Shown here: one piece after another, positions 1-64,000 of the stretch
Layout of the letters: every line of letters begins with the position of its first letter
Position numbering within the stretch: position 1 is the first letter of the stretch
DNA from: a virus
Lineage: Duplodnaviria > Caudoviricetes
DNA: 64,000 nucleotides
Strand: one strand, 5' to 3'
Virus record (IMG/VR): IMGVR_UViG_3300021364_000005
The notes under the pieces: model-generated
Database searches by the model: none
Seen by the model: only the letters and a program-made list of their open reading frames with translations
Told to the model about the DNA's origin: nothing
Translations under genes and position numbers: made by a program

Positions 1-839
1 CATTCTAAAAAATTAGATCTCTTTGCAACATAATGGGAATGAAAATAACAACAAGGCCATAATTTTCCTACTTCGTCGATATACAAATACCCGTCTGCTA
101 CAGTTCTACAATTGATTTCTTGTAAAGCATATGTTTGTTTTTGATATTGATTTATTTTTGTTTTATCTGCTGTAGTAGCAGGAGCAAGATTTACAATGTT
201 TTTTGATTTATTAATTTTATTTTTATATGCTGTTGGAAGAACTTTTACATCTGGTAATACCCATCTTGTACTCGCTATACTTTCAAATTTTTTAAATCCT
301 AAACTATTAGCTAATATTTCAGCTTCCTTAACTTGATGTTCATTGTGTTTAAATTTAATAAATTTCCAAGTTGCAAAACCTCCAGCTTTTATAAAAACTT
401 TTGCATTACTTATAATTTTATCATAATCTGTGTTTATCCTATATAAATGATTTGTGTCATCTAACCCATCTATACTAAATGTTACATTTATGTTTTTGTG
501 TTTTCCTATGTTGTGCCAAAATTCATAATTTTTTGCACTACCGTTTGTGTGTATGTTTACTTCTTTGTATTTTTTTGCTGCAAATATAATAATTCTTTCT
601 GCATCAGGATGAGCAATTATATCTCCTACAGTGCCGCAAAAATCTGCACTAATATGTGTTGTATGATTTAATAATTGTTCGCTTATAGATACAAATTTTT
701 CGTAACTTAGATTTTTTAATTCTATATTGTCACTAAGTTTACTTGTGCCATAATTATGTCTGGCACACAGCGGACAACCTGCATTACAATAGCTAGTTAT
801 TCCAAACTCAATCTGTGTTATATTGTCTAATGAAATCAT
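1..839 (-). CDS. Radical SAM protein with C-terminal SPASM/twitch-like region (partial, runs off left edge)
   Basis: Not in the ORF track. Manual translation from ATG at 839: MISLDNITQIEFGITSYCNAGCPLCARH (CxxxCxxC)...FCGTVGD...HTNGS...FSIDGL...GKLWPCCY. Same family as the 54440 and 57766 ORFs. Confidence 0.85.
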   Translation of the reverse strand, partial: MISLDNITQIEFGITSYCNAGCPLCARHNYGTSKLSDNIELKNLSYEKFVSISEQLLNHTTHISADFCGTVGDIIAHPDAERIIIFAAKKYKEVNIHTNGSAKNYEFWHNIGKHKNINVTFSIDGLDDTNHLYRINTDYDKIISNAKVFIKAGGFATWKFIKFKHNEHQVKEAEILANSLGFKKFESIASTRWVLPDVKVLPTAYKNKINKSKNIVNLAPATTADKTKINQYQKQTYALQEINCRTVADGYLYIDEVGKLWPCCYFHSHYVAKRSNFLE

Positions 840-1386
840 TTATATCTACAGTGCTATAATTACTATTATTTAATTCGGGCGGATGAAACGAGTTTTCATG
901 CACAACTCTTACATATTGTATATTAGAATTTTCATTAATTACAACTCTTGTTTGCCGTAGCCAGTTTCCATAGTACGTTGCGGATGCATCGGGAGGTTTA
1001 TAATTTTTTGTTCCTGCAAATATGTTGTTTATTTTATTGTTTATTCCTTGATAGTCAAAACCTAAAATATATATTTTTTCGTGTTTATGTTGACTTGCAA
1101 GCCATAAAGATGTAGGCCCACTTGACCAACCTTTGCTAGGTTCAAAATAATTTAATTTTTTAAATTCGCTGTATCTTTTATTGTAATTTGTATAGACTTT
1201 GTTTTCAAGATGAAATCCGTTGTTACAAATTTCTAAAACCATTTTAGGATCTACAGCAACTAGATAATGCGGTTTAAACGATCTGTACACAGCATTGCAA
1301 GCGTATACTGTGCCTATTTGTTTTAGTTTTTCAAGATCAATAGGAGTACGACTCGTACCGTTTCCTACCACGAAACCTATGCTCAT
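808..1386 (-). CDS. MptE-like/DUF115 (Maf/sialyltransferase-like fold) protein
   Basis: Motifs GNGxSR, YACNAVYR, LVAVD, SSGPTS and IYILGFDY, typical of this family. Confidence 0.55.
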   Translation of the reverse strand: MSIGFVVGNGTSRTPIDLEKLKQIGTVYACNAVYRSFKPHYLVAVDPKMVLEICNNGFHLENKVYTNYNKRYSEFKKLNYFEPSKGWSSGPTSLWLASQHKHEKIYILGFDYQGINNKINNIFAGTKNYKPPDASATYYGNWLRQTRVVINENSNIQYVRVVHENSFHPPELNNSNYSTVDINDFIRQYNTD

Positions 1387-1402
1387 ATTGTAATTATTTT
1401 TT

Positions 1403-1409
1403 TATTTAA
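1403..1409 (-). promoter_or_regulatory. Putative late promoter variant (TTAAATA)
   Basis: One mismatch to the T4 late box; lies 17 nt upstream of the 1386 ATG. Confidence 0.35.
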
Positions 1410-1651
1410 ACAGCAGCTTCAGCATTGGCACTAATGCCATACATCTGTCTTACAAAATCAAGTTCTTTTGATTTTTCTTCGTTATGGAATTCGCTTGCTT
1501 TGCGAATTTTGTTTATTTGTTTTAATGAAAGTCTTGTTTTACGTGAATCGTCATAATCAAGAGATGTTTCATCGTCTTTGAGATCGACGCTTTTGTCCTC
1601 AATTGGCTCTAATGTTTCTTTATCAAAGTAATATAGTTCACGTAGTATCAT
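1406..1651 (-). CDS. Small hypothetical protein, possibly head-associated
   Basis: 81-aa ORF directly downstream of the portal, behind a TATAAATA box. Confidence 0.6.
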   Translation of the reverse strand: MILRELYYFDKETLEPIEDKSVDLKDDETSLDYDDSRKTRLSLKQINKIRKASEFHNEEKSKELDFVRQMYGISANAEAAV

Positions 1652-1656
1652 ATAGT

Positions 1657-1664
1657 TATTTATA
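1657..1664 (-). promoter_or_regulatory. T4-type late promoter TATAAATA
   Basis: Exact gp55 consensus overlapping the portal stop codon, just upstream of the 1651 ATG. Confidence 0.6.
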
Positions 1665-3402
1665 CCGTTTGGTCAGTTGTTTCGGGTGCAGGTGTAGCTT
1701 CGCCGCCAGTTACAGTTTCAGGAGCAGCTCCTTCTCCGCCGTCCATGCCGCCTTCTGCATCTGGAATTTCTTCTTCGCCGGCGCCTATATCTGCACCTAT
1801 ACCTGCGCTGCTTATTCCAGCACCGCGCATTTCACCAGCTGCATCTGTTTCTGGTAACTCTAGATTTTCATCGTTTTCTTCACGCCACAAACGTTCGTTT
1901 TCGGCTATTTCTTGATCTGTCATTCCTAAGAATCGTTTCATTGCAAAACGATTTGATATAAATGGAATAGCACTCATTGTTTGGAATGTTGGTATACGTG
2001 CATTATCTACTTCACTTTGTCTATATGCTGCAAAGTTTTGTGGAGGCTGGAATTTTAAATCAAACATTGCTGTATCAATGTTTGCACCTTTTTCTAGTAG
2101 ATAACGTTTAAATTCTTGATTGAATTCTTCTGCAACTAGTCCTTGAAGTCTTTTACAGTATTCATTAAATCTAAGTTCCTGTATGTAAGCTGTGCCGACT
2201 CGTCCGTCATTATACTGCGAATTTGCATCGTCAGCGCCTGTAGGCAAGTAACTACTAGGAATTCGTAAACCACGTACGAGCTTATTAGTAAAATATCTAA
2301 GATCATCAATTTCGCCAAGATTTGTTCCTCCAGGTAATGTTTCTACTTTTGAGCCGCGGCCTTCAGCTGTTTGTGGGAAAAAGTAATCTTCGTTGATTGA
2401 TAGCGGATTATAACTTGAGTCTATGACATTAGTGCCGCCGCCTGTCTTGGATGGGATTCGTCTTTGATGTATTTCCGTTTTTACACGCTCCACAAATTGC
2501 ATAGCAAGGTGTGAAGGCATATTGCCCACATCAACGTAGAATACTCTTCTTTCTGGTGCTCTTTGAACACGGTAGATAATTATTGCATCTTCAAGCAATT
2601 CTTTTTGTTTGAATACTTTAAATATCGTTTCTAATAGAGAATTACCAAAAGGAAAATTGTTATCTAGTCCTTCTGATAAACTTAAATGTATTACGTGTTC
2701 TGCATTTACTGCTATTTCTCCATCAGCTTCGTGGAACCTACTTCCTGCCTGCTTAGGATAATTGCCTACCATTCCTCTAACACCGCCTTGAATATAACCG
2801 TCGCCGCCGCCAGTTACATTTCCATTTGTTTGGAATGGTGTTGTAGCAACCATATCCTTAAAGTTGATGTTAAAGTCTTTAATTATATATTGTTCAGGTC
2901 GTTTGCCTTCTGACTCATTAACAACAATACGTAAAACATTTGCAGGGTCAACATAAAACCACTTTTTTGTTTCCGGATCTCTAATAAAAAATGCATCGCC
3001 ATATTTAAAAATGTTACGCATAATACGGAACAGTCTTGTTTCAAAACTTTGTAGTTTGTTCCACTGTTTTAGATACTGTTCTAAAATTGTAATTTCTGTA
3101 TTTGTTGCTTTTGTATTAAAATTTAGTTGAAAACTTAAATTTGTTTCTCCGTGTTTTTGACTACAAAATTCAGCTAAAATGTCTAATGCTGCATTTACTT
3201 CTGAATCTAAATCCATAGTATTATACTGTCCGTATCTTTCAACACGGTTAGGTGATCCAGTGTATACATCTGGCAAATACGAAGAATAATTTGATCTTGC
3301 TGGTCCTGGTTGGCTGCCATTGCGAGGACTACCTAACGGACCATAAGATCCATCGCCGCCATTTCCTGTTGGTACTGGAGTAAAATATTTCTTCCAACTC
3401 AT
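1660..3402 (-). CDS. gp20: Portal vertex protein (T4 gp20-like)
   Basis: Hallmark motifs EDAIIIYRVQRAPERRVFYVDVGNMP, EDYFFP, GRGSKVETLPGG; acidic C-terminal tail. Confidence 0.93.
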   Translation of the reverse strand: MSWKKYFTPVPTGNGGDGSYGPLGSPRNGSQPGPARSNYSSYLPDVYTGSPNRVERYGQYNTMDLDSEVNAALDILAEFCSQKHGETNLSFQLNFNTKATNTEITILEQYLKQWNKLQSFETRLFRIMRNIFKYGDAFFIRDPETKKWFYVDPANVLRIVVNESEGKRPEQYIIKDFNINFKDMVATTPFQTNGNVTGGGDGYIQGGVRGMVGNYPKQAGSRFHEADGEIAVNAEHVIHLSLSEGLDNNFPFGNSLLETIFKVFKQKELLEDAIIIYRVQRAPERRVFYVDVGNMPSHLAMQFVERVKTEIHQRRIPSKTGGGTNVIDSSYNPLSINEDYFFPQTAEGRGSKVETLPGGTNLGEIDDLRYFTNKLVRGLRIPSSYLPTGADDANSQYNDGRVGTAYIQELRFNEYCKRLQGLVAEEFNQEFKRYLLEKGANIDTAMFDLKFQPPQNFAAYRQSEVDNARIPTFQTMSAIPFISNRFAMKRFLGMTDQEIAENERLWREENDENLELPETDAAGEMRGAGISSAGIGADIGAGEEEIPDAEGGMDGGEGAAPETVTGGEATPAPETTDQTV

Positions 3403-6400
3403 TTATAGACCCCTTTGAAGATCACCATTTTTAAGAGCTTTTGCACTATCTTTATGATAATCTCTACTTTCTTGTAATACTGTTAATATGCTTCTCAATG
3501 TAGTATTTAACCGATCTGCTGTTTCTGAGCTCATTCCTGAACCACCACTGTTACCTATAACATCTGCTGCTGCAACACCAGTTCCGCCTCCAAGCACTCC
3601 TTTGTTATCTTCTGACAATACATCATTTAAGTCACCTAAAACATCAACTAAACGTTCCATCGCTGTAGCATAATTGTTTAAGTTTTCAGCATTAAGACTA
3701 TTTAATAATGATAACTTTGACTCAAAGCCTGTTACATCACCAACAGCTTGCATTCCAACTGCAACATCGTTAAACTTAGCTGCGGAATTTAAAATTAAAT
3801 CTAATTGTTCACTAGCACTATCACTGCCAAAAATAGATGAAAAAATACTAGTATCCTGAGTAGTTCCGCTTAATTCAGCTGCTTTGTCTTGTAACCTTTT
3901 TAGTCCGTCTAAGAATGGAATAACTGTATTATCAATTACCTGTTCCATTCCGTCTAAGCCGCCTGACTTGTCGGTTCCTTCCGTAAAATCATTCCAGAAC
4001 TGCGGCATTAATGTTTTCATTATTTCCCCAGCTTCGAATGCTATATTGTCTAATGATTTTAAATCAAGATTACCGCCAATTGAAACATTTGAAAGAGCAG
4101 ACATTGCTTCTGTAAATGCAATAACTCCTTCAGCAGCAGTTTTTACACCAACTACATCAATTGTATGTTTTGCAAATTCTTGTATGTCTTTAAAAGGAAT
4201 CGGATCTTTTTCAGCACCAAAGAAACCTAATACTGCATCAGCAACTGCTCCTACAACAGACCCTGCTCCTGATTTAGCAGAAGCAACGCCTGCTGCACCC
4301 ATTGCATTACTAAATGCTACTAAAGCTTCTGCATTTGCTTTTACCTTTGTTGCATCAACTGTATACGAAGCAAATTTTACAACATCTTCCATTGGGTTAG
4401 ATTTTTCACCAAACAATGAAGCTAAGCCGCCAGCAATACCACTTACTAATGAATTTAATCCTGCTGTTTTTTGATCTCCTGATGAAGCAGCCATTGCAGA
4501 TTGGAATGCAATTAAAGCTTCTGAATTAGATTTTACTCTAGCTACATCAACATCGTACCCGGCAAAGCGTACAAGTTTATCGATAGGATCTTCACCGCCA
4601 AATAATTTACCAAGACCTTCAGTAATACCTCCTATCATAGAGCCTATGCCACTAGCAGCCGTCCCGGCTGCACTAGCTGCCATTGCATCGCTAAATGCTA
4701 CCATCGCTTCTGCATTTGATTTTACTTTTGGTGCGTCAATATCTGCTTGACTAAATCTTACAAGTTTATCGATAGGATCTTCTGCACCAAATAACTTGCC
4801 TATTCCTTCAGTGATACCTCCTATCATTGATCCTAAACCAGCAACTGCTGTTCCTGCACCAAATGCAGCCATTGCTAGGCTAAGATCTATCATTCCACTG
4901 GCTGCTGCACTTAATGCTGCTCCGTCTAATTCTTCAAATGATTTTAATCCCTCAGTAAAGGTAGGAAGTGCTTTACCAGTTAACCAAGCAGCGGCTGCTA
5001 TACCCGCACCTATTACAGTTATTGTTCCTGCAAGTATAGTTGCACCTACAAGTACTTGAGGATTTGCAAATGCTTTTAAGCCGGCAGCAGCACCTTTCAT
5101 AACACCTGCACCCATTTGTCCTACAAAGTTACCTATACCCTTACCTGCATTTCCTGCCATTTTAGCTGCACCAGCACCTGATTTACCACCCCCTTTAGAT
5201 GTAGGTGCAGTAGGCGATGCTCCGCCGCCGCCAAATAGTTTTCCTGCAACACCCGAAACAGTATTTGTAATAGTAGATTTAAATGCGCCTGCTAAAGCAC
5301 CTACAACTGCTTTTGCTGCAAACAGTGCTGCTATACCTCCAACAACTGCTGCGATTGTTCCCGGATTTTCAAATATAGCTTTTACACCGTCTAATAGAAC
5401 TCCGCCTAAAGCACTAAAAATTTCACCATCTGCAAGTTTTTGGGCAAAGTTTCCTAGATAATCAATTACATTTACTAGTATATCCCCGAACTTTACAAGG
5501 GCTGTGCCTATAGCATCTGCAAGTCCGCTACGAATAAATGCATCTTCTAGCTTAGTTCTTACATTTAATAGATTTTGACTAAACTCTGAAAGACCTTTTG
5601 TAACGTCACTTCTTTTTTGTTGTTCTACTTGAGCTGCATTTGCATCTGCAAGACGTTGAGTATATGTTCTTGCTTTAGCAACACTATCCATAAACTCACT
5701 AAATCCTGCTTGTCCTTGTAATTGCTGAACACCTGCTGCACCTAGATTATCTGCAAAGGCAACAATCTGAGGGGCTAGAGCTTTTAGTCTACGTTGATAT
5801 TCTTCTTGGCTTATTTCGCCTCTTGCATTTGCTTCTGCAAGGTCGCTTAATCCTGGAACAACTGCTGCTAGTCGTCTACCAAAATCACTTTGTGCTACAC
5901 CATCGCCTAGATCGGTCATTACATCTGCCATACCTTGGCCAAGCATACTAGATGTATGCTGTGTGTTAAGTGTAAAGTTTTCAAGAGCATCGCCTTGAAG
6001 CCGGGCAGCTAAAACGTTAAAGTTTGCTGCTTGCATACGCCCATTAATTTCTTCTTGAATTTGTTTACGACTTTGACCAGTAACTTTTGCTAGTCTATCA
6101 ACTTCTGTAAGATAATTTTGAGCGCCTGCTATAAGCTCTCTATCTGACTGTCCTCTTAATTTTCCTGACATTGCTTGCAAATTAATAAAACTTGCAAAGC
6201 CTTCGTTTACACCTTCTATTGTAAAGCCCATAGACAATAAGCCATTTTCTTGACTTCGTAGTGTCTTAGATAGTTTACCAAATCTTGCTGCACCATCACT
6301 TGTTGTTGCACCTAAAAGACCCATACTAGATGCATTTGTTGCAACAATTTCAGCAAACTGTTCTAAACTTAATCCAGATTGTGCTGCTGCTTGACGCATT

Positions 6401-6870
6401 GCAAGCATATTATTTCCAAACGCCGCACCAGAATCTGATAATTGTCTAAATGTATCTAAACTTGATTGGAAATAATCATTCAGAACTCCTAAACTTCCTC
6501 CTATTAACGGAATGTGTTGTGTAAAGTCTGTAAGTTCTGTACTGCCTCTTAGTAGTTCTTTACCGAAATTAGTTGCTGTGCCTGCTGCAAATCCTAACAC
6601 TTTACCAAAATTTTCAAGCGTAAATGCTTTTTTAAGAGTATTTCCAACATCTTCCATTATTGTAGTTGTTTTTTCAATTTCATCTGAAAATGATGTAAAT
6701 TGCTCTTTGGTCTTTTTTGCTTGTTTGCTTAAATCTTCTAAATTCTTTTTACCTTTAGCATCTAATCCTTTGGTTTTTTCTAGAGCAGAAACAAGGCGTT
6801 GCAGTGTTACTTCACTAGCAACGCCATCTTTACCAACGTTGGATATAATTACTTCGTCTTGATCAGCCAT
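3403..6870 (-). CDS. Tail tape measure protein
   Basis: 1155 aa, Ala/Gly-rich amphipathic helical composition with internal ~63-aa repeats; lies next to the gp26-like gene. Confidence 0.75.
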   Translation of the reverse strand: MADQDEVIISNVGKDGVASEVTLQRLVSALEKTKGLDAKGKKNLEDLSKQAKKTKEQFTSFSDEIEKTTTIMEDVGNTLKKAFTLENFGKVLGFAAGTATNFGKELLRGSTELTDFTQHIPLIGGSLGVLNDYFQSSLDTFRQLSDSGAAFGNNMLAMRQAAAQSGLSLEQFAEIVATNASSMGLLGATTSDGAARFGKLSKTLRSQENGLLSMGFTIEGVNEGFASFINLQAMSGKLRGQSDRELIAGAQNYLTEVDRLAKVTGQSRKQIQEEINGRMQAANFNVLAARLQGDALENFTLNTQHTSSMLGQGMADVMTDLGDGVAQSDFGRRLAAVVPGLSDLAEANARGEISQEEYQRRLKALAPQIVAFADNLGAAGVQQLQGQAGFSEFMDSVAKARTYTQRLADANAAQVEQQKRSDVTKGLSEFSQNLLNVRTKLEDAFIRSGLADAIGTALVKFGDILVNVIDYLGNFAQKLADGEIFSALGGVLLDGVKAIFENPGTIAAVVGGIAALFAAKAVVGALAGAFKSTITNTVSGVAGKLFGGGGASPTAPTSKGGGKSGAGAAKMAGNAGKGIGNFVGQMGAGVMKGAAAGLKAFANPQVLVGATILAGTITVIGAGIAAAAWLTGKALPTFTEGLKSFEELDGAALSAAASGMIDLSLAMAAFGAGTAVAGLGSMIGGITEGIGKLFGAEDPIDKLVRFSQADIDAPKVKSNAEAMVAFSDAMAASAAGTAASGIGSMIGGITEGLGKLFGGEDPIDKLVRFAGYDVDVARVKSNSEALIAFQSAMAASSGDQKTAGLNSLVSGIAGGLASLFGEKSNPMEDVVKFASYTVDATKVKANAEALVAFSNAMGAAGVASAKSGAGSVVGAVADAVLGFFGAEKDPIPFKDIQEFAKHTIDVVGVKTAAEGVIAFTEAMSALSNVSIGGNLDLKSLDNIAFEAGEIMKTLMPQFWNDFTEGTDKSGGLDGMEQVIDNTVIPFLDGLKRLQDKAAELSGTTQDTSIFSSIFGSDSASEQLDLILNSAAKFNDVAVGMQAVGDVTGFESKLSLLNSLNAENLNNYATAMERLVDVLGDLNDVLSEDNKGVLGGGTGVAAADVIGNSGGSGMSSETADRLNTTLRSILTVLQESRDYHKDSAKALKNGDLQRGL
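4090..4860 (-). repeat. Four ~63-65-aa tandem repeats within the tape measure
   Basis: GS..GG...G...LFG..DP...V.F.......VK.NAEA..AF..AM recurs four times. An exact 24-nt repeat sits at 4570 and 4759 (189 nt = 63 codons apart). Confidence 0.85.
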
Positions 6871-6896
6871 ATATTAGTTTACCAGTTATATACGCA

Positions 6897-6904
6897 TATA
6901 AATA
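6897..6904 (+). promoter_or_regulatory. T4-type late promoter TATAAATA
   Basis: Exact consensus upstream of the gp26-like gene. Confidence 0.65.
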
Positions 6905-6928
6905 AATTAGATACATACTTGTATAATG

Positions 6929-6935
6929 TATTTAT
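6929..6935 (-). promoter_or_regulatory. Late promoter core ATAAATA for tape measure/portal transcript
   Basis: CATAAATAC on the minus strand, ~60 nt upstream of the tape measure ATG. Confidence 0.45.
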
Positions 6936-7812
6936 GCGGAGTAAAAAGGTGGAAAATACAAATCAAAATCCTTTAGGCAAGTACTTTAGACAGCCTAAAA
7001 TATATATCAAGCTACCAAGTGGTGGAAGATTCTATCCTGACGGAGCTCTTGAAGTTACAGATACTGGAGAATACCCTGTATTTGCAATGACTGCAAAAGA
7101 TGAACTGTCAATGAAAACACCAGATGCTTTGCTTAACGGTCAGGCTACAGTTGATGTAATACAAAGTTGTGTGCCGAATATTAGAAATGCATGGATGATG
7201 CCTAGTATCGACTTAGATTCAGTCCTTACTGCAATTAGAATTGCAACTTACGGTGAAACAATGGATCTTACAATAACTGTTCCTAATACAGAAATGGAAA
7301 CAACTTATCAAGTTGATTTGCGTCAAGTAATGGATACTTTTAATGGTATAGATTACGATTCTACAGTACATATTAATGATATGTCTATACATATCAAACC
7401 GTTAACCTATCAACAGTTTACACAAAATGCAATTAAATCATTTGAAGAACAAAGAGTGTTTGCTATTGTTAACGATGAAACTATGTCTGATGAAAAGAAA
7501 ATTGAAATGTTTTCTAAAAGTTTCCAAAAACTTACAGCTTTAACTGTAAATGTTGTTGCTCAAAGTATAGAAAAAATTCAAGTTGAAGAACAAACTGTTG
7601 TAAATCCTATGCATATCATGGAATTTATAAACAATGCTGATAAAAAATTCTATAATGCAATAATGGATCATATGGAACTTCAAAAATCTAAATTTGAACT
7701 TAAACCTATGACTATAGAAGCAACAGATGAGCAAATATCTGCAGGAGCACCTAAAACTTTTGATGTTCCTATTGTGTTGGATGCAGCAAATTTTTTCGTA
7801 TCAGGATCTTAA
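6934..7812 (+). CDS. Baseplate hub/tail assembly protein, T4 gp26-like
   Basis: NPLGKYFRQPKIYIKLPSGG, DALLNGQA...VIQSC, DLDSVLTAIRIATYGE motifs. True start is probably ATG 6934 or GTG 6949, not 6799. Confidence 0.7.
   Translation: MRSKKVENTNQNPLGKYFRQPKIYIKLPSGGRFYPDGALEVTDTGEYPVFAMTAKDELSMKTPDALLNGQATVDVIQSCVPNIRNAWMMPSIDLDSVLTAIRIATYGETMDLTITVPNTEMETTYQVDLRQVMDTFNGIDYDSTVHINDMSIHIKPLTYQQFTQNAIKSFEEQRVFAIVNDETMSDEKKIEMFSKSFQKLTALTVNVVAQSIEKIQVEEQTVVNPMHIMEFINNADKKFYNAIMDHMELQKSKFELKPMTIEATDEQISAGAPKTFDVPIVLDAANFFVSGS
7788..7797 (+). promoter_or_regulatory. Putative programmed -1 ribosomal frameshift site (overlapping A AAT TTT and T TTT TTC heptamers)
   Basis: Both heptamers fit X XXY YYZ in the zero frame, a few codons before the stop. 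The -1 frame is open from 7764 to 8027. Confidence 0.7.
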
Positions 7813-7850
7813 CCTGGCCGGTTGACCGTATCCTTAACGAAGTTAAGGAA

Positions 7851-8027
7851 ATGGAAAATCAAGTAAAGAACATTAAGTTAGAAACTTTTAGACTTGCTTG
7901 GCTAATGCGTGGAGGCATGACACTAGATGAAGCGTTTGCGTTAGGGTCCGAAGAAAGAGATATAGTGTCAACACTAGTTAAAGAAAATTTTGAAATAACT
8001 AAAAAAACGCAAATGCCTTACTTTTAA
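7851..8027 (+). CDS. 58-aa ORF (gp51-like/tail assembly chaperone 'T' segment), probably the C-terminus of a frameshift product
   Basis: Not in the ORF track. Translates MENQVKNIKLETFRLAWLMRGGMTLDEAFALGSEERDIVSTLVKENFEITKKTQMPYF; the frame is open upstream to the slippery site. Confidence 0.7.
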   Translation: MENQVKNIKLETFRLAWLMRGGMTLDEAFALGSEERDIVSTLVKENFEITKKTQMPYF

Positions 8028-16610: not shown

Positions 16611-19028
16611 ATGGCAAATGTAACAGTAAATAATCCAACAGCAGCAATTAAAGAATATGTTTCTCAAAATAAAGCTGAGTTGAATAATGCCGGTGCTACT
16701 CAAGAAGTACACAATACCGGTGTGGAAAGAATGCAAGATTTTTCCACACCTGGACCAGCAGGAGATACTGCAACAAGGCAAAATAACTCAACAAGTGTTT
16801 TTCCTAATGAACTAGAACAATTTGCAACAAGTAATCATATTTTTACACTTTCTGTTTTGACTTCAAGGCAGCTTTCTTATCCTGACAAAACATATCGTGC
16901 TGGGCAAACAGTGGCTCCGGTTTTGAGAAGTGGAGGTGGTCTTGGAGACCAAAAAGTTAAAACAGTTTACGAAGGTTCAAATAAACTAGAATACTTTATG
17001 GATGACGTAGAAATAGAATCTATAATCACACCTACAGGAAAGCAAAGAGCAACAAATGCTACTAATATAAAGTTTAAGATTATGGAACCTTATAGCATGG
17101 GTTTATTTTTGCAAACTTTACAAATTGCAGCCGCTGCTGAATACAAAAATTATTTAGAAACACCAATGCTGCTTACGGTAGAATTTGTAGGACAGAATGA
17201 TGATGGCGAATTTATAGGCGGAGTTGCAAAAAGATATTATCCGCTAAAACTAGTGTCTATGGATATGAATGTGACAGGTGGCGGCACGGTTTATGATGTT
17301 GAAGCTGTTCCTTACAATGAAACAGGACTAACAGACAATATTCAAACGATGGATACGGACATAGAACTAACAGGAACTACTTTAGCTGAATTATTAGATA
17401 CAGGTGAGCAAAGTTTATCCAAAGTTGTAAATGATAGATTTATTTCTCAAATTGATACAGGCCAAGCTGCTAGACCTGATGAATTTATAATTTTATTTCC
17501 AGACGATGTTGCAGGTACAAAAGGACAAGCAGGTGGAGCAGGTGATGGTAGTGTATCAGAAACACAATCTGCAATGTATGATTTAACAGCTCAGGATTTA
17601 CCTCCTAGAGTGACTGTAGACACAAGTCAATTACCTAGAGGAAACAGTGCATCAGATAGAGAAGCTATAAGAGCAAGCACTCAACAATTTATAGCAGCCC
17701 AGTCTAGCTTGACAGCAAAATTGCGTGAAAATTTGTCAGGTTCTCCTAACAAAATTGGTCAAGCTAAGATGATACAAAGCATAGACGATGCAGGTAACAA
17801 TCCGTTAAACAAAGCAGGACTTAGTTATAACGGAGAAAAACAAATTTTTGAAAATGATAAAATGTCAGTTAGTGCAGATTTAAGGACGTATTCATTTCCT
17901 CGAGGGAGCAAAGTCCAAGACATTATAGAAGAACTTGTAATTATTAGCGACTACGGTAGAAGATTTGCAGAACCTAAAGCAGATGAAAATGGTTTTGTAG
18001 ATTGGTTTAAAATAGAAACTGAAGTTTATCCTATAACAAATATACAAGAACAATCAAGAACAGGTAAAAATCCTAAAGTTTACATTTACAAAGTTGTTCC
18101 TTACAAAGCACATTTGGCAACAATATCTAATCCTACAGCAAGTCCTCCTAGTATATCCAGGCTTAGAGCAAATGCAGCAAAGCAATACGATTACATTTAC
18201 ACAGGACTTAATAATGACATACTAGATTTTGAAATAAACTTAAACAATCAATTTTTTGCTGCGGTTAGTGCAGATGGCGATGCGCTTTCTAAAGATAGTG
18301 TAAACAAAACATCGCAAGGTACTTCCGCTACTGGGCAAACACAGATGCAAAGTGGTACTAATAATGGAGGTTCGGGTGCCCAAGGTACTGTACAATTTGT
18401 TCCACAAAGCACTACTGGATCTGGCGGTGGTGGCGGTGCTGAAACTGTAGAATCTAGAGTGGCAAGGACTTTTAATGATGCTATTGTTAATAGTAATGTA
18501 GATTTACTTACACTAAACTTTACAATTATGGGAGATCCTTATTACCTAGCTGATAGCGGAATGGGCAATTATAATTCAAGAAAAGGTACATTAAATGTTA
18601 CCGCTGACGGGACAATGGATTATCAAAGAAGTGAAGTTGATATAATTGTAAATTTTAGAACACCGATTGATTATAATGACGAAGAAGGTGATATGATATT
18701 TCCGCAAGAAACAATTGAAATAGAAGAATTTAGCGGATTGTATAAAGTATTGCAGGTTACTAGTAACTGGAGTGGAGGAAAATTTACTCAAGAAATACAA
18801 TGTATTAGAAGACGTAACCAAGAGAAGACATACTTAGGAAATAGTGTGTTAAAACAAAATCAAAGTGATAAGAGCGAATTAGATGAATCAGGAAGAGCTT
18901 CCGGAAGTCATTCTTCGGTTAACTCACAAAAGAAAGAAGGCAATCCTAGTTTGAAAGAACAAATGGAACAGTACCATTCTAATAGACTAGAAGAAATTAA
19001 ACGTGGAAACGTAAGTAGAGGATTTTAA
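16611..19028 (+). CDS. Baseplate hub protein (gp27/gpD-like)
   Basis: C-terminal IMGDPY and SGLYKVLQVTSNWSGGKFTQ motifs; position before the gp5-like gene. Confidence 0.55.
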   Translation: MANVTVNNPTAAIKEYVSQNKAELNNAGATQEVHNTGVERMQDFSTPGPAGDTATRQNNSTSVFPNELEQFATSNHIFTLSVLTSRQLSYPDKTYRAGQTVAPVLRSGGGLGDQKVKTVYEGSNKLEYFMDDVEIESIITPTGKQRATNATNIKFKIMEPYSMGLFLQTLQIAAAAEYKNYLETPMLLTVEFVGQNDDGEFIGGVAKRYYPLKLVSMDMNVTGGGTVYDVEAVPYNETGLTDNIQTMDTDIELTGTTLAELLDTGEQSLSKVVNDRFISQIDTGQAARPDEFIILFPDDVAGTKGQAGGAGDGSVSETQSAMYDLTAQDLPPRVTVDTSQLPRGNSASDREAIRASTQQFIAAQSSLTAKLRENLSGSPNKIGQAKMIQSIDDAGNNPLNKAGLSYNGEKQIFENDKMSVSADLRTYSFPRGSKVQDIIEELVIISDYGRRFAEPKADENGFVDWFKIETEVYPITNIQEQSRTGKNPKVYIYKVVPYKAHLATISNPTASPPSISRLRANAAKQYDYIYTGLNNDILDFEINLNNQFFAAVSADGDALSKDSVNKTSQGTSATGQTQMQSGTNNGGSGAQGTVQFVPQSTTGSGGGGGAETVESRVARTFNDAIVNSNVDLLTLNFTIMGDPYYLADSGMGNYNSRKGTLNVTADGTMDYQRSEVDIIVNFRTPIDYNDEEGDMIFPQETIEIEEFSGLYKVLQVTSNWSGGKFTQEIQCIRRRNQEKTYLGNSVLKQNQSDKSELDESGRASGSHSSVNSQKKEGNPSLKEQMEQYHSNRLEEIKRGNVSRGF

Positions 19029-21584
19029 ATGAAGGATAGAAGAACTAATAAAGACAATAAGGAAATGTTCACTCAGAACAAAGATCCTGGTCCGTTCGAA
19101 GCAATTATTGTAAATCATTTAGATCCTTACTACGGAGGAGGTTTAGAAGTTGAACTGCTTAAAAGTTCTTCTAGCGGTAATTCACCTGAAAAAACAGGTC
19201 AGTTGGTTACTGTAAAATACCTAAGTCCTTTTTATGGTATAACACCCTTAGCAGCAAATGGGAAATACGATCAGTATAATGCAACACAAAAAAGTTACGG
19301 ATTTTGGGCTGTTCCTCCTGATATAGGAACTAGGGTACTAGTAATTTTTGCTGAAGGTAGATTGAACGCAGGATATTGGATAGGTTGTGTGCAAGATACA
19401 CATATGAATTTTATGGTACCTGATGGAAGAGCATCTACAAAATATAATAAAGATGGATCATCTCAACCTGTGGGAGAATTTAATAAACTGCTCGAAACTA
19501 GAGGAGATCATCCTACAGCTTACAATAAACCAATAAACGTAGATTACGCAAATAAATTGTTTGAGCAAGGCCTTGATAAAGATGAAACTAGAGGTTTAAC
19601 ATCAACAAGTGCTAGAAGGGAAGCTATTTCTAATGTTTACGGATGGAGTACACCAGGACCAAGAGATAAAAGGTCAGGTGCTCCTAAAGTAAAATACGGA
19701 GCAGCAGATACTAAAGCAACAGTTTTTGCAAATAGATTAGGCGGCAGCAGTTTTGTTATGGATGATGGTGACGAAACACAAATCAGAAAAGGCAAAGCAA
19801 AAGATACTCCGATGGAGTATGTGAATATTAGAGCCGGCGAAACAGGCGGAGATAGAACTTTGCCTGCAAACGAGCTTACTAGGATTAGAACACGTACTGG
19901 GCACCAAATACTTTTACATAATACAGAAGATTTAATTTATATTGCACACGGTAGTGGAGACAGTTGGATTGAAATGACTGCAAATGGAAAGATTGATATT
20001 TACAGCAAAGATAGTATAAGCATACGTAGTGCTAACGACTTAAACTTTACTGCTGATAGAGATATTAATTTTTTAGCAATGAGGGATATTAATACTGTTG
20101 TTGGCAGAAATCATTTAGAATCTGCAGGACAAGAAAGAGGAATCAAAACAGGAACACATACTGCAATTAACACAGGCACGAGTTATAGTGTAAATGCACA
20201 AACATTTATTTCTCAATACAGTGAAGAAAGCTCAACACACATTGCACAGGGCGAAATGGCCTTACAAAGTAATGCAAATATGTATGTTGGTACAACTAGT
20301 AATATGCACGTTGATGCCTGTGCAGGTTTGTATATAACTACAGACGGTGAAGGGCATATAAAAGCAGTAGGTAATTTAATTACAGAAACAGAAGCAAACT
20401 TAGATGTAAAATCTGGCGTGGATACAAAAATTACATCTGGGTCTGCTACTGATATAAAAGCAGGTACATCAGCTAGATTCCAAGCAGCTGGCGGAGGTAT
20501 GGATTTAAAAGCAAGTGCAAATATTACGCAAACTGGTTCAGAAATACATCTTAATGGACCAGCAGCAGCTGCCGCAGCTGAAGCAGGAGTTGCAACTGTA
20601 GCAGCAGGAGCTAATCCTATTGTTCCTGTACCTCCTTTGCAAGCTCAACAAGTTACTCGTCGTCCGTCACATGAACCTTGGTATCAGCATGAAAATATAA
20701 ATCCAAATGCATATACAGCAGACAAAACAGCAGCAGGGCAGGAGCCTGTAGAAAGCTATGCTCCTGAAAGACCTGATACATTTTTAAGATTGCAAAATAC
20801 TACAGGAACTAATCAACCTTTTGGTACTCCTAATAATGTTGCAGGACAACCTACAGCAAATGGAACAACCGCAGCATCGAATACGCCTGGCGGAGTTACT
20901 ACATCTAATACTTACGCTTCTAGCCCAATACCAACTGATCCTCCAGAAGTAATTGCTGATAAAAAAGTTAGAGCAAGAATTTTTGCAGATTCGTTAAGGA
21001 CTATAGCAGGGTTCAATGATGAATTTGTAAAAGCAGCTATTGCTTGTGCTAACAGCGAAAGTGGAATCGATGTTAAAGAAGAATCAAGTTATGCTAATAC
21101 AAGTAATGAAAGAATTAGAAGCATTTTTAGTGCAGCAAGGGGTATTAGCGATGCACAACTTACACAAGTAAAACAAGATAAGTTCCAGTTCTTTGAGTTA
21201 GTATACGGATATCAAAGTAGATTAGGTCCTGGAATGGGAAATACTGCTCCTGGCGATGGAGGAAACTACATAGGAAGAGGACTTATCCAGTTGACAGGTA
21301 AAGCAAATTATAGAAAATATGGTGATCTTGGCGGACATGATATTGTTTCAAATCCTGGATCACTTAATAGTGATTTCAAGGTAAGCTGCGATATTGCAGC
21401 AGCTTATTTAAAGGATAGGTATAGAGACAGAGGACGCGGTGTAGTAGGCAATATGAGAATGGCTATTGCAGGCACTGAAAGAGGCTATGACCTAGCAATT
21501 AATAAAGATAACCAATTCTTTGCAAGTATGGATGACACTTGGATTTATCAAGTAGATCCTAACACAGGAACAGCAATAGTTTAG
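19029..21584 (+). CDS. gp5: Baseplate central spike gp5-like protein with C-terminal GH19-type lysozyme domain
   Basis: OB-fold PPDIGTRVLVIF...YWIGC, RTRTGHQILL spike entry, beta-helix repeats, then YIGRGLIQLTGKANY. Confidence 0.75.
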   Translation: MKDRRTNKDNKEMFTQNKDPGPFEAIIVNHLDPYYGGGLEVELLKSSSSGNSPEKTGQLVTVKYLSPFYGITPLAANGKYDQYNATQKSYGFWAVPPDIGTRVLVIFAEGRLNAGYWIGCVQDTHMNFMVPDGRASTKYNKDGSSQPVGEFNKLLETRGDHPTAYNKPINVDYANKLFEQGLDKDETRGLTSTSARREAISNVYGWSTPGPRDKRSGAPKVKYGAADTKATVFANRLGGSSFVMDDGDETQIRKGKAKDTPMEYVNIRAGETGGDRTLPANELTRIRTRTGHQILLHNTEDLIYIAHGSGDSWIEMTANGKIDIYSKDSISIRSANDLNFTADRDINFLAMRDINTVVGRNHLESAGQERGIKTGTHTAINTGTSYSVNAQTFISQYSEESSTHIAQGEMALQSNANMYVGTTSNMHVDACAGLYITTDGEGHIKAVGNLITETEANLDVKSGVDTKITSGSATDIKAGTSARFQAAGGGMDLKASANITQTGSEIHLNGPAAAAAAEAGVATVAAGANPIVPVPPLQAQQVTRRPSHEPWYQHENINPNAYTADKTAAGQEPVESYAPERPDTFLRLQNTTGTNQPFGTPNNVAGQPTANGTTAASNTPGGVTTSNTYASSPIPTDPPEVIADKKVRARIFADSLRTIAGFNDEFVKAAIACANSESGIDVKEESSYANTSNERIRSIFSAARGISDAQLTQVKQDKFQFFELVYGYQSRLGPGMGNTAPGDGGNYIGRGLIQLTGKANYRKYGDLGGHDIVSNPGSLNSDFKVSCDIAAAYLKDRYRDRGRGVVGNMRMAIAGTERGYDLAINKDNQFFASMDDTWIYQVDPNTGTAIV

Positions 21585-21593
21585 GGGATAAAA

Positions 21594-22391
21594 ATGTGTA
21601 ATGTTGTGATACCAGCTAGTCCAGTAATAAGCCCAAATATACAAGTTTGGGGCGAAGATCTAGGCGACCAATTAGAAACACAGCGTTTTAATTATGACGA
21701 TCCATTTGTGCAAGACCTTGAAGGCGATTATCCTTACAACGGCAATGGTCAATTTTTAAGTTACAGCAATCAAAGTGCAGATGGCGGAGTTCCTACTAGC
21801 AGTAACTATGAAGACGTTCCTGCAGAAACAGGACCTGTTCCTGATAATCCTGGATATGAAAAATTTATTGCCATTCTTAATAATGTATTAGGACAGGATT
21901 GGAAAGAAAGGGGTCGACCAGGTAATCCAAATATTTTACAATGTTATAGAGTTTGTGGATTGGGATACGATCAAGACCAGTCTGCTATGAGTTATGCATG
22001 GTGTGCAGCATTTGTTAGTTGGGCTTTAGAAGAATCTGGCATTGGTGGTTTGAAAAGTATGAGTTCGCAAGCATATAAAAACTATGGTGCAGAAGTTGGC
22101 TGGAGAGACACTTCTAACATTAGACGAGGCGATGTTGCAGTTTTTAAATCAAAAACAAGAAGTGGAGGCCATGTTGGATTTGTTTGGGAAGTAGACAAAG
22201 CAAACAGGCGTTTTAAGATTCTTGGAGGTAACCAAGGCGATAACGCAAAAATTAGTAACTATAGATTTGAATCAAACAGTCAGTATACATTAACAATACG
22301 CAGGAATTGGGCAATACCTGCAGAATTAGATACCCCTATAGATGGTAGTACTATTCAAGCGTCAGCTGGTGCAGAAGATTCAACAGTTTAA
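21594..22391 (+). CDS. CHAP/NlpC-P60-like peptidoglycan hydrolase (TIGR02594-like)
   Basis: WCAAFVSWAL, GDVAVF, GHVGFV, LGGNQ. Confidence 0.75.
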   Translation: MCNVVIPASPVISPNIQVWGEDLGDQLETQRFNYDDPFVQDLEGDYPYNGNGQFLSYSNQSADGGVPTSSNYEDVPAETGPVPDNPGYEKFIAILNNVLGQDWKERGRPGNPNILQCYRVCGLGYDQDQSAMSYAWCAAFVSWALEESGIGGLKSMSSQAYKNYGAEVGWRDTSNIRRGDVAVFKSKTRSGGHVGFVWEVDKANRRFKILGGNQGDNAKISNYRFESNSQYTLTIRRNWAIPAELDTPIDGSTIQASAGAEDSTV

Positions 22392-22400
22392 GGAAATAAC

Positions 22401-22832
22401 ATGGCACAAGAATTATATAAAAAAATTACAATAAAAAAACCTAAAACTACAGAAAATAAATTTACTAGGGCATATAGGGGGTTTAGCACAGTCAATCCTG
22501 ACAATACGGATTACAACTTGTATGATATTGCAATTATAAAGCAAGACTTAATAAATCATTTTCATATTAGAAAAGGCGAGAACCTTTCTAATCCTAACTT
22601 TGGTACTATAATTTGGGATGTTCTTTTTGAACCAATGACAGCAGAACTTAAAAATGCTATTATAGATGATGTAAACAATATTATTGCTAATGATCCTAGA
22701 GTTGTTCCAGAAGAAATTAATGTAGATGAATATGAAAATGGGATACAGATAGAAGCAACTTTGACATATTTGCCTTACAATATAAGTGAATCTTTACAGT
22801 TCAGATTTGATCAAAGTGCAGGATTATTATAG
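22401..22832 (+). CDS. gp25: Baseplate wedge subunit gp25-like
   Basis: IRKGE...PNFGT..W..LFEP...NDPRV motif; 143 aa. Confidence 0.85.
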   Translation: MAQELYKKITIKKPKTTENKFTRAYRGFSTVNPDNTDYNLYDIAIIKQDLINHFHIRKGENLSNPNFGTIIWDVLFEPMTAELKNAIIDDVNNIIANDPRVVPEEINVDEYENGIQIEATLTYLPYNISESLQFRFDQSAGLL

Positions 22833-22851
22833 TAGCACTTAATCCTAAGCG

Positions 22852-22858
22852 ATAAATA
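22852..22858 (+). promoter_or_regulatory. Late promoter core ATAAATA
   Basis: GATAAATAC ~23 nt before the gp6-like ATG, which has an AGGA RBS. Confidence 0.55.
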
Positions 22859-22880
22859 CCATATAGCAAGAGGAACGACA

Positions 22881-25800
22881 ATGTCATCAACAGATAGACA
22901 AAATAGATTACTAGTAACAGAAGACTGGAAGCGTGTATATCAGTCATTTAGAAATGCTGATTTTAAGGCTTACGATTTTGATACTTTAAAAAGAACAATG
23001 ATAACTTACCTCAGAGAAAACTATCCTGAGGATTTTAATGATTACATAGAATCAAGCGAATACGTTGCATTGATTGATATGATTGCATTTTTGGGTCAAA
23101 ACTTGTCGTTCCGTATCGACTTAAATGCAAGAGAAAATTTTATAGAGCTTGCCGATCGCAGAGAAAGTGTTTTACGTCTTGCTAGATTACTTTCATATAA
23201 CGCAAGTAGAAATAAAGCGGCTGAAGGCCTACTTAAAGTGGAATCTATAAAAACTACAGAAGATATTATTGATTCTAACGGAAACAATATTAGTAGACAA
23301 ACTGTACTTTGGAATGATTCAACAAATAGTGACTGGTATGAGCAATTTGTTAGAATCTTAAATGCAGCACTACCTACAACAAATAAATTTGGTCGTCCTG
23401 TAAGTAAAGCTACAATTGACAATATTCCAACTCAAAAATATAGAGTTAACGGAGCAAGTAGTGACATTCCTGTATTTAGATTTCAAAAATCAATTAACGG
23501 AAAAAATTTACCATTTGAAGTAACAAGCTGCGAGTTGACAGATAGTGAAATTTTAGAAGAGCCACCGCTACCTGGAAACAATGTAGGATTTGTTTACAGA
23601 GATGATAATAGAGGGTTTGGTAGTAGCAATACAGGATTCTTTTTTAAATTTAAACAAGGCATTTTAGAAGATGGCGCATTTAATATTTCAGCTCCTGCAA
23701 CTAATCAAACTGTAAGCATAGATGCTGTAAATATAAACAATGAAGATGTTTGGTTATATGGGCTTAACTCTAGTGGAATTGAAACAACACTTTGGACAAA
23801 AGTAGATAGTGTTAAAGGAAATAATGTTTTATACAATAACTTAACAAGTTCGCAAAAAAACATATTTGGAGTTTTAACAAAATTAGAAGATAGAGTTGAT
23901 CTAATTTTTAGCGATGGTGTATTTGGTAACCTTCCACAAGGGTCCTTTAGAACATATTTTCGTGTAAGTGCTAACGAGGAATTAAACATAACTCCTGCAT
24001 CTATGCAAAAAATAAACATCGATGTAGATTATATTTCTGCAAATAACACTGAAGAAACTTTAAGTTTTGAACTTGCTTTAAAGTACAGTGTATTAAACGC
24101 AGCAGCATCCGAAACTAATGATAGTATAAAACAAAATGCACCAGCAGTGTATTACACACAAAATAGAATGGTGACAGGTGAAGATTATAATATTGTTCCG
24201 TTGACAGTTAGTCAAGAAATTGTAAAAACAAAAAGTATCAATAGAGTAAGCAGTGGAATTTCTCGCTATTTTGATTTAGTTGATGCAACAGGAAAGTATA
24301 GTAAAACTAACATTTACGGTAGTGATGGCATACTTTATAAAGAATATTTTACAGACAAGCAAGGGTTTACTTTTAGCACACGTAACGATATTGAGAATAT
24401 TTTGTTATCAACTGTAGAACCTATACTTGCAGGAAAATATATTAGAAACTTTTATTTTGATAAATTTTTACGCATAGATTTTAGTTTGTCTGAATACTTG
24501 TGGAAGCAAAAAGAAACAAAAACAAATCAATCAACAGGTAATTTTGCAGATGGTGCATTGCAAAATCTACCATTAAAGACTGGCTCGTTCACTTCAACAA
24601 ATTTGAAGTATTTGACTATAGGAACATTAGTAAAATTTGCTCCTAGAGCAGGCTATGTTTTTCAAACAGACGAAGATAATAAGCAAGTCATTAGAGGTAC
24701 CGAGCTTAAAGAAAACCAAGTAGAATATCTATGGACTAAAATTGTTAGTATTAAGAATCAAGGAGATGCAGAAGGTGATATATTATTAAATGATGTTATA
24801 CCAACTGATGCAGTTTTACAAGAATTAATACCAGCACTTACAACTACAATTCCAGATGATGTAAAAACACAAATGATAAACAGAATATTTGTTTACAAAA
24901 CATTTGGATTAAGGTATGATTATCTTACAGAAAGATGGAGAGTAGTTACTGAAAATAATGTTAATTTTGCTGACGACTTTGGATTAGGCAGAGCAGGCGA
25001 TAATTCTAATCAGAGCTTGGATGCAAGTTGGTTATTATTATTTGAAACTAACGGCGAAAGTTATACAATTAGTACTAGGTCAATGAGATATGTTTTTGAA
25101 TCAGATGCAGAAGTAAGATTCTATTTTGACAACAGAGATAAAATATTTGATCCTAAAACTGGACAAAGTTTGATTGATAATATCAACATTTTAAGCATTA
25201 ATAAAAAACTTGACGACACAAGCACATATAACTTTACAAAAGACTTTAGATGGGAAGTGAGCAACTCCTTTAGAGATAGCGAAGGTTACGTAAGCAGTAA
25301 AAAAGTTGAAGTTAGCTTTTTTGATTCAGATGATGATGGAGTTGTTGATGACCCGGATATATTCGAACAAATTGTTTTACCTAATATAAACAGCGATGAC
25401 AAATATGTATTCCTTGAGAAATACAATCCTAGTAGTGATGTAGATGATTACAAATATGTTGATTCAAGTAAGTTTTATATTGTGCCTAATTTATCTATAG
25501 GAACAAGTGCATATAATACAGGTGATATATTCTTTGCTCTTGATACTAAATCATTTTACGTTTTAAATGGTAATAATTTTGACATTACAAATGATTATCG
25601 AGCATACGTTGGCAGAGATAAAATTAAGTTTCATTACATTCATAATGCAGATGAATCTTATAGAATAGACCCTAGTAGTACAAATATTATAGATACGTAT
25701 TTGCTTACAAAAACTTATGATACAGAATATAGAAAATATCTTGCAGGAGATTTAACTTTACTACCGTTGCCTCTTAGCTCTGATCAATTATTTTTAAACT

Positions 25801-26315
25801 TTGGTCAAACAATCAATCAGCAGAAGTCAATCAGCGATGAAGTAATTTATCATTCAGTTAAGTACAAGCCGTTATTTGGAAGTAAGGCTGATACAGATTT
25901 GCAAGCAAAGTTTAAGGTTGTAAAAAATGATGACATTGTAATGACAGATAACCAAGTAAAAGCTGAAGTTATTACATACATAAATGAATTTTTTGCTTTA
26001 GAAAATTGGGACTTTGGAGATACATTTTATTTCCAAGAACTAGCAGCATATGTTATGAATAGGCTTACACCTAATATAAAACAAATTGTAATTGTACCTA
26101 CTTCTGCAAACCAAGTTTTTGGAAGTTTATTTGAAATAAAAGCAGAAGCAGATGAAATTTTTATTAGTGCAGCAGAAGTTGATGATGTAGAGATTATATC
26201 TGGGGTAACAGCTACTAGATTGAAGGCACAAGGTGATGTAATTACTGCTGATACAAATTCAGCAGTTGGCGTACAAAGCGGTGCAACTAACTTAACTATT
26301 GGAGGTTATGAATAA
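22881..26315 (+). CDS. gp6: Baseplate wedge protein gp6-like (extended)
   Basis: DFKAYDFDTLK, DYIESSE...LIDMIAF, RESVLRLAR, QNRMVTGEDY. Confidence 0.85.
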   Translation: MSSTDRQNRLLVTEDWKRVYQSFRNADFKAYDFDTLKRTMITYLRENYPEDFNDYIESSEYVALIDMIAFLGQNLSFRIDLNARENFIELADRRESVLRLARLLSYNASRNKAAEGLLKVESIKTTEDIIDSNGNNISRQTVLWNDSTNSDWYEQFVRILNAALPTTNKFGRPVSKATIDNIPTQKYRVNGASSDIPVFRFQKSINGKNLPFEVTSCELTDSEILEEPPLPGNNVGFVYRDDNRGFGSSNTGFFFKFKQGILEDGAFNISAPATNQTVSIDAVNINNEDVWLYGLNSSGIETTLWTKVDSVKGNNVLYNNLTSSQKNIFGVLTKLEDRVDLIFSDGVFGNLPQGSFRTYFRVSANEELNITPASMQKINIDVDYISANNTEETLSFELALKYSVLNAAASETNDSIKQNAPAVYYTQNRMVTGEDYNIVPLTVSQEIVKTKSINRVSSGISRYFDLVDATGKYSKTNIYGSDGILYKEYFTDKQGFTFSTRNDIENILLSTVEPILAGKYIRNFYFDKFLRIDFSLSEYLWKQKETKTNQSTGNFADGALQNLPLKTGSFTSTNLKYLTIGTLVKFAPRAGYVFQTDEDNKQVIRGTELKENQVEYLWTKIVSIKNQGDAEGDILLNDVIPTDAVLQELIPALTTTIPDDVKTQMINRIFVYKTFGLRYDYLTERWRVVTENNVNFADDFGLGRAGDNSNQSLDASWLLLFETNGESYTISTRSMRYVFESDAEVRFYFDNRDKIFDPKTGQSLIDNINILSINKKLDDTSTYNFTKDFRWEVSNSFRDSEGYVSSKKVEVSFFDSDDDGVVDDPDIFEQIVLPNINSDDKYVFLEKYNPSSDVDDYKYVDSSKFYIVPNLSIGTSAYNTGDIFFALDTKSFYVLNGNNFDITNDYRAYVGRDKIKFHYIHNADESYRIDPSSTNIIDTYLLTKTYDTEYRKYLAGDLTLLPLPLSSDQLFLNFGQTINQQKSISDEVIYHSVKYKPLFGSKADTDLQAKFKVVKNDDIVMTDNQVKAEVITYINEFFALENWDFGDTFYFQELAAYVMNRLTPNIKQIVIVPTSANQVFGSLFEIKAEADEIFISAAEVDDVEIISGVTATRLKAQGDVITADTNSAVGVQSGATNLTIGGYE

Positions 26316-26317
26316 GT

Positions 26318-29300
26318 ATGTCTGAGAATGACCAAAAAGAATATCCAGTAGATGGAAATAATGTTCCTTCTAGTAAATTTTTACCAAGATATTTTAGAAC
26401 ACTTCCTAACAAAAAGTTTTTATCTGCAACGTTTGACCAAATGGTGCAGACAGGTACAGCTGAAAAATTAAATGCATACTATGGAGACACTGTTGCACCT
26501 GGATACAATACAAAAGACCCATACGTAACTGATGATATAAAAATTAGAAATGATTATCAGTTTTCACCTGGTACAGTTATTGAAGATGATTTAGGCAATG
26601 TAAATTTCTATAAAGACTACATTGATTACATAAACCAAATTAAAAATCTAAAAGGGACTGTAGACAATCATAACAATCTAAACGAAGCTGAATTTTATAG
26701 TTTAAATCCTCATATAGATGCTGATAAGTTTGTTAACTATAGAGAATACTATTGGTTAGCGTATGGTCCACAGTTAGTTAATGTAGCTGGTCAAGGAAAA
26801 GAAGTTGTAAGTACGTTTACAGTTACAAAGAAAGACAATGTAGATAACTTTTCATATGTGTTTAGTCCAGATGGAATAACTGATAATCCTGACATTCAGC
26901 TTATCAGAGGTCAGACCTACACATTTGAAATAGATGCTCCTGATATGCCAATGACAATTAGAACACAGCGTCCAGGCACAAGCGAATTTTCTTACACTGA
27001 TGGTGTTACACAAACAGAAACAGGATTTACTTTCAAAGTTCCTGAAAATGCACCAGAGGTACTATTCTACGTAAACGAAAACGATATAAATGCAAGCGGT
27101 GTATTTAAGATTATAAATGCAGAAGATAATTCAGAAGTCGATGTTGATTTAGAAGTTATTGGCAAGAAAGCATATAAAGGCGGTAATGGTGTAGAATTAT
27201 CTAATGGAATGAAAATTAGATTTACTGGAGATGTAACTCCTGCAAAATATGCAGAAGGAGAATGGTACGTTGAAGGAGTAGGTGATAAGATAGTTCTTAT
27301 TAGTGCAAATGATTTGTTTATACCTACTACTAATTTACAAGATGTAGATGTTCCATTTGATGCTAATAATTTTGATAGATTACCGTTTGATGATGCAAGC
27401 GGTTTCCCTGCACAAAAAGATTACATAGTAGGAAACAGATGTAGTAGAGATACAAACTACTGGGCAAGAAGCAATAAATGGTTTCATAAGTCTGTCATTG
27501 AAGCTTCAGCAGCAGCTAATAAACAACCTGTAGTTTTAAATGAAGCTCTAAAAGCAAAAAAGCCTATTATAGAATTCAATCCTCATTTACGTTTACATAA
27601 TAGTGGTACAATAAAAAAGCTAGATGTTGATCTAGTAGATACTATTACTACTGATGTATTTTCTACAATAGAAGGAAGTTCTGGATATAATATTGATGGA
27701 ATAGATATCGTTGACGGAATGCGTATTTTGTTTTTAGGTGACACTGATGTACTAGTCAAGAACAAAATTTATGAAGTTAAATTTATACGTTTTATTAACA
27801 ATAGACAACTTACTTTACAGCCAACAGAAGACACAGATCCTTTAGTAGGAGAAACGCTGCTTTGTAAGCAAGGCACAGATAACAAAGGATATATGTATTG
27901 GTTTGATGGCACAACTTGGAAACGATCACAAGAAAAACCTACAGTAAATCAATCTCCTTTATTTGAGTTGTATGATAATGATGGTATTCAAATAAGCACA
28001 CTTGAGAGTGTGTCTCAATTAGGAACCAAAATTTTCTCATACAAAACTGGTAATGGTGTAAATGATCCTGAATTAGGATTTCCACTAAGTTATAGAAGTC
28101 TTGAAAATATAGGTGACATTGAATTTGAATTTAATTTATTAAGCGATGTAATTACATACCAAAGACAAAATGTTACAGAAAGTATTGAAAGTGATCAGTT
28201 ACTTTTAAGAAAATATTCAGATAGAGAAAACTTTGAATATGTTAATGCTTGGGTAAAAGGTAAAGAACTATCTGTACAACCTGTAATTAGAGAATATTTT
28301 GCTGAAATAGATCAAACTAATTTTGATATTGATGTTTATGAAAATAGTGCTAATGTAACTGATTTATGGATAAGAGTCTATCAAAATAATAAATTGCTTG
28401 TAAACACTAAAGATTATGACATTGTTAATTTTGATAATATGGCAACTGTTGTTTTAAAAAACAAAGCATCAGAAAATGATCAGATTATAATCAAAACAAA
28501 TAGTGCTAATGCAAAAACAAATAATGGACATTATGAATTACCTACTTCGGTAGTCAATAACCCAAATAATGAAAATATAACACAACTAACCTTTGGCGAA
28601 TTTACAGACCATGTAAGAACTATCGTTGAAAGTTTAGAAGATATTGGCGGAATTTTTCCTGGACAAAGTAATTTACGTGATGCAGGAAATGTTTACGACA
28701 GGGGAACTAAATTTGTTCAACATAGTGGAATGTTTAATTTAGCAAATTTCCACCTTATAGATGATAATGCAAATATTATTAAAGCAATAGAGTTTGCAAA
28801 ACGTGAATACGGAAAATTTAAGCGTGAATTTTTAGATGTTGCAAATCAATTAGGGTTTGATGGCGATATTAAAGATCATGTAGATGCTGTTTTAGAAAGA
28901 ATTGCAAAAGATAAAAACAACTCTATGCCATTTTACTTTAGTGATATGATTGGGTACGGTAAAGGTTTTGAAACACAACATAAAGTTTTTGATGAAAATA
29001 ATAGATTTTATCCTTTATCACAAAAATTCAATTTAAAAGAACTATCTACTAGGGCAGTTTGTGTTTATCATAATAGAGTACAGATAGCACACGGTCAAGA
29101 TTACACTTTTAATGATGATGGGTTTATTGTTTTAGATGACAGACTTGTTGTTAATTACAATGATACAATAGACATAGTTGAATATAGTTCAACTGACGGT
29201 TCTTATATTCCTCCTACACCAAGCAAGTTTGGGCTATTTCCTAAATATGTTCCAGGAAAATATCACGACCATACTTTTTTAGAAGCACAAAATGTTGTGC

Positions 29301-32300
29301 AAGGGCACGATGGTAGTATTACTATTGCATACAACGACTTTAGAGACGATTTACTTGTTGAACTAGAAATGCGTATATTCAATAATATAAAAGTTGAATA
29401 TGACGAAAGTATTTTTAACATACATGATTACATAGGTGGAGAATACAGAACAACAAAGTTTTCACAGCAACAGATAGATAATCCATTTATTGACGATTTT
29501 ACAGATTGGCTACAGCTTGTAGGTAATCCAGACTATACAGAATACGATTCTTTCTTTAGTCAAGCTAATCCTTTCACATTTAATTATAGTGCAAGTAATT
29601 CCGCAAATAATAATAGCTTACCAGGATTTTGGAGAGGAATATACAAGTGGGCATATGATACTGATCGTCCGCATTCTCATCCTTGGGAGGTTTTAGGTTT
29701 TAGTATAGAACCTAATTGGTGGAAAGAAGTTTACGGCCCTCGTCCGTATACTGTAGACAATGTTCCGTTATGGACAGATTTAGAAAAAGGTATTGTTAGA
29801 GAACCAGGAAAAGCTGTTAGATTTAGAAGTAAATTTGCTAGACCAGGATTAGCAAGTTTTCCTCCTGCAGATAGTAGAGGCGAAATACAAAATCCTTTAA
29901 ATAGTGGATTCCTAAAAAATTACGCCAACAGTCAAATTAAAACTAAATTTAAGTTTGGCGATCAAGCACCAACAGAAGCAGCTTGGAGACGTTCTAGTGA
30001 TTATCCATTTGCTTTATTAAAAAGCATGATTATAAACAGACCTGTACATACGTTTGGTATTGCTTTTGATAGAAGCAGAGTAAAAAGAAATTTTGCTGGA
30101 CAGTTGGTATATGGTGATACTAATAAAAGAATTAAAAAAGAAACTATTGCATTTCCTAATAGTTTAAGCTCAACAGACAGAGTGCAAACAGCAGGATTAG
30201 TAAATTACGTTGCTGCATTAATACAGAACGATGTATCTACTCAATATGACGAATATGTTTCTAATATCCAACGTGTAAATAACAAACTTGGATTACGTGT
30301 TGGCGGCTTTACAAATAAAGAAAAATTTAACTTATTATTAGACAGCAGGTCTCCTTTTAATACCACAAATGTTTTTATTCCACAAGAGAATTATAAAGTC
30401 TTTCTTAACAAATCTACTGCGTTTGACGTAGTTACGTATAGCGGTGTTATAATAGAAAAAGTAGCAAGCGGATTTATTATAAGAGGATATGATAGATTTA
30501 ATCCTGTATTTCCTATATATCAATCTGTTCCTGCAAGTAACGATCCTGTAATGCGTGAAGGTGGTACAAGCGAGAACTTTATAGATTGGGATGAAAACAA
30601 ATTATATTTACAAGGAAACCTTGTAAGATATGAAGGTAGATTTTTTAGAGCTAGAGAAGAACATACATCAAGCGAAAGATTTGATGCAGATTTATTTGTT
30701 GAAGTAAAAGAAGTTCCGGTAGTAGGCGGAGTAAATGTAACTGTGCCGCAAAACTTTAGAGAGCATTTATCATATGTTGATTACGGAACAACATATGCCA
30801 CTGTTCAAGAAGTAATTAACTTCATTGCTGGATATGAACAACACTTAATTAAATCTGGATTTATATTCAACTCTTATAGTCCCGAAAGCGAAACAATACA
30901 AAACTGGCGCATGAGTATGAAAGATTATCTATTCTGGACTACACAAAATTGGCAAGAAAATAGCGTCATTACACTTAGCCCATTAGCAGAAACTGTAAAA
31001 TGGTTTAAAGATGGATATATTGTTGATAATATTTTTAATGAGATTTATGCAACTGCACCATTGAATAGTAATGGCAGACCTATAAATCCAAAAAATTTAA
31101 GTTACAGTAGAGTTGAAAAAGAATTTATTTTACAACCTAAAGATACAAATGAAGGTATCTATCTAGCAAAATTACCTTTAACCCAAAAAGAACATATTGT
31201 TCTACTTGATAACAAAACTATATTCAAGGATGTAATATATAATAAAGAGCAGGGCTATAGACAACAGCGTATTAAAGTTATTGGATATAGATCAAGTGAC
31301 TGGGACGGAAGTATTAACGTACCTGGATTTATAATCGACGATGTAACTATATTAGATTGGAATGAAAATACAGATTATAGTATAGGCGATGTTGTAAAGT
31401 ATAAAAAAGATTATTATGTTGCAAAAGAAAATGTTCCGGGCAATACTACATTAGACTTAAATTATTGGGAAGTATTATCAGGTAAACCTGAAAACGGATT
31501 GTTTCCAAACTTTGATTACAAAATAAATCAATTTGCAGATTTTTATGATTTAGATACAGATAATTTTGATATAGAACAGCAAAAAGTTGCCCAGCATCTT
31601 ATTGGCTATCAAAAACGTGAGTACTTACAAAACATTCTTAAAGACGATGTTAGCCAATACAAGTTCTATCAAGGATATATTCAAGATAAAGGCACAAAAA
31701 ATGCACTAACAAAGTTATTTGATGCACTAAGTTCGTCAGGTGAAGATAGTTTAGAGTTTTATGAAGAATGGGCTGCAAGAGTAGGTTCCTATGGAGCCAC
31801 AGACGGCATTAAAGAACTAGAGTTTATTTTAGACGAATCTAAATTCCAATTAGATCCGCAGCCTATCATTATCACAAACAGAGACGAAGGCAGAGCTTTA
31901 GATCTTGTTTATAGACAGCCTATTACTGATGTATACTTGGCACCCGAAGATTATGATTATAGAAATGTATTTCCTACAAAGAATTTAAAACAATATGTTC
32001 CAACTGCTGGCTATGTTAATTCAGACGATGTTGATTATGAAATAGCAACCTACAATGATATTTTAACACTTGATGCAGCATCTATATTAATAGATCAATA
32101 TGTGTGGGTCGGTTTAGATAAAGATAATGACTGGAATGTATTCAAGGTTGAAAATACTGATTTAAAAATTGGTATTAATGACTACCAAACTGATACAAGG
32201 CTAACATTTTATAAAGAACATAATTTAGAAATTGGCGATATTTTTATCATAGCTACAGAAAAAAGTGGTGAAGAAAAGTTAGTTAAAGTTAAGAATATTG

Positions 32301-35300
32301 AAAATGAATATGTCACTATTGATAAAATAGATATTACTGAAACTGACGTACCTATTAGGAAGTTTGTATCTAAAAGATATACTAATATAAGTAATTTTGC
32401 AGCAGCAGTTGATAGCACTACTATTAACGATTTAGCATGGGTTGACCAAGTAGAAAATGAAAATACTTGGGGAGTTTACGAAAAAGGAAGTTATAATTAT
32501 AGCAAAGTTTCCGAATTAGATAATACAGGAAAAACAGGATATTACTTTAATGATATATCTTCTGATCAAAGAAATGTTTTACTTGCTGTAGGATATACAG
32601 GTGATAATCAAGTTGAGGTGTTTTCAAGAGCAACTGATACTTCTAACTTAGTAATAGAAGGTAATATACTCGAAGATACAACAGTAGCAAGTAATCAAAG
32701 TTTTGGTAGTAGTGTTGCAGTTAGTCCTGACCAGAAGTATATTGCTGTAGGAAGCCCTGATGCAACAAGTATTAAAACAAACCTTATAGGTTCATGGAAT
32801 CCAAACACAGCGTATGCAGTTGGTGATATTTTAAAACACAACAATAGGTATTGGACTGCGCAACGACCAATACTTGCTAGTTCAGGTCCTCAATCTTATA
32901 ATACCTACGAACCATATCCTATACTTAAAGATAACTTATCCGATAGTACTGAAGCTAATTTTTTAGTTGCAGGAAACTATCCTCTTACAAATACAAGGGC
33001 TAACCATTTTTTAATTAGAGCAACAGATGTACAATTTAGAGCAATACCGGTAGGGAGTACTCTACATTTACATTGGAACAGGTTTAGCGTAAGCCATATT
33101 AATCCAACTTTACGAAGAGATCCTTTTGAAGGCACAGTAACTGGTTTAGATTATAATTGGCTTACAGGTGCTCATGTTATTTCCGATAAAGTAGATATGA
33201 TTCTTAATATTCCTTTTGCTTTGCTTTCGGTTGCAGTTGGTGATATATTGCAAACAAGCACAGGTGAAGGAGAAATAAATTATGTTTATCAAAACGGAAA
33301 TGGATTTATAGTATATCTAAAAAATACAACAGGACAATTTGCAGCTACAGGAAAAATTTATAATTCAGCTAATGACGAGATTGGCGATTATGAATACGAA
33401 ATACCAGACGATACGCATACAAGTTTAGGCGGCTATTGGATGATTAGTACTAATAGTATTAGTGCAGGCGGTGTAGACTTTATAGATGTAATAGTTGATA
33501 ATTCTCCAGGGCTTATTATTAAAGATGTAAAGCAAGCAGGAGATTTGACTGCTGTAGAAAGTTACTACAATGTTACTGAAGATGTTGGTGTCGTAGGAAC
33601 TATATCCAATGGCAACGAAAAAGTATCACTTATAGGTAAGTTTAAAGACCCAGATACAGGATATCCTGCTCCAAGCGGATACGAATATAGAAATTTATGG
33701 TTTGTAAGACTAGGGTCTACAGCTCCTACATTTAATATTGGCGATTCGATTAGATTACAAGAAAATACTTTCTTGCAAGATATAGAATGGGAAAATGAAT
33801 TTCCAATAATAAATGATAACAGTGATCCAATTTTTGATAATAACCACGAAGTTGTGGAAAAAATTGACGGTTATATAAGAATTCAATTACAACCAGATCA
33901 AGTAGGAACGCATAACTTTGTAAAGGGCGATCAATTAGAAGATGCTAACACTGGCGCAATTTTCAATATATTCCATGCTACTATTGATGCTGGGTTTTTA
34001 ACGCAGACATTGTATGTTAATATTGACGGTACAAGTCCTGTTCAAACATTTAGTAACGGTAGCGATTATGGCGACAGCACAAGAGTTATTCGCAGACGTA
34101 GCGGAGAGGTAAACAGAGACGCAGGATTTATGCAAGAATCAAGTGTAGCAACAGCAGGCGGTTCGATATCTCCTTTATATGTTTTTGATTCAAGACAGCA
34201 CCTTGCTAATCCTGCACTAATTAATTATGATTTGCCTGTCTACGGCACTGATTTATATTATGGTGCTGAATACTGGATTAGACCTCAAGGTAGAACAGAA
34301 CTAGGCGATGCTAGAGCAGCAAATGAACCTACACCAAATAATGCGGATTGGTTACTTACAACTAGCATTGATGTAATACCTACAGGCGGAACATTATATA
34401 CAGGAACAGGATTTGTAAGTGTTTATGAAAGACAAGATATAGGTGTATATGCATTAGAGAAAAGATTTGTTTTACCTTTCAATTTTGCTAATGTTGGTAA
34501 AAATTTAGATTTCAAAATTGTTAATGGTACATATGTCCTTTTCGTAGGTGCTCAAGATAAATTACTATTTGTTAAAAAAGGAACTGAAGGAAGTAGAACA
34601 TTTAATTGGGAAGTAAGTTTAGATAAAGACTTTAGAGATGTATTCTCAATGAGTGCTGAATATTATATAGGCGATGTTGTAATTTATAATGCCGAATTAT
34701 ATAGAGCAAAAACAAATATAGCAAGCGGCAGTTCATTTAATATTCTAAATTGGGACTTAATAGATAACGATATTGATTATACAGGTTATGTTCCTAGACC
34801 TACTACAGTTGCTGGTAATGATAGTAGCTTACTTTCGTTGTTTACTGATATCGATAGTGTAGCTGCTGATTATGAACTTAGCGATAACGGACAAGTCCTT
34901 GCATTATATGCAACAAGAGATGATACAGATCCAAATGTTACACAAAATGATAAAATAGCTGTTTATAGATATGTAGATAATGCATATAGACTACAAAACG
35001 TTATAGATATTCCAGACGATAGTGTTAACGATCAGGAGTATAAGCATAATTTTTCAATGTCTTCGGATGGATCAAAAATTGCAGTTGGATTATATAAATC
35101 CGATGCAAATGGTTTATACGATGCAGGAAAGGTTTTAGTTTACGAATATCAAAGTGCATCACTTGGTTGGATTTTAATTGACACAATTATTAGTCCATCT
35201 AACGATGATTCTGAAAACTTTGGTTATGATGTTGCTTTTGTAGGGAACAGTTTAGTAGTAAGTAGTTTGTACGGAGATAATAGAAAAGACTGGACACTAT

Positions 35301-38300
35301 CAGATAATACTACATTTGATAATGGATTTACAAGTTTTTATCTTAGTGATAATATTGATGTAGGCAGCGTATACGTTTATGATTTGTTACAAGGCAAATA
35401 TATATTTGCTACTAGAATTGATACAAGTGTTAATCTTACTAAAGATTTAAGGAAAAACGGATTACATCTTTACGGGCTAAACGGACACGAAACTCTTTGT
35501 GATTATAAATTTAATAATCAAACTATATGGAATAGGAAGCGCCAGCAATTAAGGGTTGTAGATATTGATAAATTTAAAGGTCCTTTCCTTTACGATAAAT
35601 CTACCAAGGAAATGATTAATTACATTGATATAGTTGATCCTATTCAAGGTAAAATTGCAGGCCCTGCAGAGCAAGAATTAAGATTTAAAAGTCATTGGGA
35701 TCCTGCAATCTTTTCTAATGCAGACGAAGCTGATACAAATATAATTGTTGACAAATTCAAGGCCTGGGGCCCAGAACAAACAGGATACTTATGGTGGGAT
35801 TTATCAACAGCAAGATTTAAAAATCCATACCAAGGCAGCGCAATTTACCAGTTAAACAATTGGAATACATTATTTACAGGTGCAAGCATTGATGTTTATG
35901 AATGGGTAGAATCAGATTATGACCCTGAAAACTGGACAGCTCTTGCAGACACAGAAGAAGGATTAAACGAAGCAATAAGTGGACAGCCTAAATACGGTAT
36001 TGACACATATTCTTTAAAGAAGAAATACGATCCAATCACTCAATCTTTTGTTAACAAATATTATTTCTGGGTAAAGAATAAAAAAACATTGCCTGCTTTA
36101 AAAGAAAGAGTTACTACTGCATTTGATGTTGCAGCGTATATTGCAGATCCTAGATCTGTCAACTATAAGTATGCTGTTTTATTGACATCATTTAGATATG
36201 CTGTACTAAATTCTAGAGCAGATATAAAAGATAGAGATACAGTTGTAAACTTTACATGGCACACTTTAGAAAATAAAGATCTTAATATTCATAATCAGTA
36301 TCAACTTATAAGTGACGGGTTATACACAAGTAAACCTAATGCAGAGCTTGTAACAAAATGGTTTGATAGCTTAGTAGGATTTGATAAAAATCTTAAAGAA
36401 GTTCCTGATCCTATGTTATCACCAAAGCTAAAATACGGCACATTGTCTAGACCAAGACAAAGTTGGTTTGTAAATAGACTTGAAGCATTAAAGGTAGTAA
36501 TTGAACGTGCAAATCTTGCTTTACGTAAAAAAGTTATTGTAGATGATTTTGATTTTACTGCTTTAAATTCTTACGATGAAGAGCCAAGTCCAAGTTCAAG
36601 AGAGTATGATTATGTAGTTGACACTGAAATAGATTTACAGTTTATAGGCGTAAATAATTTTAAACAAGCTGTTCTCACTCCTGTTTGGACTAACGGCAGA
36701 CTTACTGATGTGATCATAACAAATCCTGGATCAGGTTATATTGATCCTAGTTACACAACAGGAACAAGAAAAGGACCTCTAGTTAAAGTAGTAGGCACAG
36801 GTACTGGAGCAGAAGTAGAATGTACTATCAACTCCTTTGGAAGTATTACAAATGTAAGGATCGTTTCGTCGGGTGAAGGTTATGCTGACACAGGTGTTTT
36901 AAGCATAAGAGGGCTTACGGCATTAGTTAACGCAGATAGCACAATTAACAACAAGTGGGCGATCGCTGAATATGCTCCATCTACTCAACTTTGGAATAGA
37001 AAAAGCACACAGAATTTTGACACAAGATTGTATTGGAAGTATGTAGACTGGTTTGCATCAGGATATAATCAATTTACCGAGCCGACATTTATTTTAGAAT
37101 ATTCATACGAGTTAGAATCATTACAAGATAGAATAGGAGATGTTGTAAAGATTAACAATGTAGGAACAGGAGGATGGTTACTTCTTAAAAAGGTAGATGA
37201 TCAAGATAGTGTAGATTACAGTGTAAATTACGAAACAGTTGGTAGACAAAACGGAACTATTGAAATTGATAAAGGGTTATATGACTTCAGAGGAACAATA
37301 AGTGGGTATGATGGTTACAGTTACGATATAACAATTTATGATGGTGTACCTATTTCTGAAACAAGAATAATATTAGAAACTTTATTCAATAGTATATTTG
37401 TTGATGATTTAGCTATAGAATACAATAAAATATTCTTTGCAAGTATTAGGCATATATTCAGTGAAGGCCAAACACCTGACTGGTTATTTAAAACAAGTTT
37501 TGTTAAGGCAAAACATAATTTTGGCAGCTTAGATCAAAAAACACATTTCCAAAACGATAATCTTTCAAGTTATGAAAGCTATATTAGAGAAGTTAAGCCT
37601 TATAAAACACAAATTAGAGAATACATCAGTGCTTATAATAAAATAGATCCAAGTGCATCTAGGGTAACTGATTTTGATTTAATGCCTTGGTATGATCCTG
37701 CCAAAGGTAAAATTGCACCACAAGTGACACAAGTTAAAGATGGTGTCATAACCGTTGATAATAATTTAGAATATCCTTGGAAGAGCTGGATTGACAATGC
37801 AACTTACTATGTAGATAGTATAGAAGTTGTTGATGGCGGATCTAACTTCACCATGGAGCCTCAAATTACATTAGAAGGAGGTGGCGGAGAAGGTGCAACT
37901 GCTAGAGCCTATATTAGTAGAGGTAAAATAACTTCAATAGAAGTGTTAACAAATGGATCAGGATATGTATCAGCACCTACTGTAGTTATTAATGGTAGTC
38001 AAACTGAAGGCGGAACACCAGCCATAGCAGTGTCAAGAATTGAAAATGACACTGTAAGGAAAATTAAAACCACTATGAAGTTTGATAGAACTAGTGGTGA
38101 ATTTGTTTATTTAGATTTATCAAAGACAGAAACATTTACTAGTTTAACAAACCAATTTAAATTTGACTTAAAATGGCCAATTGATTTTGCTGAGGAATTA
38201 GAAATTGATATAGATGGTGCAGAAGTTTTAAGTAGTTTATATACTATAGGAAATGAACAAGATAAAACATTTAATGAGTATTATATTGAAAGAGGATTTG

Positions 38301-41300
38301 TTGAATTTACAGAACCGTTAGATCCAAATCAAATTGTTACTATAAAATATAATATATCTCCTGCGTTATTAAAAGCATCTGATAGAGTGCATCATTTCTA
38401 TAAACCGATATCAGGAATGCCGGGCTACGACCAAGTAGTTAAAGACCTAAGTCAAGTTATGCAAGGTATAGATTACGGTGGCGTAGAAATCACGAGTTTT
38501 GACTTTGATACTGATGCAGGATGGGATTCAGATGGTTGGTATACAAGTGCGTATGATCAGTTTGACGGGCTGTATGAAGATATTGTATTTAGAGCAGACG
38601 GATCGACAAGATCTGTAACATTGACTACACCTTTAGAATTAGGAACAGTTTACAATCTTTATCTTAATGGTGTAAAGGTTGATGATCCTAACTTTGGAAC
38701 TGCGCAACAAACAAATATAAATGCATTAGGAAGTAGTATTACAGGCGACGGAACGTCTACAGAAATTGATGTAAGTAATTATAACATCCAAGACGGCGAT
38801 GTTTTCATTATTAGAAAAATTACTAGTGACGGAACATTTATACCAGACGGAGCAAGCTACGATGCACAATTATCCGGTGGTAACTTTTCCTATGGTAATG
38901 CTAAAGGAATAACAGCAGGCGAAATAATTGTTGACGGTGACGGATTTGTTACTCCTACTACAAGCAGAAGTACAGACGAACACGTTCCAGGACAAGTTTT
39001 AGATACAGTAGATATAAAAGTTTACGAAAGAATAAGTAATGGCCAAGGGGTAATTGTTTCAAGAATACATTATTTCAACGCAGATGAAGAAGAACAAATA
39101 TTAGCAACAAAGCAGTCTGAATTAGCAAGTTTAAATGTAGATTATACAACTGAAGAATCTGATCTTGAAAGTTTTAATTCACAACTTGCTACACTTCAAA
39201 CCGAACTTGCAACTTTAGAAACAGAACGAGACAATTTACAAGCATATGCTGATAGTATTGATCTAACAACATCTGAATATCTTGCTTTACAATCAGAAAA
39301 AACAGATTTAGAAGATGATATTGCAACAGCGCAATCAGAACTTTCTTCGCTACAAAGTCAATTAAGTACTGCCCAAGGAGATCTTGCTAATTTAGAATCT
39401 CAAAAAACATCTGTAGATTCTCAGCTTGTTACAGCGCAGCAAAATTTAGCAACAGCCCAGGGTGAGCTATCAAGTTTACAGCAACAATTAAGTGCTGCAC
39501 AGGCAGACTTGCAAAATTATTTGCCCTCTGATCCTGAGTACGGGCAAATACAAGCGTTAATACAAAGTTTACAATCTCAGATTACAGCTAAAAATGGACA
39601 AATTAGTAATCTACAGTCTCAAATTTCTAGCTTACAGAGTCAGTCTAGTTCTTTAGCAAGCCAGATTGCAAGTAAACAAAGTGAGGTAACTTCGTTACAA
39701 GGACAAGTAACATCTAAGAACACTCAGATAACTAGTTTGCAAAATGATTTACAAACAGTTAACACTGAAATAAGCGATTATCAGCAAGCATATAATCTTG
39801 CATTAGCTGATGTGTCTGCTAAAGAAGGTGAAATAAGTAATAAAGAAACTGATATTAGTATTAAACAAGGACAGATAGCAACACAGAATACTTTAGTTAG
39901 CAATATTGAAAACGCAATAGCAGCAAAAGAAGTAGAAGTAGATCAAGCACAAGCTGCAATTGATGCGTTATTGGTAGATTACGATATTGGTATAACACCA
40001 TTAAAACAAGAAAACTTAATTGTAAGATTTAGTAACGGAACTGATGACAATAGAATATTAGATTATTCAGAATATACTGTTAACTACTCTGCAAAAACAA
40101 TTAGTCTTAAGAATGCACCTCCAAGTAGAACTACTATAAACACATTAGTAGTAGGTAGCAATGGTAGTGAAATATTAGACAGTGGAAGATTTATTGGTGA
40201 TGGAAGCACAACTGAATTTTTAACTAAACTTACATATCAAGAAAATTTACAAGCTGTAATTACTGTAAACGGAATTCAACGAAGTGCAAAAGCTTCAGAA
40301 GGAAAAGCAGCAGATGTAGAAATACTTATGAGCAGCGATGATTATGAATTAGAAAACGCTGTACTATTAAGTTTTGGCGCTGCACCAAAAGCAGGAGATT
40401 ACATCAATTACATAATATTTGGTAGCGATACTGAAACATTTAGTGAAGTAATTATTGATGATTTCCAAGCTGACGGAAGTACTGCAACATTTGAACTAAC
40501 GCAGCAGCCTTATAACAAGCAGCCTGCGGATATTCATACTTTAGTTCTAGTAGGAAATAACGTACTAGATACAGGATATAACACAAGATTTAATAAGACA
40601 AGTGCAAAGTTTTATCCTCTAAGTCAGCAAAACATACCTTACTACAGTAAAAATCCGCAGGAAATTATTGTTTATGCAAATGGTATTTTACAAACACATA
40701 CAGAAAGTTACAGATGGTATACTGAAAATAGTACATTAGAATTATTTGATGGAAAGTTTGCTACAGATGATGTTATAGAAGTTTATACAAAAAATGAAAA
40801 TTATGAAATTAGTAATTCATTCATTACATTAAGTAATATACCAACAGCTGGTACCATTAAAGTATTCCAATTTAGTAATCATGATTTGCTAGAAATAAAG
40901 CGTTCTACTCAAACAGTTTTGAAGAGAGCAACACTTGTTGTTGGTACAGATGATTGGAGAGAATATAGTGATGGTGCAATAGGAAGAATACGTTTAGAAA
41001 ATCCAGTGATAAATGAAAATTATGTATGGATTGCATTAAACGGAACACTGTTAAGTCCAAACACAGATTATGGATTGCTACCTGATTACAAAACAGTAGA
41101 AATTTATAAAGAAATACAAGAAGGTAACGAAATAGATGTAATTCACTTTAGTGGCGATGTATCAAGTGAACGTTTTGGATACAAACAATTTAAAGATATT
41201 TTAAATAGAACACACTACAAGAGAATTAATGCCCAAACTGAAACTGTTTTAGATCAACCTCTGGCGCAAAATGATTTAAGAATATATGTTAAGGATGGAA

Positions 41301-41878
41301 GTAAATTAGATGAACCTAATAAAAAATATAACTTACCTGGCATATTATTTGTTAATGGCGAACGTATAGAATACTTTGTAAAAGAAGGCAACGTTTTGAG
41401 ACAAATAAAAAGAGCTACGCTTGGTACTGGTATAAACAAAACTTTACCAGTAGGAACTATAGTTAGCAATTTAGGTGCTGCTGAAACAGTTCCATATCAA
41501 GATAAAACTTTGATTACTGAATTTACATCAGATGGATCGTCGGCTGACTTTGAATTAGACTTTTCAGCACAGTATGGCGTAAACCAATTTGAAGTTTTTG
41601 TTGAAGGCAAGCGTTTAAGAAAAACAGCTATTGAAGTTTTTGATCCTGCAATTGATATTGTAAGTCCGCAAGCAGATGTAACACATCCAGCAGAATTCAG
41701 TGTACATGGCACAAATGATAATATTTTAAGATTGTTAAATGTTCCAGATGCAGGAACAAAAATTAAAGTAGTGAGAAAAATAGGATCTCAATGGAGACAA
41801 GAAGGAGTCAGTATGAAAAGCAGTAAAACTTACATTACTGATTTCTTAAGAAAAGGAACAACCGGGCTACCCGAATAA
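26318..41878 (+). CDS. Giant (5186-aa) virion structural protein, baseplate wedge/fibre-like
   Basis: Uninterrupted ORF after gp6 with W...YxxGDxV repeats, propeller-like FG motifs, GSGY repeats and a long coiled-coil insert. Confidence 0.75.
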   Translation: MSENDQKEYPVDGNNVPSSKFLPRYFRTLPNKKFLSATFDQMVQTGTAEKLNAYYGDTVAPGYNTKDPYVTDDIKIRNDYQFSPGTVIEDDLGNVNFYKDYIDYINQIKNLKGTVDNHNNLNEAEFYSLNPHIDADKFVNYREYYWLAYGPQLVNVAGQGKEVVSTFTVTKKDNVDNFSYVFSPDGITDNPDIQLIRGQTYTFEIDAPDMPMTIRTQRPGTSEFSYTDGVTQTETGFTFKVPENAPEVLFYVNENDINASGVFKIINAEDNSEVDVDLEVIGKKAYKGGNGVELSNGMKIRFTGDVTPAKYAEGEWYVEGVGDKIVLISANDLFIPTTNLQDVDVPFDANNFDRLPFDDASGFPAQKDYIVGNRCSRDTNYWARSNKWFHKSVIEASAAANKQPVVLNEALKAKKPIIEFNPHLRLHNSGTIKKLDVDLVDTITTDVFSTIEGSSGYNIDGIDIVDGMRILFLGDTDVLVKNKIYEVKFIRFINNRQLTLQPTEDTDPLVGETLLCKQGTDNKGYMYWFDGTTWKRSQEKPTVNQSPLFELYDNDGIQISTLESVSQLGTKIFSYKTGNGVNDPELGFPLSYRSLENIGDIEFEFNLLSDVITYQRQNVTESIESDQLLLRKYSDRENFEYVNAWVKGKELSVQPVIREYFAEIDQTNFDIDVYENSANVTDLWIRVYQNNKLLVNTKDYDIVNFDNMATVVLKNKASENDQIIIKTNSANAKTNNGHYELPTSVVNNPNNENITQLTFGEFTDHVRTIVESLEDIGGIFPGQSNLRDAGNVYDRGTKFVQHSGMFNLANFHLIDDNANIIKAIEFAKREYGKFKREFLDVANQLGFDGDIKDHVDAVLERIAKDKNNSMPFYFSDMIGYGKGFETQHKVFDENNRFYPLSQKFNLKELSTRAVCVYHNRVQIAHGQDYTFNDDGFIVLDDRLVVNYNDTIDIVEYSSTDGSYIPPTPSKFGLFPKYVPGKYHDHTFLEAQNVVQGHDGSITIAYNDFRDDLLVELEMRIFNNIKVEYDESIFNIHDYIGGEYRTTKFSQQQIDNPFIDDFTDWLQLVGNPDYTEYDSFFSQANPFTFNYSASNSANNNSLPGFWRGIYKWAYDTDRPHSHPWEVLGFSIEPNWWKEVYGPRPYTVDNVPLWTDLEKGIVREPGKAVRFRSKFARPGLASFPPADSRGEIQNPLNSGFLKNYANSQIKTKFKFGDQAPTEAAWRRSSDYPFALLKSMIINRPVHTFGIAFDRSRVKRNFAGQLVYGDTNKRIKKETIAFPNSLSSTDRVQTAGLVNYVAALIQNDVSTQYDEYVSNIQRVNNKLGLRVGGFTNKEKFNLLLDSRSPFNTTNVFIPQENYKVFLNKSTAFDVVTYSGVIIEKVASGFIIRGYDRFNPVFPIYQSVPASNDPVMREGGTSENFIDWDENKLYLQGNLVRYEGRFFRAREEHTSSERFDADLFVEVKEVPVVGGVNVTVPQNFREHLSYVDYGTTYATVQEVINFIAGYEQHLIKSGFIFNSYSPESETIQNWRMSMKDYLFWTTQNWQENSVITLSPLAETVKWFKDGYIVDNIFNEIYATAPLNSNGRPINPKNLSYSRVEKEFILQPKDTNEGIYLAKLPLTQKEHIVLLDNKTIFKDVIYNKEQGYRQQRIKVIGYRSSDWDGSINVPGFIIDDVTILDWNENTDYSIGDVVKYKKDYYVAKENVPGNTTLDLNYWEVLSGKPENGLFPNFDYKINQFADFYDLDTDNFDIEQQKVAQHLIGYQKREYLQNILKDDVSQYKFYQGYIQDKGTKNALTKLFDALSSSGEDSLEFYEEWAARVGSYGATDGIKELEFILDESKFQLDPQPIIITNRDEGRALDLVYRQPITDVYLAPEDYDYRNVFPTKNLKQYVPTAGYVNSDDVDYEIATYNDILTLDAASILIDQYVWVGLDKDNDWNVFKVENTDLKIGINDYQTDTRLTFYKEHNLEIGDIFIIATEKSGEEKLVKVKNIENEYVTIDKIDITETDVPIRKFVSKRYTNISNFAAAVDSTTINDLAWVDQVENENTWGVYEKGSYNYSKVSELDNTGKTGYYFNDISSDQRNVLLAVGYTGDNQVEVFSRATDTSNLVIEGNILEDTTVASNQSFGSSVAVSPDQKYIAVGSPDATSIKTNLIGSWNPNTAYAVGDILKHNNRYWTAQRPILASSGPQSYNTYEPYPILKDNLSDSTEANFLVAGNYPLTNTRANHFLIRATDVQFRAIPVGSTLHLHWNRFSVSHINPTLRRDPFEGTVTGLDYNWLTGAHVISDKVDMILNIPFALLSVAVGDILQTSTGEGEINYVYQNGNGFIVYLKNTTGQFAATGKIYNSANDEIGDYEYEIPDDTHTSLGGYWMISTNSISAGGVDFIDVIVDNSPGLIIKDVKQAGDLTAVESYYNVTEDVGVVGTISNGNEKVSLIGKFKDPDTGYPAPSGYEYRNLWFVRLGSTAPTFNIGDSIRLQENTFLQDIEWENEFPIINDNSDPIFDNNHEVVEKIDGYIRIQLQPDQVGTHNFVKGDQLEDANTGAIFNIFHATIDAGFLTQTLYVNIDGTSPVQTFSNGSDYGDSTRVIRRRSGEVNRDAGFMQESSVATAGGSISPLYVFDSRQHLANPALINYDLPVYGTDLYYGAEYWIRPQGRTELGDARAANEPTPNNADWLLTTSIDVIPTGGTLYTGTGFVSVYERQDIGVYALEKRFVLPFNFANVGKNLDFKIVNGTYVLFVGAQDKLLFVKKGTEGSRTFNWEVSLDKDFRDVFSMSAEYYIGDVVIYNAELYRAKTNIASGSSFNILNWDLIDNDIDYTGYVPRPTTVAGNDSSLLSLFTDIDSVAADYELSDNGQVLALYATRDDTDPNVTQNDKIAVYRYVDNAYRLQNVIDIPDDSVNDQEYKHNFSMSSDGSKIAVGLYKSDANGLYDAGKVLVYEYQSASLGWILIDTIISPSNDDSENFGYDVAFVGNSLVVSSLYGDNRKDWTLSDNTTFDNGFTSFYLSDNIDVGSVYVYDLLQGKYIFATRIDTSVNLTKDLRKNGLHLYGLNGHETLCDYKFNNQTIWNRKRQQLRVVDIDKFKGPFLYDKSTKEMINYIDIVDPIQGKIAGPAEQELRFKSHWDPAIFSNADEADTNIIVDKFKAWGPEQTGYLWWDLSTARFKNPYQGSAIYQLNNWNTLFTGASIDVYEWVESDYDPENWTALADTEEGLNEAISGQPKYGIDTYSLKKKYDPITQSFVNKYYFWVKNKKTLPALKERVTTAFDVAAYIADPRSVNYKYAVLLTSFRYAVLNSRADIKDRDTVVNFTWHTLENKDLNIHNQYQLISDGLYTSKPNAELVTKWFDSLVGFDKNLKEVPDPMLSPKLKYGTLSRPRQSWFVNRLEALKVVIERANLALRKKVIVDDFDFTALNSYDEEPSPSSREYDYVVDTEIDLQFIGVNNFKQAVLTPVWTNGRLTDVIITNPGSGYIDPSYTTGTRKGPLVKVVGTGTGAEVECTINSFGSITNVRIVSSGEGYADTGVLSIRGLTALVNADSTINNKWAIAEYAPSTQLWNRKSTQNFDTRLYWKYVDWFASGYNQFTEPTFILEYSYELESLQDRIGDVVKINNVGTGGWLLLKKVDDQDSVDYSVNYETVGRQNGTIEIDKGLYDFRGTISGYDGYSYDITIYDGVPISETRIILETLFNSIFVDDLAIEYNKIFFASIRHIFSEGQTPDWLFKTSFVKAKHNFGSLDQKTHFQNDNLSSYESYIREVKPYKTQIREYISAYNKIDPSASRVTDFDLMPWYDPAKGKIAPQVTQVKDGVITVDNNLEYPWKSWIDNATYYVDSIEVVDGGSNFTMEPQITLEGGGGEGATARAYISRGKITSIEVLTNGSGYVSAPTVVINGSQTEGGTPAIAVSRIENDTVRKIKTTMKFDRTSGEFVYLDLSKTETFTSLTNQFKFDLKWPIDFAEELEIDIDGAEVLSSLYTIGNEQDKTFNEYYIERGFVEFTEPLDPNQIVTIKYNISPALLKASDRVHHFYKPISGMPGYDQVVKDLSQVMQGIDYGGVEITSFDFDTDAGWDSDGWYTSAYDQFDGLYEDIVFRADGSTRSVTLTTPLELGTVYNLYLNGVKVDDPNFGTAQQTNINALGSSITGDGTSTEIDVSNYNIQDGDVFIIRKITSDGTFIPDGASYDAQLSGGNFSYGNAKGITAGEIIVDGDGFVTPTTSRSTDEHVPGQVLDTVDIKVYERISNGQGVIVSRIHYFNADEEEQILATKQSELASLNVDYTTEESDLESFNSQLATLQTELATLETERDNLQAYADSIDLTTSEYLALQSEKTDLEDDIATAQSELSSLQSQLSTAQGDLANLESQKTSVDSQLVTAQQNLATAQGELSSLQQQLSAAQADLQNYLPSDPEYGQIQALIQSLQSQITAKNGQISNLQSQISSLQSQSSSLASQIASKQSEVTSLQGQVTSKNTQITSLQNDLQTVNTEISDYQQAYNLALADVSAKEGEISNKETDISIKQGQIATQNTLVSNIENAIAAKEVEVDQAQAAIDALLVDYDIGITPLKQENLIVRFSNGTDDNRILDYSEYTVNYSAKTISLKNAPPSRTTINTLVVGSNGSEILDSGRFIGDGSTTEFLTKLTYQENLQAVITVNGIQRSAKASEGKAADVEILMSSDDYELENAVLLSFGAAPKAGDYINYIIFGSDTETFSEVIIDDFQADGSTATFELTQQPYNKQPADIHTLVLVGNNVLDTGYNTRFNKTSAKFYPLSQQNIPYYSKNPQEIIVYANGILQTHTESYRWYTENSTLELFDGKFATDDVIEVYTKNENYEISNSFITLSNIPTAGTIKVFQFSNHDLLEIKRSTQTVLKRATLVVGTDDWREYSDGAIGRIRLENPVINENYVWIALNGTLLSPNTDYGLLPDYKTVEIYKEIQEGNEIDVIHFSGDVSSERFGYKQFKDILNRTHYKRINAQTETVLDQPLAQNDLRIYVKDGSKLDEPNKKYNLPGILFVNGERIEYFVKEGNVLRQIKRATLGTGINKTLPVGTIVSNLGAAETVPYQDKTLITEFTSDGSSADFELDFSAQYGVNQFEVFVEGKRLRKTAIEVFDPAIDIVSPQADVTHPAEFSVHGTNDNILRLLNVPDAGTKIKVVRKIGSQWRQEGVSMKSSKTYITDFLRKGTTGLPE

Positions 41879-41881
41879 ATA
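41875..41881 (+). promoter_or_regulatory. Late promoter core ATAAATA
   Basis: Overlaps the stop codon of the giant ORF, upstream of the 41906 ATG. Confidence 0.5.
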
Positions 41882-41905
41882 CAATTACTGAAAGTGAGAT
41901 ATAGT

Positions 41906-42508
41906 ATGCTGCAAGATAAACATGGTGTAATGGTACAAGGTCATATAAAGATATTTGACCCAGAATCTGGTGAGGTTATAGTTGATAAGCGTAATGCTAT
42001 TCATTACGAAAATATGAGTATTGCTTTAGCTGAAAGTTTAGCTAATCAGGGCAATGGTTTTATTTGGAGTATGGATTTTGGCAATGGCGGCACAAATCTA
42101 GATCCTAGCGGTGTAATTACATATCTTACACCAAACTCAACAGGTACAAATGCAAGTTTGTACAATAAAACATTTTCAAAAGTTGTAGCAGATAGTCCGT
42201 CAAACACAGATAAAATTAGAAACAAAATAGAAACTCGCCATGTTAACGGGACAAATTATACTGATGTATTTGTAAGTTGTTTACTAGATTATGGAGAGCC
42301 ACAAGGCCAAGCAGCATTTGACACTACTGACAGCAACGAAAATTTGTATGTATTTGATGAATTAGGGCTAAGAAGTTACAGTGAGTCGGGCGAAGGAAAA
42401 TTAATTACTCACGTTATTTTCCATCCAGTACAAAAGTCATTAAACAGATTAGTACAAGTAGACTATACTGTGCGTATACAAAGTTTAACTGGATTTAATG
42501 AGGGGTAA
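41906..42508 (+). CDS. Virion structural protein (baseplate/fibre attachment)
   Basis: GHIKI...NAIH, FGNGG, FDELGL, HPVQKS motifs. Likely ATG at 41906 (track gives GTG 41894). Confidence 0.55.
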   Translation: MLQDKHGVMVQGHIKIFDPESGEVIVDKRNAIHYENMSIALAESLANQGNGFIWSMDFGNGGTNLDPSGVITYLTPNSTGTNASLYNKTFSKVVADSPSNTDKIRNKIETRHVNGTNYTDVFVSCLLDYGEPQGQAAFDTTDSNENLYVFDELGLRSYSESGEGKLITHVIFHPVQKSLNRLVQVDYTVRIQSLTGFNEG

Positions 42509-42511
42509 TAG

Positions 42512-44566
42512 ATGCCATATACTATAAGACATACTGATGAACCAAACAACGGATCTATCACAGTAGAAGATAGAACAGTTGACGAGTCAACAAGTTTAAA
42601 ATTACCTGGCAAAAATGTTACAGCATATGGCACAGTAATTGGCGAAAACTTTTTACACTTATTAGAAAATTTTGCTGCAACAACAGCACCAAGTAATCCT
42701 GTTCAAGGTCAACTTTGGTACGATAGTACTCCAAATGCAAATACATTAAAAATTTATGATGGTACAACATGGTTACCGTCAGGTGGAGTTAAAAAAGGAA
42801 ATTCAGAGCCTTTAGCAGCAAACAGTCTACTGGGCGATTTGTGGGTAAACACAGATACTCAGCAACTGTATTTGTTTACAGGATCTAACTGGATTTTAGT
42901 AGGACCTGATTTTAGTGAGGGGTTAAGCACAGGTATTAAACCGCAAACTATTCTTGGTAAGGACAATGTTTCATACACTGTAATGACAGTAGAAGTAAAA
43001 GCAAAGCCTGTAATTATTATATCATCGAATAGTTTTGAACCTAAAGCAGCTATAGGTGGATTTGCATCAATTGAACCTGGTATTAATCTTAGCACTGAAA
43101 ATATAACAAATCAAGGGATACCAGAGTATAACGGTCCTGCTAATACTGCATCGAATCTACAAATAGGTAGCTTAAAAATACCTGCATCAACATTTGTTAG
43201 AAATGACATCAGTAACACAATTTCAGAAGAACTTAAAATCAGTACAAACAACGGTATAAAGTTAGGTGAAGCACAAAATTATAGTTTGACCGTTGACGGT
43301 GCAAGTGCTAGTTTAACAAACCAAGCACCTACTTCAAGTATTGATTTAAGGATAAACACTGGCACACAAGTTACGCCTATTATGAGATTAAATTACGATA
43401 AAACTGTAGGTATAAACAGAACAGATCCTTCAGAAGCACTAGATGTAAATGGTAACATTAGAACTAATGCAAAAATGTTAGTAGCAGGTACTGACAATGC
43501 TACAGGACTTAATACAGGTGCGTTACAAACTACAGGAGGCGCCAGCATTGCAAAAGATTTTTATGTCCATCAAGATGTTGACATAAACGGTGCATTAAGT
43601 GTAGGAGGAAATATTACTCCTACTACAAATAACTCTACATTCTTAGGAAGTAATAGTTTTAAATTTGGTGGAGTTTATGCATCTACTTTTTATGGAAATT
43701 TAGTAGGAAATATTACAGGTACTGTAACAGGGGTAATGAATGGACCAGCTACTAAACTAGCTAGTCCTACAGACTTTAGTTTACAGGGAGATGTAAGCAG
43801 TAACACTATATCCTTTAACGGACAACAAACTGGAGGAGTAGCAACATTTACTACAGCTATAGACCCAGACTTTATCAACAATAAACCAGCAGCAACATCA
43901 ATAGGTGATACAGATGAAATACTTATCAATCAGCCTACCGATGTAAATGCACCTTTAAAGAAAGCAACAAAGGCAGCATTCTTAGGAAGTATTCCAAAAA
44001 CACCTCCAGGAGTTATACTTCCTTATGGCGGCGATAGTGATCCTGATCCTGCAAGTGTTGGAGGCGGTGTTTGGCTTTTATGTGACGGCAGAGAAGTTTT
44101 AATTAGTGCATATCCTGATCTATATGCACTAATAGGTTTAAAGTTTAAAGGAAATCCAGCAACAAGTTATTTTGGTCTACCTGATATGAGAGGTAGGGTA
44201 CCAATGGGGGCTGATAATCTTGGCGGTGTAAGCGCAGATAGAGTTACAGCTAATACAGCAGATATAATAGGTAATGCAGGTGGTTCTGAAAAGCACACAA
44301 TAGTACAATCTGAATTACCAGATCACGTGCATGATATGTATAATGATAATAACAATAGACAATATTATGCAGCTAGAACAACACCTGAAAGTGCAACTAC
44401 AGGAACAGTAAGTATTCCAACACCAGCAGGAGTAAACACGCAAACATCAAGTGCTATTTTAGATAGTGGCGGTATTAAAAATTATTCTGCGCAGACTGCT
44501 ATGGATATAATGAGTCCTTATATGACACTTAATTATATTATCTACACCGGTAAGGACATAACATGA
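42512..44566 (+). CDS. Tail fibre protein with tail-collar domain
   Basis: N-terminal ENFLHLLENFA...GQLWYD anchor; C-terminal collar WLLCDG...YPDLYALIG...FGLPDMRGRVPMG. Confidence 0.8.
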   Translation: MPYTIRHTDEPNNGSITVEDRTVDESTSLKLPGKNVTAYGTVIGENFLHLLENFAATTAPSNPVQGQLWYDSTPNANTLKIYDGTTWLPSGGVKKGNSEPLAANSLLGDLWVNTDTQQLYLFTGSNWILVGPDFSEGLSTGIKPQTILGKDNVSYTVMTVEVKAKPVIIISSNSFEPKAAIGGFASIEPGINLSTENITNQGIPEYNGPANTASNLQIGSLKIPASTFVRNDISNTISEELKISTNNGIKLGEAQNYSLTVDGASASLTNQAPTSSIDLRINTGTQVTPIMRLNYDKTVGINRTDPSEALDVNGNIRTNAKMLVAGTDNATGLNTGALQTTGGASIAKDFYVHQDVDINGALSVGGNITPTTNNSTFLGSNSFKFGGVYASTFYGNLVGNITGTVTGVMNGPATKLASPTDFSLQGDVSSNTISFNGQQTGGVATFTTAIDPDFINNKPAATSIGDTDEILINQPTDVNAPLKKATKAAFLGSIPKTPPGVILPYGGDSDPDPASVGGGVWLLCDGREVLISAYPDLYALIGLKFKGNPATSYFGLPDMRGRVPMGADNLGGVSADRVTANTADIIGNAGGSEKHTIVQSELPDHVHDMYNDNNNRQYYAARTTPESATTGTVSIPTPAGVNTQTSSAILDSGGIKNYSAQTAMDIMSPYMTLNYIIYTGKDIT

Positions 44567-46362
44567 GCTACAAAATAAACAAAACAGATGGCACTCTTTT
44601 AGTAGATCTAATAGATGGCGTTCAAAATGATAAAGCAACTGATATTATCTTGATCGGAAGAAATAGTACAGGATTTGGCGAAGCATTTAACGAAAATCTT
44701 GTAAAAATGTTAGAAAACTTTTCTAATACAAGTGCTCCAGCAAATCCTTTAGAAGGACAGTTATGGTTTGATACCACTACTGACACTTTGAAAGTATATG
44801 ATGGGACTGATTTTAAAAATGCTGGTGGTGCATATGTTCAAGCATCTGTGCCTAGCATGGCAAAAGGCGATTTATGGTATAACACAACAACTAATCAAAT
44901 GTTTACATTTGATGGAGATGACACACAACTTGTAGGACCGTTGTATACTAACACTCAAGGAATAACAGGCGAAGTACCTGACACAATACAAGATTTACAA
45001 GGATTTCCTAGGGCAGTAATTAAACATTATGTAGGTGGAAACTTGCTAGGTTTGTGGAGTAATTTAGAATTTAAAATTTCTGCTACAAATACTGATGATG
45101 TGATTCTTGGATTAGAACAAGATGCGTTAAACAATAGAATAGTCAGACGAGGATTTAATATCCTTGATAGCGATTATTTAATTAGAGGTACGGTTACTAA
45201 TGCTCAAGGAATTGGCGGAGTTGATATAAGTAAACTGGTTCGTACAGATGTAACTAGCACAATAGATGCAAGCCTAATAATTAGAGGCCCAGACGGCTTA
45301 AAGTTTAGTAGTGTTCATCAACAAAAGTATAATCCAGCAGAGTTTGCTATTACAAACTTAGTTGCAAATGATGACTTATCTTTAAACGTTGTAGGAAGTG
45401 CTACAGGAGCATTAACACAATCTGCTCTTTACATTGATAGCAGCACAGCACATATAGGTATGTATAATAGAGTGCCCGAAGCTATGCTTCATATAGGTAC
45501 GTCTACAAACCCTGGTAGCTTAATTGTAGAAGGCGATTTAACAGTCAAAGGAAATAGTGCATTTATCGAAGCAAGCACTTTGCGAGTAGAAGATAAACAA
45601 ATTGAGCTAGGAATGCTTGCTGATAGTACGCAAGGTAATGATGCTGCTATAGACGGCGCTGGCATAGTGGTTGCATCATCAGATGGCAGTAAAGATTTAC
45701 TTTGGGTACAAAGCACAGGTTCTTGGACATCAAACCAAGATTTTGATTTGCAAGCAGGTAAAGAATATAAAATTAACGGAGTATCGGTATTAACAGGTAC
45801 AGCATTGGGTGCAAATATTACAAGTGCTCCTGGACTAACTTCGATTGGCACACTTACAAGTTTTGGAACTAGTTTCTTAACGATTAGTGGAACTTCAATA
45901 ACAACAACTAATGGACAGCATTTAAATCTTGCTCCTGCCGGAGATGTTGTTGTTAACAATAGTGTTGTTAGAGGATTAACAGCTGGCAATACAGATGATA
46001 GTGCAGCTACAAAAGGATATGTTGATACACAAGTAAACAGCAGTGATATTGCTATTGAAATGGATGCTACCGGATTATCTAATACTGATATAAGAAATTA
46101 TTTAAATCAACTATTTCCTACAAATGCACAGAATAGAAGTTGTAGAGTATTAGCTACAAGTTATGCATTTACAGGCACAGCAGATGTAGAAACTGCTAAA
46201 CAAACAACAACAGTAACAGTAGATAGAAACGGTAATTTAGAGTCAGAAAATGTAATCAAAACTGTTTCATTTAGTGATGCTGATGTAACAGTAACAATGA
46301 CACCAACGAGGGTGGTTAAGACATTCCAGTGGGATGGAAGCACATGGCTTTTCATATCATAG
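44563..46362 (+). CDS. Tail fibre protein (paralogue)
   Basis: Same N-terminal NENLVKMLENFS...GQLWFD anchor; Gly/Thr-rich shaft. Confidence 0.7.
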   Translation: MSYKINKTDGTLLVDLIDGVQNDKATDIILIGRNSTGFGEAFNENLVKMLENFSNTSAPANPLEGQLWFDTTTDTLKVYDGTDFKNAGGAYVQASVPSMAKGDLWYNTTTNQMFTFDGDDTQLVGPLYTNTQGITGEVPDTIQDLQGFPRAVIKHYVGGNLLGLWSNLEFKISATNTDDVILGLEQDALNNRIVRRGFNILDSDYLIRGTVTNAQGIGGVDISKLVRTDVTSTIDASLIIRGPDGLKFSSVHQQKYNPAEFAITNLVANDDLSLNVVGSATGALTQSALYIDSSTAHIGMYNRVPEAMLHIGTSTNPGSLIVEGDLTVKGNSAFIEASTLRVEDKQIELGMLADSTQGNDAAIDGAGIVVASSDGSKDLLWVQSTGSWTSNQDFDLQAGKEYKINGVSVLTGTALGANITSAPGLTSIGTLTSFGTSFLTISGTSITTTNGQHLNLAPAGDVVVNNSVVRGLTAGNTDDSAATKGYVDTQVNSSDIAIEMDATGLSNTDIRNYLNQLFPTNAQNRSCRVLATSYAFTGTADVETAKQTTTVTVDRNGNLESENVIKTVSFSDADVTVTMTPTRVVKTFQWDGSTWLFIS

Positions 46363-46363
46363 G

Positions 46364-46370
46364 ATAAATA
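46364..46370 (+). promoter_or_regulatory. Late promoter core ATAAATA
   Basis: GATAAATAC upstream of the 46397 ATG. Confidence 0.5.
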
Positions 46371-46396
46371 CATTATAGTTAGGGGTAACACGAGAT

Positions 46397-47860
46397 ATGG
46401 CATACCAAATAGACAATTTTAGAGGACAATTTTTAACAACTGTTGATGATGGAACTATCAACAATGCCACCGATCTAAAACTTGTAGGTAAAAACTACGC
46501 AGGATATGGTGAAATACAAAACGAAAATTTTGTTCATTTATTAGAAAATTTTGCATCAGGCCAAGCACCAGGTAAGCCTATTCAAGGACAACTATGGTTT
46601 GATGCTACATCGGGAGCAGAGAAGTTAAAATTTTACGACGGTACTGCTTGGAGAACAGCTGGAGGCGCTGAAGTAAGCCCGCAGCCAGGCCCAACCGGAT
46701 TAGTTGAAGGTGACTTTTGGTGGGATACAACAAACGAACAGTTATATGCTAGAGGTGCAAACGGTTTTGTACTTGTAGGACCGCAAAGCACAGGCGCAGG
46801 AAATGTTACCCAAATGCGCAGTGTTACACTAAACGACAACGGAACTCCTGCCACAGCTCATAATGTAATACTTGCAACAGTTGATAATGTTGTACAATAT
46901 ATCATTAGCAATTCTACATTTACTATTTCAGCAGCTGATGCTATCGTAGGATTTGATGTTGTACATGAAGGACTAACATTAAAAAATACCCAAAATAATT
47001 ATGCAGGACAAACACAAGGTGCTCCTCGATATTGGGGTACAGCAACTAATGCTGATAGACTAGGCGGCGTTGCTGCAAATCAATACCTTACAGCTCTTAA
47101 TGCAACGTTTACACAAAATGTTCATTTTGATGATCCAGGATTTACAGTAGGCGATGATAATGATTTGCTTGTTGACATCAACGGTAACGAAGCTAGAGTT
47201 CAGCAAAAAGTAGGCGACACTATTGGTTTTTATGTTAACGACCAAGGTACATTACGCAGTGTAATGAGTGTTAAGCACAGTTCAGTAGAGCCGGGTGCTG
47301 CTACTGCTACTTTAGGGGTTGCAAATAATAGATGGGATACAGTTTTTGCTGATAACTTTGATGGAAATGCAACAAGTGCAACTGGACTTAAATTAACAGG
47401 AAACATTTATTATCCTGATTTTAACGATAATCCAAATACAGTAGCATTAAGAGATGCCAACGGCGACCTTGAAGCAAGATTTTTTAACGGAACTGCAACT
47501 GCTGCAAAATATGCAGACCTTGCAGAGATTTACAGCACTAGCGAAGAATTACCAACAGGAACAGTAGTAGCTGTAGGTGGTGAAGCAGAAGTCCGTCCAG
47601 CTAAAGTAAGTGATTTTGTAGTTGGAGTTATTTCAGCAGAACCTGCTTACTTAATGAATAGCACAGCAGATGGACAAGCTGTTGCTTTAAAAGGGCGTGT
47701 GCCTGTAAGAGTGAAAGGACCTGTTTCAAAAGGACAAGCTGTATATGCTTGGCAAGATGGTGTTTGTAGTACAATAGCATCAACTGGCATGGTAGGTATT
47801 GCTTTAGAAGGCTGTAATGATGATTCGGAATGCCTAATTGAGTGTGTTTTGAAGGTATAA
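46397..47860 (+). CDS. Tail fibre protein with C-terminal chaperone/peptidase-like domain
   Basis: Same anchor domain; C-terminal YADLAEIY...GVIS..PAYLMN...ALKGRVPV module common at phage fibre ends. Confidence 0.7.
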   Translation: MAYQIDNFRGQFLTTVDDGTINNATDLKLVGKNYAGYGEIQNENFVHLLENFASGQAPGKPIQGQLWFDATSGAEKLKFYDGTAWRTAGGAEVSPQPGPTGLVEGDFWWDTTNEQLYARGANGFVLVGPQSTGAGNVTQMRSVTLNDNGTPATAHNVILATVDNVVQYIISNSTFTISAADAIVGFDVVHEGLTLKNTQNNYAGQTQGAPRYWGTATNADRLGGVAANQYLTALNATFTQNVHFDDPGFTVGDDNDLLVDINGNEARVQQKVGDTIGFYVNDQGTLRSVMSVKHSSVEPGAATATLGVANNRWDTVFADNFDGNATSATGLKLTGNIYYPDFNDNPNTVALRDANGDLEARFFNGTATAAKYADLAEIYSTSEELPTGTVVAVGGEAEVRPAKVSDFVVGVISAEPAYLMNSTADGQAVALKGRVPVRVKGPVSKGQAVYAWQDGVCSTIASTGMVGIALEGCNDDSECLIECVLKV

Positions 47861-47863
47861 ATA
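47856..47863 (+). promoter_or_regulatory. T4-type late promoter TATAAATA
   Basis: Exact consensus overlapping the upstream stop, 25 nt before the 47888 ATG. Confidence 0.65.
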
Positions 47864-47887
47864 GATTAATAAGGAAGTGTAACTGCA

Positions 47888-48868
47888 ATGACTACAGTTA
47901 GTATAGGTGACGTAATTACAGCAGCTCAGTATAATGATCTGCAAACTAGAGTACAAAAAGTTTTAGGAAACGGAACCGGTGATTTTGGTTACGGAGAAAC
48001 AGTTACGAGCAGTTCGGTTGCAATTTCAAAAATTATTGAAGCAACTGACATGAACAACCTATATACAGATATTGTTAAGTGTGCTGTGCATCAAACTGGA
48101 AGCATTCCTACAACAATTTCTCAACTTGCTGTTGCAGATATAATTGGTGCAGATGCAAGTACAACTCCTAATGAAACAGTTAAAGGTCATAATGACTATA
48201 ATAACGCTATTGGTGTAATTGAAGCAGGTAGACTTAGTGTAGCTACTGCTCAAACAAGTTACGAATCTAAATTACAAAGCCAACGAAGTTCAGCTTGGGG
48301 ACAGAATCCAGATGTAATCACACATACATTCACAGTGACTTTTCCAGGAAATTATACCACTAAAGATACAAGCGGTAATACATATACTACTACAGGTGCA
48401 GATCATATGCGCCATTTCTTTAATGCAGGTGGTCTTATAATTTTTGCTGCAAGCCTATCAGGAGGTAGCGGTGCAAAATATAATGACTGGAACAGTATGC
48501 TTACAAATATGGGAAATATTTATTTTGCTAGAACAGCAACAACTGCATCTGGTACAGGAACAACTACAACAATTGGATATGAAGATTTAACAACATCCTA
48601 TCAAACAATTTTTACAAAATCAGGCAGTGGAGTGTATGCAGAAAACGATTACAACATTGCTGCTAGATCACAAACATCAGATACCATACAATTTAGAATA
48701 CAATTTAGAGATGATGATGCTGGCGACCAACAAGGTGGATATTTACCAGGTCCTGCTGTAGACGAAAACGTTGGCGGCACTGTTACAAGTAGCATAAGCC
48801 AGCGTAGAGCAACTGGCTCGTATGTGGAAGTTATCACTCCTACTTACGCAACCGACTCTAACCTATAA
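47888..48868 (+). CDS. Putative virion structural/fibre protein
   Basis: Thr/Gly/Ser-rich beta-type composition, behind a late promoter. Confidence 0.5.
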   Translation: MTTVSIGDVITAAQYNDLQTRVQKVLGNGTGDFGYGETVTSSSVAISKIIEATDMNNLYTDIVKCAVHQTGSIPTTISQLAVADIIGADASTTPNETVKGHNDYNNAIGVIEAGRLSVATAQTSYESKLQSQRSSAWGQNPDVITHTFTVTFPGNYTTKDTSGNTYTTTGADHMRHFFNAGGLIIFAASLSGGSGAKYNDWNSMLTNMGNIYFARTATTASGTGTTTTIGYEDLTTSYQTIFTKSGSGVYAENDYNIAARSQTSDTIQFRIQFRDDDAGDQQGGYLPGPAVDENVGGTVTSSISQRRATGSYVEVITPTYATDSNL

Positions 48869-48873
48869 ATCAC

Positions 48874-48902
48874 TTGACAACAACTAAGTAACGTAGTATA
48901 AT
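48874..48902 (+). promoter_or_regulatory. Perfect sigma70 promoter TTGACA-N17-TATAAT
   Basis: -35 at 48874-48879, -10 at 48897-48902; heads the modification-enzyme cluster. Confidence 0.8.
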
Positions 48903-48908
48903 CTAATT

Positions 48909-49241
48909 ATGGAGGATACTATGAAAAAAGAATACGAAGATTTTCTCAATACATTTTCTTCTTTGTCAGCCCAACACACGGTGCAATTTAAAAATAGCTA
49001 TGTTATGTATTACGGTGGAGGAAAGTTTACACTTACCTACGGGTTTTTAGCATATTTAGATAAAGCAAAAGATGATGAAATCTTAATTGACGATAATTAC
49101 TTGCCTGTTGAAATCAGCAATATGGAAGATTTTAGAAATGAAGCTAACGATACTTTCAAAAAAGCAGTAGCAGAACATCACAAAAGATATCAAAAATTAG
49201 TTCAAAACGATAGAACGATAGGATCGCTATTTGATGACTAA
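48909..49241 (+). CDS. Hypothetical protein
   Basis: 110-aa ORF; GGAGG precedes the second ATG. Confidence 0.6.
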   Translation: MEDTMKKEYEDFLNTFSSLSAQHTVQFKNSYVMYYGGGKFTLTYGFLAYLDKAKDDEILIDDNYLPVEISNMEDFRNEANDTFKKAVAEHHKRYQKLVQNDRTIGSLFDD

Positions 49242-50082
49242 AGGATTTTTGATGATTGCTATGAATAATCCTAAAGTAGATTATTTGAAGCAAGCATACT
49301 ATTCAGCGAAACGTTTATATGAATTGACTGGTTTAAAATCAGCAGTAGTAACTGATGGCGAAGGATATATCAGACGAGTATTTGAGGACTATAAAAAATA
49401 TATAGATGTTATTAACAGCAGAACTATTACAATAGATAGAAAGAACACACAAAGACGTTACTATGATGGACATCATTCTTACAAAATGTTGCCATTTCAA
49501 AACGAATTTAGAGTTGCAGCATTTGATGTGTCACCATATGATGAAACATTATTGATAGACACAGATATATTATGGAATAACAAAGATATATTTAAAGTAT
49601 TTGATGATGCATATCTAAATGACTTTGCTTTATATAAAAAATGTGTGCCTTTAAATCCTTCAGTTGATTATGACGAGTTTATGACTATCAATCATGCTGG
49701 TATAGATTTTTATTGGGCAACTTGTGTTTACTTCAAAAAAACAGATAGAGTAAAGAAATATTTTGATACTGTAAAACATTTATATGATAACTGGGACTAT
49801 TTTTCTGTAGCGTTTGATTTACGTAGAAAGGTATTTAGAAATGATTACTTGTTTAGTCTTGCGTTACATTATATGAATGATTTTACAACTAATACATTTG
49901 CAAGCGAATTGCCTGGCACACTTTATTTTACAATCGATAAAGATATTTTGCTAGAAAATACACACAAGCAATGTTTTGATTTATCTCATGGTGATGTTTA
50001 TGCGTATACAGAAGTACAGAATGAAAACATACACGTAATGAATAAATTTAGTTTAGGAAGAGTCTATGACCAGAACGGATAA
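49234..50082 (+). CDS. GT-A fold glycosyltransferase (GT8-like)
   Basis: LLIDTDIL DxD motif, YWATCVYF, RNDYLFSLA. Confidence 0.6.
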   Translation: MTKGFLMIAMNNPKVDYLKQAYYSAKRLYELTGLKSAVVTDGEGYIRRVFEDYKKYIDVINSRTITIDRKNTQRRYYDGHHSYKMLPFQNEFRVAAFDVSPYDETLLIDTDILWNNKDIFKVFDDAYLNDFALYKKCVPLNPSVDYDEFMTINHAGIDFYWATCVYFKKTDRVKKYFDTVKHLYDNWDYFSVAFDLRRKVFRNDYLFSLALHYMNDFTTNTFASELPGTLYFTIDKDILLENTHKQCFDLSHGDVYAYTEVQNENIHVMNKFSLGRVYDQNG

Positions 50083-50782
50083 AGGTGTTTTAATATTCGC
50101 TCAAGGCGAGCAATATATAAATTGCGCTACCACGCTTGCCCAGAGTATAAAGCGGTTTAGCAACATATCAGTATACATTGCTAGTGACTTTGAAAACGAC
50201 CTAGCAGTCAACAGCGAATGGAAGATAGAGAATAGATGCACTGCATATGATATATCACCTTTTGATAAAACATATGTGTTTGACGCTGACACAATATTAA
50301 CTACACCGTTGCCTGAACTTGTAAATGATTTAAGTTTTTCAATGTCTCCTGTTAATTACAATGGAGAATTAGTTTTACAAGATACAAAGCATAGGAAAGT
50401 ATTTTTAGAAAACAACTTACCTAATGTTTATACAGGATTTTATTATTTTGAAAAAAATGATAAAGTGCAACAGTTCTTTAACCTAGTTAAAGATATTACT
50501 TTAAATTGGCAAGAATATTATAAAGTTTTAAATCCTCAACCTAAACATTTAAGTATGGACGTAACATTTGCACTTGCTGTAAAATTAAGTGGCGTTGATT
50601 ACGGAGATTGTAATACACAGATTAATTTTATACACGGTAAGTTTTTTAATAATGATTACAAATTAGATTTATATGATGAAGTATATGTTGATTACTATAA
50701 ACAAAAGGGCGTTCTTCATTACGTAGAAAAGTCTCAATTTACAAAATATAAGGAGTGGTTAGATGAAATTTATTCCTCCTAA
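50066..50782 (+). CDS. GT-A fold glycosyltransferase, paralogue of the preceding gene
   Basis: SPFDKTYVFDADTIL, NVYTGFYYF, SMDVTFALA. Confidence 0.6.
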   Translation: MTRTDKGVLIFAQGEQYINCATTLAQSIKRFSNISVYIASDFENDLAVNSEWKIENRCTAYDISPFDKTYVFDADTILTTPLPELVNDLSFSMSPVNYNGELVLQDTKHRKVFLENNLPNVYTGFYYFEKNDKVQQFFNLVKDITLNWQEYYKVLNPQPKHLSMDVTFALAVKLSGVDYGDCNTQINFIHGKFFNNDYKLDLYDEVYVDYYKQKGVLHYVEKSQFTKYKEWLDEIYSS

Positions 50783-51272
50783 ATTTTACGTACAGTTTGA
50801 TCCTGTTTCAAAAGAAATAACAGGATGTTACAACGTACAACCATCAGATAATTTTATAGAAATTACTGAAGATGAATATGTTGTTTTTGCTCAAGATACA
50901 TCAGTTTTTAACAAAAAGATTGCAAAACTTAACGAAGACACAAAGACTTGGATACTTACAGATAAGATTGTTGAACAGGTTAAATATGAACCTGGAGTGT
51001 TTTTGCTTAATAAAAATGATAACGATGTAAAAGTTGTTAAAAAAGAAAGCGAATGGGAGTTTCATTTTCCAGAACATTTTCCAACAGGAGTAGGTGTAGT
51101 AATTGGATTAAGTAACACAAGAAATCCGTTTAAAATATTTAAGTCGTTTTATATTTGGTGTGATGGTACAAATCCAATTCGTAAATTTTTCACTACTGAA
51201 GAGGAAAAAGGCGAAGTATTTTTGTTTGCAAATAATATTTTTAAAGATGCAAGCTATGAGGTAGAAAAATGA
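50763..51272 (+). CDS. Hypothetical protein
   Basis: 169-aa ORF overlapping both neighbours within the operon. Confidence 0.6.
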   Translation: MKFIPPKFYVQFDPVSKEITGCYNVQPSDNFIEITEDEYVVFAQDTSVFNKKIAKLNEDTKTWILTDKIVEQVKYEPGVFLLNKNDNDVKVVKKESEWEFHFPEHFPTGVGVVIGLSNTRNPFKIFKSFYIWCDGTNPIRKFFTTEEEKGEVFLFANNIFKDASYEVEK

Positions 51273-52885
51273 TTTTGAATATGTTTGACTATGATGTTAT
51301 ATACCTCAGCTATGACGAGCCTAATGCTGAAGAAAACTATTACGATCTCAAACTTAAAATACCATGGGCTAAACGTGTACACGGTGTAGAAGGATCAGAT
51401 GCTGCACATAAAGCCTGTGCAGAATTAAGTTCAACACAACGATTTATAACTATTGACGGTGATAATAAAGTTAGTAAAGATTTTCTATCAACTCATGTAG
51501 AAATTGTAGAAGGTGTTGATATTAAAAAGCACGTTATAAGCTGGAGCGGTTATAATACTATAAACGGACTAACATATGGTAACGGAGGCATTAAGTGTTG
51601 GGATAAAGATACTGTTCTGAATATGCGTACACATGAAAATGCAGATCCTGATAATATTCAAGCTCAGGTAGACTTTTGCTGGGATTTAGAATATATTCAA
51701 ATTGATAAGATAATGAGTACGGTTTATAATAATTCTACACCACAGCAAGCCTGGCGTGCTGGTTTCCGTGAAGGTGTAAAAATGTCATTGATTGATGGAG
51801 CCAGGGTTGACATAGAAACTTTTAAAAAAGTGCATTGGAAAAATTTGCATAGGCTTTATGTTTGGCTAATGGTAGGTGCAGATGTTGAAAACGGCTTGTG
51901 GGCAATATACGGTGCTAGAGAAGGTTTGTACAAAACTATGTGTACAGATTGGGATTATGTAAATGTGCGTGACTTTGAATATTTAAATAACCTTTGGAAA
52001 GAAAAAATACAAACTGAAGATGATTTACTAGAAGCGTGTATAGATTACGGAGAACGTATTGTTGCAGAACTTGAACTTCCTATCGATAGTAATCCATTGG
52101 CACCTGATCAAAGTAAGTTTTTTAAAACTGTTTATAAAAGTCCTCCTAGACAAAGCCATCACTATATTGAATGGCAAGAAGCTCCTATTAGGCAAACAAA
52201 CGAATATGATATTTTTATGCTTACATACAATGAACCAAACGGAGATGAAAATTTCGAAAAGTTAAAAAGCAGATTTCCTAGAGCGCAACGTGTTCATGGT
52301 ATAAAAGGAATACATAATGCACACAAACAAGCTGCAAAAATATGTAGAACAAATATGATGTGGATAGTTGACGGTGATGCAGTAATAGCAGATGATTTTA
52401 ACTTTGATTATGTTGTAGAGAATAATGATAAGGATGCAGTTCATGTTTGGCGTAGTAAAAATCCTGTTAACGGATTAGAGTATGGATACGGCGGAGTAAA
52501 ACTCTTGCCTACAAAAGAAACTAAAATTATGCGTACAGATACTACTGACATGACTACTAGTATAAGCAGCAAATTTAAAAAGATGGATCAAGTAAGTAAC
52601 ATCACAGCATTTAACACAGATCCATTTACTACATGGCGTAGTGCATTTAGAGAGTGTTGTAAACTTGGAAGTAAAGTTATTGAAAGACAAAATGATGCTG
52701 AAACGCAAAATAGGTTAGATGTTTGGACAACTTATGTCAATGAAGATGCGCCGTTTGCTGAATATGCACTAGCAGGCGCAAGAGCTGGTAAACAGTACGG
52801 TGCTACAAATAAAAACAACGAAATGCGGCTAAGACAAATTAATGATTTTGATTGGCTGTTGGAGAAATTTAATGAGTCAGAATAA
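51269..52885 (+). CDS. Tandem two-domain GT-A-like glycosyltransferase
   Basis: Duplicated YD(V/I)..L.Y.EPN..EN...LK...P.A.RVHG..G...AHK and DGD motifs; both halves end W..FRE..K. Confidence 0.6.
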   Translation: MILNMFDYDVIYLSYDEPNAEENYYDLKLKIPWAKRVHGVEGSDAAHKACAELSSTQRFITIDGDNKVSKDFLSTHVEIVEGVDIKKHVISWSGYNTINGLTYGNGGIKCWDKDTVLNMRTHENADPDNIQAQVDFCWDLEYIQIDKIMSTVYNNSTPQQAWRAGFREGVKMSLIDGARVDIETFKKVHWKNLHRLYVWLMVGADVENGLWAIYGAREGLYKTMCTDWDYVNVRDFEYLNNLWKEKIQTEDDLLEACIDYGERIVAELELPIDSNPLAPDQSKFFKTVYKSPPRQSHHYIEWQEAPIRQTNEYDIFMLTYNEPNGDENFEKLKSRFPRAQRVHGIKGIHNAHKQAAKICRTNMMWIVDGDAVIADDFNFDYVVENNDKDAVHVWRSKNPVNGLEYGYGGVKLLPTKETKIMRTDTTDMTTSISSKFKKMDQVSNITAFNTDPFTTWRSAFRECCKLGSKVIERQNDAETQNRLDVWTTYVNEDAPFAEYALAGARAGKQYGATNKNNEMRLRQINDFDWLLEKFNESE

Positions 52886-53873
52886 AGAATTCTTACACGG
52901 ACTACAAGACTACTTTGACTATAAAGAAGATCAGCGTAGTAAAGATTTTATAAAAAGTATATTAGATATTTGCTATTCTCAAAATCCGAAAAATGTTTTT
53001 TGTGATACTTTTATCAAAAAACATATAATGGAAAATGATAATGCTAAAGATATTCTTTTAAATGATGTTAGTAAGATTTTGTATGCTAACGATGTAAGAG
53101 AACAGATGGTAAATTCTTTCCTGCCAAGAGATTTAGCATTTGTATATGGTAGTAACGATTTTGAAAGAGCATTAGTGTTTTGGGCTTTAGAGCAAATAGA
53201 AATTTCTACTGAAACAAAACTTACTAGATATATTTTAGATTATCTTAAAAAAGATGGAGATCCGAATATTATTAGCGATGCATTTAGTAGAAGTCAAATG
53301 CGTAGCAAAATATGGCTGGCACAAGAGCTTGCAAGGATTGGCGGAAGCAGCACATTTAAAAATATAGTTTTGTTAGCAGGGTGGTATGGACAATTTGTAG
53401 AAATTTTAACAACACAGTTTCTGTTTGAAAAATGTAGAATAATAGAATTAGATAAAGATGCTTGTTTACAAAGTGATTTTAATTTTAATCTTAATAGACT
53501 AGAAAATTATAAAGTAAAGAGTATTAACGAAGACATAAACAATCTTACATTACATACTTCAGGTTACGAATGGAATATTGAAAATTTTAAAACTGGACAA
53601 AGTTATACAGAAAAGTTTAGTCCTGATTTAATTATTAATACAAGCTCAGAACACATGGATACAGAATGGTACAATCAAATAAGATTTAAGCAGTGGGATA
53701 AAAAACCTATTGTTGCAATACAAAGTAATAACTTTTTTGACATCGAAGATCATGTAAATTGTGTACACAGTATCGATCATATGAAGAAAATTTACCCAAT
53801 GGAAAATATATTGTTTGAAGGTGAGCTACAGCTAAAAGGATATAAGCGTGTCATGCTTATTGGGAGACCATAA
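52872..53873 (+). CDS. Class I SAM-dependent methyltransferase-like protein
   Basis: SKIWL, VLLAGWYG, IELD, LIINTSSEHM, QSNN motifs. Likely ATG 52872. Confidence 0.55.
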   Translation: MSQNKEFLHGLQDYFDYKEDQRSKDFIKSILDICYSQNPKNVFCDTFIKKHIMENDNAKDILLNDVSKILYANDVREQMVNSFLPRDLAFVYGSNDFERALVFWALEQIEISTETKLTRYILDYLKKDGDPNIISDAFSRSQMRSKIWLAQELARIGGSSTFKNIVLLAGWYGQFVEILTTQFLFEKCRIIELDKDACLQSDFNFNLNRLENYKVKSINEDINNLTLHTSGYEWNIENFKTGQSYTEKFSPDLIINTSSEHMDTEWYNQIRFKQWDKKPIVAIQSNNFFDIEDHVNCVHSIDHMKKIYPMENILFEGELQLKGYKRVMLIGRP

Positions 53874-54100
53874 TGAATTTAGAAGATTTTTCAGTCAGAG
53901 AATTACAAAGAGAAAGTGCCCGTGCGCTAAGTACAATGCAGGCTACAAATAATAATATTTGGCAATTTAATAAACAGGCACATCATAATAGTTGGAACTG
54001 GTATAAAGCAGTTATTGAATGGTATGTTGGTCAATACGGAGATTTGCCAAGTAAGGTTGGCCCAGGAAAAGATGTAAAGTTAGTATCTGATGAAATTTGA
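53873..54100 (+). CDS. Small hypothetical protein
   Basis: 75-aa ORF translationally coupled (TAATG). Confidence 0.6.
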   Translation: MNLEDFSVRELQRESARALSTMQATNNNIWQFNKQAHHNSWNWYKAVIEWYVGQYGDLPSKVGPGKDVKLVSDEI

Positions 54101-54440
54101 TAAAACATTTAAGTTGTACTTGATAAAAGGCCAAAGGGTTGATTTAAGTATTAAAATATCTGAATCTATGGTTGTTGGATATAGATTTAGGATAAAAGAG
54201 TTTGAAAATATTATAAAAGGTTGGGAAAACGGATTTGAAGGTGATACTTCTGGAGGATATGTTTTTATAGAATACAAAAAATATGGACCACGACCAGAAC
54301 GTAGATACGATCCATATGTGCGGTTTAGTATTAGCAACAATGGACTTACTAATCATCACAGGGTAACATATGATGATATGTATGACCTTACCAAAGAATG
54401 GAATCACCAAAAAACAAACAAAATGTATTGGGACGTATAA
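54090..54440 (+). CDS. Hypothetical protein
   Basis: 116-aa ORF overlapping both neighbours. Confidence 0.5.
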   Translation: MKFDKTFKLYLIKGQRVDLSIKISESMVVGYRFRIKEFENIIKGWENGFEGDTSGGYVFIEYKKYGPRPERRYDPYVRFSISNNGLTNHHRVTYDDMYDLTKEWNHQKTNKMYWDV

Positions 54441-55522
54441 TGTATAGATACGAGGATATAAAGGAAGTACATTTAGAAGTTACACAACGCTGCCAAGCGG
54501 CGTGTCCTATGTGTGACCGAAATATGAATGGCGGCGCTGATAATCCTCATATCACTAATGCAGAATTGTCTTATAAAGATTGTGTTAACATATTTAAACC
54601 TGCCTTTATAAAACAGTTAAAGACAATGTATATGTGTGGTAACTTAGGAGATCCTATTGTTGCAAAAGATACATTAGAAATATTCAAATATTTTAGAGAA
54701 CACAATCCTAATATGTGGTTGAGCATGAATACAAACGCAGGAGCAAAGGATGAACAGTGGTGGCGTGACCTGGCGCAAACTTTTGGTCGTATGGGCGCAG
54801 TTATCTTTAGTGTTGACGGGCTTAGTGATACTAATCACATTTATAGACAAAATGTTGTTTGGGATAATGTAGAACGTAATATGAAAGCGTTTATCAATGC
54901 AGGCGGCAGAGCTCGTTGGGACTTTTTAATTTTTGGACATAACGAGCATCAAGTCGACGAAGCCGAAAAACTTGCAAATGAATGGGGCTGCGAAAAATTT
55001 ATTAAAAAGAAAACCGGTAGATTTATTACAGTTAAAAGCGAAGCAAAAGAACAGCACCAAGCAACAAACAGAAAAGGCGAGGATACTGCTACTCTTGTAA
55101 AGCCTAAGAAAAAAGAAAATGTAAATCTTGCACTTTTAAAACAAAAAGAAATTGAAAAAACATATGGCAGTATGAAAGACTACTATAACCAATGTTCTAT
55201 AAAATGTAAAGTTGCTGAACAAGGTAGTATTTTTGTAACAGCAGAAGGACTACTTATGCCCTGTTGTTGGACTGCCGGGCGTATGTACAAATGGTGGCAT
55301 CCAGATCCTAAAGTAGAGCAGGTATGGGATTTTATAGATGCAGCTGGAGGTAAAGAAGGTATAAGCATTATAGACAACGACATTGAAGATGTAGTTGGCG
55401 GAAAACTTATAAGCTCTATAACTGAAAGCTGGAATAAAAATAGTTTAGATGAAGGCAAGTTGGGAGTTTGTGCGCAAAAATGTGGAACAGAATTTGATCC
55501 ATTTGCGGAGCAATTTAAGTGA
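54440..55522 (+). CDS. Radical SAM/SPASM-twitch protein (type A)
   Basis: CQAACPMC, CGNLGDP, TNAG, FSVDG, C-terminal LMPCCW...CAQKC. Start at the TAATG overlap, 54440. Confidence 0.88.
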   Translation: MYRYEDIKEVHLEVTQRCQAACPMCDRNMNGGADNPHITNAELSYKDCVNIFKPAFIKQLKTMYMCGNLGDPIVAKDTLEIFKYFREHNPNMWLSMNTNAGAKDEQWWRDLAQTFGRMGAVIFSVDGLSDTNHIYRQNVVWDNVERNMKAFINAGGRARWDFLIFGHNEHQVDEAEKLANEWGCEKFIKKKTGRFITVKSEAKEQHQATNRKGEDTATLVKPKKKENVNLALLKQKEIEKTYGSMKDYYNQCSIKCKVAEQGSIFVTAEGLLMPCCWTAGRMYKWWHPDPKVEQVWDFIDAAGGKEGISIIDNDIEDVVGGKLISSITESWNKNSLDEGKLGVCAQKCGTEFDPFAEQFK

Positions 55523-56250
55523 TATTTCCTCCTACTAAAAAATTACATCTCGGACTGACTTATAAATGCACTCTTGCTTGCTTAGAATGTTGTAGAACTA
55601 ATACTCGTAGGGATCAAATTCCACATATAACAGAAGAGTCTCATTTAAAGTGGGAGCAGTATAAAGATCTTTTACAAAGACAGTATAAGCATATTGAAAT
55701 GTGTGGTAATTGGGGAGACCCGATTTATTATCCTGATTTAATTCAATTAGTAAATTATATACACGAAGTCCAAGATGATTGTTACATAAGTCTGCATACA
55801 AACGGAAGTTATGTTAAGCCTAATACATGGCAAAGGTTAGCAGAAGCAATGTCAAAAAAAGATGAACTAATTTTTAGTTTAGACGGCACAAAGGATACTA
55901 ACCACAAATACAGGATCAACAGTGATTGGAAAAGTATTGCTGCTGGCGTGAACACAGTTTTTAATTATAAACACAGACCTTTGTTAACACAAAAAACTCT
56001 TTTATTTTCATATGTAGAACAAGATATGAAAAATGTTATACATCAAGCTATGAATATGGGATTTGATCGTATACGTTTTGATTATCCTATTACATCAGAA
56101 AAAACCGCAGATTTAAAACCTACTCGCACGGTTGAGGAAAATATTTTAGAAATGTCTAAATATGTTACCCCAACAAGGATCAGAAGATTAGGCGCTTCCT
56201 TTCCTGTTGTTTATGTTTACTTTAGGAGTGAAAATGTCTTTAAAGATTGA
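55519..56250 (+). CDS. Radical SAM core protein lacking the auxiliary domain
   Basis: CTLACLEC, CGNWGDP, HTNGS, FSLDG. Confidence 0.8.
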   Translation: MIFPPTKKLHLGLTYKCTLACLECCRTNTRRDQIPHITEESHLKWEQYKDLLQRQYKHIEMCGNWGDPIYYPDLIQLVNYIHEVQDDCYISLHTNGSYVKPNTWQRLAEAMSKKDELIFSLDGTKDTNHKYRINSDWKSIAAGVNTVFNYKHRPLLTQKTLLFSYVEQDMKNVIHQAMNMGFDRIRFDYPITSEKTADLKPTRTVEENILEMSKYVTPTRIRRLGASFPVVYVYFRSENVFKD

Positions 56251-56515
56251 TCCCGCTTGTATCAAACACCAAGGTTATTTTCTAGAATTAGATGGAACTT
56301 ATCTTCCGTGTTGCTGGTTGTTGACTGACTGGAAAGCAATAGACGAGCTGAAAGAACTTTATGGTGAAGATTGGGATAAACTTAAAATACAAAATAATTC
56401 TCCTGAAGAAATTGAAAAGCTGTGGCAGAAAATTGTAGATACTTGGTATGACAAACCTATAAGTAGGTGTGCAATTATGTGTCCTAAAAAAGGTAGGTTT
56501 GCTGAATATGAATAG
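56234..56515 (+). CDS. Stand-alone SPASM/twitch-like Fe-S domain
   Basis: C...DGTYLPCCW...CAIMC; AGGAG RBS at 56224-56228 before ATG 56234. Confidence 0.7.
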   Translation: MSLKIDPACIKHQGYFLELDGTYLPCCWLLTDWKAIDELKELYGEDWDKLKIQNNSPEEIEKLWQKIVDTWYDKPISRCAIMCPKKGRFAEYE

Positions 56516-57773
56516 ACTACCTTGCCACCAACCTTATAACACTATGGTATTTTTTAGTGCAACTAATGATATTAGTTGGTGTTGTAAGATGCAACCTACC
56601 ACTATAGATCCAACAACCGACGATTGGTTTTACAATAACAGGTATTTAAATTCTGTAAGATCAACTTTACAAGCAGGACATTTTCCAGATGCTTGCCACC
56701 GTTGTGCAATAGCCGAAAAAAACAATCAAAAAAGTTGGCGTCATTTAGAAGGCCAAGTTCCTCAGAAATATGCTGACGGATACTCACAAGAGCGCAAATC
56801 AGTGTTTCAGCGTATAGAGTTTTATTTTGATAATACTTGTGATTGTGCTTGTTTGTATTGTGGAGCGGGATTAAGCAGTAAATGGCAGCAAGAATATAAA
56901 AATGTTGACGAGCAAATATTTAAAGAAATTGCACCTTTCTTTAAGGTAGATGAGTTATATAAAACTGAAGAAAAAAATATTATCAAGCTATTGGACTATC
57001 TTGTATATCTAGGTAAAGAATTGCCTAAGCACGAAACAATGGTTGATTTTGCTTTTTTAGGAGGAGAACCTTTTTTAAGTCCACAAATTAAAAATGGAGA
57101 GTTTCAAAAATTTGTAGAAGCTTTTTACACTCATGCTCCTGCTGATTTCCGTATGGTTTTAAGTTTTGTAACAAATTGTAACAATCCTGATAAGGTCTGG
57201 GAACGTAATTGGAAAACTTTAGAAACTTTACGTAACAAGTATAATATAGGTTTAAACATTGCACTTAGTTTAGAAAGTATAGGCAAAGTTACTGAATATG
57301 TTAGATATGGCTCTGATTGGAATACTGTAGATAAAAACATAGACAAATGGCTTAGTAAAGATTGGACACAAGTACATTTTAACAATGCATACAATGCATT
57401 TGCGATTGAAACTTTGCCCGAGTTTGTTGAATACATGGTAAACAAAGGAAAGCAACACAACAGACAAATAGAAGTTAGTCCTAATGTTGTTTATGATCCT
57501 ATTGAACTTAGTCCTATGGTGTTGCCAAAAACATTTGACAAATATTTCGATAAAGCAATAGATCTTGTTTATCAAAACAAACAGCATTTTGTTGACAGTA
57601 ATTATAATGGTTACAGTGCATTGATCAAAACTTTTCAAGAGCTAAAAGACAAATTAGGTACACATACAGATAAAAAAGATAAAATGAACACATTTGTCCA
57701 GTATTCCAAGAAGTACCGCAATTTGGAATTAAATACAGTAGCCCCTAAAGTTGCAAAGTATTTAAATGAATGA
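56508..57773 (+). CDS. Radical SAM protein with N-terminal twitch-like domain (type B)
   Basis: N-terminal PC...WCC...CHRC, then CDCACLYC and GGEPF. Likely ATG 56508. Confidence 0.85.
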   Translation: MNRLPCHQPYNTMVFFSATNDISWCCKMQPTTIDPTTDDWFYNNRYLNSVRSTLQAGHFPDACHRCAIAEKNNQKSWRHLEGQVPQKYADGYSQERKSVFQRIEFYFDNTCDCACLYCGAGLSSKWQQEYKNVDEQIFKEIAPFFKVDELYKTEEKNIIKLLDYLVYLGKELPKHETMVDFAFLGGEPFLSPQIKNGEFQKFVEAFYTHAPADFRMVLSFVTNCNNPDKVWERNWKTLETLRNKYNIGLNIALSLESIGKVTEYVRYGSDWNTVDKNIDKWLSKDWTQVHFNNAYNAFAIETLPEFVEYMVNKGKQHNRQIEVSPNVVYDPIELSPMVLPKTFDKYFDKAIDLVYQNKQHFVDSNYNGYSALIKTFQELKDKLGTHTDKKDKMNTFVQYSKKYRNLELNTVAPKVAKYLNE

Positions 57774-58839
57774 ATATCTAAAACAACCTCATAAGATACA
57801 GTTTGAACTTAGTAGTATGTGTAATGCATTGTGTCTAGGTTGTGTTCGTACGGATACAAGAAACTTTAATCAGTCAAAGCCACTTATTCCTAAAAAACAA
57901 ATTGTAGAAGTTGATACATTTGTAAAGCTACTTTCAAGCGAAGAAATGTCTACAGTTAAAATACTAGAGTTTTGTGGAACTGTTGATGATCCTCTTATGC
58001 ATCCAGATTTTCTTACTCTACTTGAACGAGCATACGAAATAAATCCAAATTATAAAATAAACATTCATACAAATGCAAGTCTACGAAACGAAAATGATTT
58101 TGTAAAATTAGCACAAATTTTAAAGAAGTTTAAAGAACACGAACTATTGTTTAGTATTGATGGCATTGGAGAAACACATACTATATACAGACAGTTTACA
58201 AATTATGATAAAATAATTTCAAATGCAAAAGCATTTATAAATGAAGGCGGCAGGGCTGTATGGCAATTCTTAATTTTTCCTTGGAATGAACATCAAGTCG
58301 AGGAAGCAAAAGAAATAAGCAAAGAATTAGGATTTGCTGTATTTTTACGAAGACATGATAGATCTATTGCAACTGGGCTAGGTTTAGAAAAAATACAAGG
58401 TAAGAAAAGAAAAAATACTTTGTACGATATAGTTGAAGAACATTCCATGGAGCAACTTTTAGAAAGTTATGAAAATATTAACGAAGTAGAAATTGCTTGT
58501 AATAACCAAGAAAAAGGAATGTATTTTGTAAGTTTTGATAGTAAGTTATGGCCATGTTGTTTTATTCCTAACGGATTTTTACAACAGCAACCTCGCAAAG
58601 TAGAATATTTACAAAAAAGATTATATGATACTTACGGTAAAGATTTTAATGATCTAACAAAAAAGACTGTGAAAGAAATTGTTACCAATGACTTTTACAA
58701 AAATGATCTTGTAGAGAGCTGGGATAACCCTGTAGCTTTAGGAAAATGTGGCAAGATAACAAGATGTGCAGAAACTTGTAATGTTTATAAATTAAAAGCA
58801 TTGCCAATTGGTAAACCAAAGGTGTATAGTAATGTCTAA
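57766..58839 (+). CDS. Radical SAM/SPASM-twitch protein (type A)
   Basis: CNALCLGC, CGTVDDP, FSIDG, LWPCCF...CAETC. Confidence 0.88.
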   Translation: MNEYLKQPHKIQFELSSMCNALCLGCVRTDTRNFNQSKPLIPKKQIVEVDTFVKLLSSEEMSTVKILEFCGTVDDPLMHPDFLTLLERAYEINPNYKINIHTNASLRNENDFVKLAQILKKFKEHELLFSIDGIGETHTIYRQFTNYDKIISNAKAFINEGGRAVWQFLIFPWNEHQVEEAKEISKELGFAVFLRRHDRSIATGLGLEKIQGKKRKNTLYDIVEEHSMEQLLESYENINEVEIACNNQEKGMYFVSFDSKLWPCCFIPNGFLQQQPRKVEYLQKRLYDTYGKDFNDLTKKTVKEIVTNDFYKNDLVESWDNPVALGKCGKITRCAETCNVYKLKALPIGKPKVYSNV

Positions 58840-60154
58840 TACTTATTGTCCTATTCCTTGGATATTCCAAGCAGTTAGGAATAACGGAGATATAAGAGTT
58901 TGCTGTCAAGCAAATGTAACAAAGAATCAAGGAGTAGTAAGACACCCAGACGGAACTCCATATAACGCTGGGCGTGATAACATGGAAGAAGCACGTAATG
59001 CAGAGCTTATGAAAGAAATTCGTAAGAATATGATTGCTGGTAAATGGAGTGAAGAATGTGGCAGATGTATGAAAGAAGAAGCTAGTGGACTTAATAGTAG
59101 ACGTCAGTACGAATTAGAAAACTGGGATTATAGTTTTGAACAAGCTGTTTCTTCAACCGAGAAAGACGGCACTATAACAAATCCGCAACTACGTTACTAT
59201 GACTTACGATTTGGAAATATGTGTAATCTTGCTTGTAGAATGTGCGGACCTACTGACAGCCATACATGGTATGAACAATGGTTAGGATATCACGGCGGTG
59301 ACGGATATGACGATACTCACGGATATGTAAAACTACAAAAAAATGAAAAAGGTAGATTGTATACAAATGATTATGACTGGCATAGTAGCGAAACTTTTTG
59401 GGAACAAATAGAAAAAAACATTTCTAACATAGAACACGTTTACATGGCAGGCGGAGAGCCTATGATGATCGAACGTCATTATGAGTTTTTGCAAAAGTGT
59501 ATAGATGGCAATCATGCAAAAAATATTATTATAGAATATAATACCAACATGACAAATTTGCCTGATAGAGTTTTGGATATGTGGACACACTTTAAACAAG
59601 TGAGAGTTGGTGCAAGTATAGATGGTATGGGCGATGTTGTAGAATATCAGCGTTGGCCTTTAAAATGGAAAAGTGCATATCGTAATTTACAAAAATTAGA
59701 CGACTATGCATATAATAATAAAAATATAATTGCTTGGTTAGCGTTTACAGTTACAGCATATAATGTATGGCACGTACCAGAGTTTATGTGGTGGAAACTA
59801 AAAGAAAGTGGATTTAAGGCTATTAACAGCACAAAGAAACGTCCTATAATTACACATCATGTTGCACATGGACCAAAACGTGCAAATATAAAAATATTAG
59901 ATAAAAAAATGAAAGACCATTTAGAATATCATTATGCTAGATGGTCGGATAGATTTATTGATGATAAAGAACTTTCAATGGATGTAAAAAACAATGCTGC
60001 TTCTATTATGGAAAGTGTTTTAAAGTTTGCAAAGAGTGAAGACGCTTCAGATAAACTTCCTGAGTTTGTAAGGTTTACTAAGTACTTGGATAAGCAAAGA
60101 AATCAGTCTGTGGTAGATGTAGTACCACAATACGAGGAATTATTTAATGAGTGA
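58832..60154 (+). CDS. Radical SAM protein with N-terminal twitch-like domain (type B)
   Basis: YCPIPW...RVCC...CGRC, DLRFGNMCNLACRMC, AGGEP. Likely ATG 58832. Confidence 0.88.
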   Translation: MSNTYCPIPWIFQAVRNNGDIRVCCQANVTKNQGVVRHPDGTPYNAGRDNMEEARNAELMKEIRKNMIAGKWSEECGRCMKEEASGLNSRRQYELENWDYSFEQAVSSTEKDGTITNPQLRYYDLRFGNMCNLACRMCGPTDSHTWYEQWLGYHGGDGYDDTHGYVKLQKNEKGRLYTNDYDWHSSETFWEQIEKNISNIEHVYMAGGEPMMIERHYEFLQKCIDGNHAKNIIIEYNTNMTNLPDRVLDMWTHFKQVRVGASIDGMGDVVEYQRWPLKWKSAYRNLQKLDDYAYNNKNIIAWLAFTVTAYNVWHVPEFMWWKLKESGFKAINSTKKRPIITHHVAHGPKRANIKILDKKMKDHLEYHYARWSDRFIDDKELSMDVKNNAASIMESVLKFAKSEDASDKLPEFVRFTKYLDKQRNQSVVDVVPQYEELFNE

Positions 60155-61547
60155 GAAAGTTTCAGATACCTTTTGCATTTTGCCTTGGGTACATTTAAGT
60201 ACTAGACCTGATGGTAGTATGCGTGTGTGTTGTACTGCTAATGCAAGTTCGGTAGGAGCAACTAATGATAAAGAACACGGCGGCCAAGTTGGTGTATTAA
60301 AAACTGAAGATGGCAAGCCTAACAACTTGAACGTAAGTGACTTTCTTACAAGCTGGAATAGCACATATATGAAGAATGTGCGAAAGCAAATGTTAAATGG
60401 CGAAATGCCGCCTAGTTGCTTGAAGTGTTATAAAGAAGAAGCAGCTGGACATAACTCTAAACGTATGTGGGAAACTGCCTATTGGAGTAAGCGTGTTGAT
60501 GTAGATAAGCTAATTGAAAACACAGAAGACGATGGAAGTGTACCTCCTGAGCTTACATACATAGATTTAAGATTTGGAACAAAATGTCAGCTTGCTTGTG
60601 TGATGTGTTCTCCTCATGATAGCAGCGGATGGATACCAGACTATAAAAAAATATTTCCTGATGTGCAGAATGAAAGCCTAAAGGAAACTATGCAGTGGAA
60701 AGATAAAGGTAGCTATAACGGCAGTAGTTATAATTGGCATAAACAAAACCCTAAGTTCTGGGAACAATTTTATGCACAAATACCTTATATGCAACAGATA
60801 TATTTTGCAGGTGGTGAAAGTTTAATAATTGAAGAGCATTATGAAATATTGGAAGAATGTATCCGTCAAGGTTACGCAAAAGATTTGGAACTACGTTATA
60901 ACTCAAATGGCGTTGAGTGGAGAGATGATTTATTCGAATTATGGAAAGAGTTCAAACTTGTAAGATTCCATTATAGCGTTGACAGCATCGGGAACATGAA
61001 TGATTACATACGTTACCCTAGCAAGTGGGAACGTACAAGAGAAGTATTTCATATACTTGACACACAAACAAGCAACAACGTAGAAGTTACAGTTGCTTGT
61101 GCAGTACAAGCACTAAACATTTACTACATTCCAGATTTTATTAAATGGAAACTACAAGAAGGCTTTAGTAAAATTAATATGTGGCCATTTGGTGCAGGCG
61201 GCATTAATTACCACTTTGTGTACCATCCACCGCACCTTAATGTTAAAGTATTGCCTAAATGGTTTAAAGAAGAAGTGCGTAAAAAGTATGAAGAATTTAT
61301 TCCATGGTGGGAAGAAAATTGGGAACTAGGTGTACCTAGTTGGCATAAAGGTAAAGTTGATTACGACAAATGGCGTAGTGCAAGTTATGGTGTTGATCGT
61401 TTAATGGGAATGGTGAAATTTATGGAAAGTGAGGATTGGAGCAATCGTCTGCCTGAAACAAAAGAATTTTTAGAGTTATGTGATAAGCAGCGCGGTAATA
61501 GATTTGAAGATACGTTTCCGGAAATGAAAGGAATATTTGATGGATAA
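60147..61547 (+). CDS. Radical SAM protein with N-terminal twitch-like domain (type B)
   Basis: FCILPW...RVCC...CLKC, DLRFGTKCQLACVMC, AGGES. Confidence 0.88.
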   Translation: MSEKVSDTFCILPWVHLSTRPDGSMRVCCTANASSVGATNDKEHGGQVGVLKTEDGKPNNLNVSDFLTSWNSTYMKNVRKQMLNGEMPPSCLKCYKEEAAGHNSKRMWETAYWSKRVDVDKLIENTEDDGSVPPELTYIDLRFGTKCQLACVMCSPHDSSGWIPDYKKIFPDVQNESLKETMQWKDKGSYNGSSYNWHKQNPKFWEQFYAQIPYMQQIYFAGGESLIIEEHYEILEECIRQGYAKDLELRYNSNGVEWRDDLFELWKEFKLVRFHYSVDSIGNMNDYIRYPSKWERTREVFHILDTQTSNNVEVTVACAVQALNIYYIPDFIKWKLQEGFSKINMWPFGAGGINYHFVYHPPHLNVKVLPKWFKEEVRKKYEEFIPWWEENWELGVPSWHKGKVDYDKWRSASYGVDRLMGMVKFMESEDWSNRLPETKEFLELCDKQRGNRFEDTFPEMKGIFDG

Positions 61548-62367
61548 ATTGGAAAGACTTGAAACAGACCCTGTAATGAAAGTGCAAAATATTGTACCTG
61601 AAGAATACCATAGTGAATGGAAAAAAACTTGGGGAGATAGTTTTTCTGAAGAGAACTTTTTCGATCATGACGAATTAGAATGGCTTACAGATTTAATGTA
61701 CAAACAACATCACGCTAGGCGTGTAAAGAAAAATGGCACATTACATTACTTTGTCAATAATGAATTAATTAAAGAAAAGTTCTACGACAAAATAAAAGCA
61801 GCAGTTCCAGAACTTGACGATACTGAGTGGCACGGTAATTTTTTAATTACTGCTACACCGTACAACTTACACATTGACACAGCAGACGAAAAAGTTTATA
61901 ACGGCACAGTGCCAGGCAAACAAATTATTATACCTTTGTTTACTTGTTGGACTGGTAATAAAGACAAAGACGAGGATTGGTATCCAGAGTGTGGTACTGC
62001 TGTATTTAAAAACAGATTTTTAATGTACGGCACAAACTTTGCAAAAAGTGATAACGAATACGATACAAATGTATTTTATACGCAGCGCCAATATCAAGAC
62101 TTAGTTTGTTACGATAAGCAAGGCGAAAGAATGGATGTAGACTGGAACAAAGAATTTCCAGATGATTTGTACAAAAAGCATTTCGATCATTTTAAAAAGC
62201 GTTGGTTGGATGGATTTGAGTTTGAAGCAGTGCATAATTGGAAACGTGGTAATTTAATTGTATTTGATAGATGTCAAGCACACAGCGGTGTAAACTTTCA
62301 AAAATGCGGAGTTACACTAAAGGCAGGATTGTCCTTGATGACTACTACACGGAATAATAATGTTTAA
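61537..62367 (+). CDS. 2OG-Fe(II) oxygenase-like protein
   Basis: HxD (LHIDT), IIIPL strand and distal WKRGNLIVFDRCQAHSG. Confidence 0.55.
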   Translation: MMDKLERLETDPVMKVQNIVPEEYHSEWKKTWGDSFSEENFFDHDELEWLTDLMYKQHHARRVKKNGTLHYFVNNELIKEKFYDKIKAAVPELDDTEWHGNFLITATPYNLHIDTADEKVYNGTVPGKQIIIPLFTCWTGNKDKDEDWYPECGTAVFKNRFLMYGTNFAKSDNEYDTNVFYTQRQYQDLVCYDKQGERMDVDWNKEFPDDLYKKHFDHFKKRWLDGFEFEAVHNWKRGNLIVFDRCQAHSGVNFQKCGVTLKAGLSLMTTTRNNNV

Positions 62368-64000
62368 ATTAGAAAATATAGAACTTGTACATTTCGAAGT
62401 GACAGGTAAATGTAATGCTAGATGTCCTATGTGTAGTAGACATACTAAAGACGGATTCTTACAGCCACATATGCCTCAGACTCATTTATCTAAAGAAATA
62501 TTCTACAAGTTTTTTACACACGAATTTTGTACTCAACTAAAACACGTTTATCTAAGTGGAGTATACGGTGATCCGTGTATGCATCCCGATCTTGTAGAAT
62601 TTTGTGCCCATTTAGCAAAGTATGATATTGAAGTTGCTATCGACACAAATGGTGGATATCGCAAAGCTGAGTTTTGGTCAGCACTTGCAAAGACGGGTGT
62701 ACAAGTTAATTTTGCTATAGATGGATTAGAGGATACAAATCATTTATATCGTAGAGGTGTGAGATGGGATGTTGTAGATCGAAATATTAGAGCTTACTCA
62801 GAAGCAGGCGGCAATGCACAATGGAACTTTATTGTTTTCGAACATAACGAGCACCAAGTTGACGAAGCAAGACGGTTTGCTGATGAGCTAGGTTTTGATT
62901 TTAGAACTAAAATTACACAAAAGTTTAGTAGCTCCAAAACTTGGGATGTATACGAAGATGGTAAAAAGTTATACGAACTAACACCACCGGAAAATGAAGA
63001 ATATAGACATCCACACATTTCAGAACGTCCGTATGCTGCAACACAAATTTTTGAATTTGATTTAAAATCTCCACGTTGGAATGAACTTGATGATGTTGAA
63101 ATTGACTGTAAAGCATTACAGCGTAAAGAAATATTTTTAAGTTATGAAGGTTATGTATTGCCTTGTTGCTACGTAGGTACGCTTTATAATGATAGCCCTG
63201 GTACATATCAAATTAACCAAAACTTAGATTTGACTAAATTTAAAATTGCTGATTTAGATTTAGAAACTATAGTAAACAACATGAATGTTATTGCTGATAC
63301 ATGGAATACTAAGAAAGTTTGTGACGGAAAATTAATCACCTGTGCAAGAACTTGCAAAAAGAATAATGCACTTAAAACTCAGTTTATTAAACAGCCAAGC
63401 AAGAGCTTTTGTGTTCTGCCATGGATTCATGCACAGACAAAACCCAATGGGCAGATTAAGCCTTGTTGTAGATTTGATCATAGACACAAAGCGTATAAAA
63501 ATGAGGACGGCTCGTATATTTGGGATAGATTTAATATTAACAAAGGAATGACATTTAAAGAAGCAGTTGAATCTCCAGAATGGCAAGAGATAAGAGACGC
63601 TATGATGGAAAACATAGAAGTGCCAGGCTGTCGTAAATGTTATGCAGAACAGTTAAGAAATCTAGAAGATAAAAAACGTGCAAGAAGTATGCGTGTAAAA
63701 GAAAATTGGTTCTGGAATAAAAACAACCAGTTTGAATTAGAACCACCTAATGAATTAGGAAAATTACGATACATAGAACTAGCATTAGGAAATTTTTGCA
63801 ATTTGAAATGTAGAACTTGCACCGCTGATCTAAGTAGCACATGGACAGAAGATGAAAATACACTTAGTGAATTTTATGATGACAGACACAAATATAAACA
63901 CATTGTTCATGTCGATCAAAATTGGAAAGTTGAAGATTTTGAATATGTAGAAGAAATAAAATTTACTGGTGGTGAGCCTATGCTGCATCCAAACTTTATT
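62360..64000 (+). CDS. Fused tandem radical SAM protein (type A + type B), partial at right edge
   Basis: Not in the ORF track. Manual translation is open from ATG 62360 to the window end: CNARCPMC...LPCCY...CARTC, then FCVLPW...KPCC...CRKC...GNFCNLKCRTC...TGGEP. Confidence 0.85.
   Translation, partial: MFKLENIELVHFEVTGKCNARCPMCSRHTKDGFLQPHMPQTHLSKEIFYKFFTHEFCTQLKHVYLSGVYGDPCMHPDLVEFCAHLAKYDIEVAIDTNGGYRKAEFWSALAKTGVQVNFAIDGLEDTNHLYRRGVRWDVVDRNIRAYSEAGGNAQWNFIVFEHNEHQVDEARRFADELGFDFRTKITQKFSSSKTWDVYEDGKKLYELTPPENEEYRHPHISERPYAATQIFEFDLKSPRWNELDDVEIDCKALQRKEIFLSYEGYVLPCCYVGTLYNDSPGTYQINQNLDLTKFKIADLDLETIVNNMNVIADTWNTKKVCDGKLITCARTCKKNNALKTQFIKQPSKSFCVLPWIHAQTKPNGQIKPCCRFDHRHKAYKNEDGSYIWDRFNINKGMTFKEAVESPEWQEIRDAMMENIEVPGCRKCYAEQLRNLEDKKRARSMRVKENWFWNKNNQFELEPPNELGKLRYIELALGNFCNLKCRTCTADLSSTWTEDENTLSEFYDDRHKYKHIVHVDQNWKVEDFEYVEEIKFTGGEPMLHPNFI

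What the first reader, a model, noticed from the sequence alone, without database searches (positions are those of the whole stretch)
7764..8027. Programmed -1 frameshift fusing a T4 gp26-like gene to a hidden downstream ORF (lambda G/GT logic in a T4-type phage)
Seen: the gp26-like ORF ends GCA AAT TTT TTC GTA TCA GGA TCT TAA and carries two overlapping canonical heptamers (A AAT TTT 7788-7794, T TTT TTC 7791-7797). The -1 frame opens just upstream (TGA at 7761) and runs stop-free to 8027: FFRIRILTWPVDRILNEVKEMENQ...QMPYF, giving ~360 aa instead of ~290 aa. A hairpin (TCAGG/CCTGG, 7801-7817) begins 4 nt after the site, and its loop could pair with 7843-7848 (possible pseudoknot). Known: G/GT-type frameshifted tail chaperones flank tape measure genes in many long-tailed phages, and T4 encodes gp26 and gp51 separately. 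Inference: gp26/gp51-like proteins are the T4-lineage tape-measure chaperones, produced here by recoding.
Basis: partly seen in the sequence, partly recalled or inferred. Interest (0 to 1): 0.8.

Follow-up and report, generated by a model that had tools for sequence, protein, structure and literature searches.

The report
Frameshift in phage tail-chaperone gene
A tail-assembly gene of this uncultured giant marine phage very probably makes a short and a long protein because some ribosomes slip back one base at a TTTTTTC run; the signal is real and strongly conserved, but the principle (T4 gp26/gp51 as tail assembly chaperones, made by recoding in T4 relatives) was already published in 2022.

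Summary
The gp26-like gene (6949-7812, PF12322) ends in an in-phase T_TTT_TTC (7791-7797). The -1 frame stays open to 8027 and encodes a conserved 76-residue helical domain.

All 100-odd relatives examined keep the heptamer, whatever the neighbouring codons. These include 80/80 IMG/VR loci, cultured jumbo phages (RaK2, 121Q, CBB, PA5oct, Atu_ph07, XacN1), cyanophages and KVP40. No start codon is conserved for the downstream frame, which is usually closed three codons upstream of the heptamer.

Some marine relatives, like T4 (genes 26 and 51), instead carry a short gene plus an in-frame long gene whose junction is colinear with the predicted slip product. Three of these four short genes have a non-slippery site.

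The extension is homologous to the gp51 C-terminus. A different stem-loop (7803-7834), five bases after the heptamer, shows covariation and explains a strong AGG codon bias.

The interpretation matches Vladimirov, Gautam and Davidson (Virology 2022), which I could only see through citing papers. This scan has also reported the same thing in at least 33 other genomes. Verdict: a real, ordinary new member of a known kind.

The parts
6949..7812 (+). gp26-like baseplate-hub / tail assembly chaperone gene, short form (287 aa, 0 frame)
   Evidence: PF12322 at E=1.3e-10 and phrog_150 'baseplate hub' at 1.5e-15. GTG start with GGAG 7 nt upstream. Identical to called protein P0248. AF2 model pLDDT 87.
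7791..7797 (+). slippery heptamer T_TTT_TTC (0-frame codons AAT TTT TTC), the conserved shift site
   Evidence: Invariant in 80/80 IMG/VR loci. T_TTT_TTY in 16/16 jumbo loci and in cyanophages, a pelagiphage and KVP40. The preceding codon always ends in T although its amino acid varies (N, S, D, T, H, R, A, V). Among the four short genes checked in genomes with a separate long gene, three have a non-slippery site (T4 and L035 TTC TTT, L118 TTT TTA) and L117 keeps TTTTTTC with its -1 frame closed.
7788..7794 (+). overlapping heptamer A_AAT_TTT; it would give the same protein but is not conserved
   Evidence: It is lost in relatives whose preceding codon is AGT, GAT, ACT, CAT, CGT or GCT.
7810..7812 (+). 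0-frame stop codon (TAA) ending the short form
   Evidence: In most relatives the stop is only one codon after TTC.
7797..8027 (+). -1 frame extension read after the slip (76 codons, RIRILTWP...QMPYF, plus TAA): a helical domain homologous to the gp51 C-terminus
   Evidence: Ungapped alignment from FF onward in 14 distant phages. Column entropy by -1-frame codon position is 1.17/0.71/1.48 before the first ATG. A profile search found 316 relatives, about 16 of them C-terminal domains of 319-351 aa in-frame proteins. hhalign links it to T4 gp51 residues 202-247 through the cyanophage extensions.
7851..8027 (+). the 58-aa ATG ORF that gene callers see; in my reading only the C-terminal three quarters of the extension
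   Evidence: The ATG is absent in L010. Database ORFs start at many different positions of the profile (1, 4, 7, 11, 21, 28, 35, 39).
7803..7834 (+). stem-loop 5 nt downstream of the heptamer. Pairs: AGGAT 7803-7807 with ATCCT 7830-7834; C7808 with G7828; TTAACC 7809-7814 with GGTTGA 7820-7825. dG -8.7 kcal/mol. Candidate frameshift stimulator.
   Evidence: Across 63 relatives the outer helix is 70.6% paired, against 25-48% when slid. There are 41 double changes against 23.9+-3.9 in shuffles (0/500), and G to A in the 5' arm is compensated by C to U. About half the relatives fold into 10-12 bp hairpins of -12 to -21 kcal/mol at this position. The Arg codon in the 5' arm is AGG in 55/66 sequences, against a background of AGA 136 to AGG 12. 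The window's own version is weak (z -0.6).
   Evidence: 65.7% paired against 65.4% in shuffles, with no excess of double changes. The pseudoknot partner at 7843-7847 is likewise unsupported.
3403..6870 (-). divergently transcribed 1155-aa Ala/Gly-rich repetitive protein, the probable tape measure (T4 gp29 counterpart)
   Evidence: Same position as RaK2_00088, annotated 'similar to ... tail tape measure protein', and as the large virion structural proteins of PA5oct, 121Q and CBB. phrog_14121 'virion structural protein' at 1.9e-5. The function is inferred from synteny.
6897..6904 (+). TATAAATA, matching the T4 late-promoter consensus, 45 nt upstream of the start
   Evidence: Sequence. The consensus comes from established knowledge of T4 late promoters and was not tested here.

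Best explanation
Window 6949-7812 encodes the short form (TAC-N, gp26-like) of the baseplate-hub / tail assembly chaperone of a T4-related giant marine phage. Most ribosomes terminate at TAA 7810. A minority slip back one base while decoding UUU-UUC on U_UUU_UUC (7791-7797). Both tRNA-Phe re-pair with UUU, probably helped by the stem-loop that begins 5 nt downstream (7803-7834). These ribosomes then read CGU AUC AGG... to 8027. This yields a 359-aa long form (TAC-NC) that carries an extra 76-residue helical domain equivalent to the C-terminus of T4 gp51. One gene therefore supplies, in a fixed ratio, the two proteins that T4 encodes as genes 26 and 51. By analogy with lambda G/GT, the shared N-part would coat the tape measure (the neighbouring 1155-aa protein) and the extra C-domain would recruit tube subunits.

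Shown here: the signal, its conservation, coding in the -1 frame from the heptamer onward, homology to gp51, and natural two-gene and fusion equivalents.

Inferred: that the slip is ribosomal, its efficiency, the role of the stem-loop, and the chaperone activity.
For: (1) PF12322 and phrog_150 match the 0-frame product.
(2) TTTTTTC is invariant in 80/80 IMG/VR loci. The following G is invariant too, and the -1 frame is usually closed 3 codons upstream, so entry is only possible at the heptamer. T_TTT_TTY is present in 16/16 jumbo loci and in cyanophages, HTVC008M and KVP40.
(3) The codon that is ATG in a few phages is ATA, GTA, CTA, ATC or TTA in most, so there is no conserved start. Called ORFs start at many different positions.
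(4) The extension aligns without gaps from FF onward and shows third-position variation before the first ATG.
(5) In-frame 319-351 aa relatives have the junction ...LDxSxxF-RxxL..., colinear with the predicted slip product. In 3 of 3 contigs long enough to tell, they sit just after a short PF12322 gene.
(6) T4 has two PF12322 genes, while nine frameshift-type phages have one each. The window has one N-domain and one extension.
(7) Of the four short genes that sit beside a separate long gene, three have a non-slippery site: T4 and L035 TTC TTT, L118 TTT TTA.
(8) Extension to gp51 C-terminus: cyanophage extension vs gp51 P=2.5e-7; cyanophage vs jumbo extension P=4.3e-5; direct comparison P=0.01. 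All three are in one register.
(9) Stem-loop with 5-nt spacer: covariation, strong folds in about half the relatives and the AGG codon bias.
(10) The site is the only heptamer in the window with a long -1 frame.
(11) The literature agrees. Vladimirov et al. 2022 is cited in PMC10885494 and PMC12846349, and the KVP40 record notes the similarity to gp51.
Against: There is no direct evidence of the trans-frame protein: no proteome, ribosome profiling or reporter data. The window's own stem-loop is weak (-8.7 kcal/mol, z -0.6), and both of its arms also encode conserved peptides (RIL and EIL). FF is a conserved protein motif, so part of the T-run is explained at the protein level. Nine of 66 close relatives, plus Atu_ph07, Phosso and 121Q, have an ATG overlapping the stop, which would allow coupled reinitiation there. 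The TAC fold was not clearly recovered: the best match was HK97 gp13 (2OB9) at Z 4.4 for a relative's model, and nothing specific appeared for the window's own model. [quoted passage not shown]
Confidence: 0.8

Rival explanations
1. Transcriptional slippage. RNA polymerase adds one extra U while copying the T-run, so a fraction of mRNAs carry the extension in frame. The same long protein is made, but the recoding happens at the RNA level.
For: Some relatives have longer runs: T7 in XacN1, T8 in HTVC008M and T9 in RsoM2USA. RM378 has T7 with the extension in the +1 frame, which a run-length change explains easily. The title of Vladimirov et al. [quoted passage not shown]
Against: In the window's clade the run is only six T and is always closed by C (80/80). 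Selection for polymerase slippage should instead favour TTT TTT. The run is always in the X_XXY_YYZ phase. A covarying stem-loop sits at the classical 5-nt spacing for ribosomal frameshifting. Citing papers describe the T4-like sites as -1 frameshift signals.
Confidence: 0.1
2. Two separate genes. The downstream frame is translated on its own, from ATG 7851 or by termination-reinitiation near the stop, giving a free small gp51-like protein and no fusion. This is how GenBank records annotate it in P-SSM2, KVP40, 121Q, CBB, XacN1 and Phosso.
For: There is an ATG at 7851. ATGA- or TAATG-type overlaps occur in Atu_ph07, Phosso, 121Q and 9/66 close relatives. The downstream frame is annotated as a separate CDS in those six records.
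Against: The 18 residues upstream of ATG 7851 (RIRILTWPVDRILNEVKE) are conserved as protein. The ATG is missing in L010. At the stop-overlap position most relatives have ATA, GTA, CTA or TTA. The AAGGA before ATG 7851 is only 1 nt away from it. Natural in-frame fusions and T4 gp51 show that the domain works attached to the N-domain. The invariant in-phase heptamer and its loss in most two-gene phages (three of four short genes) would remain unexplained.
Confidence: 0.07
3. Chance: a T-rich codon pair in an AT-rich genome followed by an accidentally open frame, with no function.
For: The genome is AT-rich, and 145 in-phase heptamers occur in the window.
Against: It is the only heptamer with a long -1 frame. 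It is conserved in more than 100 loci down to about 15% protein identity in the extension.
Confidence: 0.01

Closest known systems
[quoted passage not shown]
   Same: It concerns the same protein family (T4 gp26 as TAC-N, gp51 as TAC-NC). According to citing papers, it covers both poly-T slippery sequences in TAC-N genes of T4-like phages (PMC12846349) and the short gene plus fused long gene in some T4-like phages (PMC10885494).
   Different: I could not read the paper. I therefore cannot say whether it covers the jumbo-phage clade (RaK2, 121Q, PA5oct, Atu_ph07, XacN1 and the marine group of this window), the stem-loop described here, or the independently arisen tandem short and long genes. 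None of the GenBank records I inspected annotates a slippage join.
Phage T4 gp26 and gp51 (baseplate hub assembly chaperones; PF12322, with gp51 also carrying PF28602)
   Same: The N-domain family is the same, and the extension is homologous to gp51 residues 202-247. Both genes lie beside the hub and tape-measure genes.
   Different: T4 uses two paralogous genes and encodes FF as non-slippery TTC TTT. T4 gp26 also has an internal start (26'). The window's protein lacks the CxxC...CxxC zinc-ribbon cysteines.
Lambda gpG/gpGT and the conserved -1 frameshift of tail assembly chaperone genes (Levin, Hendrix and Casjens 1993; Xu, Hendrix and Duda 2004, cited)
   Same: One gene gives a short and a long product by a -1 slip near the 3' end, next to the tape measure gene. 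The logic of a fixed ratio of two forms is the same.
   Different: There is no detectable sequence similarity, and the fold match to a TAC is only weak (2OB9, Z 4.4). The gene is divergent from the tape measure gene instead of directly upstream. The heptamer is U_UUU_UUC, whereas lambda's is G_GGA_AAG (from my own knowledge). The N-part is about twice as long.
T7 gene 10A/10B frameshift (G_GUU_UUC)
   Same: A -1 slip of tRNA-Phe on a U-run ending in UUC in a phage late gene; PMC12846349 compares it with the T4-like TAC sites.
   Different: Different protein (capsid) and a different upstream triplet. The details of T7 are from my own knowledge and were not tested here.

Membership tests
Programmed -1 ribosomal frameshift cassette | In-phase X_XXY_YYZ slippery heptamer | tested here: met
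   T_TTT_TTC at 7791-7797 is in the 0 frame. It is invariant in relatives.
Programmed -1 ribosomal frameshift cassette | -1 frame open from the site and under protein-coding selection, without a start codon of its own | tested here: met
   The alignment is ungapped from FF onward, variation is highest at third positions, an upstream stop usually lies 3 codons before the heptamer, and no start codon is conserved.
Programmed -1 ribosomal frameshift cassette | Stimulatory RNA structure 5-9 nt downstream | tested here: met
   A stem-loop starts 5 nt after the heptamer. It is supported by covariation and codon bias across 63 relatives. The window's own copy is weak (-8.7 kcal/mol, z -0.6), and the stimulatory effect itself is untested.
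Programmed -1 ribosomal frameshift cassette | Trans-frame protein actually made | not testable with these tools
   Only assembled contigs of public runs are available, with one RNA run holding 12% of the sampled words. No proteome exists for this uncultured phage.
T4 gp26/gp51 family (PF12322 with or without the gp51 C-terminal domain) | PF12322 domain | tested here: met
   E=1.3e-10, 41.8 bits against a cut-off of 24.5.
T4 gp26/gp51 family (PF12322 with or without the gp51 C-terminal domain) | Long form carries the gp51 C-terminal domain | tested here: met
   Profile-profile chain: cyanophage/KVP40 extension vs gp51 residues 202-246, P=2.5e-7; cyanophage vs jumbo extension, P=4.3e-5; direct, P=0.01. 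All are in one register. PF28602 itself is not in the local Pfam copy.
T4 gp26/gp51 family (PF12322 with or without the gp51 C-terminal domain) | Both a short and a long form are provided per genome | tested here: met
   T4 has two genes. Nine frameshift-type genomes have one gene plus the heptamer. Marine relatives have tandem short and long genes. The window has one N-domain and one extension; the rest of its genome is not held.
Tail assembly chaperone (lambda G/GT type) | Adjacent to the tape measure gene | tested here: met
   The gene lies next to the 1155-aa probable tape measure (3403-6870) but is transcribed divergently, unlike the same-strand G-T-H order.
Tail assembly chaperone (lambda G/GT type) | TAC 'spiral' fold of the N-part | tested here: inconclusive
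   For the model of relative P0120 (pLDDT 94), HK97 gp13 (2OB9) was the only phage hit: Foldseek prob 0.28; VIA Z 4.4, rmsd 4.0 over 95 of 104 residues. For the window's own model (pLDDT 87), the list was filled by helical-hairpin matches. Accepted TACs are about this far apart (Z 4.5 in PMC9603447).
Tail assembly chaperone (lambda G/GT type) | Binds the tape measure (N-part) and the tube protein (C-part) | not tested
   No complex prediction was run; biochemistry is needed.

The most novel reading that the evidence does not exclude
The frameshift itself is known. What my evidence leaves open as unreported is the following. (a) The whole jumbo-phage branch (RaK2, 121Q, PA5oct, Atu_ph07, XacN1 and a very abundant marine clade) uses it, unannotated in the records I inspected. 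(b) The marine clade has its own covarying stem-loop stimulator 5 nt downstream. (c) The 'one gene plus slip' and 'short gene plus long gene' solutions have been exchanged at least twice independently, in the T4 lineage and in marine jumbo phages, with the slippery codons lost in three of the four short genes checked.
Probability: 0.45. Interest if true: 0.4.

Novelty: new member of a known kind. Interest (0 to 1): 0.3.

Why it matters
For annotation: in the cultured jumbo-phage and T4-like genomes I inspected, and very likely in thousands of metagenomic ones, the long form is missing. Its C-terminal part is either called as a spurious small 'hypothetical protein' or 'gp51', or left unannotated. 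A join at TTTTTTC would fix this.

For biology: the result supports the idea that every long-tailed phage, T4 relatives and giant phages included, needs a short and a long tail assembly chaperone. The repeated swap between frameshifting and gene duplication offers a natural experiment on why the ratio of the two forms matters.

It does not open a new kind of system.

Tried and rejected
- blastn of 6900-8100 against GenBank phages found no match.
- Pfam and PHROGs gave nothing for the window's extension. phrog_18291, which has no function assigned, matched three other members only.
- The window's genome is not held.
- RNAalifold on the region downstream of the heptamer gave no consensus structure. 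The stem was found by eye in alignment A4 and then tested.
- I rejected A_AAT_TTT as the functional site because it is not conserved.
- Foldseek against the PDB gave no significant match.
- VIA-align lists were dominated by generic helical matches.
- A profile search against PDB sequences found nothing.
- The search for related loci with the N-domain alignment A3 failed for lack of a conserved stretch.
- Public runs are available only as assembled contigs, which cannot show rare U insertions, so I did not use read laying.
- The 2022 Virology paper is not held.
- The CBB virion proteome paper gave no usable statement on this gene, because its numbering differs from the RefSeq record.
- I did not attempt a complex prediction.

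Full report
**What is there.** The window comes from an uncultured large marine phage related to T4. It carries a T4-type portal gene at 1660-3402 and late-promoter-like boxes. On the plus strand, 6949-7812 encodes a 287-aa protein of the T4 gp26/gp51 family: PF12322 at E=1.3e-10 and phrog_150 'baseplate hub'. Its likely start is GTG 6949, with GGAG seven bases upstream. The same protein is on record as P0248.

The gene is transcribed divergently from a 1155-aa Ala/Gly-rich protein (3403-6870, minus strand). That protein occupies the place of the tape-measure-like virion proteins of RaK2, PA5oct, 121Q and CBB.

**Check of the observation.**
- The gene ends GCA AAT TTT TTC GTA TCA GGA TCT TAA.
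- The -1 frame is open from 7764 to 8027.
- A slip at either heptamer gives the same 359-aa protein, with junction ...DAANFF|RIRILTWP....
- Among 145 in-phase X_XXY_YYZ heptamers in the 40 long ORFs of the window, only these two are followed by more than 43 open codons in the -1 frame.

**Conservation of the site.** I collected relatives from several sources:
- seven IMG/VR loci found with the N-domain;
- 80 more found with the extension, out of more than 535 candidates;
- eight cultured jumbo phages: Atu_ph07, Phosso, PA5oct, RaK2, 121Q, CBB, XacN1 and RsoM2USA;
- four classical T4 relatives: P-SSM2, S-PM2, pelagiphage HTVC008M and KVP40.

Every one has T_TTT_TTY in the 0 frame at the same place, inside a conserved C-terminal 'FF'. 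The 0-frame stop follows 3-30 bases later, and the -1 frame then runs for 59-84 codons.
- In the window's own clade the sequence is TTTTTTCG in 80 of 80 loci.
- The codon before the run always ends in T, although it encodes N, S, D, T, H, R, A or V.
- The -1 frame is usually closed by a stop only three codons upstream of the heptamer, so ribosomes can enter it only at the heptamer.
- A_AAT_TTT is not conserved.

**The downstream frame is coding from the heptamer onward.**
- The extensions of 14 phages, down to about 15% identity, align essentially without gaps starting at FF.
- In the stretch before the window's first ATG, column variability by -1-frame codon position is 1.17/0.71/1.48, the pattern expected of coding sequence.
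- The position that is ATG in a few phages (an ATGA overlap with the stop) is ATA, GTA, CTA, ATC or TTA in most.
- ATG 7851 is missing in L010.
- Gene callers place the start of this ORF at eight or more different positions.
- Independent initiation therefore cannot explain the conserved N-terminal part.

**Natural fusions and two-gene versions.** A profile of the extension, searched against 1.84 billion representative proteins, found 316 relatives. Most are small ORFs, but about 16 of the top 150 are 319-351 aa proteins that carry the domain at their extreme C-terminus.
- Their N-parts are gp26-like, and their junction (...LDxSxxF-RxxLI...) is colinear with the predicted slip product.
- In all three contigs long enough to tell, such a long gene directly follows a short PF12322 gene.
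- T4 likewise has two PF12322 genes (26 and 51). Atu_ph07, PA5oct, 121Q, RaK2, S-PM2, P-SSM2, HTVC008M, KVP40 and RM378 have one each. The window holds one N-domain and one extension.
- Where a separate long gene exists, the slippery codons are mostly gone from the short gene: TTC TTT in T4 and L035, TTT TTA in L118. One relic TTTTTTC in L117 has a closed -1 frame.
- A tree of the N-domains places T4 gp26 and gp51 as sisters inside the T4/cyanophage branch. The marine tandem genes fall inside the jumbo branch. The duplication solution therefore arose at least twice.

**Identity of the extension.** Profile-profile comparison gives three links:
- cyanophage/KVP40 extensions against T4-type gp51 residues 202-246: P=2.5e-7, probability 93%;
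- the same cyanophage/KVP40 extensions against the jumbo extensions, including the window: P=4.3e-5;
- the direct comparison of jumbo extensions with gp51: P=0.01.

All three share one register. The gp51 homologues carry PF12322 plus PF28602. The KVP40 record already notes that its small ORF resembles the last 40 residues of gp51.

An AlphaFold model of a natural long form (pLDDT 94) shows the extension as a helical domain.

**RNA signals.**
- The alignment of 63 distinct relatives instead shows a longer stem: AGGAUCU, beginning five bases after the heptamer, pairs with AGAUCCU about 25 bases further on.
- That stem is 70.6% paired, against 25-48% when slid. It has 41 double changes against 23.9+-3.9 in shuffles (0/500), and G to A changes are compensated by C to U.
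- About half of the relatives fold into 10-12 bp hairpins of -12 to -21 kcal/mol at this position.
- The stem explains why the Arg codon in its 5' arm is AGG in 55 of 66 sequences, although these genes otherwise use AGA over AGG by 136 to 12.
- In the window the structure is 7803-7834, interrupted and weaker: -8.7 kcal/mol, and not significant on its own.

**Mechanism and rivals.** I consider -1 ribosomal frameshifting on U_UUU_UUC, aided by the stem-loop, the best explanation (about 0.8).
- Transcriptional slippage on the T-run would give the same protein and is not excluded, especially for relatives with T7-T9. The invariant six T closed by C, the fixed phase and the stem-loop argue against it here.
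- Independent translation of the small ORF alone is unlikely, for the reasons given above.
- The chaperone function is inferred. My fold searches recovered a tail assembly chaperone (HK97 gp13, 2OB9) only weakly: Z 4.4 over 95 of 104 residues for the relative's model, and nothing specific for the window's own model.

**What is known.**
- PMC10885494 states that some T4-like phages carry a short and a fused long TAC gene instead of frameshifting.
- PMC12846349 refers to poly-T slippery sequences in the TAC-N genes of T4-like phages.
- Both cite Vladimirov, Gautam and Davidson, Virology 2022. The paper itself is not held.
- T4 reviews list gp26 and gp51 as hub assembly chaperones.
- This scan has reported the same feature in at least 33 other genomes. 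Several of those reports said no publication existed, and that statement should be corrected.
- None of the GenBank records I inspected annotates the join.

**Verdict.** This is a real, strongly conserved recoding signal and a new member of a known kind. It adds modest detail: its use across the jumbo-phage branch, a clade-specific stem-loop, and repeated replacement by gene duplication.

Noticed in passing
L032 (Rhodothermus phage RM378, record 25929-26459 region): The single PF12322 gene ends TCC TTT TTT TGG AAT AAG TTA TGA. The gp51-like extension (76 codons) lies in the +1 frame, not the -1 frame, after a run of seven T. This could be a +1/-2 shift, transcriptional slippage, or a homopolymer error in an old record.
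   Followed up: no
L028/L033 (P-SSM2), L029 (S-PM2), L030 (HTVC008M): In the cyanophages and the pelagiphage, GGAGG or GAGGG lies about 10 nt upstream of the heptamer (TTG GAG GGA TTG CAG AGT TTT TTC). This is the spacing of the Shine-Dalgarno-like stimulator of the E. coli dnaX frameshift. These phages lack the AGG stem-loop of the marine jumbo clade.
   Followed up: no
L035 5105-7032; L117 820-2744; L118 1959-3790: Marine relatives carry tandem short and long PF12322 genes instead of a frameshift. In the tree they arise inside the jumbo branch, independently of T4 genes 26 and 51.
   Followed up: partly
window 6949-7812 compared with alignment A5: The window's clade lacks the two CxxC pairs (zinc-ribbon-like) that T4 gp26 and gp51, Atu_ph07, Phosso, 121Q and the marine long-form paralogues have. 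The corresponding segments read ...TVPNTEME... and ...GAPKTFDVP....
   Followed up: no
window 7832-7848: A perfect 7-bp hairpin, CCTTAAC-GAA-GTTAAGG, ends 3 nt before ATG 7851. It is part of the window's minimum-energy fold and competes with the 3' arm of the conserved stem. It is not obviously conserved in relatives.
   Followed up: no
window 26318-41878 (+): A single open reading frame of 5186 codons lies in the structural region.
   Followed up: no
L035 1-2709 (-): In a relative contig, the T4-type portal gene carries an intein (PF14890 between two Portal_T4 hits) and a faint HNH hit.
   Followed up: no
window 6897-6904 (+): TATAAATA, the T4 late-promoter consensus, lies 45 nt upstream of the gp26-like start. 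It sits in the 78-nt gap between the divergent tape-measure-like and chaperone genes.
   Followed up: no

What the first reader, a model, noticed from the sequence alone, without database searches (positions are those of the whole stretch)
54440..64000. Tandem array of eight radical SAM domains in one phage locus
Seen: intact CxxxCxxC motifs CQAACPMC, CTLACLEC, CDCACLYC, CNALCLGC, CNLACRMC, CQLACVMC, CNARCPMC and CNLKCRTC, plus a ninth at 1-839; the array continues off the window. The paralogues are divergent, not recent copies. Known: each needs [4Fe-4S] clusters and SAM and is O2-sensitive, a heavy iron cost. Inference: substrate-specialised paralogues acting in series, or a diversifying arms-race family.
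Basis: partly seen in the sequence, partly recalled or inferred. Interest (0 to 1): 0.75.

Follow-up and report, generated by a model that had tools for sequence, protein, structure and literature searches.

The report
Phage radical-SAM array, likely glycan-tailoring
An uncultured marine jumbo phage carries a tightly packed operon of old, individually conserved iron-sulfur "radical SAM" enzymes from families with no tested member, placed behind its tail-fibre and sugar-transferase genes, where they most likely edit a sugar structure by unknown chemistry; such arrays have been noted before in T4-like phages.

Summary
All eight CxxxCxxC motifs are in frame at 54.4-64.0 kb, and a ninth lies at 3-839(-). 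They sit in seven co-directional genes.

There are two architectures:
- Five domains have the radical-SAM core first and a Cys-rich twitch-like tail ("type A").
- Four belong to NCBIfam NF033640, where the twitch domain comes first ("type B").
- One type A gene is split into a core plus a 93-aa twitch mini-gene. One A gene and one B gene are fused.
- The only non-radical-SAM gene in the array is a 2OG/Fe(II) oxygenase.

The copies are old (19-45% identity) and orthologues are under purifying selection (dN/dS 0.05-0.49). Gene content varies widely: in 80 related viral contigs, 45% of genes within about 10 kb of the array carry the motif, in 147 clusters.

The window is a T4-like jumbo phage. 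Two GT8-like glycosyltransferases lie 4 kb upstream in the same gene string.

Bacterial NF033640 genes also come in tandem, several in O-antigen-type loci, and one is fused to the Wzt exporter. My best reading is a glycan-tailoring island (about 0.45). The substrate and the reaction are untested.

Multi-radical-SAM T4-like phages were reported in 2010, 2017 and 2020. Earlier unchecked notes from this scan report the same kind of array in at least 25 other genomes.

The parts
54398..55522 (+). A1: type A radical SAM (core first, Cys-rich twitch/SPASM-like C-terminal domain). The probable start is the ATG at 54440.
   Evidence: PF04055 E 7e-10. Motif at residue 32 of the ORF. Orthologues in 75 of 80 related loci align from ORF residue 15. 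The closest 24 used for dN/dS are 77-81% identical, dN/dS 0.094.
55519..56250 (+). A2 core: type A radical SAM core without its own C-terminal domain (243 aa).
   Evidence: PF04055 E 1.7e-8. Orthologues in L019, L020, L021 and L069 are also 239-241-aa core-only ORFs.
56234..56515 (+). A2c: stand-alone twitch-like mini-gene (93 aa from the ATG at 56234; the ORF opens at 56207). It is the detached C-terminal domain of A2, in another frame, with AGGAG five bases upstream.
   Evidence: Cys pattern C-x16-CC-x51-CxxxC. Separate 96-aa ORFs at 42-44% identity follow the A2 orthologue in four loci. The frame break is covered without indels by contigs of three runs.
56469..57773 (+). B1: type B (N-terminal twitch) radical SAM, the most divergent copy.
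   Evidence: NF033640 174 bits against a cut-off of 170. Long branch within the B clan. No orthologue at 40% identity or more in the 80 loci.
57766..58839 (+). A3: type A radical SAM.
   Evidence: Motif at residue 19. Matches the NF033640 core region at E 3e-18 and Fer4_12 weakly. Orthologues at 42-64% identity, dN/dS 0.34.
58808..60154 (+). B2: type B radical SAM.
   Evidence: NF033640 382 bits. Orthologue cluster in 32 of 80 loci. dN/dS 0.24.
60147..61547 (+). B3: type B radical SAM, the conserved anchor gene of the island.
   Evidence: NF033640 423 bits. 337 IMG/VR stretches encode a relative, the best 80 at 82-89% identity, and 2994 proteins in metagenomes have E<=1e-5. dN/dS 0.045. AF2 model pLDDT 86.
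61537..62367 (+). X: 2OG/Fe(II)-dependent oxygenase, the only non-radical-SAM gene inside the array.
   Evidence: H112-x-D114, H249 and K262 are invariant in 18 homologues. AF2 pLDDT 88.6. All top Foldseek PDB hits are 2OG oxygenases, including EvdO2, proline hydroxylase H11, SnoN and HygX.
62360..63397 (+). A4: type A radical-SAM domain, the N-terminal half of the fusion ORF 62360-64000+.
   Evidence: PF04055 residues 13-173 and motif at residue 18. Separate 341-355-aa genes in L018 and L057.
63398..64000 (+). B4: type B domain (twitch plus start of the core) fused in frame to A4. It is cut by the window end.
   Evidence: NF033640 model position 1 starts at ORF residue 347, 193.5 bits. There is no stop or start codon at the junction. 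A contig of an independent run covers 62908-63960 with 0 differences.
3..839 (-). A0: ninth radical SAM (type A). It lies apart from the array beside the portal gene and is cut by the window start.
   Evidence: PF04055 E 7e-8. Motif at residue 18. Groups with type A in the tree.
808..1386 (-). Gene directly upstream of A0, with a weak match to a PHROG annotated as alpha-2,3-sialyltransferase.
   Evidence: phrog_30607 E 3e-30 and phrog_4603 E 6e-5.
54090..54440 (+). 116-aa Cys-free protein that abuts A1.
   Evidence: Found directly upstream of the A1 orthologue in 11 of 80 loci at 37-60% identity. No family match.
49231..50082 (+). GT8/glycogenin-like glycosyltransferase, first of a tandem pair, in the same co-directional gene string.
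   Evidence: Profile hit to glycogenin-1 at E 3e-4. Invariant D110-x-D112. Atlas neighbours are nucleotide-diphospho-sugar transferase or GT8 clusters.
50066..50782 (+). Second GT8-like glycosyltransferase, a paralogue of the first.
   Evidence: Same 30%-identity cluster as 49231-50082, 39 members in 23 loci.
51269..53873 (+). Two conserved proteins of unknown function (51269-52885 and 52842-53873). In relatives they form one protein of about 1000-1130 aa with an internal repeat. They lie between the glycosyltransferases and the array.
   Evidence: 62-66% identity to the N-terminal part and 34-53% to the C-terminal part of single ORFs in L001, L005, L061 and L077. No Pfam family at gathering score.
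47856..47863 (+). TATAAATA, a T4-type late-promoter-like box 25 nt upstream of the first gene (47888) of the uninterrupted + strand string that runs into the array.
   Evidence: Only 3 copies in the window against 11.7 expected. One overlaps the end of the portal gene, one lies inside the listed ORF 6799-7812, and this one sits just upstream of a gene start. That it acts as a promoter is inference.

Best explanation
The locus is the first 10 kb of a larger tailoring-enzyme island in a marine T4-like jumbo phage. It encodes nine radical-SAM domains of the SPASM/twitch branch. Each is predicted to hold the SAM-cleaving [4Fe-4S] cluster plus an auxiliary cluster in a twitch-type domain. That domain sits behind the core in type A and in front of it in type B (NF033640).

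Shown here: the domains are intact, old, individually conserved, co-directional and mostly overlapping, and they are sometimes split or fused with their neighbours. A 2OG/Fe(II) oxygenase is interleaved. Two GT8-like glycosyltransferases lie upstream in the same gene string, behind the tail-fibre genes.

Inferred: the enzymes act one after another, or as complexes, on one scaffold. That scaffold is most likely a sugar structure. The GT8 enzymes would lay down sugars on a phage fibre protein or on a host envelope glycan. Each radical-SAM enzyme would then abstract a hydrogen atom to carry out one specific edit, such as epimerisation, oxidation, dehydration or C-C bond formation. The oxygenase and other accessory enzymes would add further groups. 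Swapping cassettes between strains would give strain-specific decoration.
For: - The motifs and family matches are intact.
- Cores of type A and type B fall on opposite sides of supported branches (99/63 and 98/76).
- The N-terminal domain of B is homologous to the C-terminal domain of A (hhalign 94%, E 1e-7).
- Orthologues are under purifying selection.
- 625 of 652 motif genes share one strand, and 74% of junctions between adjacent motif genes overlap.
- A4::B4 is an in-frame fusion here but two overlapping genes in relatives. An independent contig confirms the fused junction.

Sugar link in the window and its relatives:
- Two GT8-like glycosyltransferases lie in the same string.
- In the complete relative G001, the array is followed by GDP-mannose 4,6-dehydratase, a DegT aminotransferase, an epimerase and a ManC-like gene.
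- Accessory genes across related islands include an FkbM methyltransferase, a carbamoyltransferase and a GDP-mannose dehydratase.
- The nearest solved fold to X is EvdO2 of an oligosaccharide antibiotic pathway.

Sugar link outside the clade:
- In a bacterial chromosome, four tandem NF033640 genes lie in a Wzm/Wzt locus with rmlC, rmlD, a TylF-type methyltransferase and a WbsX glycosyltransferase. One copy is fused to Wzt.
- Two further bacterial loci pair the family with glycosyltransferases and ABC-2 exporter genes.
- The five-gene radical-SAM module of Campylobacter phage CP220 sits with two NDP-sugar transferases and a PAP2 phosphatase.
- Pelagimyophage host-recognition islands hold GT8 genes and radical-SAM cassettes (PMC7029224).
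Against: - No member of either family has a tested activity, and no substrate is shown.
- Fold comparison does not separate sugar or nucleotide enzymes from peptide enzymes. BlsE (Z 11.5), viperin (Z 11.2) and MoaA tie with SkfB (Z 11.3), SuiB, CteB and anSME.
- Of nine bacterial contexts read, three are bare 3-4-gene arrays with no informative sugar genes beside them. A fourth lies in a nif cluster. A fifth (Microcystis) has only a sulfotransferase and phosphorylase genes nearby.
- Related islands also hold Asp/Asn beta-hydroxylases, TauD-type oxygenases and a tryptophan halogenase. These are more typical of protein or small-molecule chemistry.
- The Wzt fusion occurs in one lineage only.
- Gene neighbourhood is circumstantial evidence.
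Confidence: 0.45

Rival explanations
1. The enzymes modify proteins. Candidates are the phage's own tail-fibre or other virion proteins, or a ribosomal peptide. The edits could be thioether or C-C crosslinks or epimerised residues, which would harden or diversify the host-recognition apparatus.
For: - The island lies within the structural and tail-fibre region.
- Peptide-modifying SPASM/twitch enzymes (SkfB, CteB, SuiB, anSME, AlbA) are among the top fold matches.
- Asp/Asn beta-hydroxylases and a tryptophan halogenase occur in related islands.
- Iyer et al. proposed tail-collar and collagen-like proteins as substrates of the tandem dioxygenase arrays of cyanophages (PMC2938197).
Against: - None of the window's type A proteins has room for an N-terminal recognition domain, because the motif sits at residues 17-32. 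The N-terminal domain of type B is a twitch domain.
- No conserved precursor-like small ORF is present. The 116-aa upstream ORF is Cys-free and occurs in only 11 of 80 loci.
- Small ORFs next to bacterial arrays are unrelated to each other.
- The clearest bacterial contexts are polysaccharide loci.
Confidence: 0.25
2. The enzymes act on nucleotides or on phage DNA. They would make modified bases or nucleotide analogues for anti-restriction or counter-defence.
For: - Viperin, MoaA and BlsE, all nucleotide or nucleoside enzymes, are tied top fold matches.
- The commonest accessory family in related islands carries an SGGxDS PP-loop motif like QueC-type enzymes. It has 83 members in 50 loci, mostly flanked by motif genes.
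- A thymidylate synthase occurs in one related island.
Against: - The array is strung together with tail-fibre and glycosyltransferase genes, not with replication genes.
- Gene content differs widely between close relatives, which is hard to reconcile with one genome-wide DNA chemistry.
- None of the copies approaches the QueE, viperin or MoaA cut-offs.
Confidence: 0.15
3. The genes are auxiliary metabolic genes that boost ordinary host metabolism, such as cofactor or anaerobic metabolism, during infection. This was first suggested for the Campylobacter phages.
For: Timms et al. proposed a fitness benefit at low oxygen for the 11-12 radical-SAM genes of CP220 and CPt10 (PMC2853527). Relatives also encode Fe-S assembly proteins (PMC5332604).
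Against: - No copy matches a housekeeping radical-SAM equivalog above its cut-off.
- Nearest clusters of the type B family in the protein atlas are 94-100% viral. The family passed its cut-off in 3 of 401 sampled Pseudomonadota genomes, one of them a probable mis-binned phage contig.
- An O2-dependent oxygenase sits in the operon.
- The DNA occurs in seawater, marsh and estuary metagenomes.
Confidence: 0.05

Closest known systems
NCBIfam NF033640, N_Twi_rSAM (twitch domain-containing radical SAM protein)
   Same: Four domains (56469-57773, 58808-60154, 60147-61547 and 63398-64000+) pass the family cut-off. They have the N-terminal Cys-rich twitch domain followed by CxxxCxxC and GGE.
   Different: The family is only catalogued and, as far as I could find, has no tested member. 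The five type A domains are not members (25.6-66 bits against 170). Here the family is mixed with type A enzymes, a split gene and a fused gene.
Radical-SAM modules of T4-like phages: Campylobacter phages CP220 and CPt10 (Timms 2010, PMC2853527), a Tara T4-like viral genome with 12 radical-SAM genes (Nishimura 2017, PMC5332604), and radical-SAM cassettes in the pelagimyophage host-recognition cluster (Zaragoza-Solas 2020, PMC7029224)
   Same: All are T4-like phages with many radical-SAM genes in an interchangeable module near structural genes. Glycosyltransferases lie nearby and the phages encode Fe-S assembly genes.
   Different: Those papers note the genes in passing and give no function. 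A1 is only 23% identical to a CP220 protein. The present clade is a jumbo phage of about 380 kb whose portal is nearest to Atu_ph07 and PA5oct. Its array is larger and mixes two architectures.
SPASM/twitch radical-SAM enzymes with solved structures: BlsE, BtrN-type and MoaA (small molecules); SkfB, CteB, SuiB and anSME (peptides)
   Same: The partial TIM-barrel core with CxxxCxxC and an auxiliary-cluster domain is shared. Best Z scores are 11.5-10.2.
   Different: Sequence identity is only 9-16% and the Foldseek TM-score normalised to the query is about 0.3. In type B the auxiliary domain is N-terminal, not C-terminal. No RiPP recognition element is present.
Tandem 2OG-Fe(II) dioxygenase arrays of cyanophages, for example 10 in Syn9 (Iyer et al. 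2010, PMC2938197)
   Same: This is a hypervariable run of paralogous oxidative tailoring enzymes next to tail-collar and fibre genes of marine T4-like phages. A 2OG oxygenase is also present here.
   Different: Here the expanded family is radical SAM, which is O2-labile, rather than O2-dependent dioxygenases.
ABC-transporter-dependent O-antigen loci (Wzm/Wzt with the Wzt C-terminal carbohydrate-binding domain)
   Same: Bacterial NF033640 genes lie inside such a locus, and one is fused to Wzt-Wzt_C.
   Different: I found no Wzm/Wzt in the window (searches cover most but not all of its ORFs). The fusion is known from one lineage only.

Membership tests
Radical SAM superfamily (PF04055) | CxxxCxxC motif that binds the SAM-cleaving [4Fe-4S] cluster | tested here: met
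   Present in all nine domains, in frame.
Radical SAM superfamily (PF04055) | Profile match over the core at or above the gathering score | tested here: met
   Six ORFs score 33-73 bits against a cut-off of 29.5. The ORFs at 56469 and 57766 do not reach Pfam but match the core of NF033640 at E 5e-51 and 3e-18.
Radical SAM superfamily (PF04055) | Reductive cleavage of SAM to a 5'-deoxyadenosyl radical | not testable with these tools
   This needs anaerobic reconstitution and a SAM-cleavage assay.
NF033640 N_Twi_rSAM | Whole-protein score at or above 170 bits | tested here: met
   B1 174, B2 382, B3 423 and B4 (partial) 193.5 bits. The type A proteins score 25.6-66 bits and are not members.
NF033640 N_Twi_rSAM | Cys-rich twitch-type domain on the N-terminal side of the core | tested here: met
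   C10, C28, C91 and C94 (B3 numbering) are invariant in 48 sequences. The domain is homologous to the C-terminal domain of type A (hhalign 94%, E 1e-7).
SPASM/twitch subgroup | The auxiliary Fe-S cluster is actually bound by the extra cysteines | not testable with these tools
   Only the Cys patterns are seen: C-x17/18-CC...CxxC in type B and C-x18-CC...CxxxC in type A.
RiPP maturase system (sactipeptide or ranthipeptide type) | A precursor peptide gene next to the enzyme | tested here: not met
   The genes abut or overlap. The only small upstream ORFs are a 116-aa Cys-free protein found in 11 of 80 loci and an unannotated frame of about 72 codons. Small ORFs beside bacterial arrays are unrelated to each other.
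RiPP maturase system (sactipeptide or ranthipeptide type) | An N-terminal RiPP recognition element | tested here: inconclusive
   Type A starts directly with the motif at residues 17-32, and the type B N-terminus is a twitch domain. Many peptide-modifying enzymes lack this element, so its absence does not exclude a peptide substrate.
2OG/Fe(II)-dependent oxygenase (for 61537-62367) | HxD...H iron triad, a basic 2OG-binding residue and the double-stranded beta-helix fold | tested here: met
   H112, D114, H249 and K262 are invariant. All top PDB matches are 2OG oxygenases. There is no Pfam hit and no PDB sequence hit, so this is a remote member.
GT8 glycosyltransferase (for 49231-50782) | GT-A fold with a DxD motif and a profile match to GT8 | tested here: inconclusive
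   The profile hits glycogenin at E 3e-4 over the first 100 positions only. D110-x-D112 is invariant. Atlas neighbours are named GT8 or nucleotide-diphospho-sugar transferase. There is no Pfam hit at gathering score.

The most novel reading that the evidence does not exclude
The island writes a strain-specific, radical-edited glycan onto the phage's fibres or the infected cell's surface. N-terminal-twitch radical-SAM enzymes would then be a new class of polymer-level glycan editors. They would work in aerobic marine cells, supported by phage-encoded Fe-S assembly. The split, fused and permuted forms in this array would record how the N-twitch architecture arose, by a twitch domain passing from one tandem gene to the next.
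Probability: 0.3. Interest if true: 0.8.

Novelty: new member of a known kind. Interest (0 to 1): 0.55.

Why it matters
These families are abundant. The anchor protein alone has 2994 relatives at E<=1e-5 in public metagenomes, and the nearest protein clusters are almost all viral. Yet no member has a known reaction.

If the enzymes edit sugars on virions or on host envelopes, they add a chemistry not yet described for how phages vary or hide their recognition surfaces. They would also show that O2-labile enzymes are used on a large scale by viruses of oxic seawater.

The locus offers compact test cases: one conserved anchor enzyme, a natural two-piece enzyme and a natural two-domain fusion.

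Tried and rejected
- **Cultured phages:** megablast of the array against cultured phage genomes found nothing. tblastn found only 22-25% identical proteins in seven records from five phage types: Ralstonia RsoM2USA, Vibrio K566/K567, Campylobacter CP220 and F379, and Pelagibacter Mosig.
- **Own genome:** no whole genome is held for the window.
- **Genome collection:** the 48-sequence type B alignment was too diverse for a pattern scan. The single-protein scan returned one 13-kb contig binned as a Neisseriaceae MAG. It looks like a mis-binned phage fragment and says nothing about the host.
- **Fold searches of B3** (Foldseek on PDB and Swiss-Prot models, VIA-align wide) gave only tied generic radical-SAM matches and could not separate substrate classes.
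- **Gene X:** a profile search against PDB sequences found nothing, so the fold had to be predicted.
- **X and the PP-loop family:** I tested whether X and the commonest accessory family are related. They are not (hhalign 0.1%). That family carries an SGGxDS PP-loop motif instead.
- **Precursor peptides:** small ORFs upstream of bacterial arrays were examined as possible precursors. They are unrelated to each other, and one looks like a transposase fragment.
- **Wzt fusion:** a search for more Wzt::radical-SAM fusions found only the same lineage.
- **Expression:** no RNA holder is listed for the array or for B3, so nothing can be said about expression.
- **Strain variants:** in run X12 only short pieces were listed past about 56.7 kb, and a few 21-letter joints were seen. 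I do not count these as evidence of cassette replacement.
- **Late promoter:** TATAAATA is depleted in the window (3 against 11.7 expected) and in the loci (54 against about 250 expected). Only 12 of the 54 lie within 60 nt of a gene start, so late expression of the array is not shown.
- **Complex prediction:** I did not run a job on A2 and A2c, because halves of a split gene tend to pass by likeness to solved structures.

Full report
**What is there.** The window is a piece of a T4-like phage. It holds a gp20-type portal (PF07230, E 5e-107), a T4 baseplate protein, a Rad50-like gp46, a SegE nuclease, a tail-collar fibre, a Peptidase_G2 fibre chaperone domain and a 5186-aa ORF. The portal is about 50% identical to those of the jumbo phages Atu_ph07, Phosso and PA5oct. 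The closest long relative is a 383-kb IMG/VR contig rated complete by CheckV.

From 47888 to the window end every gene is on the + strand, and the genes abut or overlap. Pfam and NCBIfam profiles support them.

**Anatomy.** The nine domains fall into two architectures.
- **Type A** covers A0, A1, A2, A3 and A4. The motif lies at residues 17-32. Where the tail is present, a Cys-rich domain follows (C-x18-CC...CxxxC).
- **Type B** covers B1 to B4. The Cys-rich domain comes first (C-x17-CC...CxxC), the motif lies at residues 124-147, and GGE lies 50-70 residues further on. These four pass the cut-off of NCBIfam NF033640, "twitch domain-containing radical SAM protein".

The N-terminal domain of B and the C-terminal domain of A are homologous (hhalign 94%, E 1e-7). 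In a maximum-likelihood tree of cores, the 18 type A rows form one side of a branch (99/63). Of the 43 type B rows, 41 form another (98/76). A third class with a CxY/FxCxYC motif occurs only in relatives.

Three details stand out.
- **A2 is a two-piece enzyme.** It is a 243-aa core followed, in another frame, by a 93-aa twitch mini-gene with its own AGGAG and ATG. The same split is kept in four relatives at only 42-54% identity. Contigs of three other runs cover it without indels. It is therefore a real split gene and not a sequencing error.
- **A4 and B4 are fused in frame.** There is no stop or start codon at the junction. In relatives they are two genes that overlap by a few bases. An independent contig covers the fused junction with no differences.
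- **The one non-radical-SAM gene is an oxygenase.** Gene 61537-62367 has an invariant HxD...H...K signature. Its confident model matches only 2OG/Fe(II) oxygenases, with EvdO2 first.

**Age and selection.** Core identities are 28-45% within type A, 30-43% within type B and 19-38% between types. Against their own orthologues the genes show the following dN/dS values:

| Gene | dN/dS |
|---|---|
| B3 | 0.045 |
| A1 | 0.094 |
| B2 | 0.24 |
| X | 0.26 |
| A4B4 | 0.29 |
| A3 | 0.34 |
| A2 | 0.49 |

dS is saturated at 1.3 or more, so the ratios are rough, but all point to constraint.

**Population picture.**
- 337 viral stretches encode a relative of B3, the best 80 at 82-89% identity. In metagenome proteins, 2994 match at E<=1e-5.
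- In 80 loci covering up to 10 kb either side of B3, 652 of 1448 genes (45%) carry the motif. They fall into 147 clusters at 50% identity.
- B3 is in all 80 loci by construction, A1 in 75 and B2 in 32. The rest are patchy.
- 625 of the 652 lie on the same strand as B3. Of the 364 junctions between adjacent motif genes, 74% overlap.
- The complete relative has 14 radical-SAM domains, an IscU and two A-type Fe-S carriers.
- Long stretches of the window's array recur without a difference in contigs of a 2024 marine study and with at most one in a marsh study. Copies 2-3% diverged occur in an estuary study.

In short, variation comes from swapping cassettes while each gene stays conserved.

**What it does.** Structure does not decide the question. 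The B3 model (pLDDT 86) matches BlsE, SkfB, viperin, SuiB, CteB, anSME and MoaA at tied Z of 10-11.5. Context is more telling.

In the window, two GT8/glycogenin-like glycosyltransferases lie 4 kb upstream in the same gene string. In the complete relative the array is followed by GDP-mannose 4,6-dehydratase, a DegT aminotransferase, an epimerase and a ManC-like gene. Accessory genes of related islands fall into two groups:
- Sugar-type: an FkbM methyltransferase, a carbamoyltransferase and a GDP-mannose dehydratase.
- Others: Asp/Asn beta-hydroxylases, TauD-type oxygenases, nitroreductases, PP-loop enzymes, an AMP-binding enzyme and a halogenase.

Outside phages the type B family is rare. It passed its cut-off in 3 of 401 sampled Pseudomonadota genomes, one of them a probable mis-binned phage contig. 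The nearest atlas clusters are almost all viral. Where the family does occur in bacteria, it again comes in tandem sets of two to four. The nine contexts I read were:
- A chromosome where four copies sit between rmlC/rmlD-Wzm and a TylF methyltransferase plus a WbsX glycosyltransferase. The first copy is fused to Wzt and its carbohydrate-binding domain.
- A locus with ABC-2 exporter genes plus GT1 and GT2.
- A locus with GT2 and an epimerase at the edge of a prophage.
- A locus with DegT and a carbamoyltransferase a few genes away.
- Three bare arrays, one locus in a nif cluster and one Microcystis locus, all uninformative.

The five-gene radical-SAM module of Campylobacter phage CP220 lies behind baseplate genes, with two NDP-sugar transferases and a PAP2 phosphatase.

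I therefore rank the readings as follows:

| Reading | Confidence |
|---|---|
| Glycan tailoring | about 0.45 |
| Protein or fibre modification | 0.25 |
| Nucleotide or DNA chemistry | 0.15 |
| Host-metabolism boosting | 0.05 |
| Something else | remainder |

Whether the glycan would sit on a fibre protein or on the host envelope is open.

**Comparison with what is known.**
- Timms et al. (2010) counted 11 and 12 radical-SAM proteins in CP220 and CPt10 and called five of them an interchangeable module.
- Nishimura et al. (2017) reported a T4-like marine genome with 12 radical-SAM genes and Fe-S assembly genes.
- Zaragoza-Solas et al. (2020) noted radical-SAM cassettes and GT8 genes in the hypervariable host-recognition cluster of pelagimyophages.
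- Iyer et al. (2010) described the analogous tandem dioxygenase arrays of cyanophages.
- NF033640 already catalogues the N-terminal-twitch architecture.
- Unchecked earlier notes of this scan describe the same kind of array in at least 25 other genomes, and those listed reach the same tentative reading. That is not independent evidence.

So this is a new member of a known but uncharacterised kind. What this window adds is the mixed A/B array with a conserved split gene and a fusion, the embedded O2-dependent oxygenase, and the bacterial Wzt fusion as a link to polysaccharide export.

**Verdict.** Interest is moderate. The chemistry is unknown and the family is very abundant, but the phenomenon has been noted repeatedly.

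Noticed in passing
window 26318-41878 (+): A single 5186-aa ORF lies just upstream of the tail-collar fibre genes. It may correspond to the giant VrlC-type protein that bounds the host-recognition cluster in marine T4-like phages (PMC7029224).
   Followed up: no
window 1657-1664(-), 6897-6904(+), 47856-47863(+); loci L001-L080: TATAAATA, the T4 late-promoter box, is strongly depleted: 3 against 11.7 expected in the window, and 54 against about 250 expected in 1.47 Mb of related loci. Two of the window's three copies lie just upstream of plausible gene starts. The third overlaps the end of the portal gene, 270 nt from the next start.
   Followed up: partly
G001:C1:16117-16780 and 324451-324753 (383-kb relative): The complete relative encodes an IscU (NifU_N, E 7e-54) next to an A-type Fe-S carrier, plus a second carrier elsewhere. 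This fits a phage that supplies clusters for its own 14 radical-SAM domains.
   Followed up: partly
L095 (G103:C19) 8579-11143 (-): A bacterial 854-aa protein fuses the O-antigen exporter ATPase Wzt and its carbohydrate-binding domain to an N-terminal-twitch radical SAM. Three more tandem copies follow it. The fusion was seen again only in one JGI protein cluster (P0239).
   Followed up: yes
L085 (CANEUJ010000032.1, 13.5 kb): A contig binned into a 'Neisseriaceae bacterium' MAG carries the B3 and B2 orthologues at 75% identity. It looks like a mis-binned fragment of this phage clade and not a host clue.
   Followed up: partly
loci L015 12559-15042, L025 11391-13826, L101 3855-7940: Further multi-domain forms exist. 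Relatives have 811-827-aa double radical-SAM ORFs, and Microcystis has a 1361-aa SPASM/radical-SAM/aminotransferase protein next to a sulfotransferase.
   Followed up: no
related loci, e.g. L007 13740-14858, L008 14302-15459, L001 12704-13630: A third radical-SAM class with a CxY/FxCxYC motif shows no BLAST similarity to the window's copies. It is common in relatives (clusters of 33-36 loci) but absent from the window's 10 kb.
   Followed up: partly
window 53874-54092 (+): An unannotated frame of about 72 codons fills the only apparent gap between 52842-53873 and 54090-54440. The whole string 47888-64000 therefore has essentially no intergenic space.
   Followed up: no
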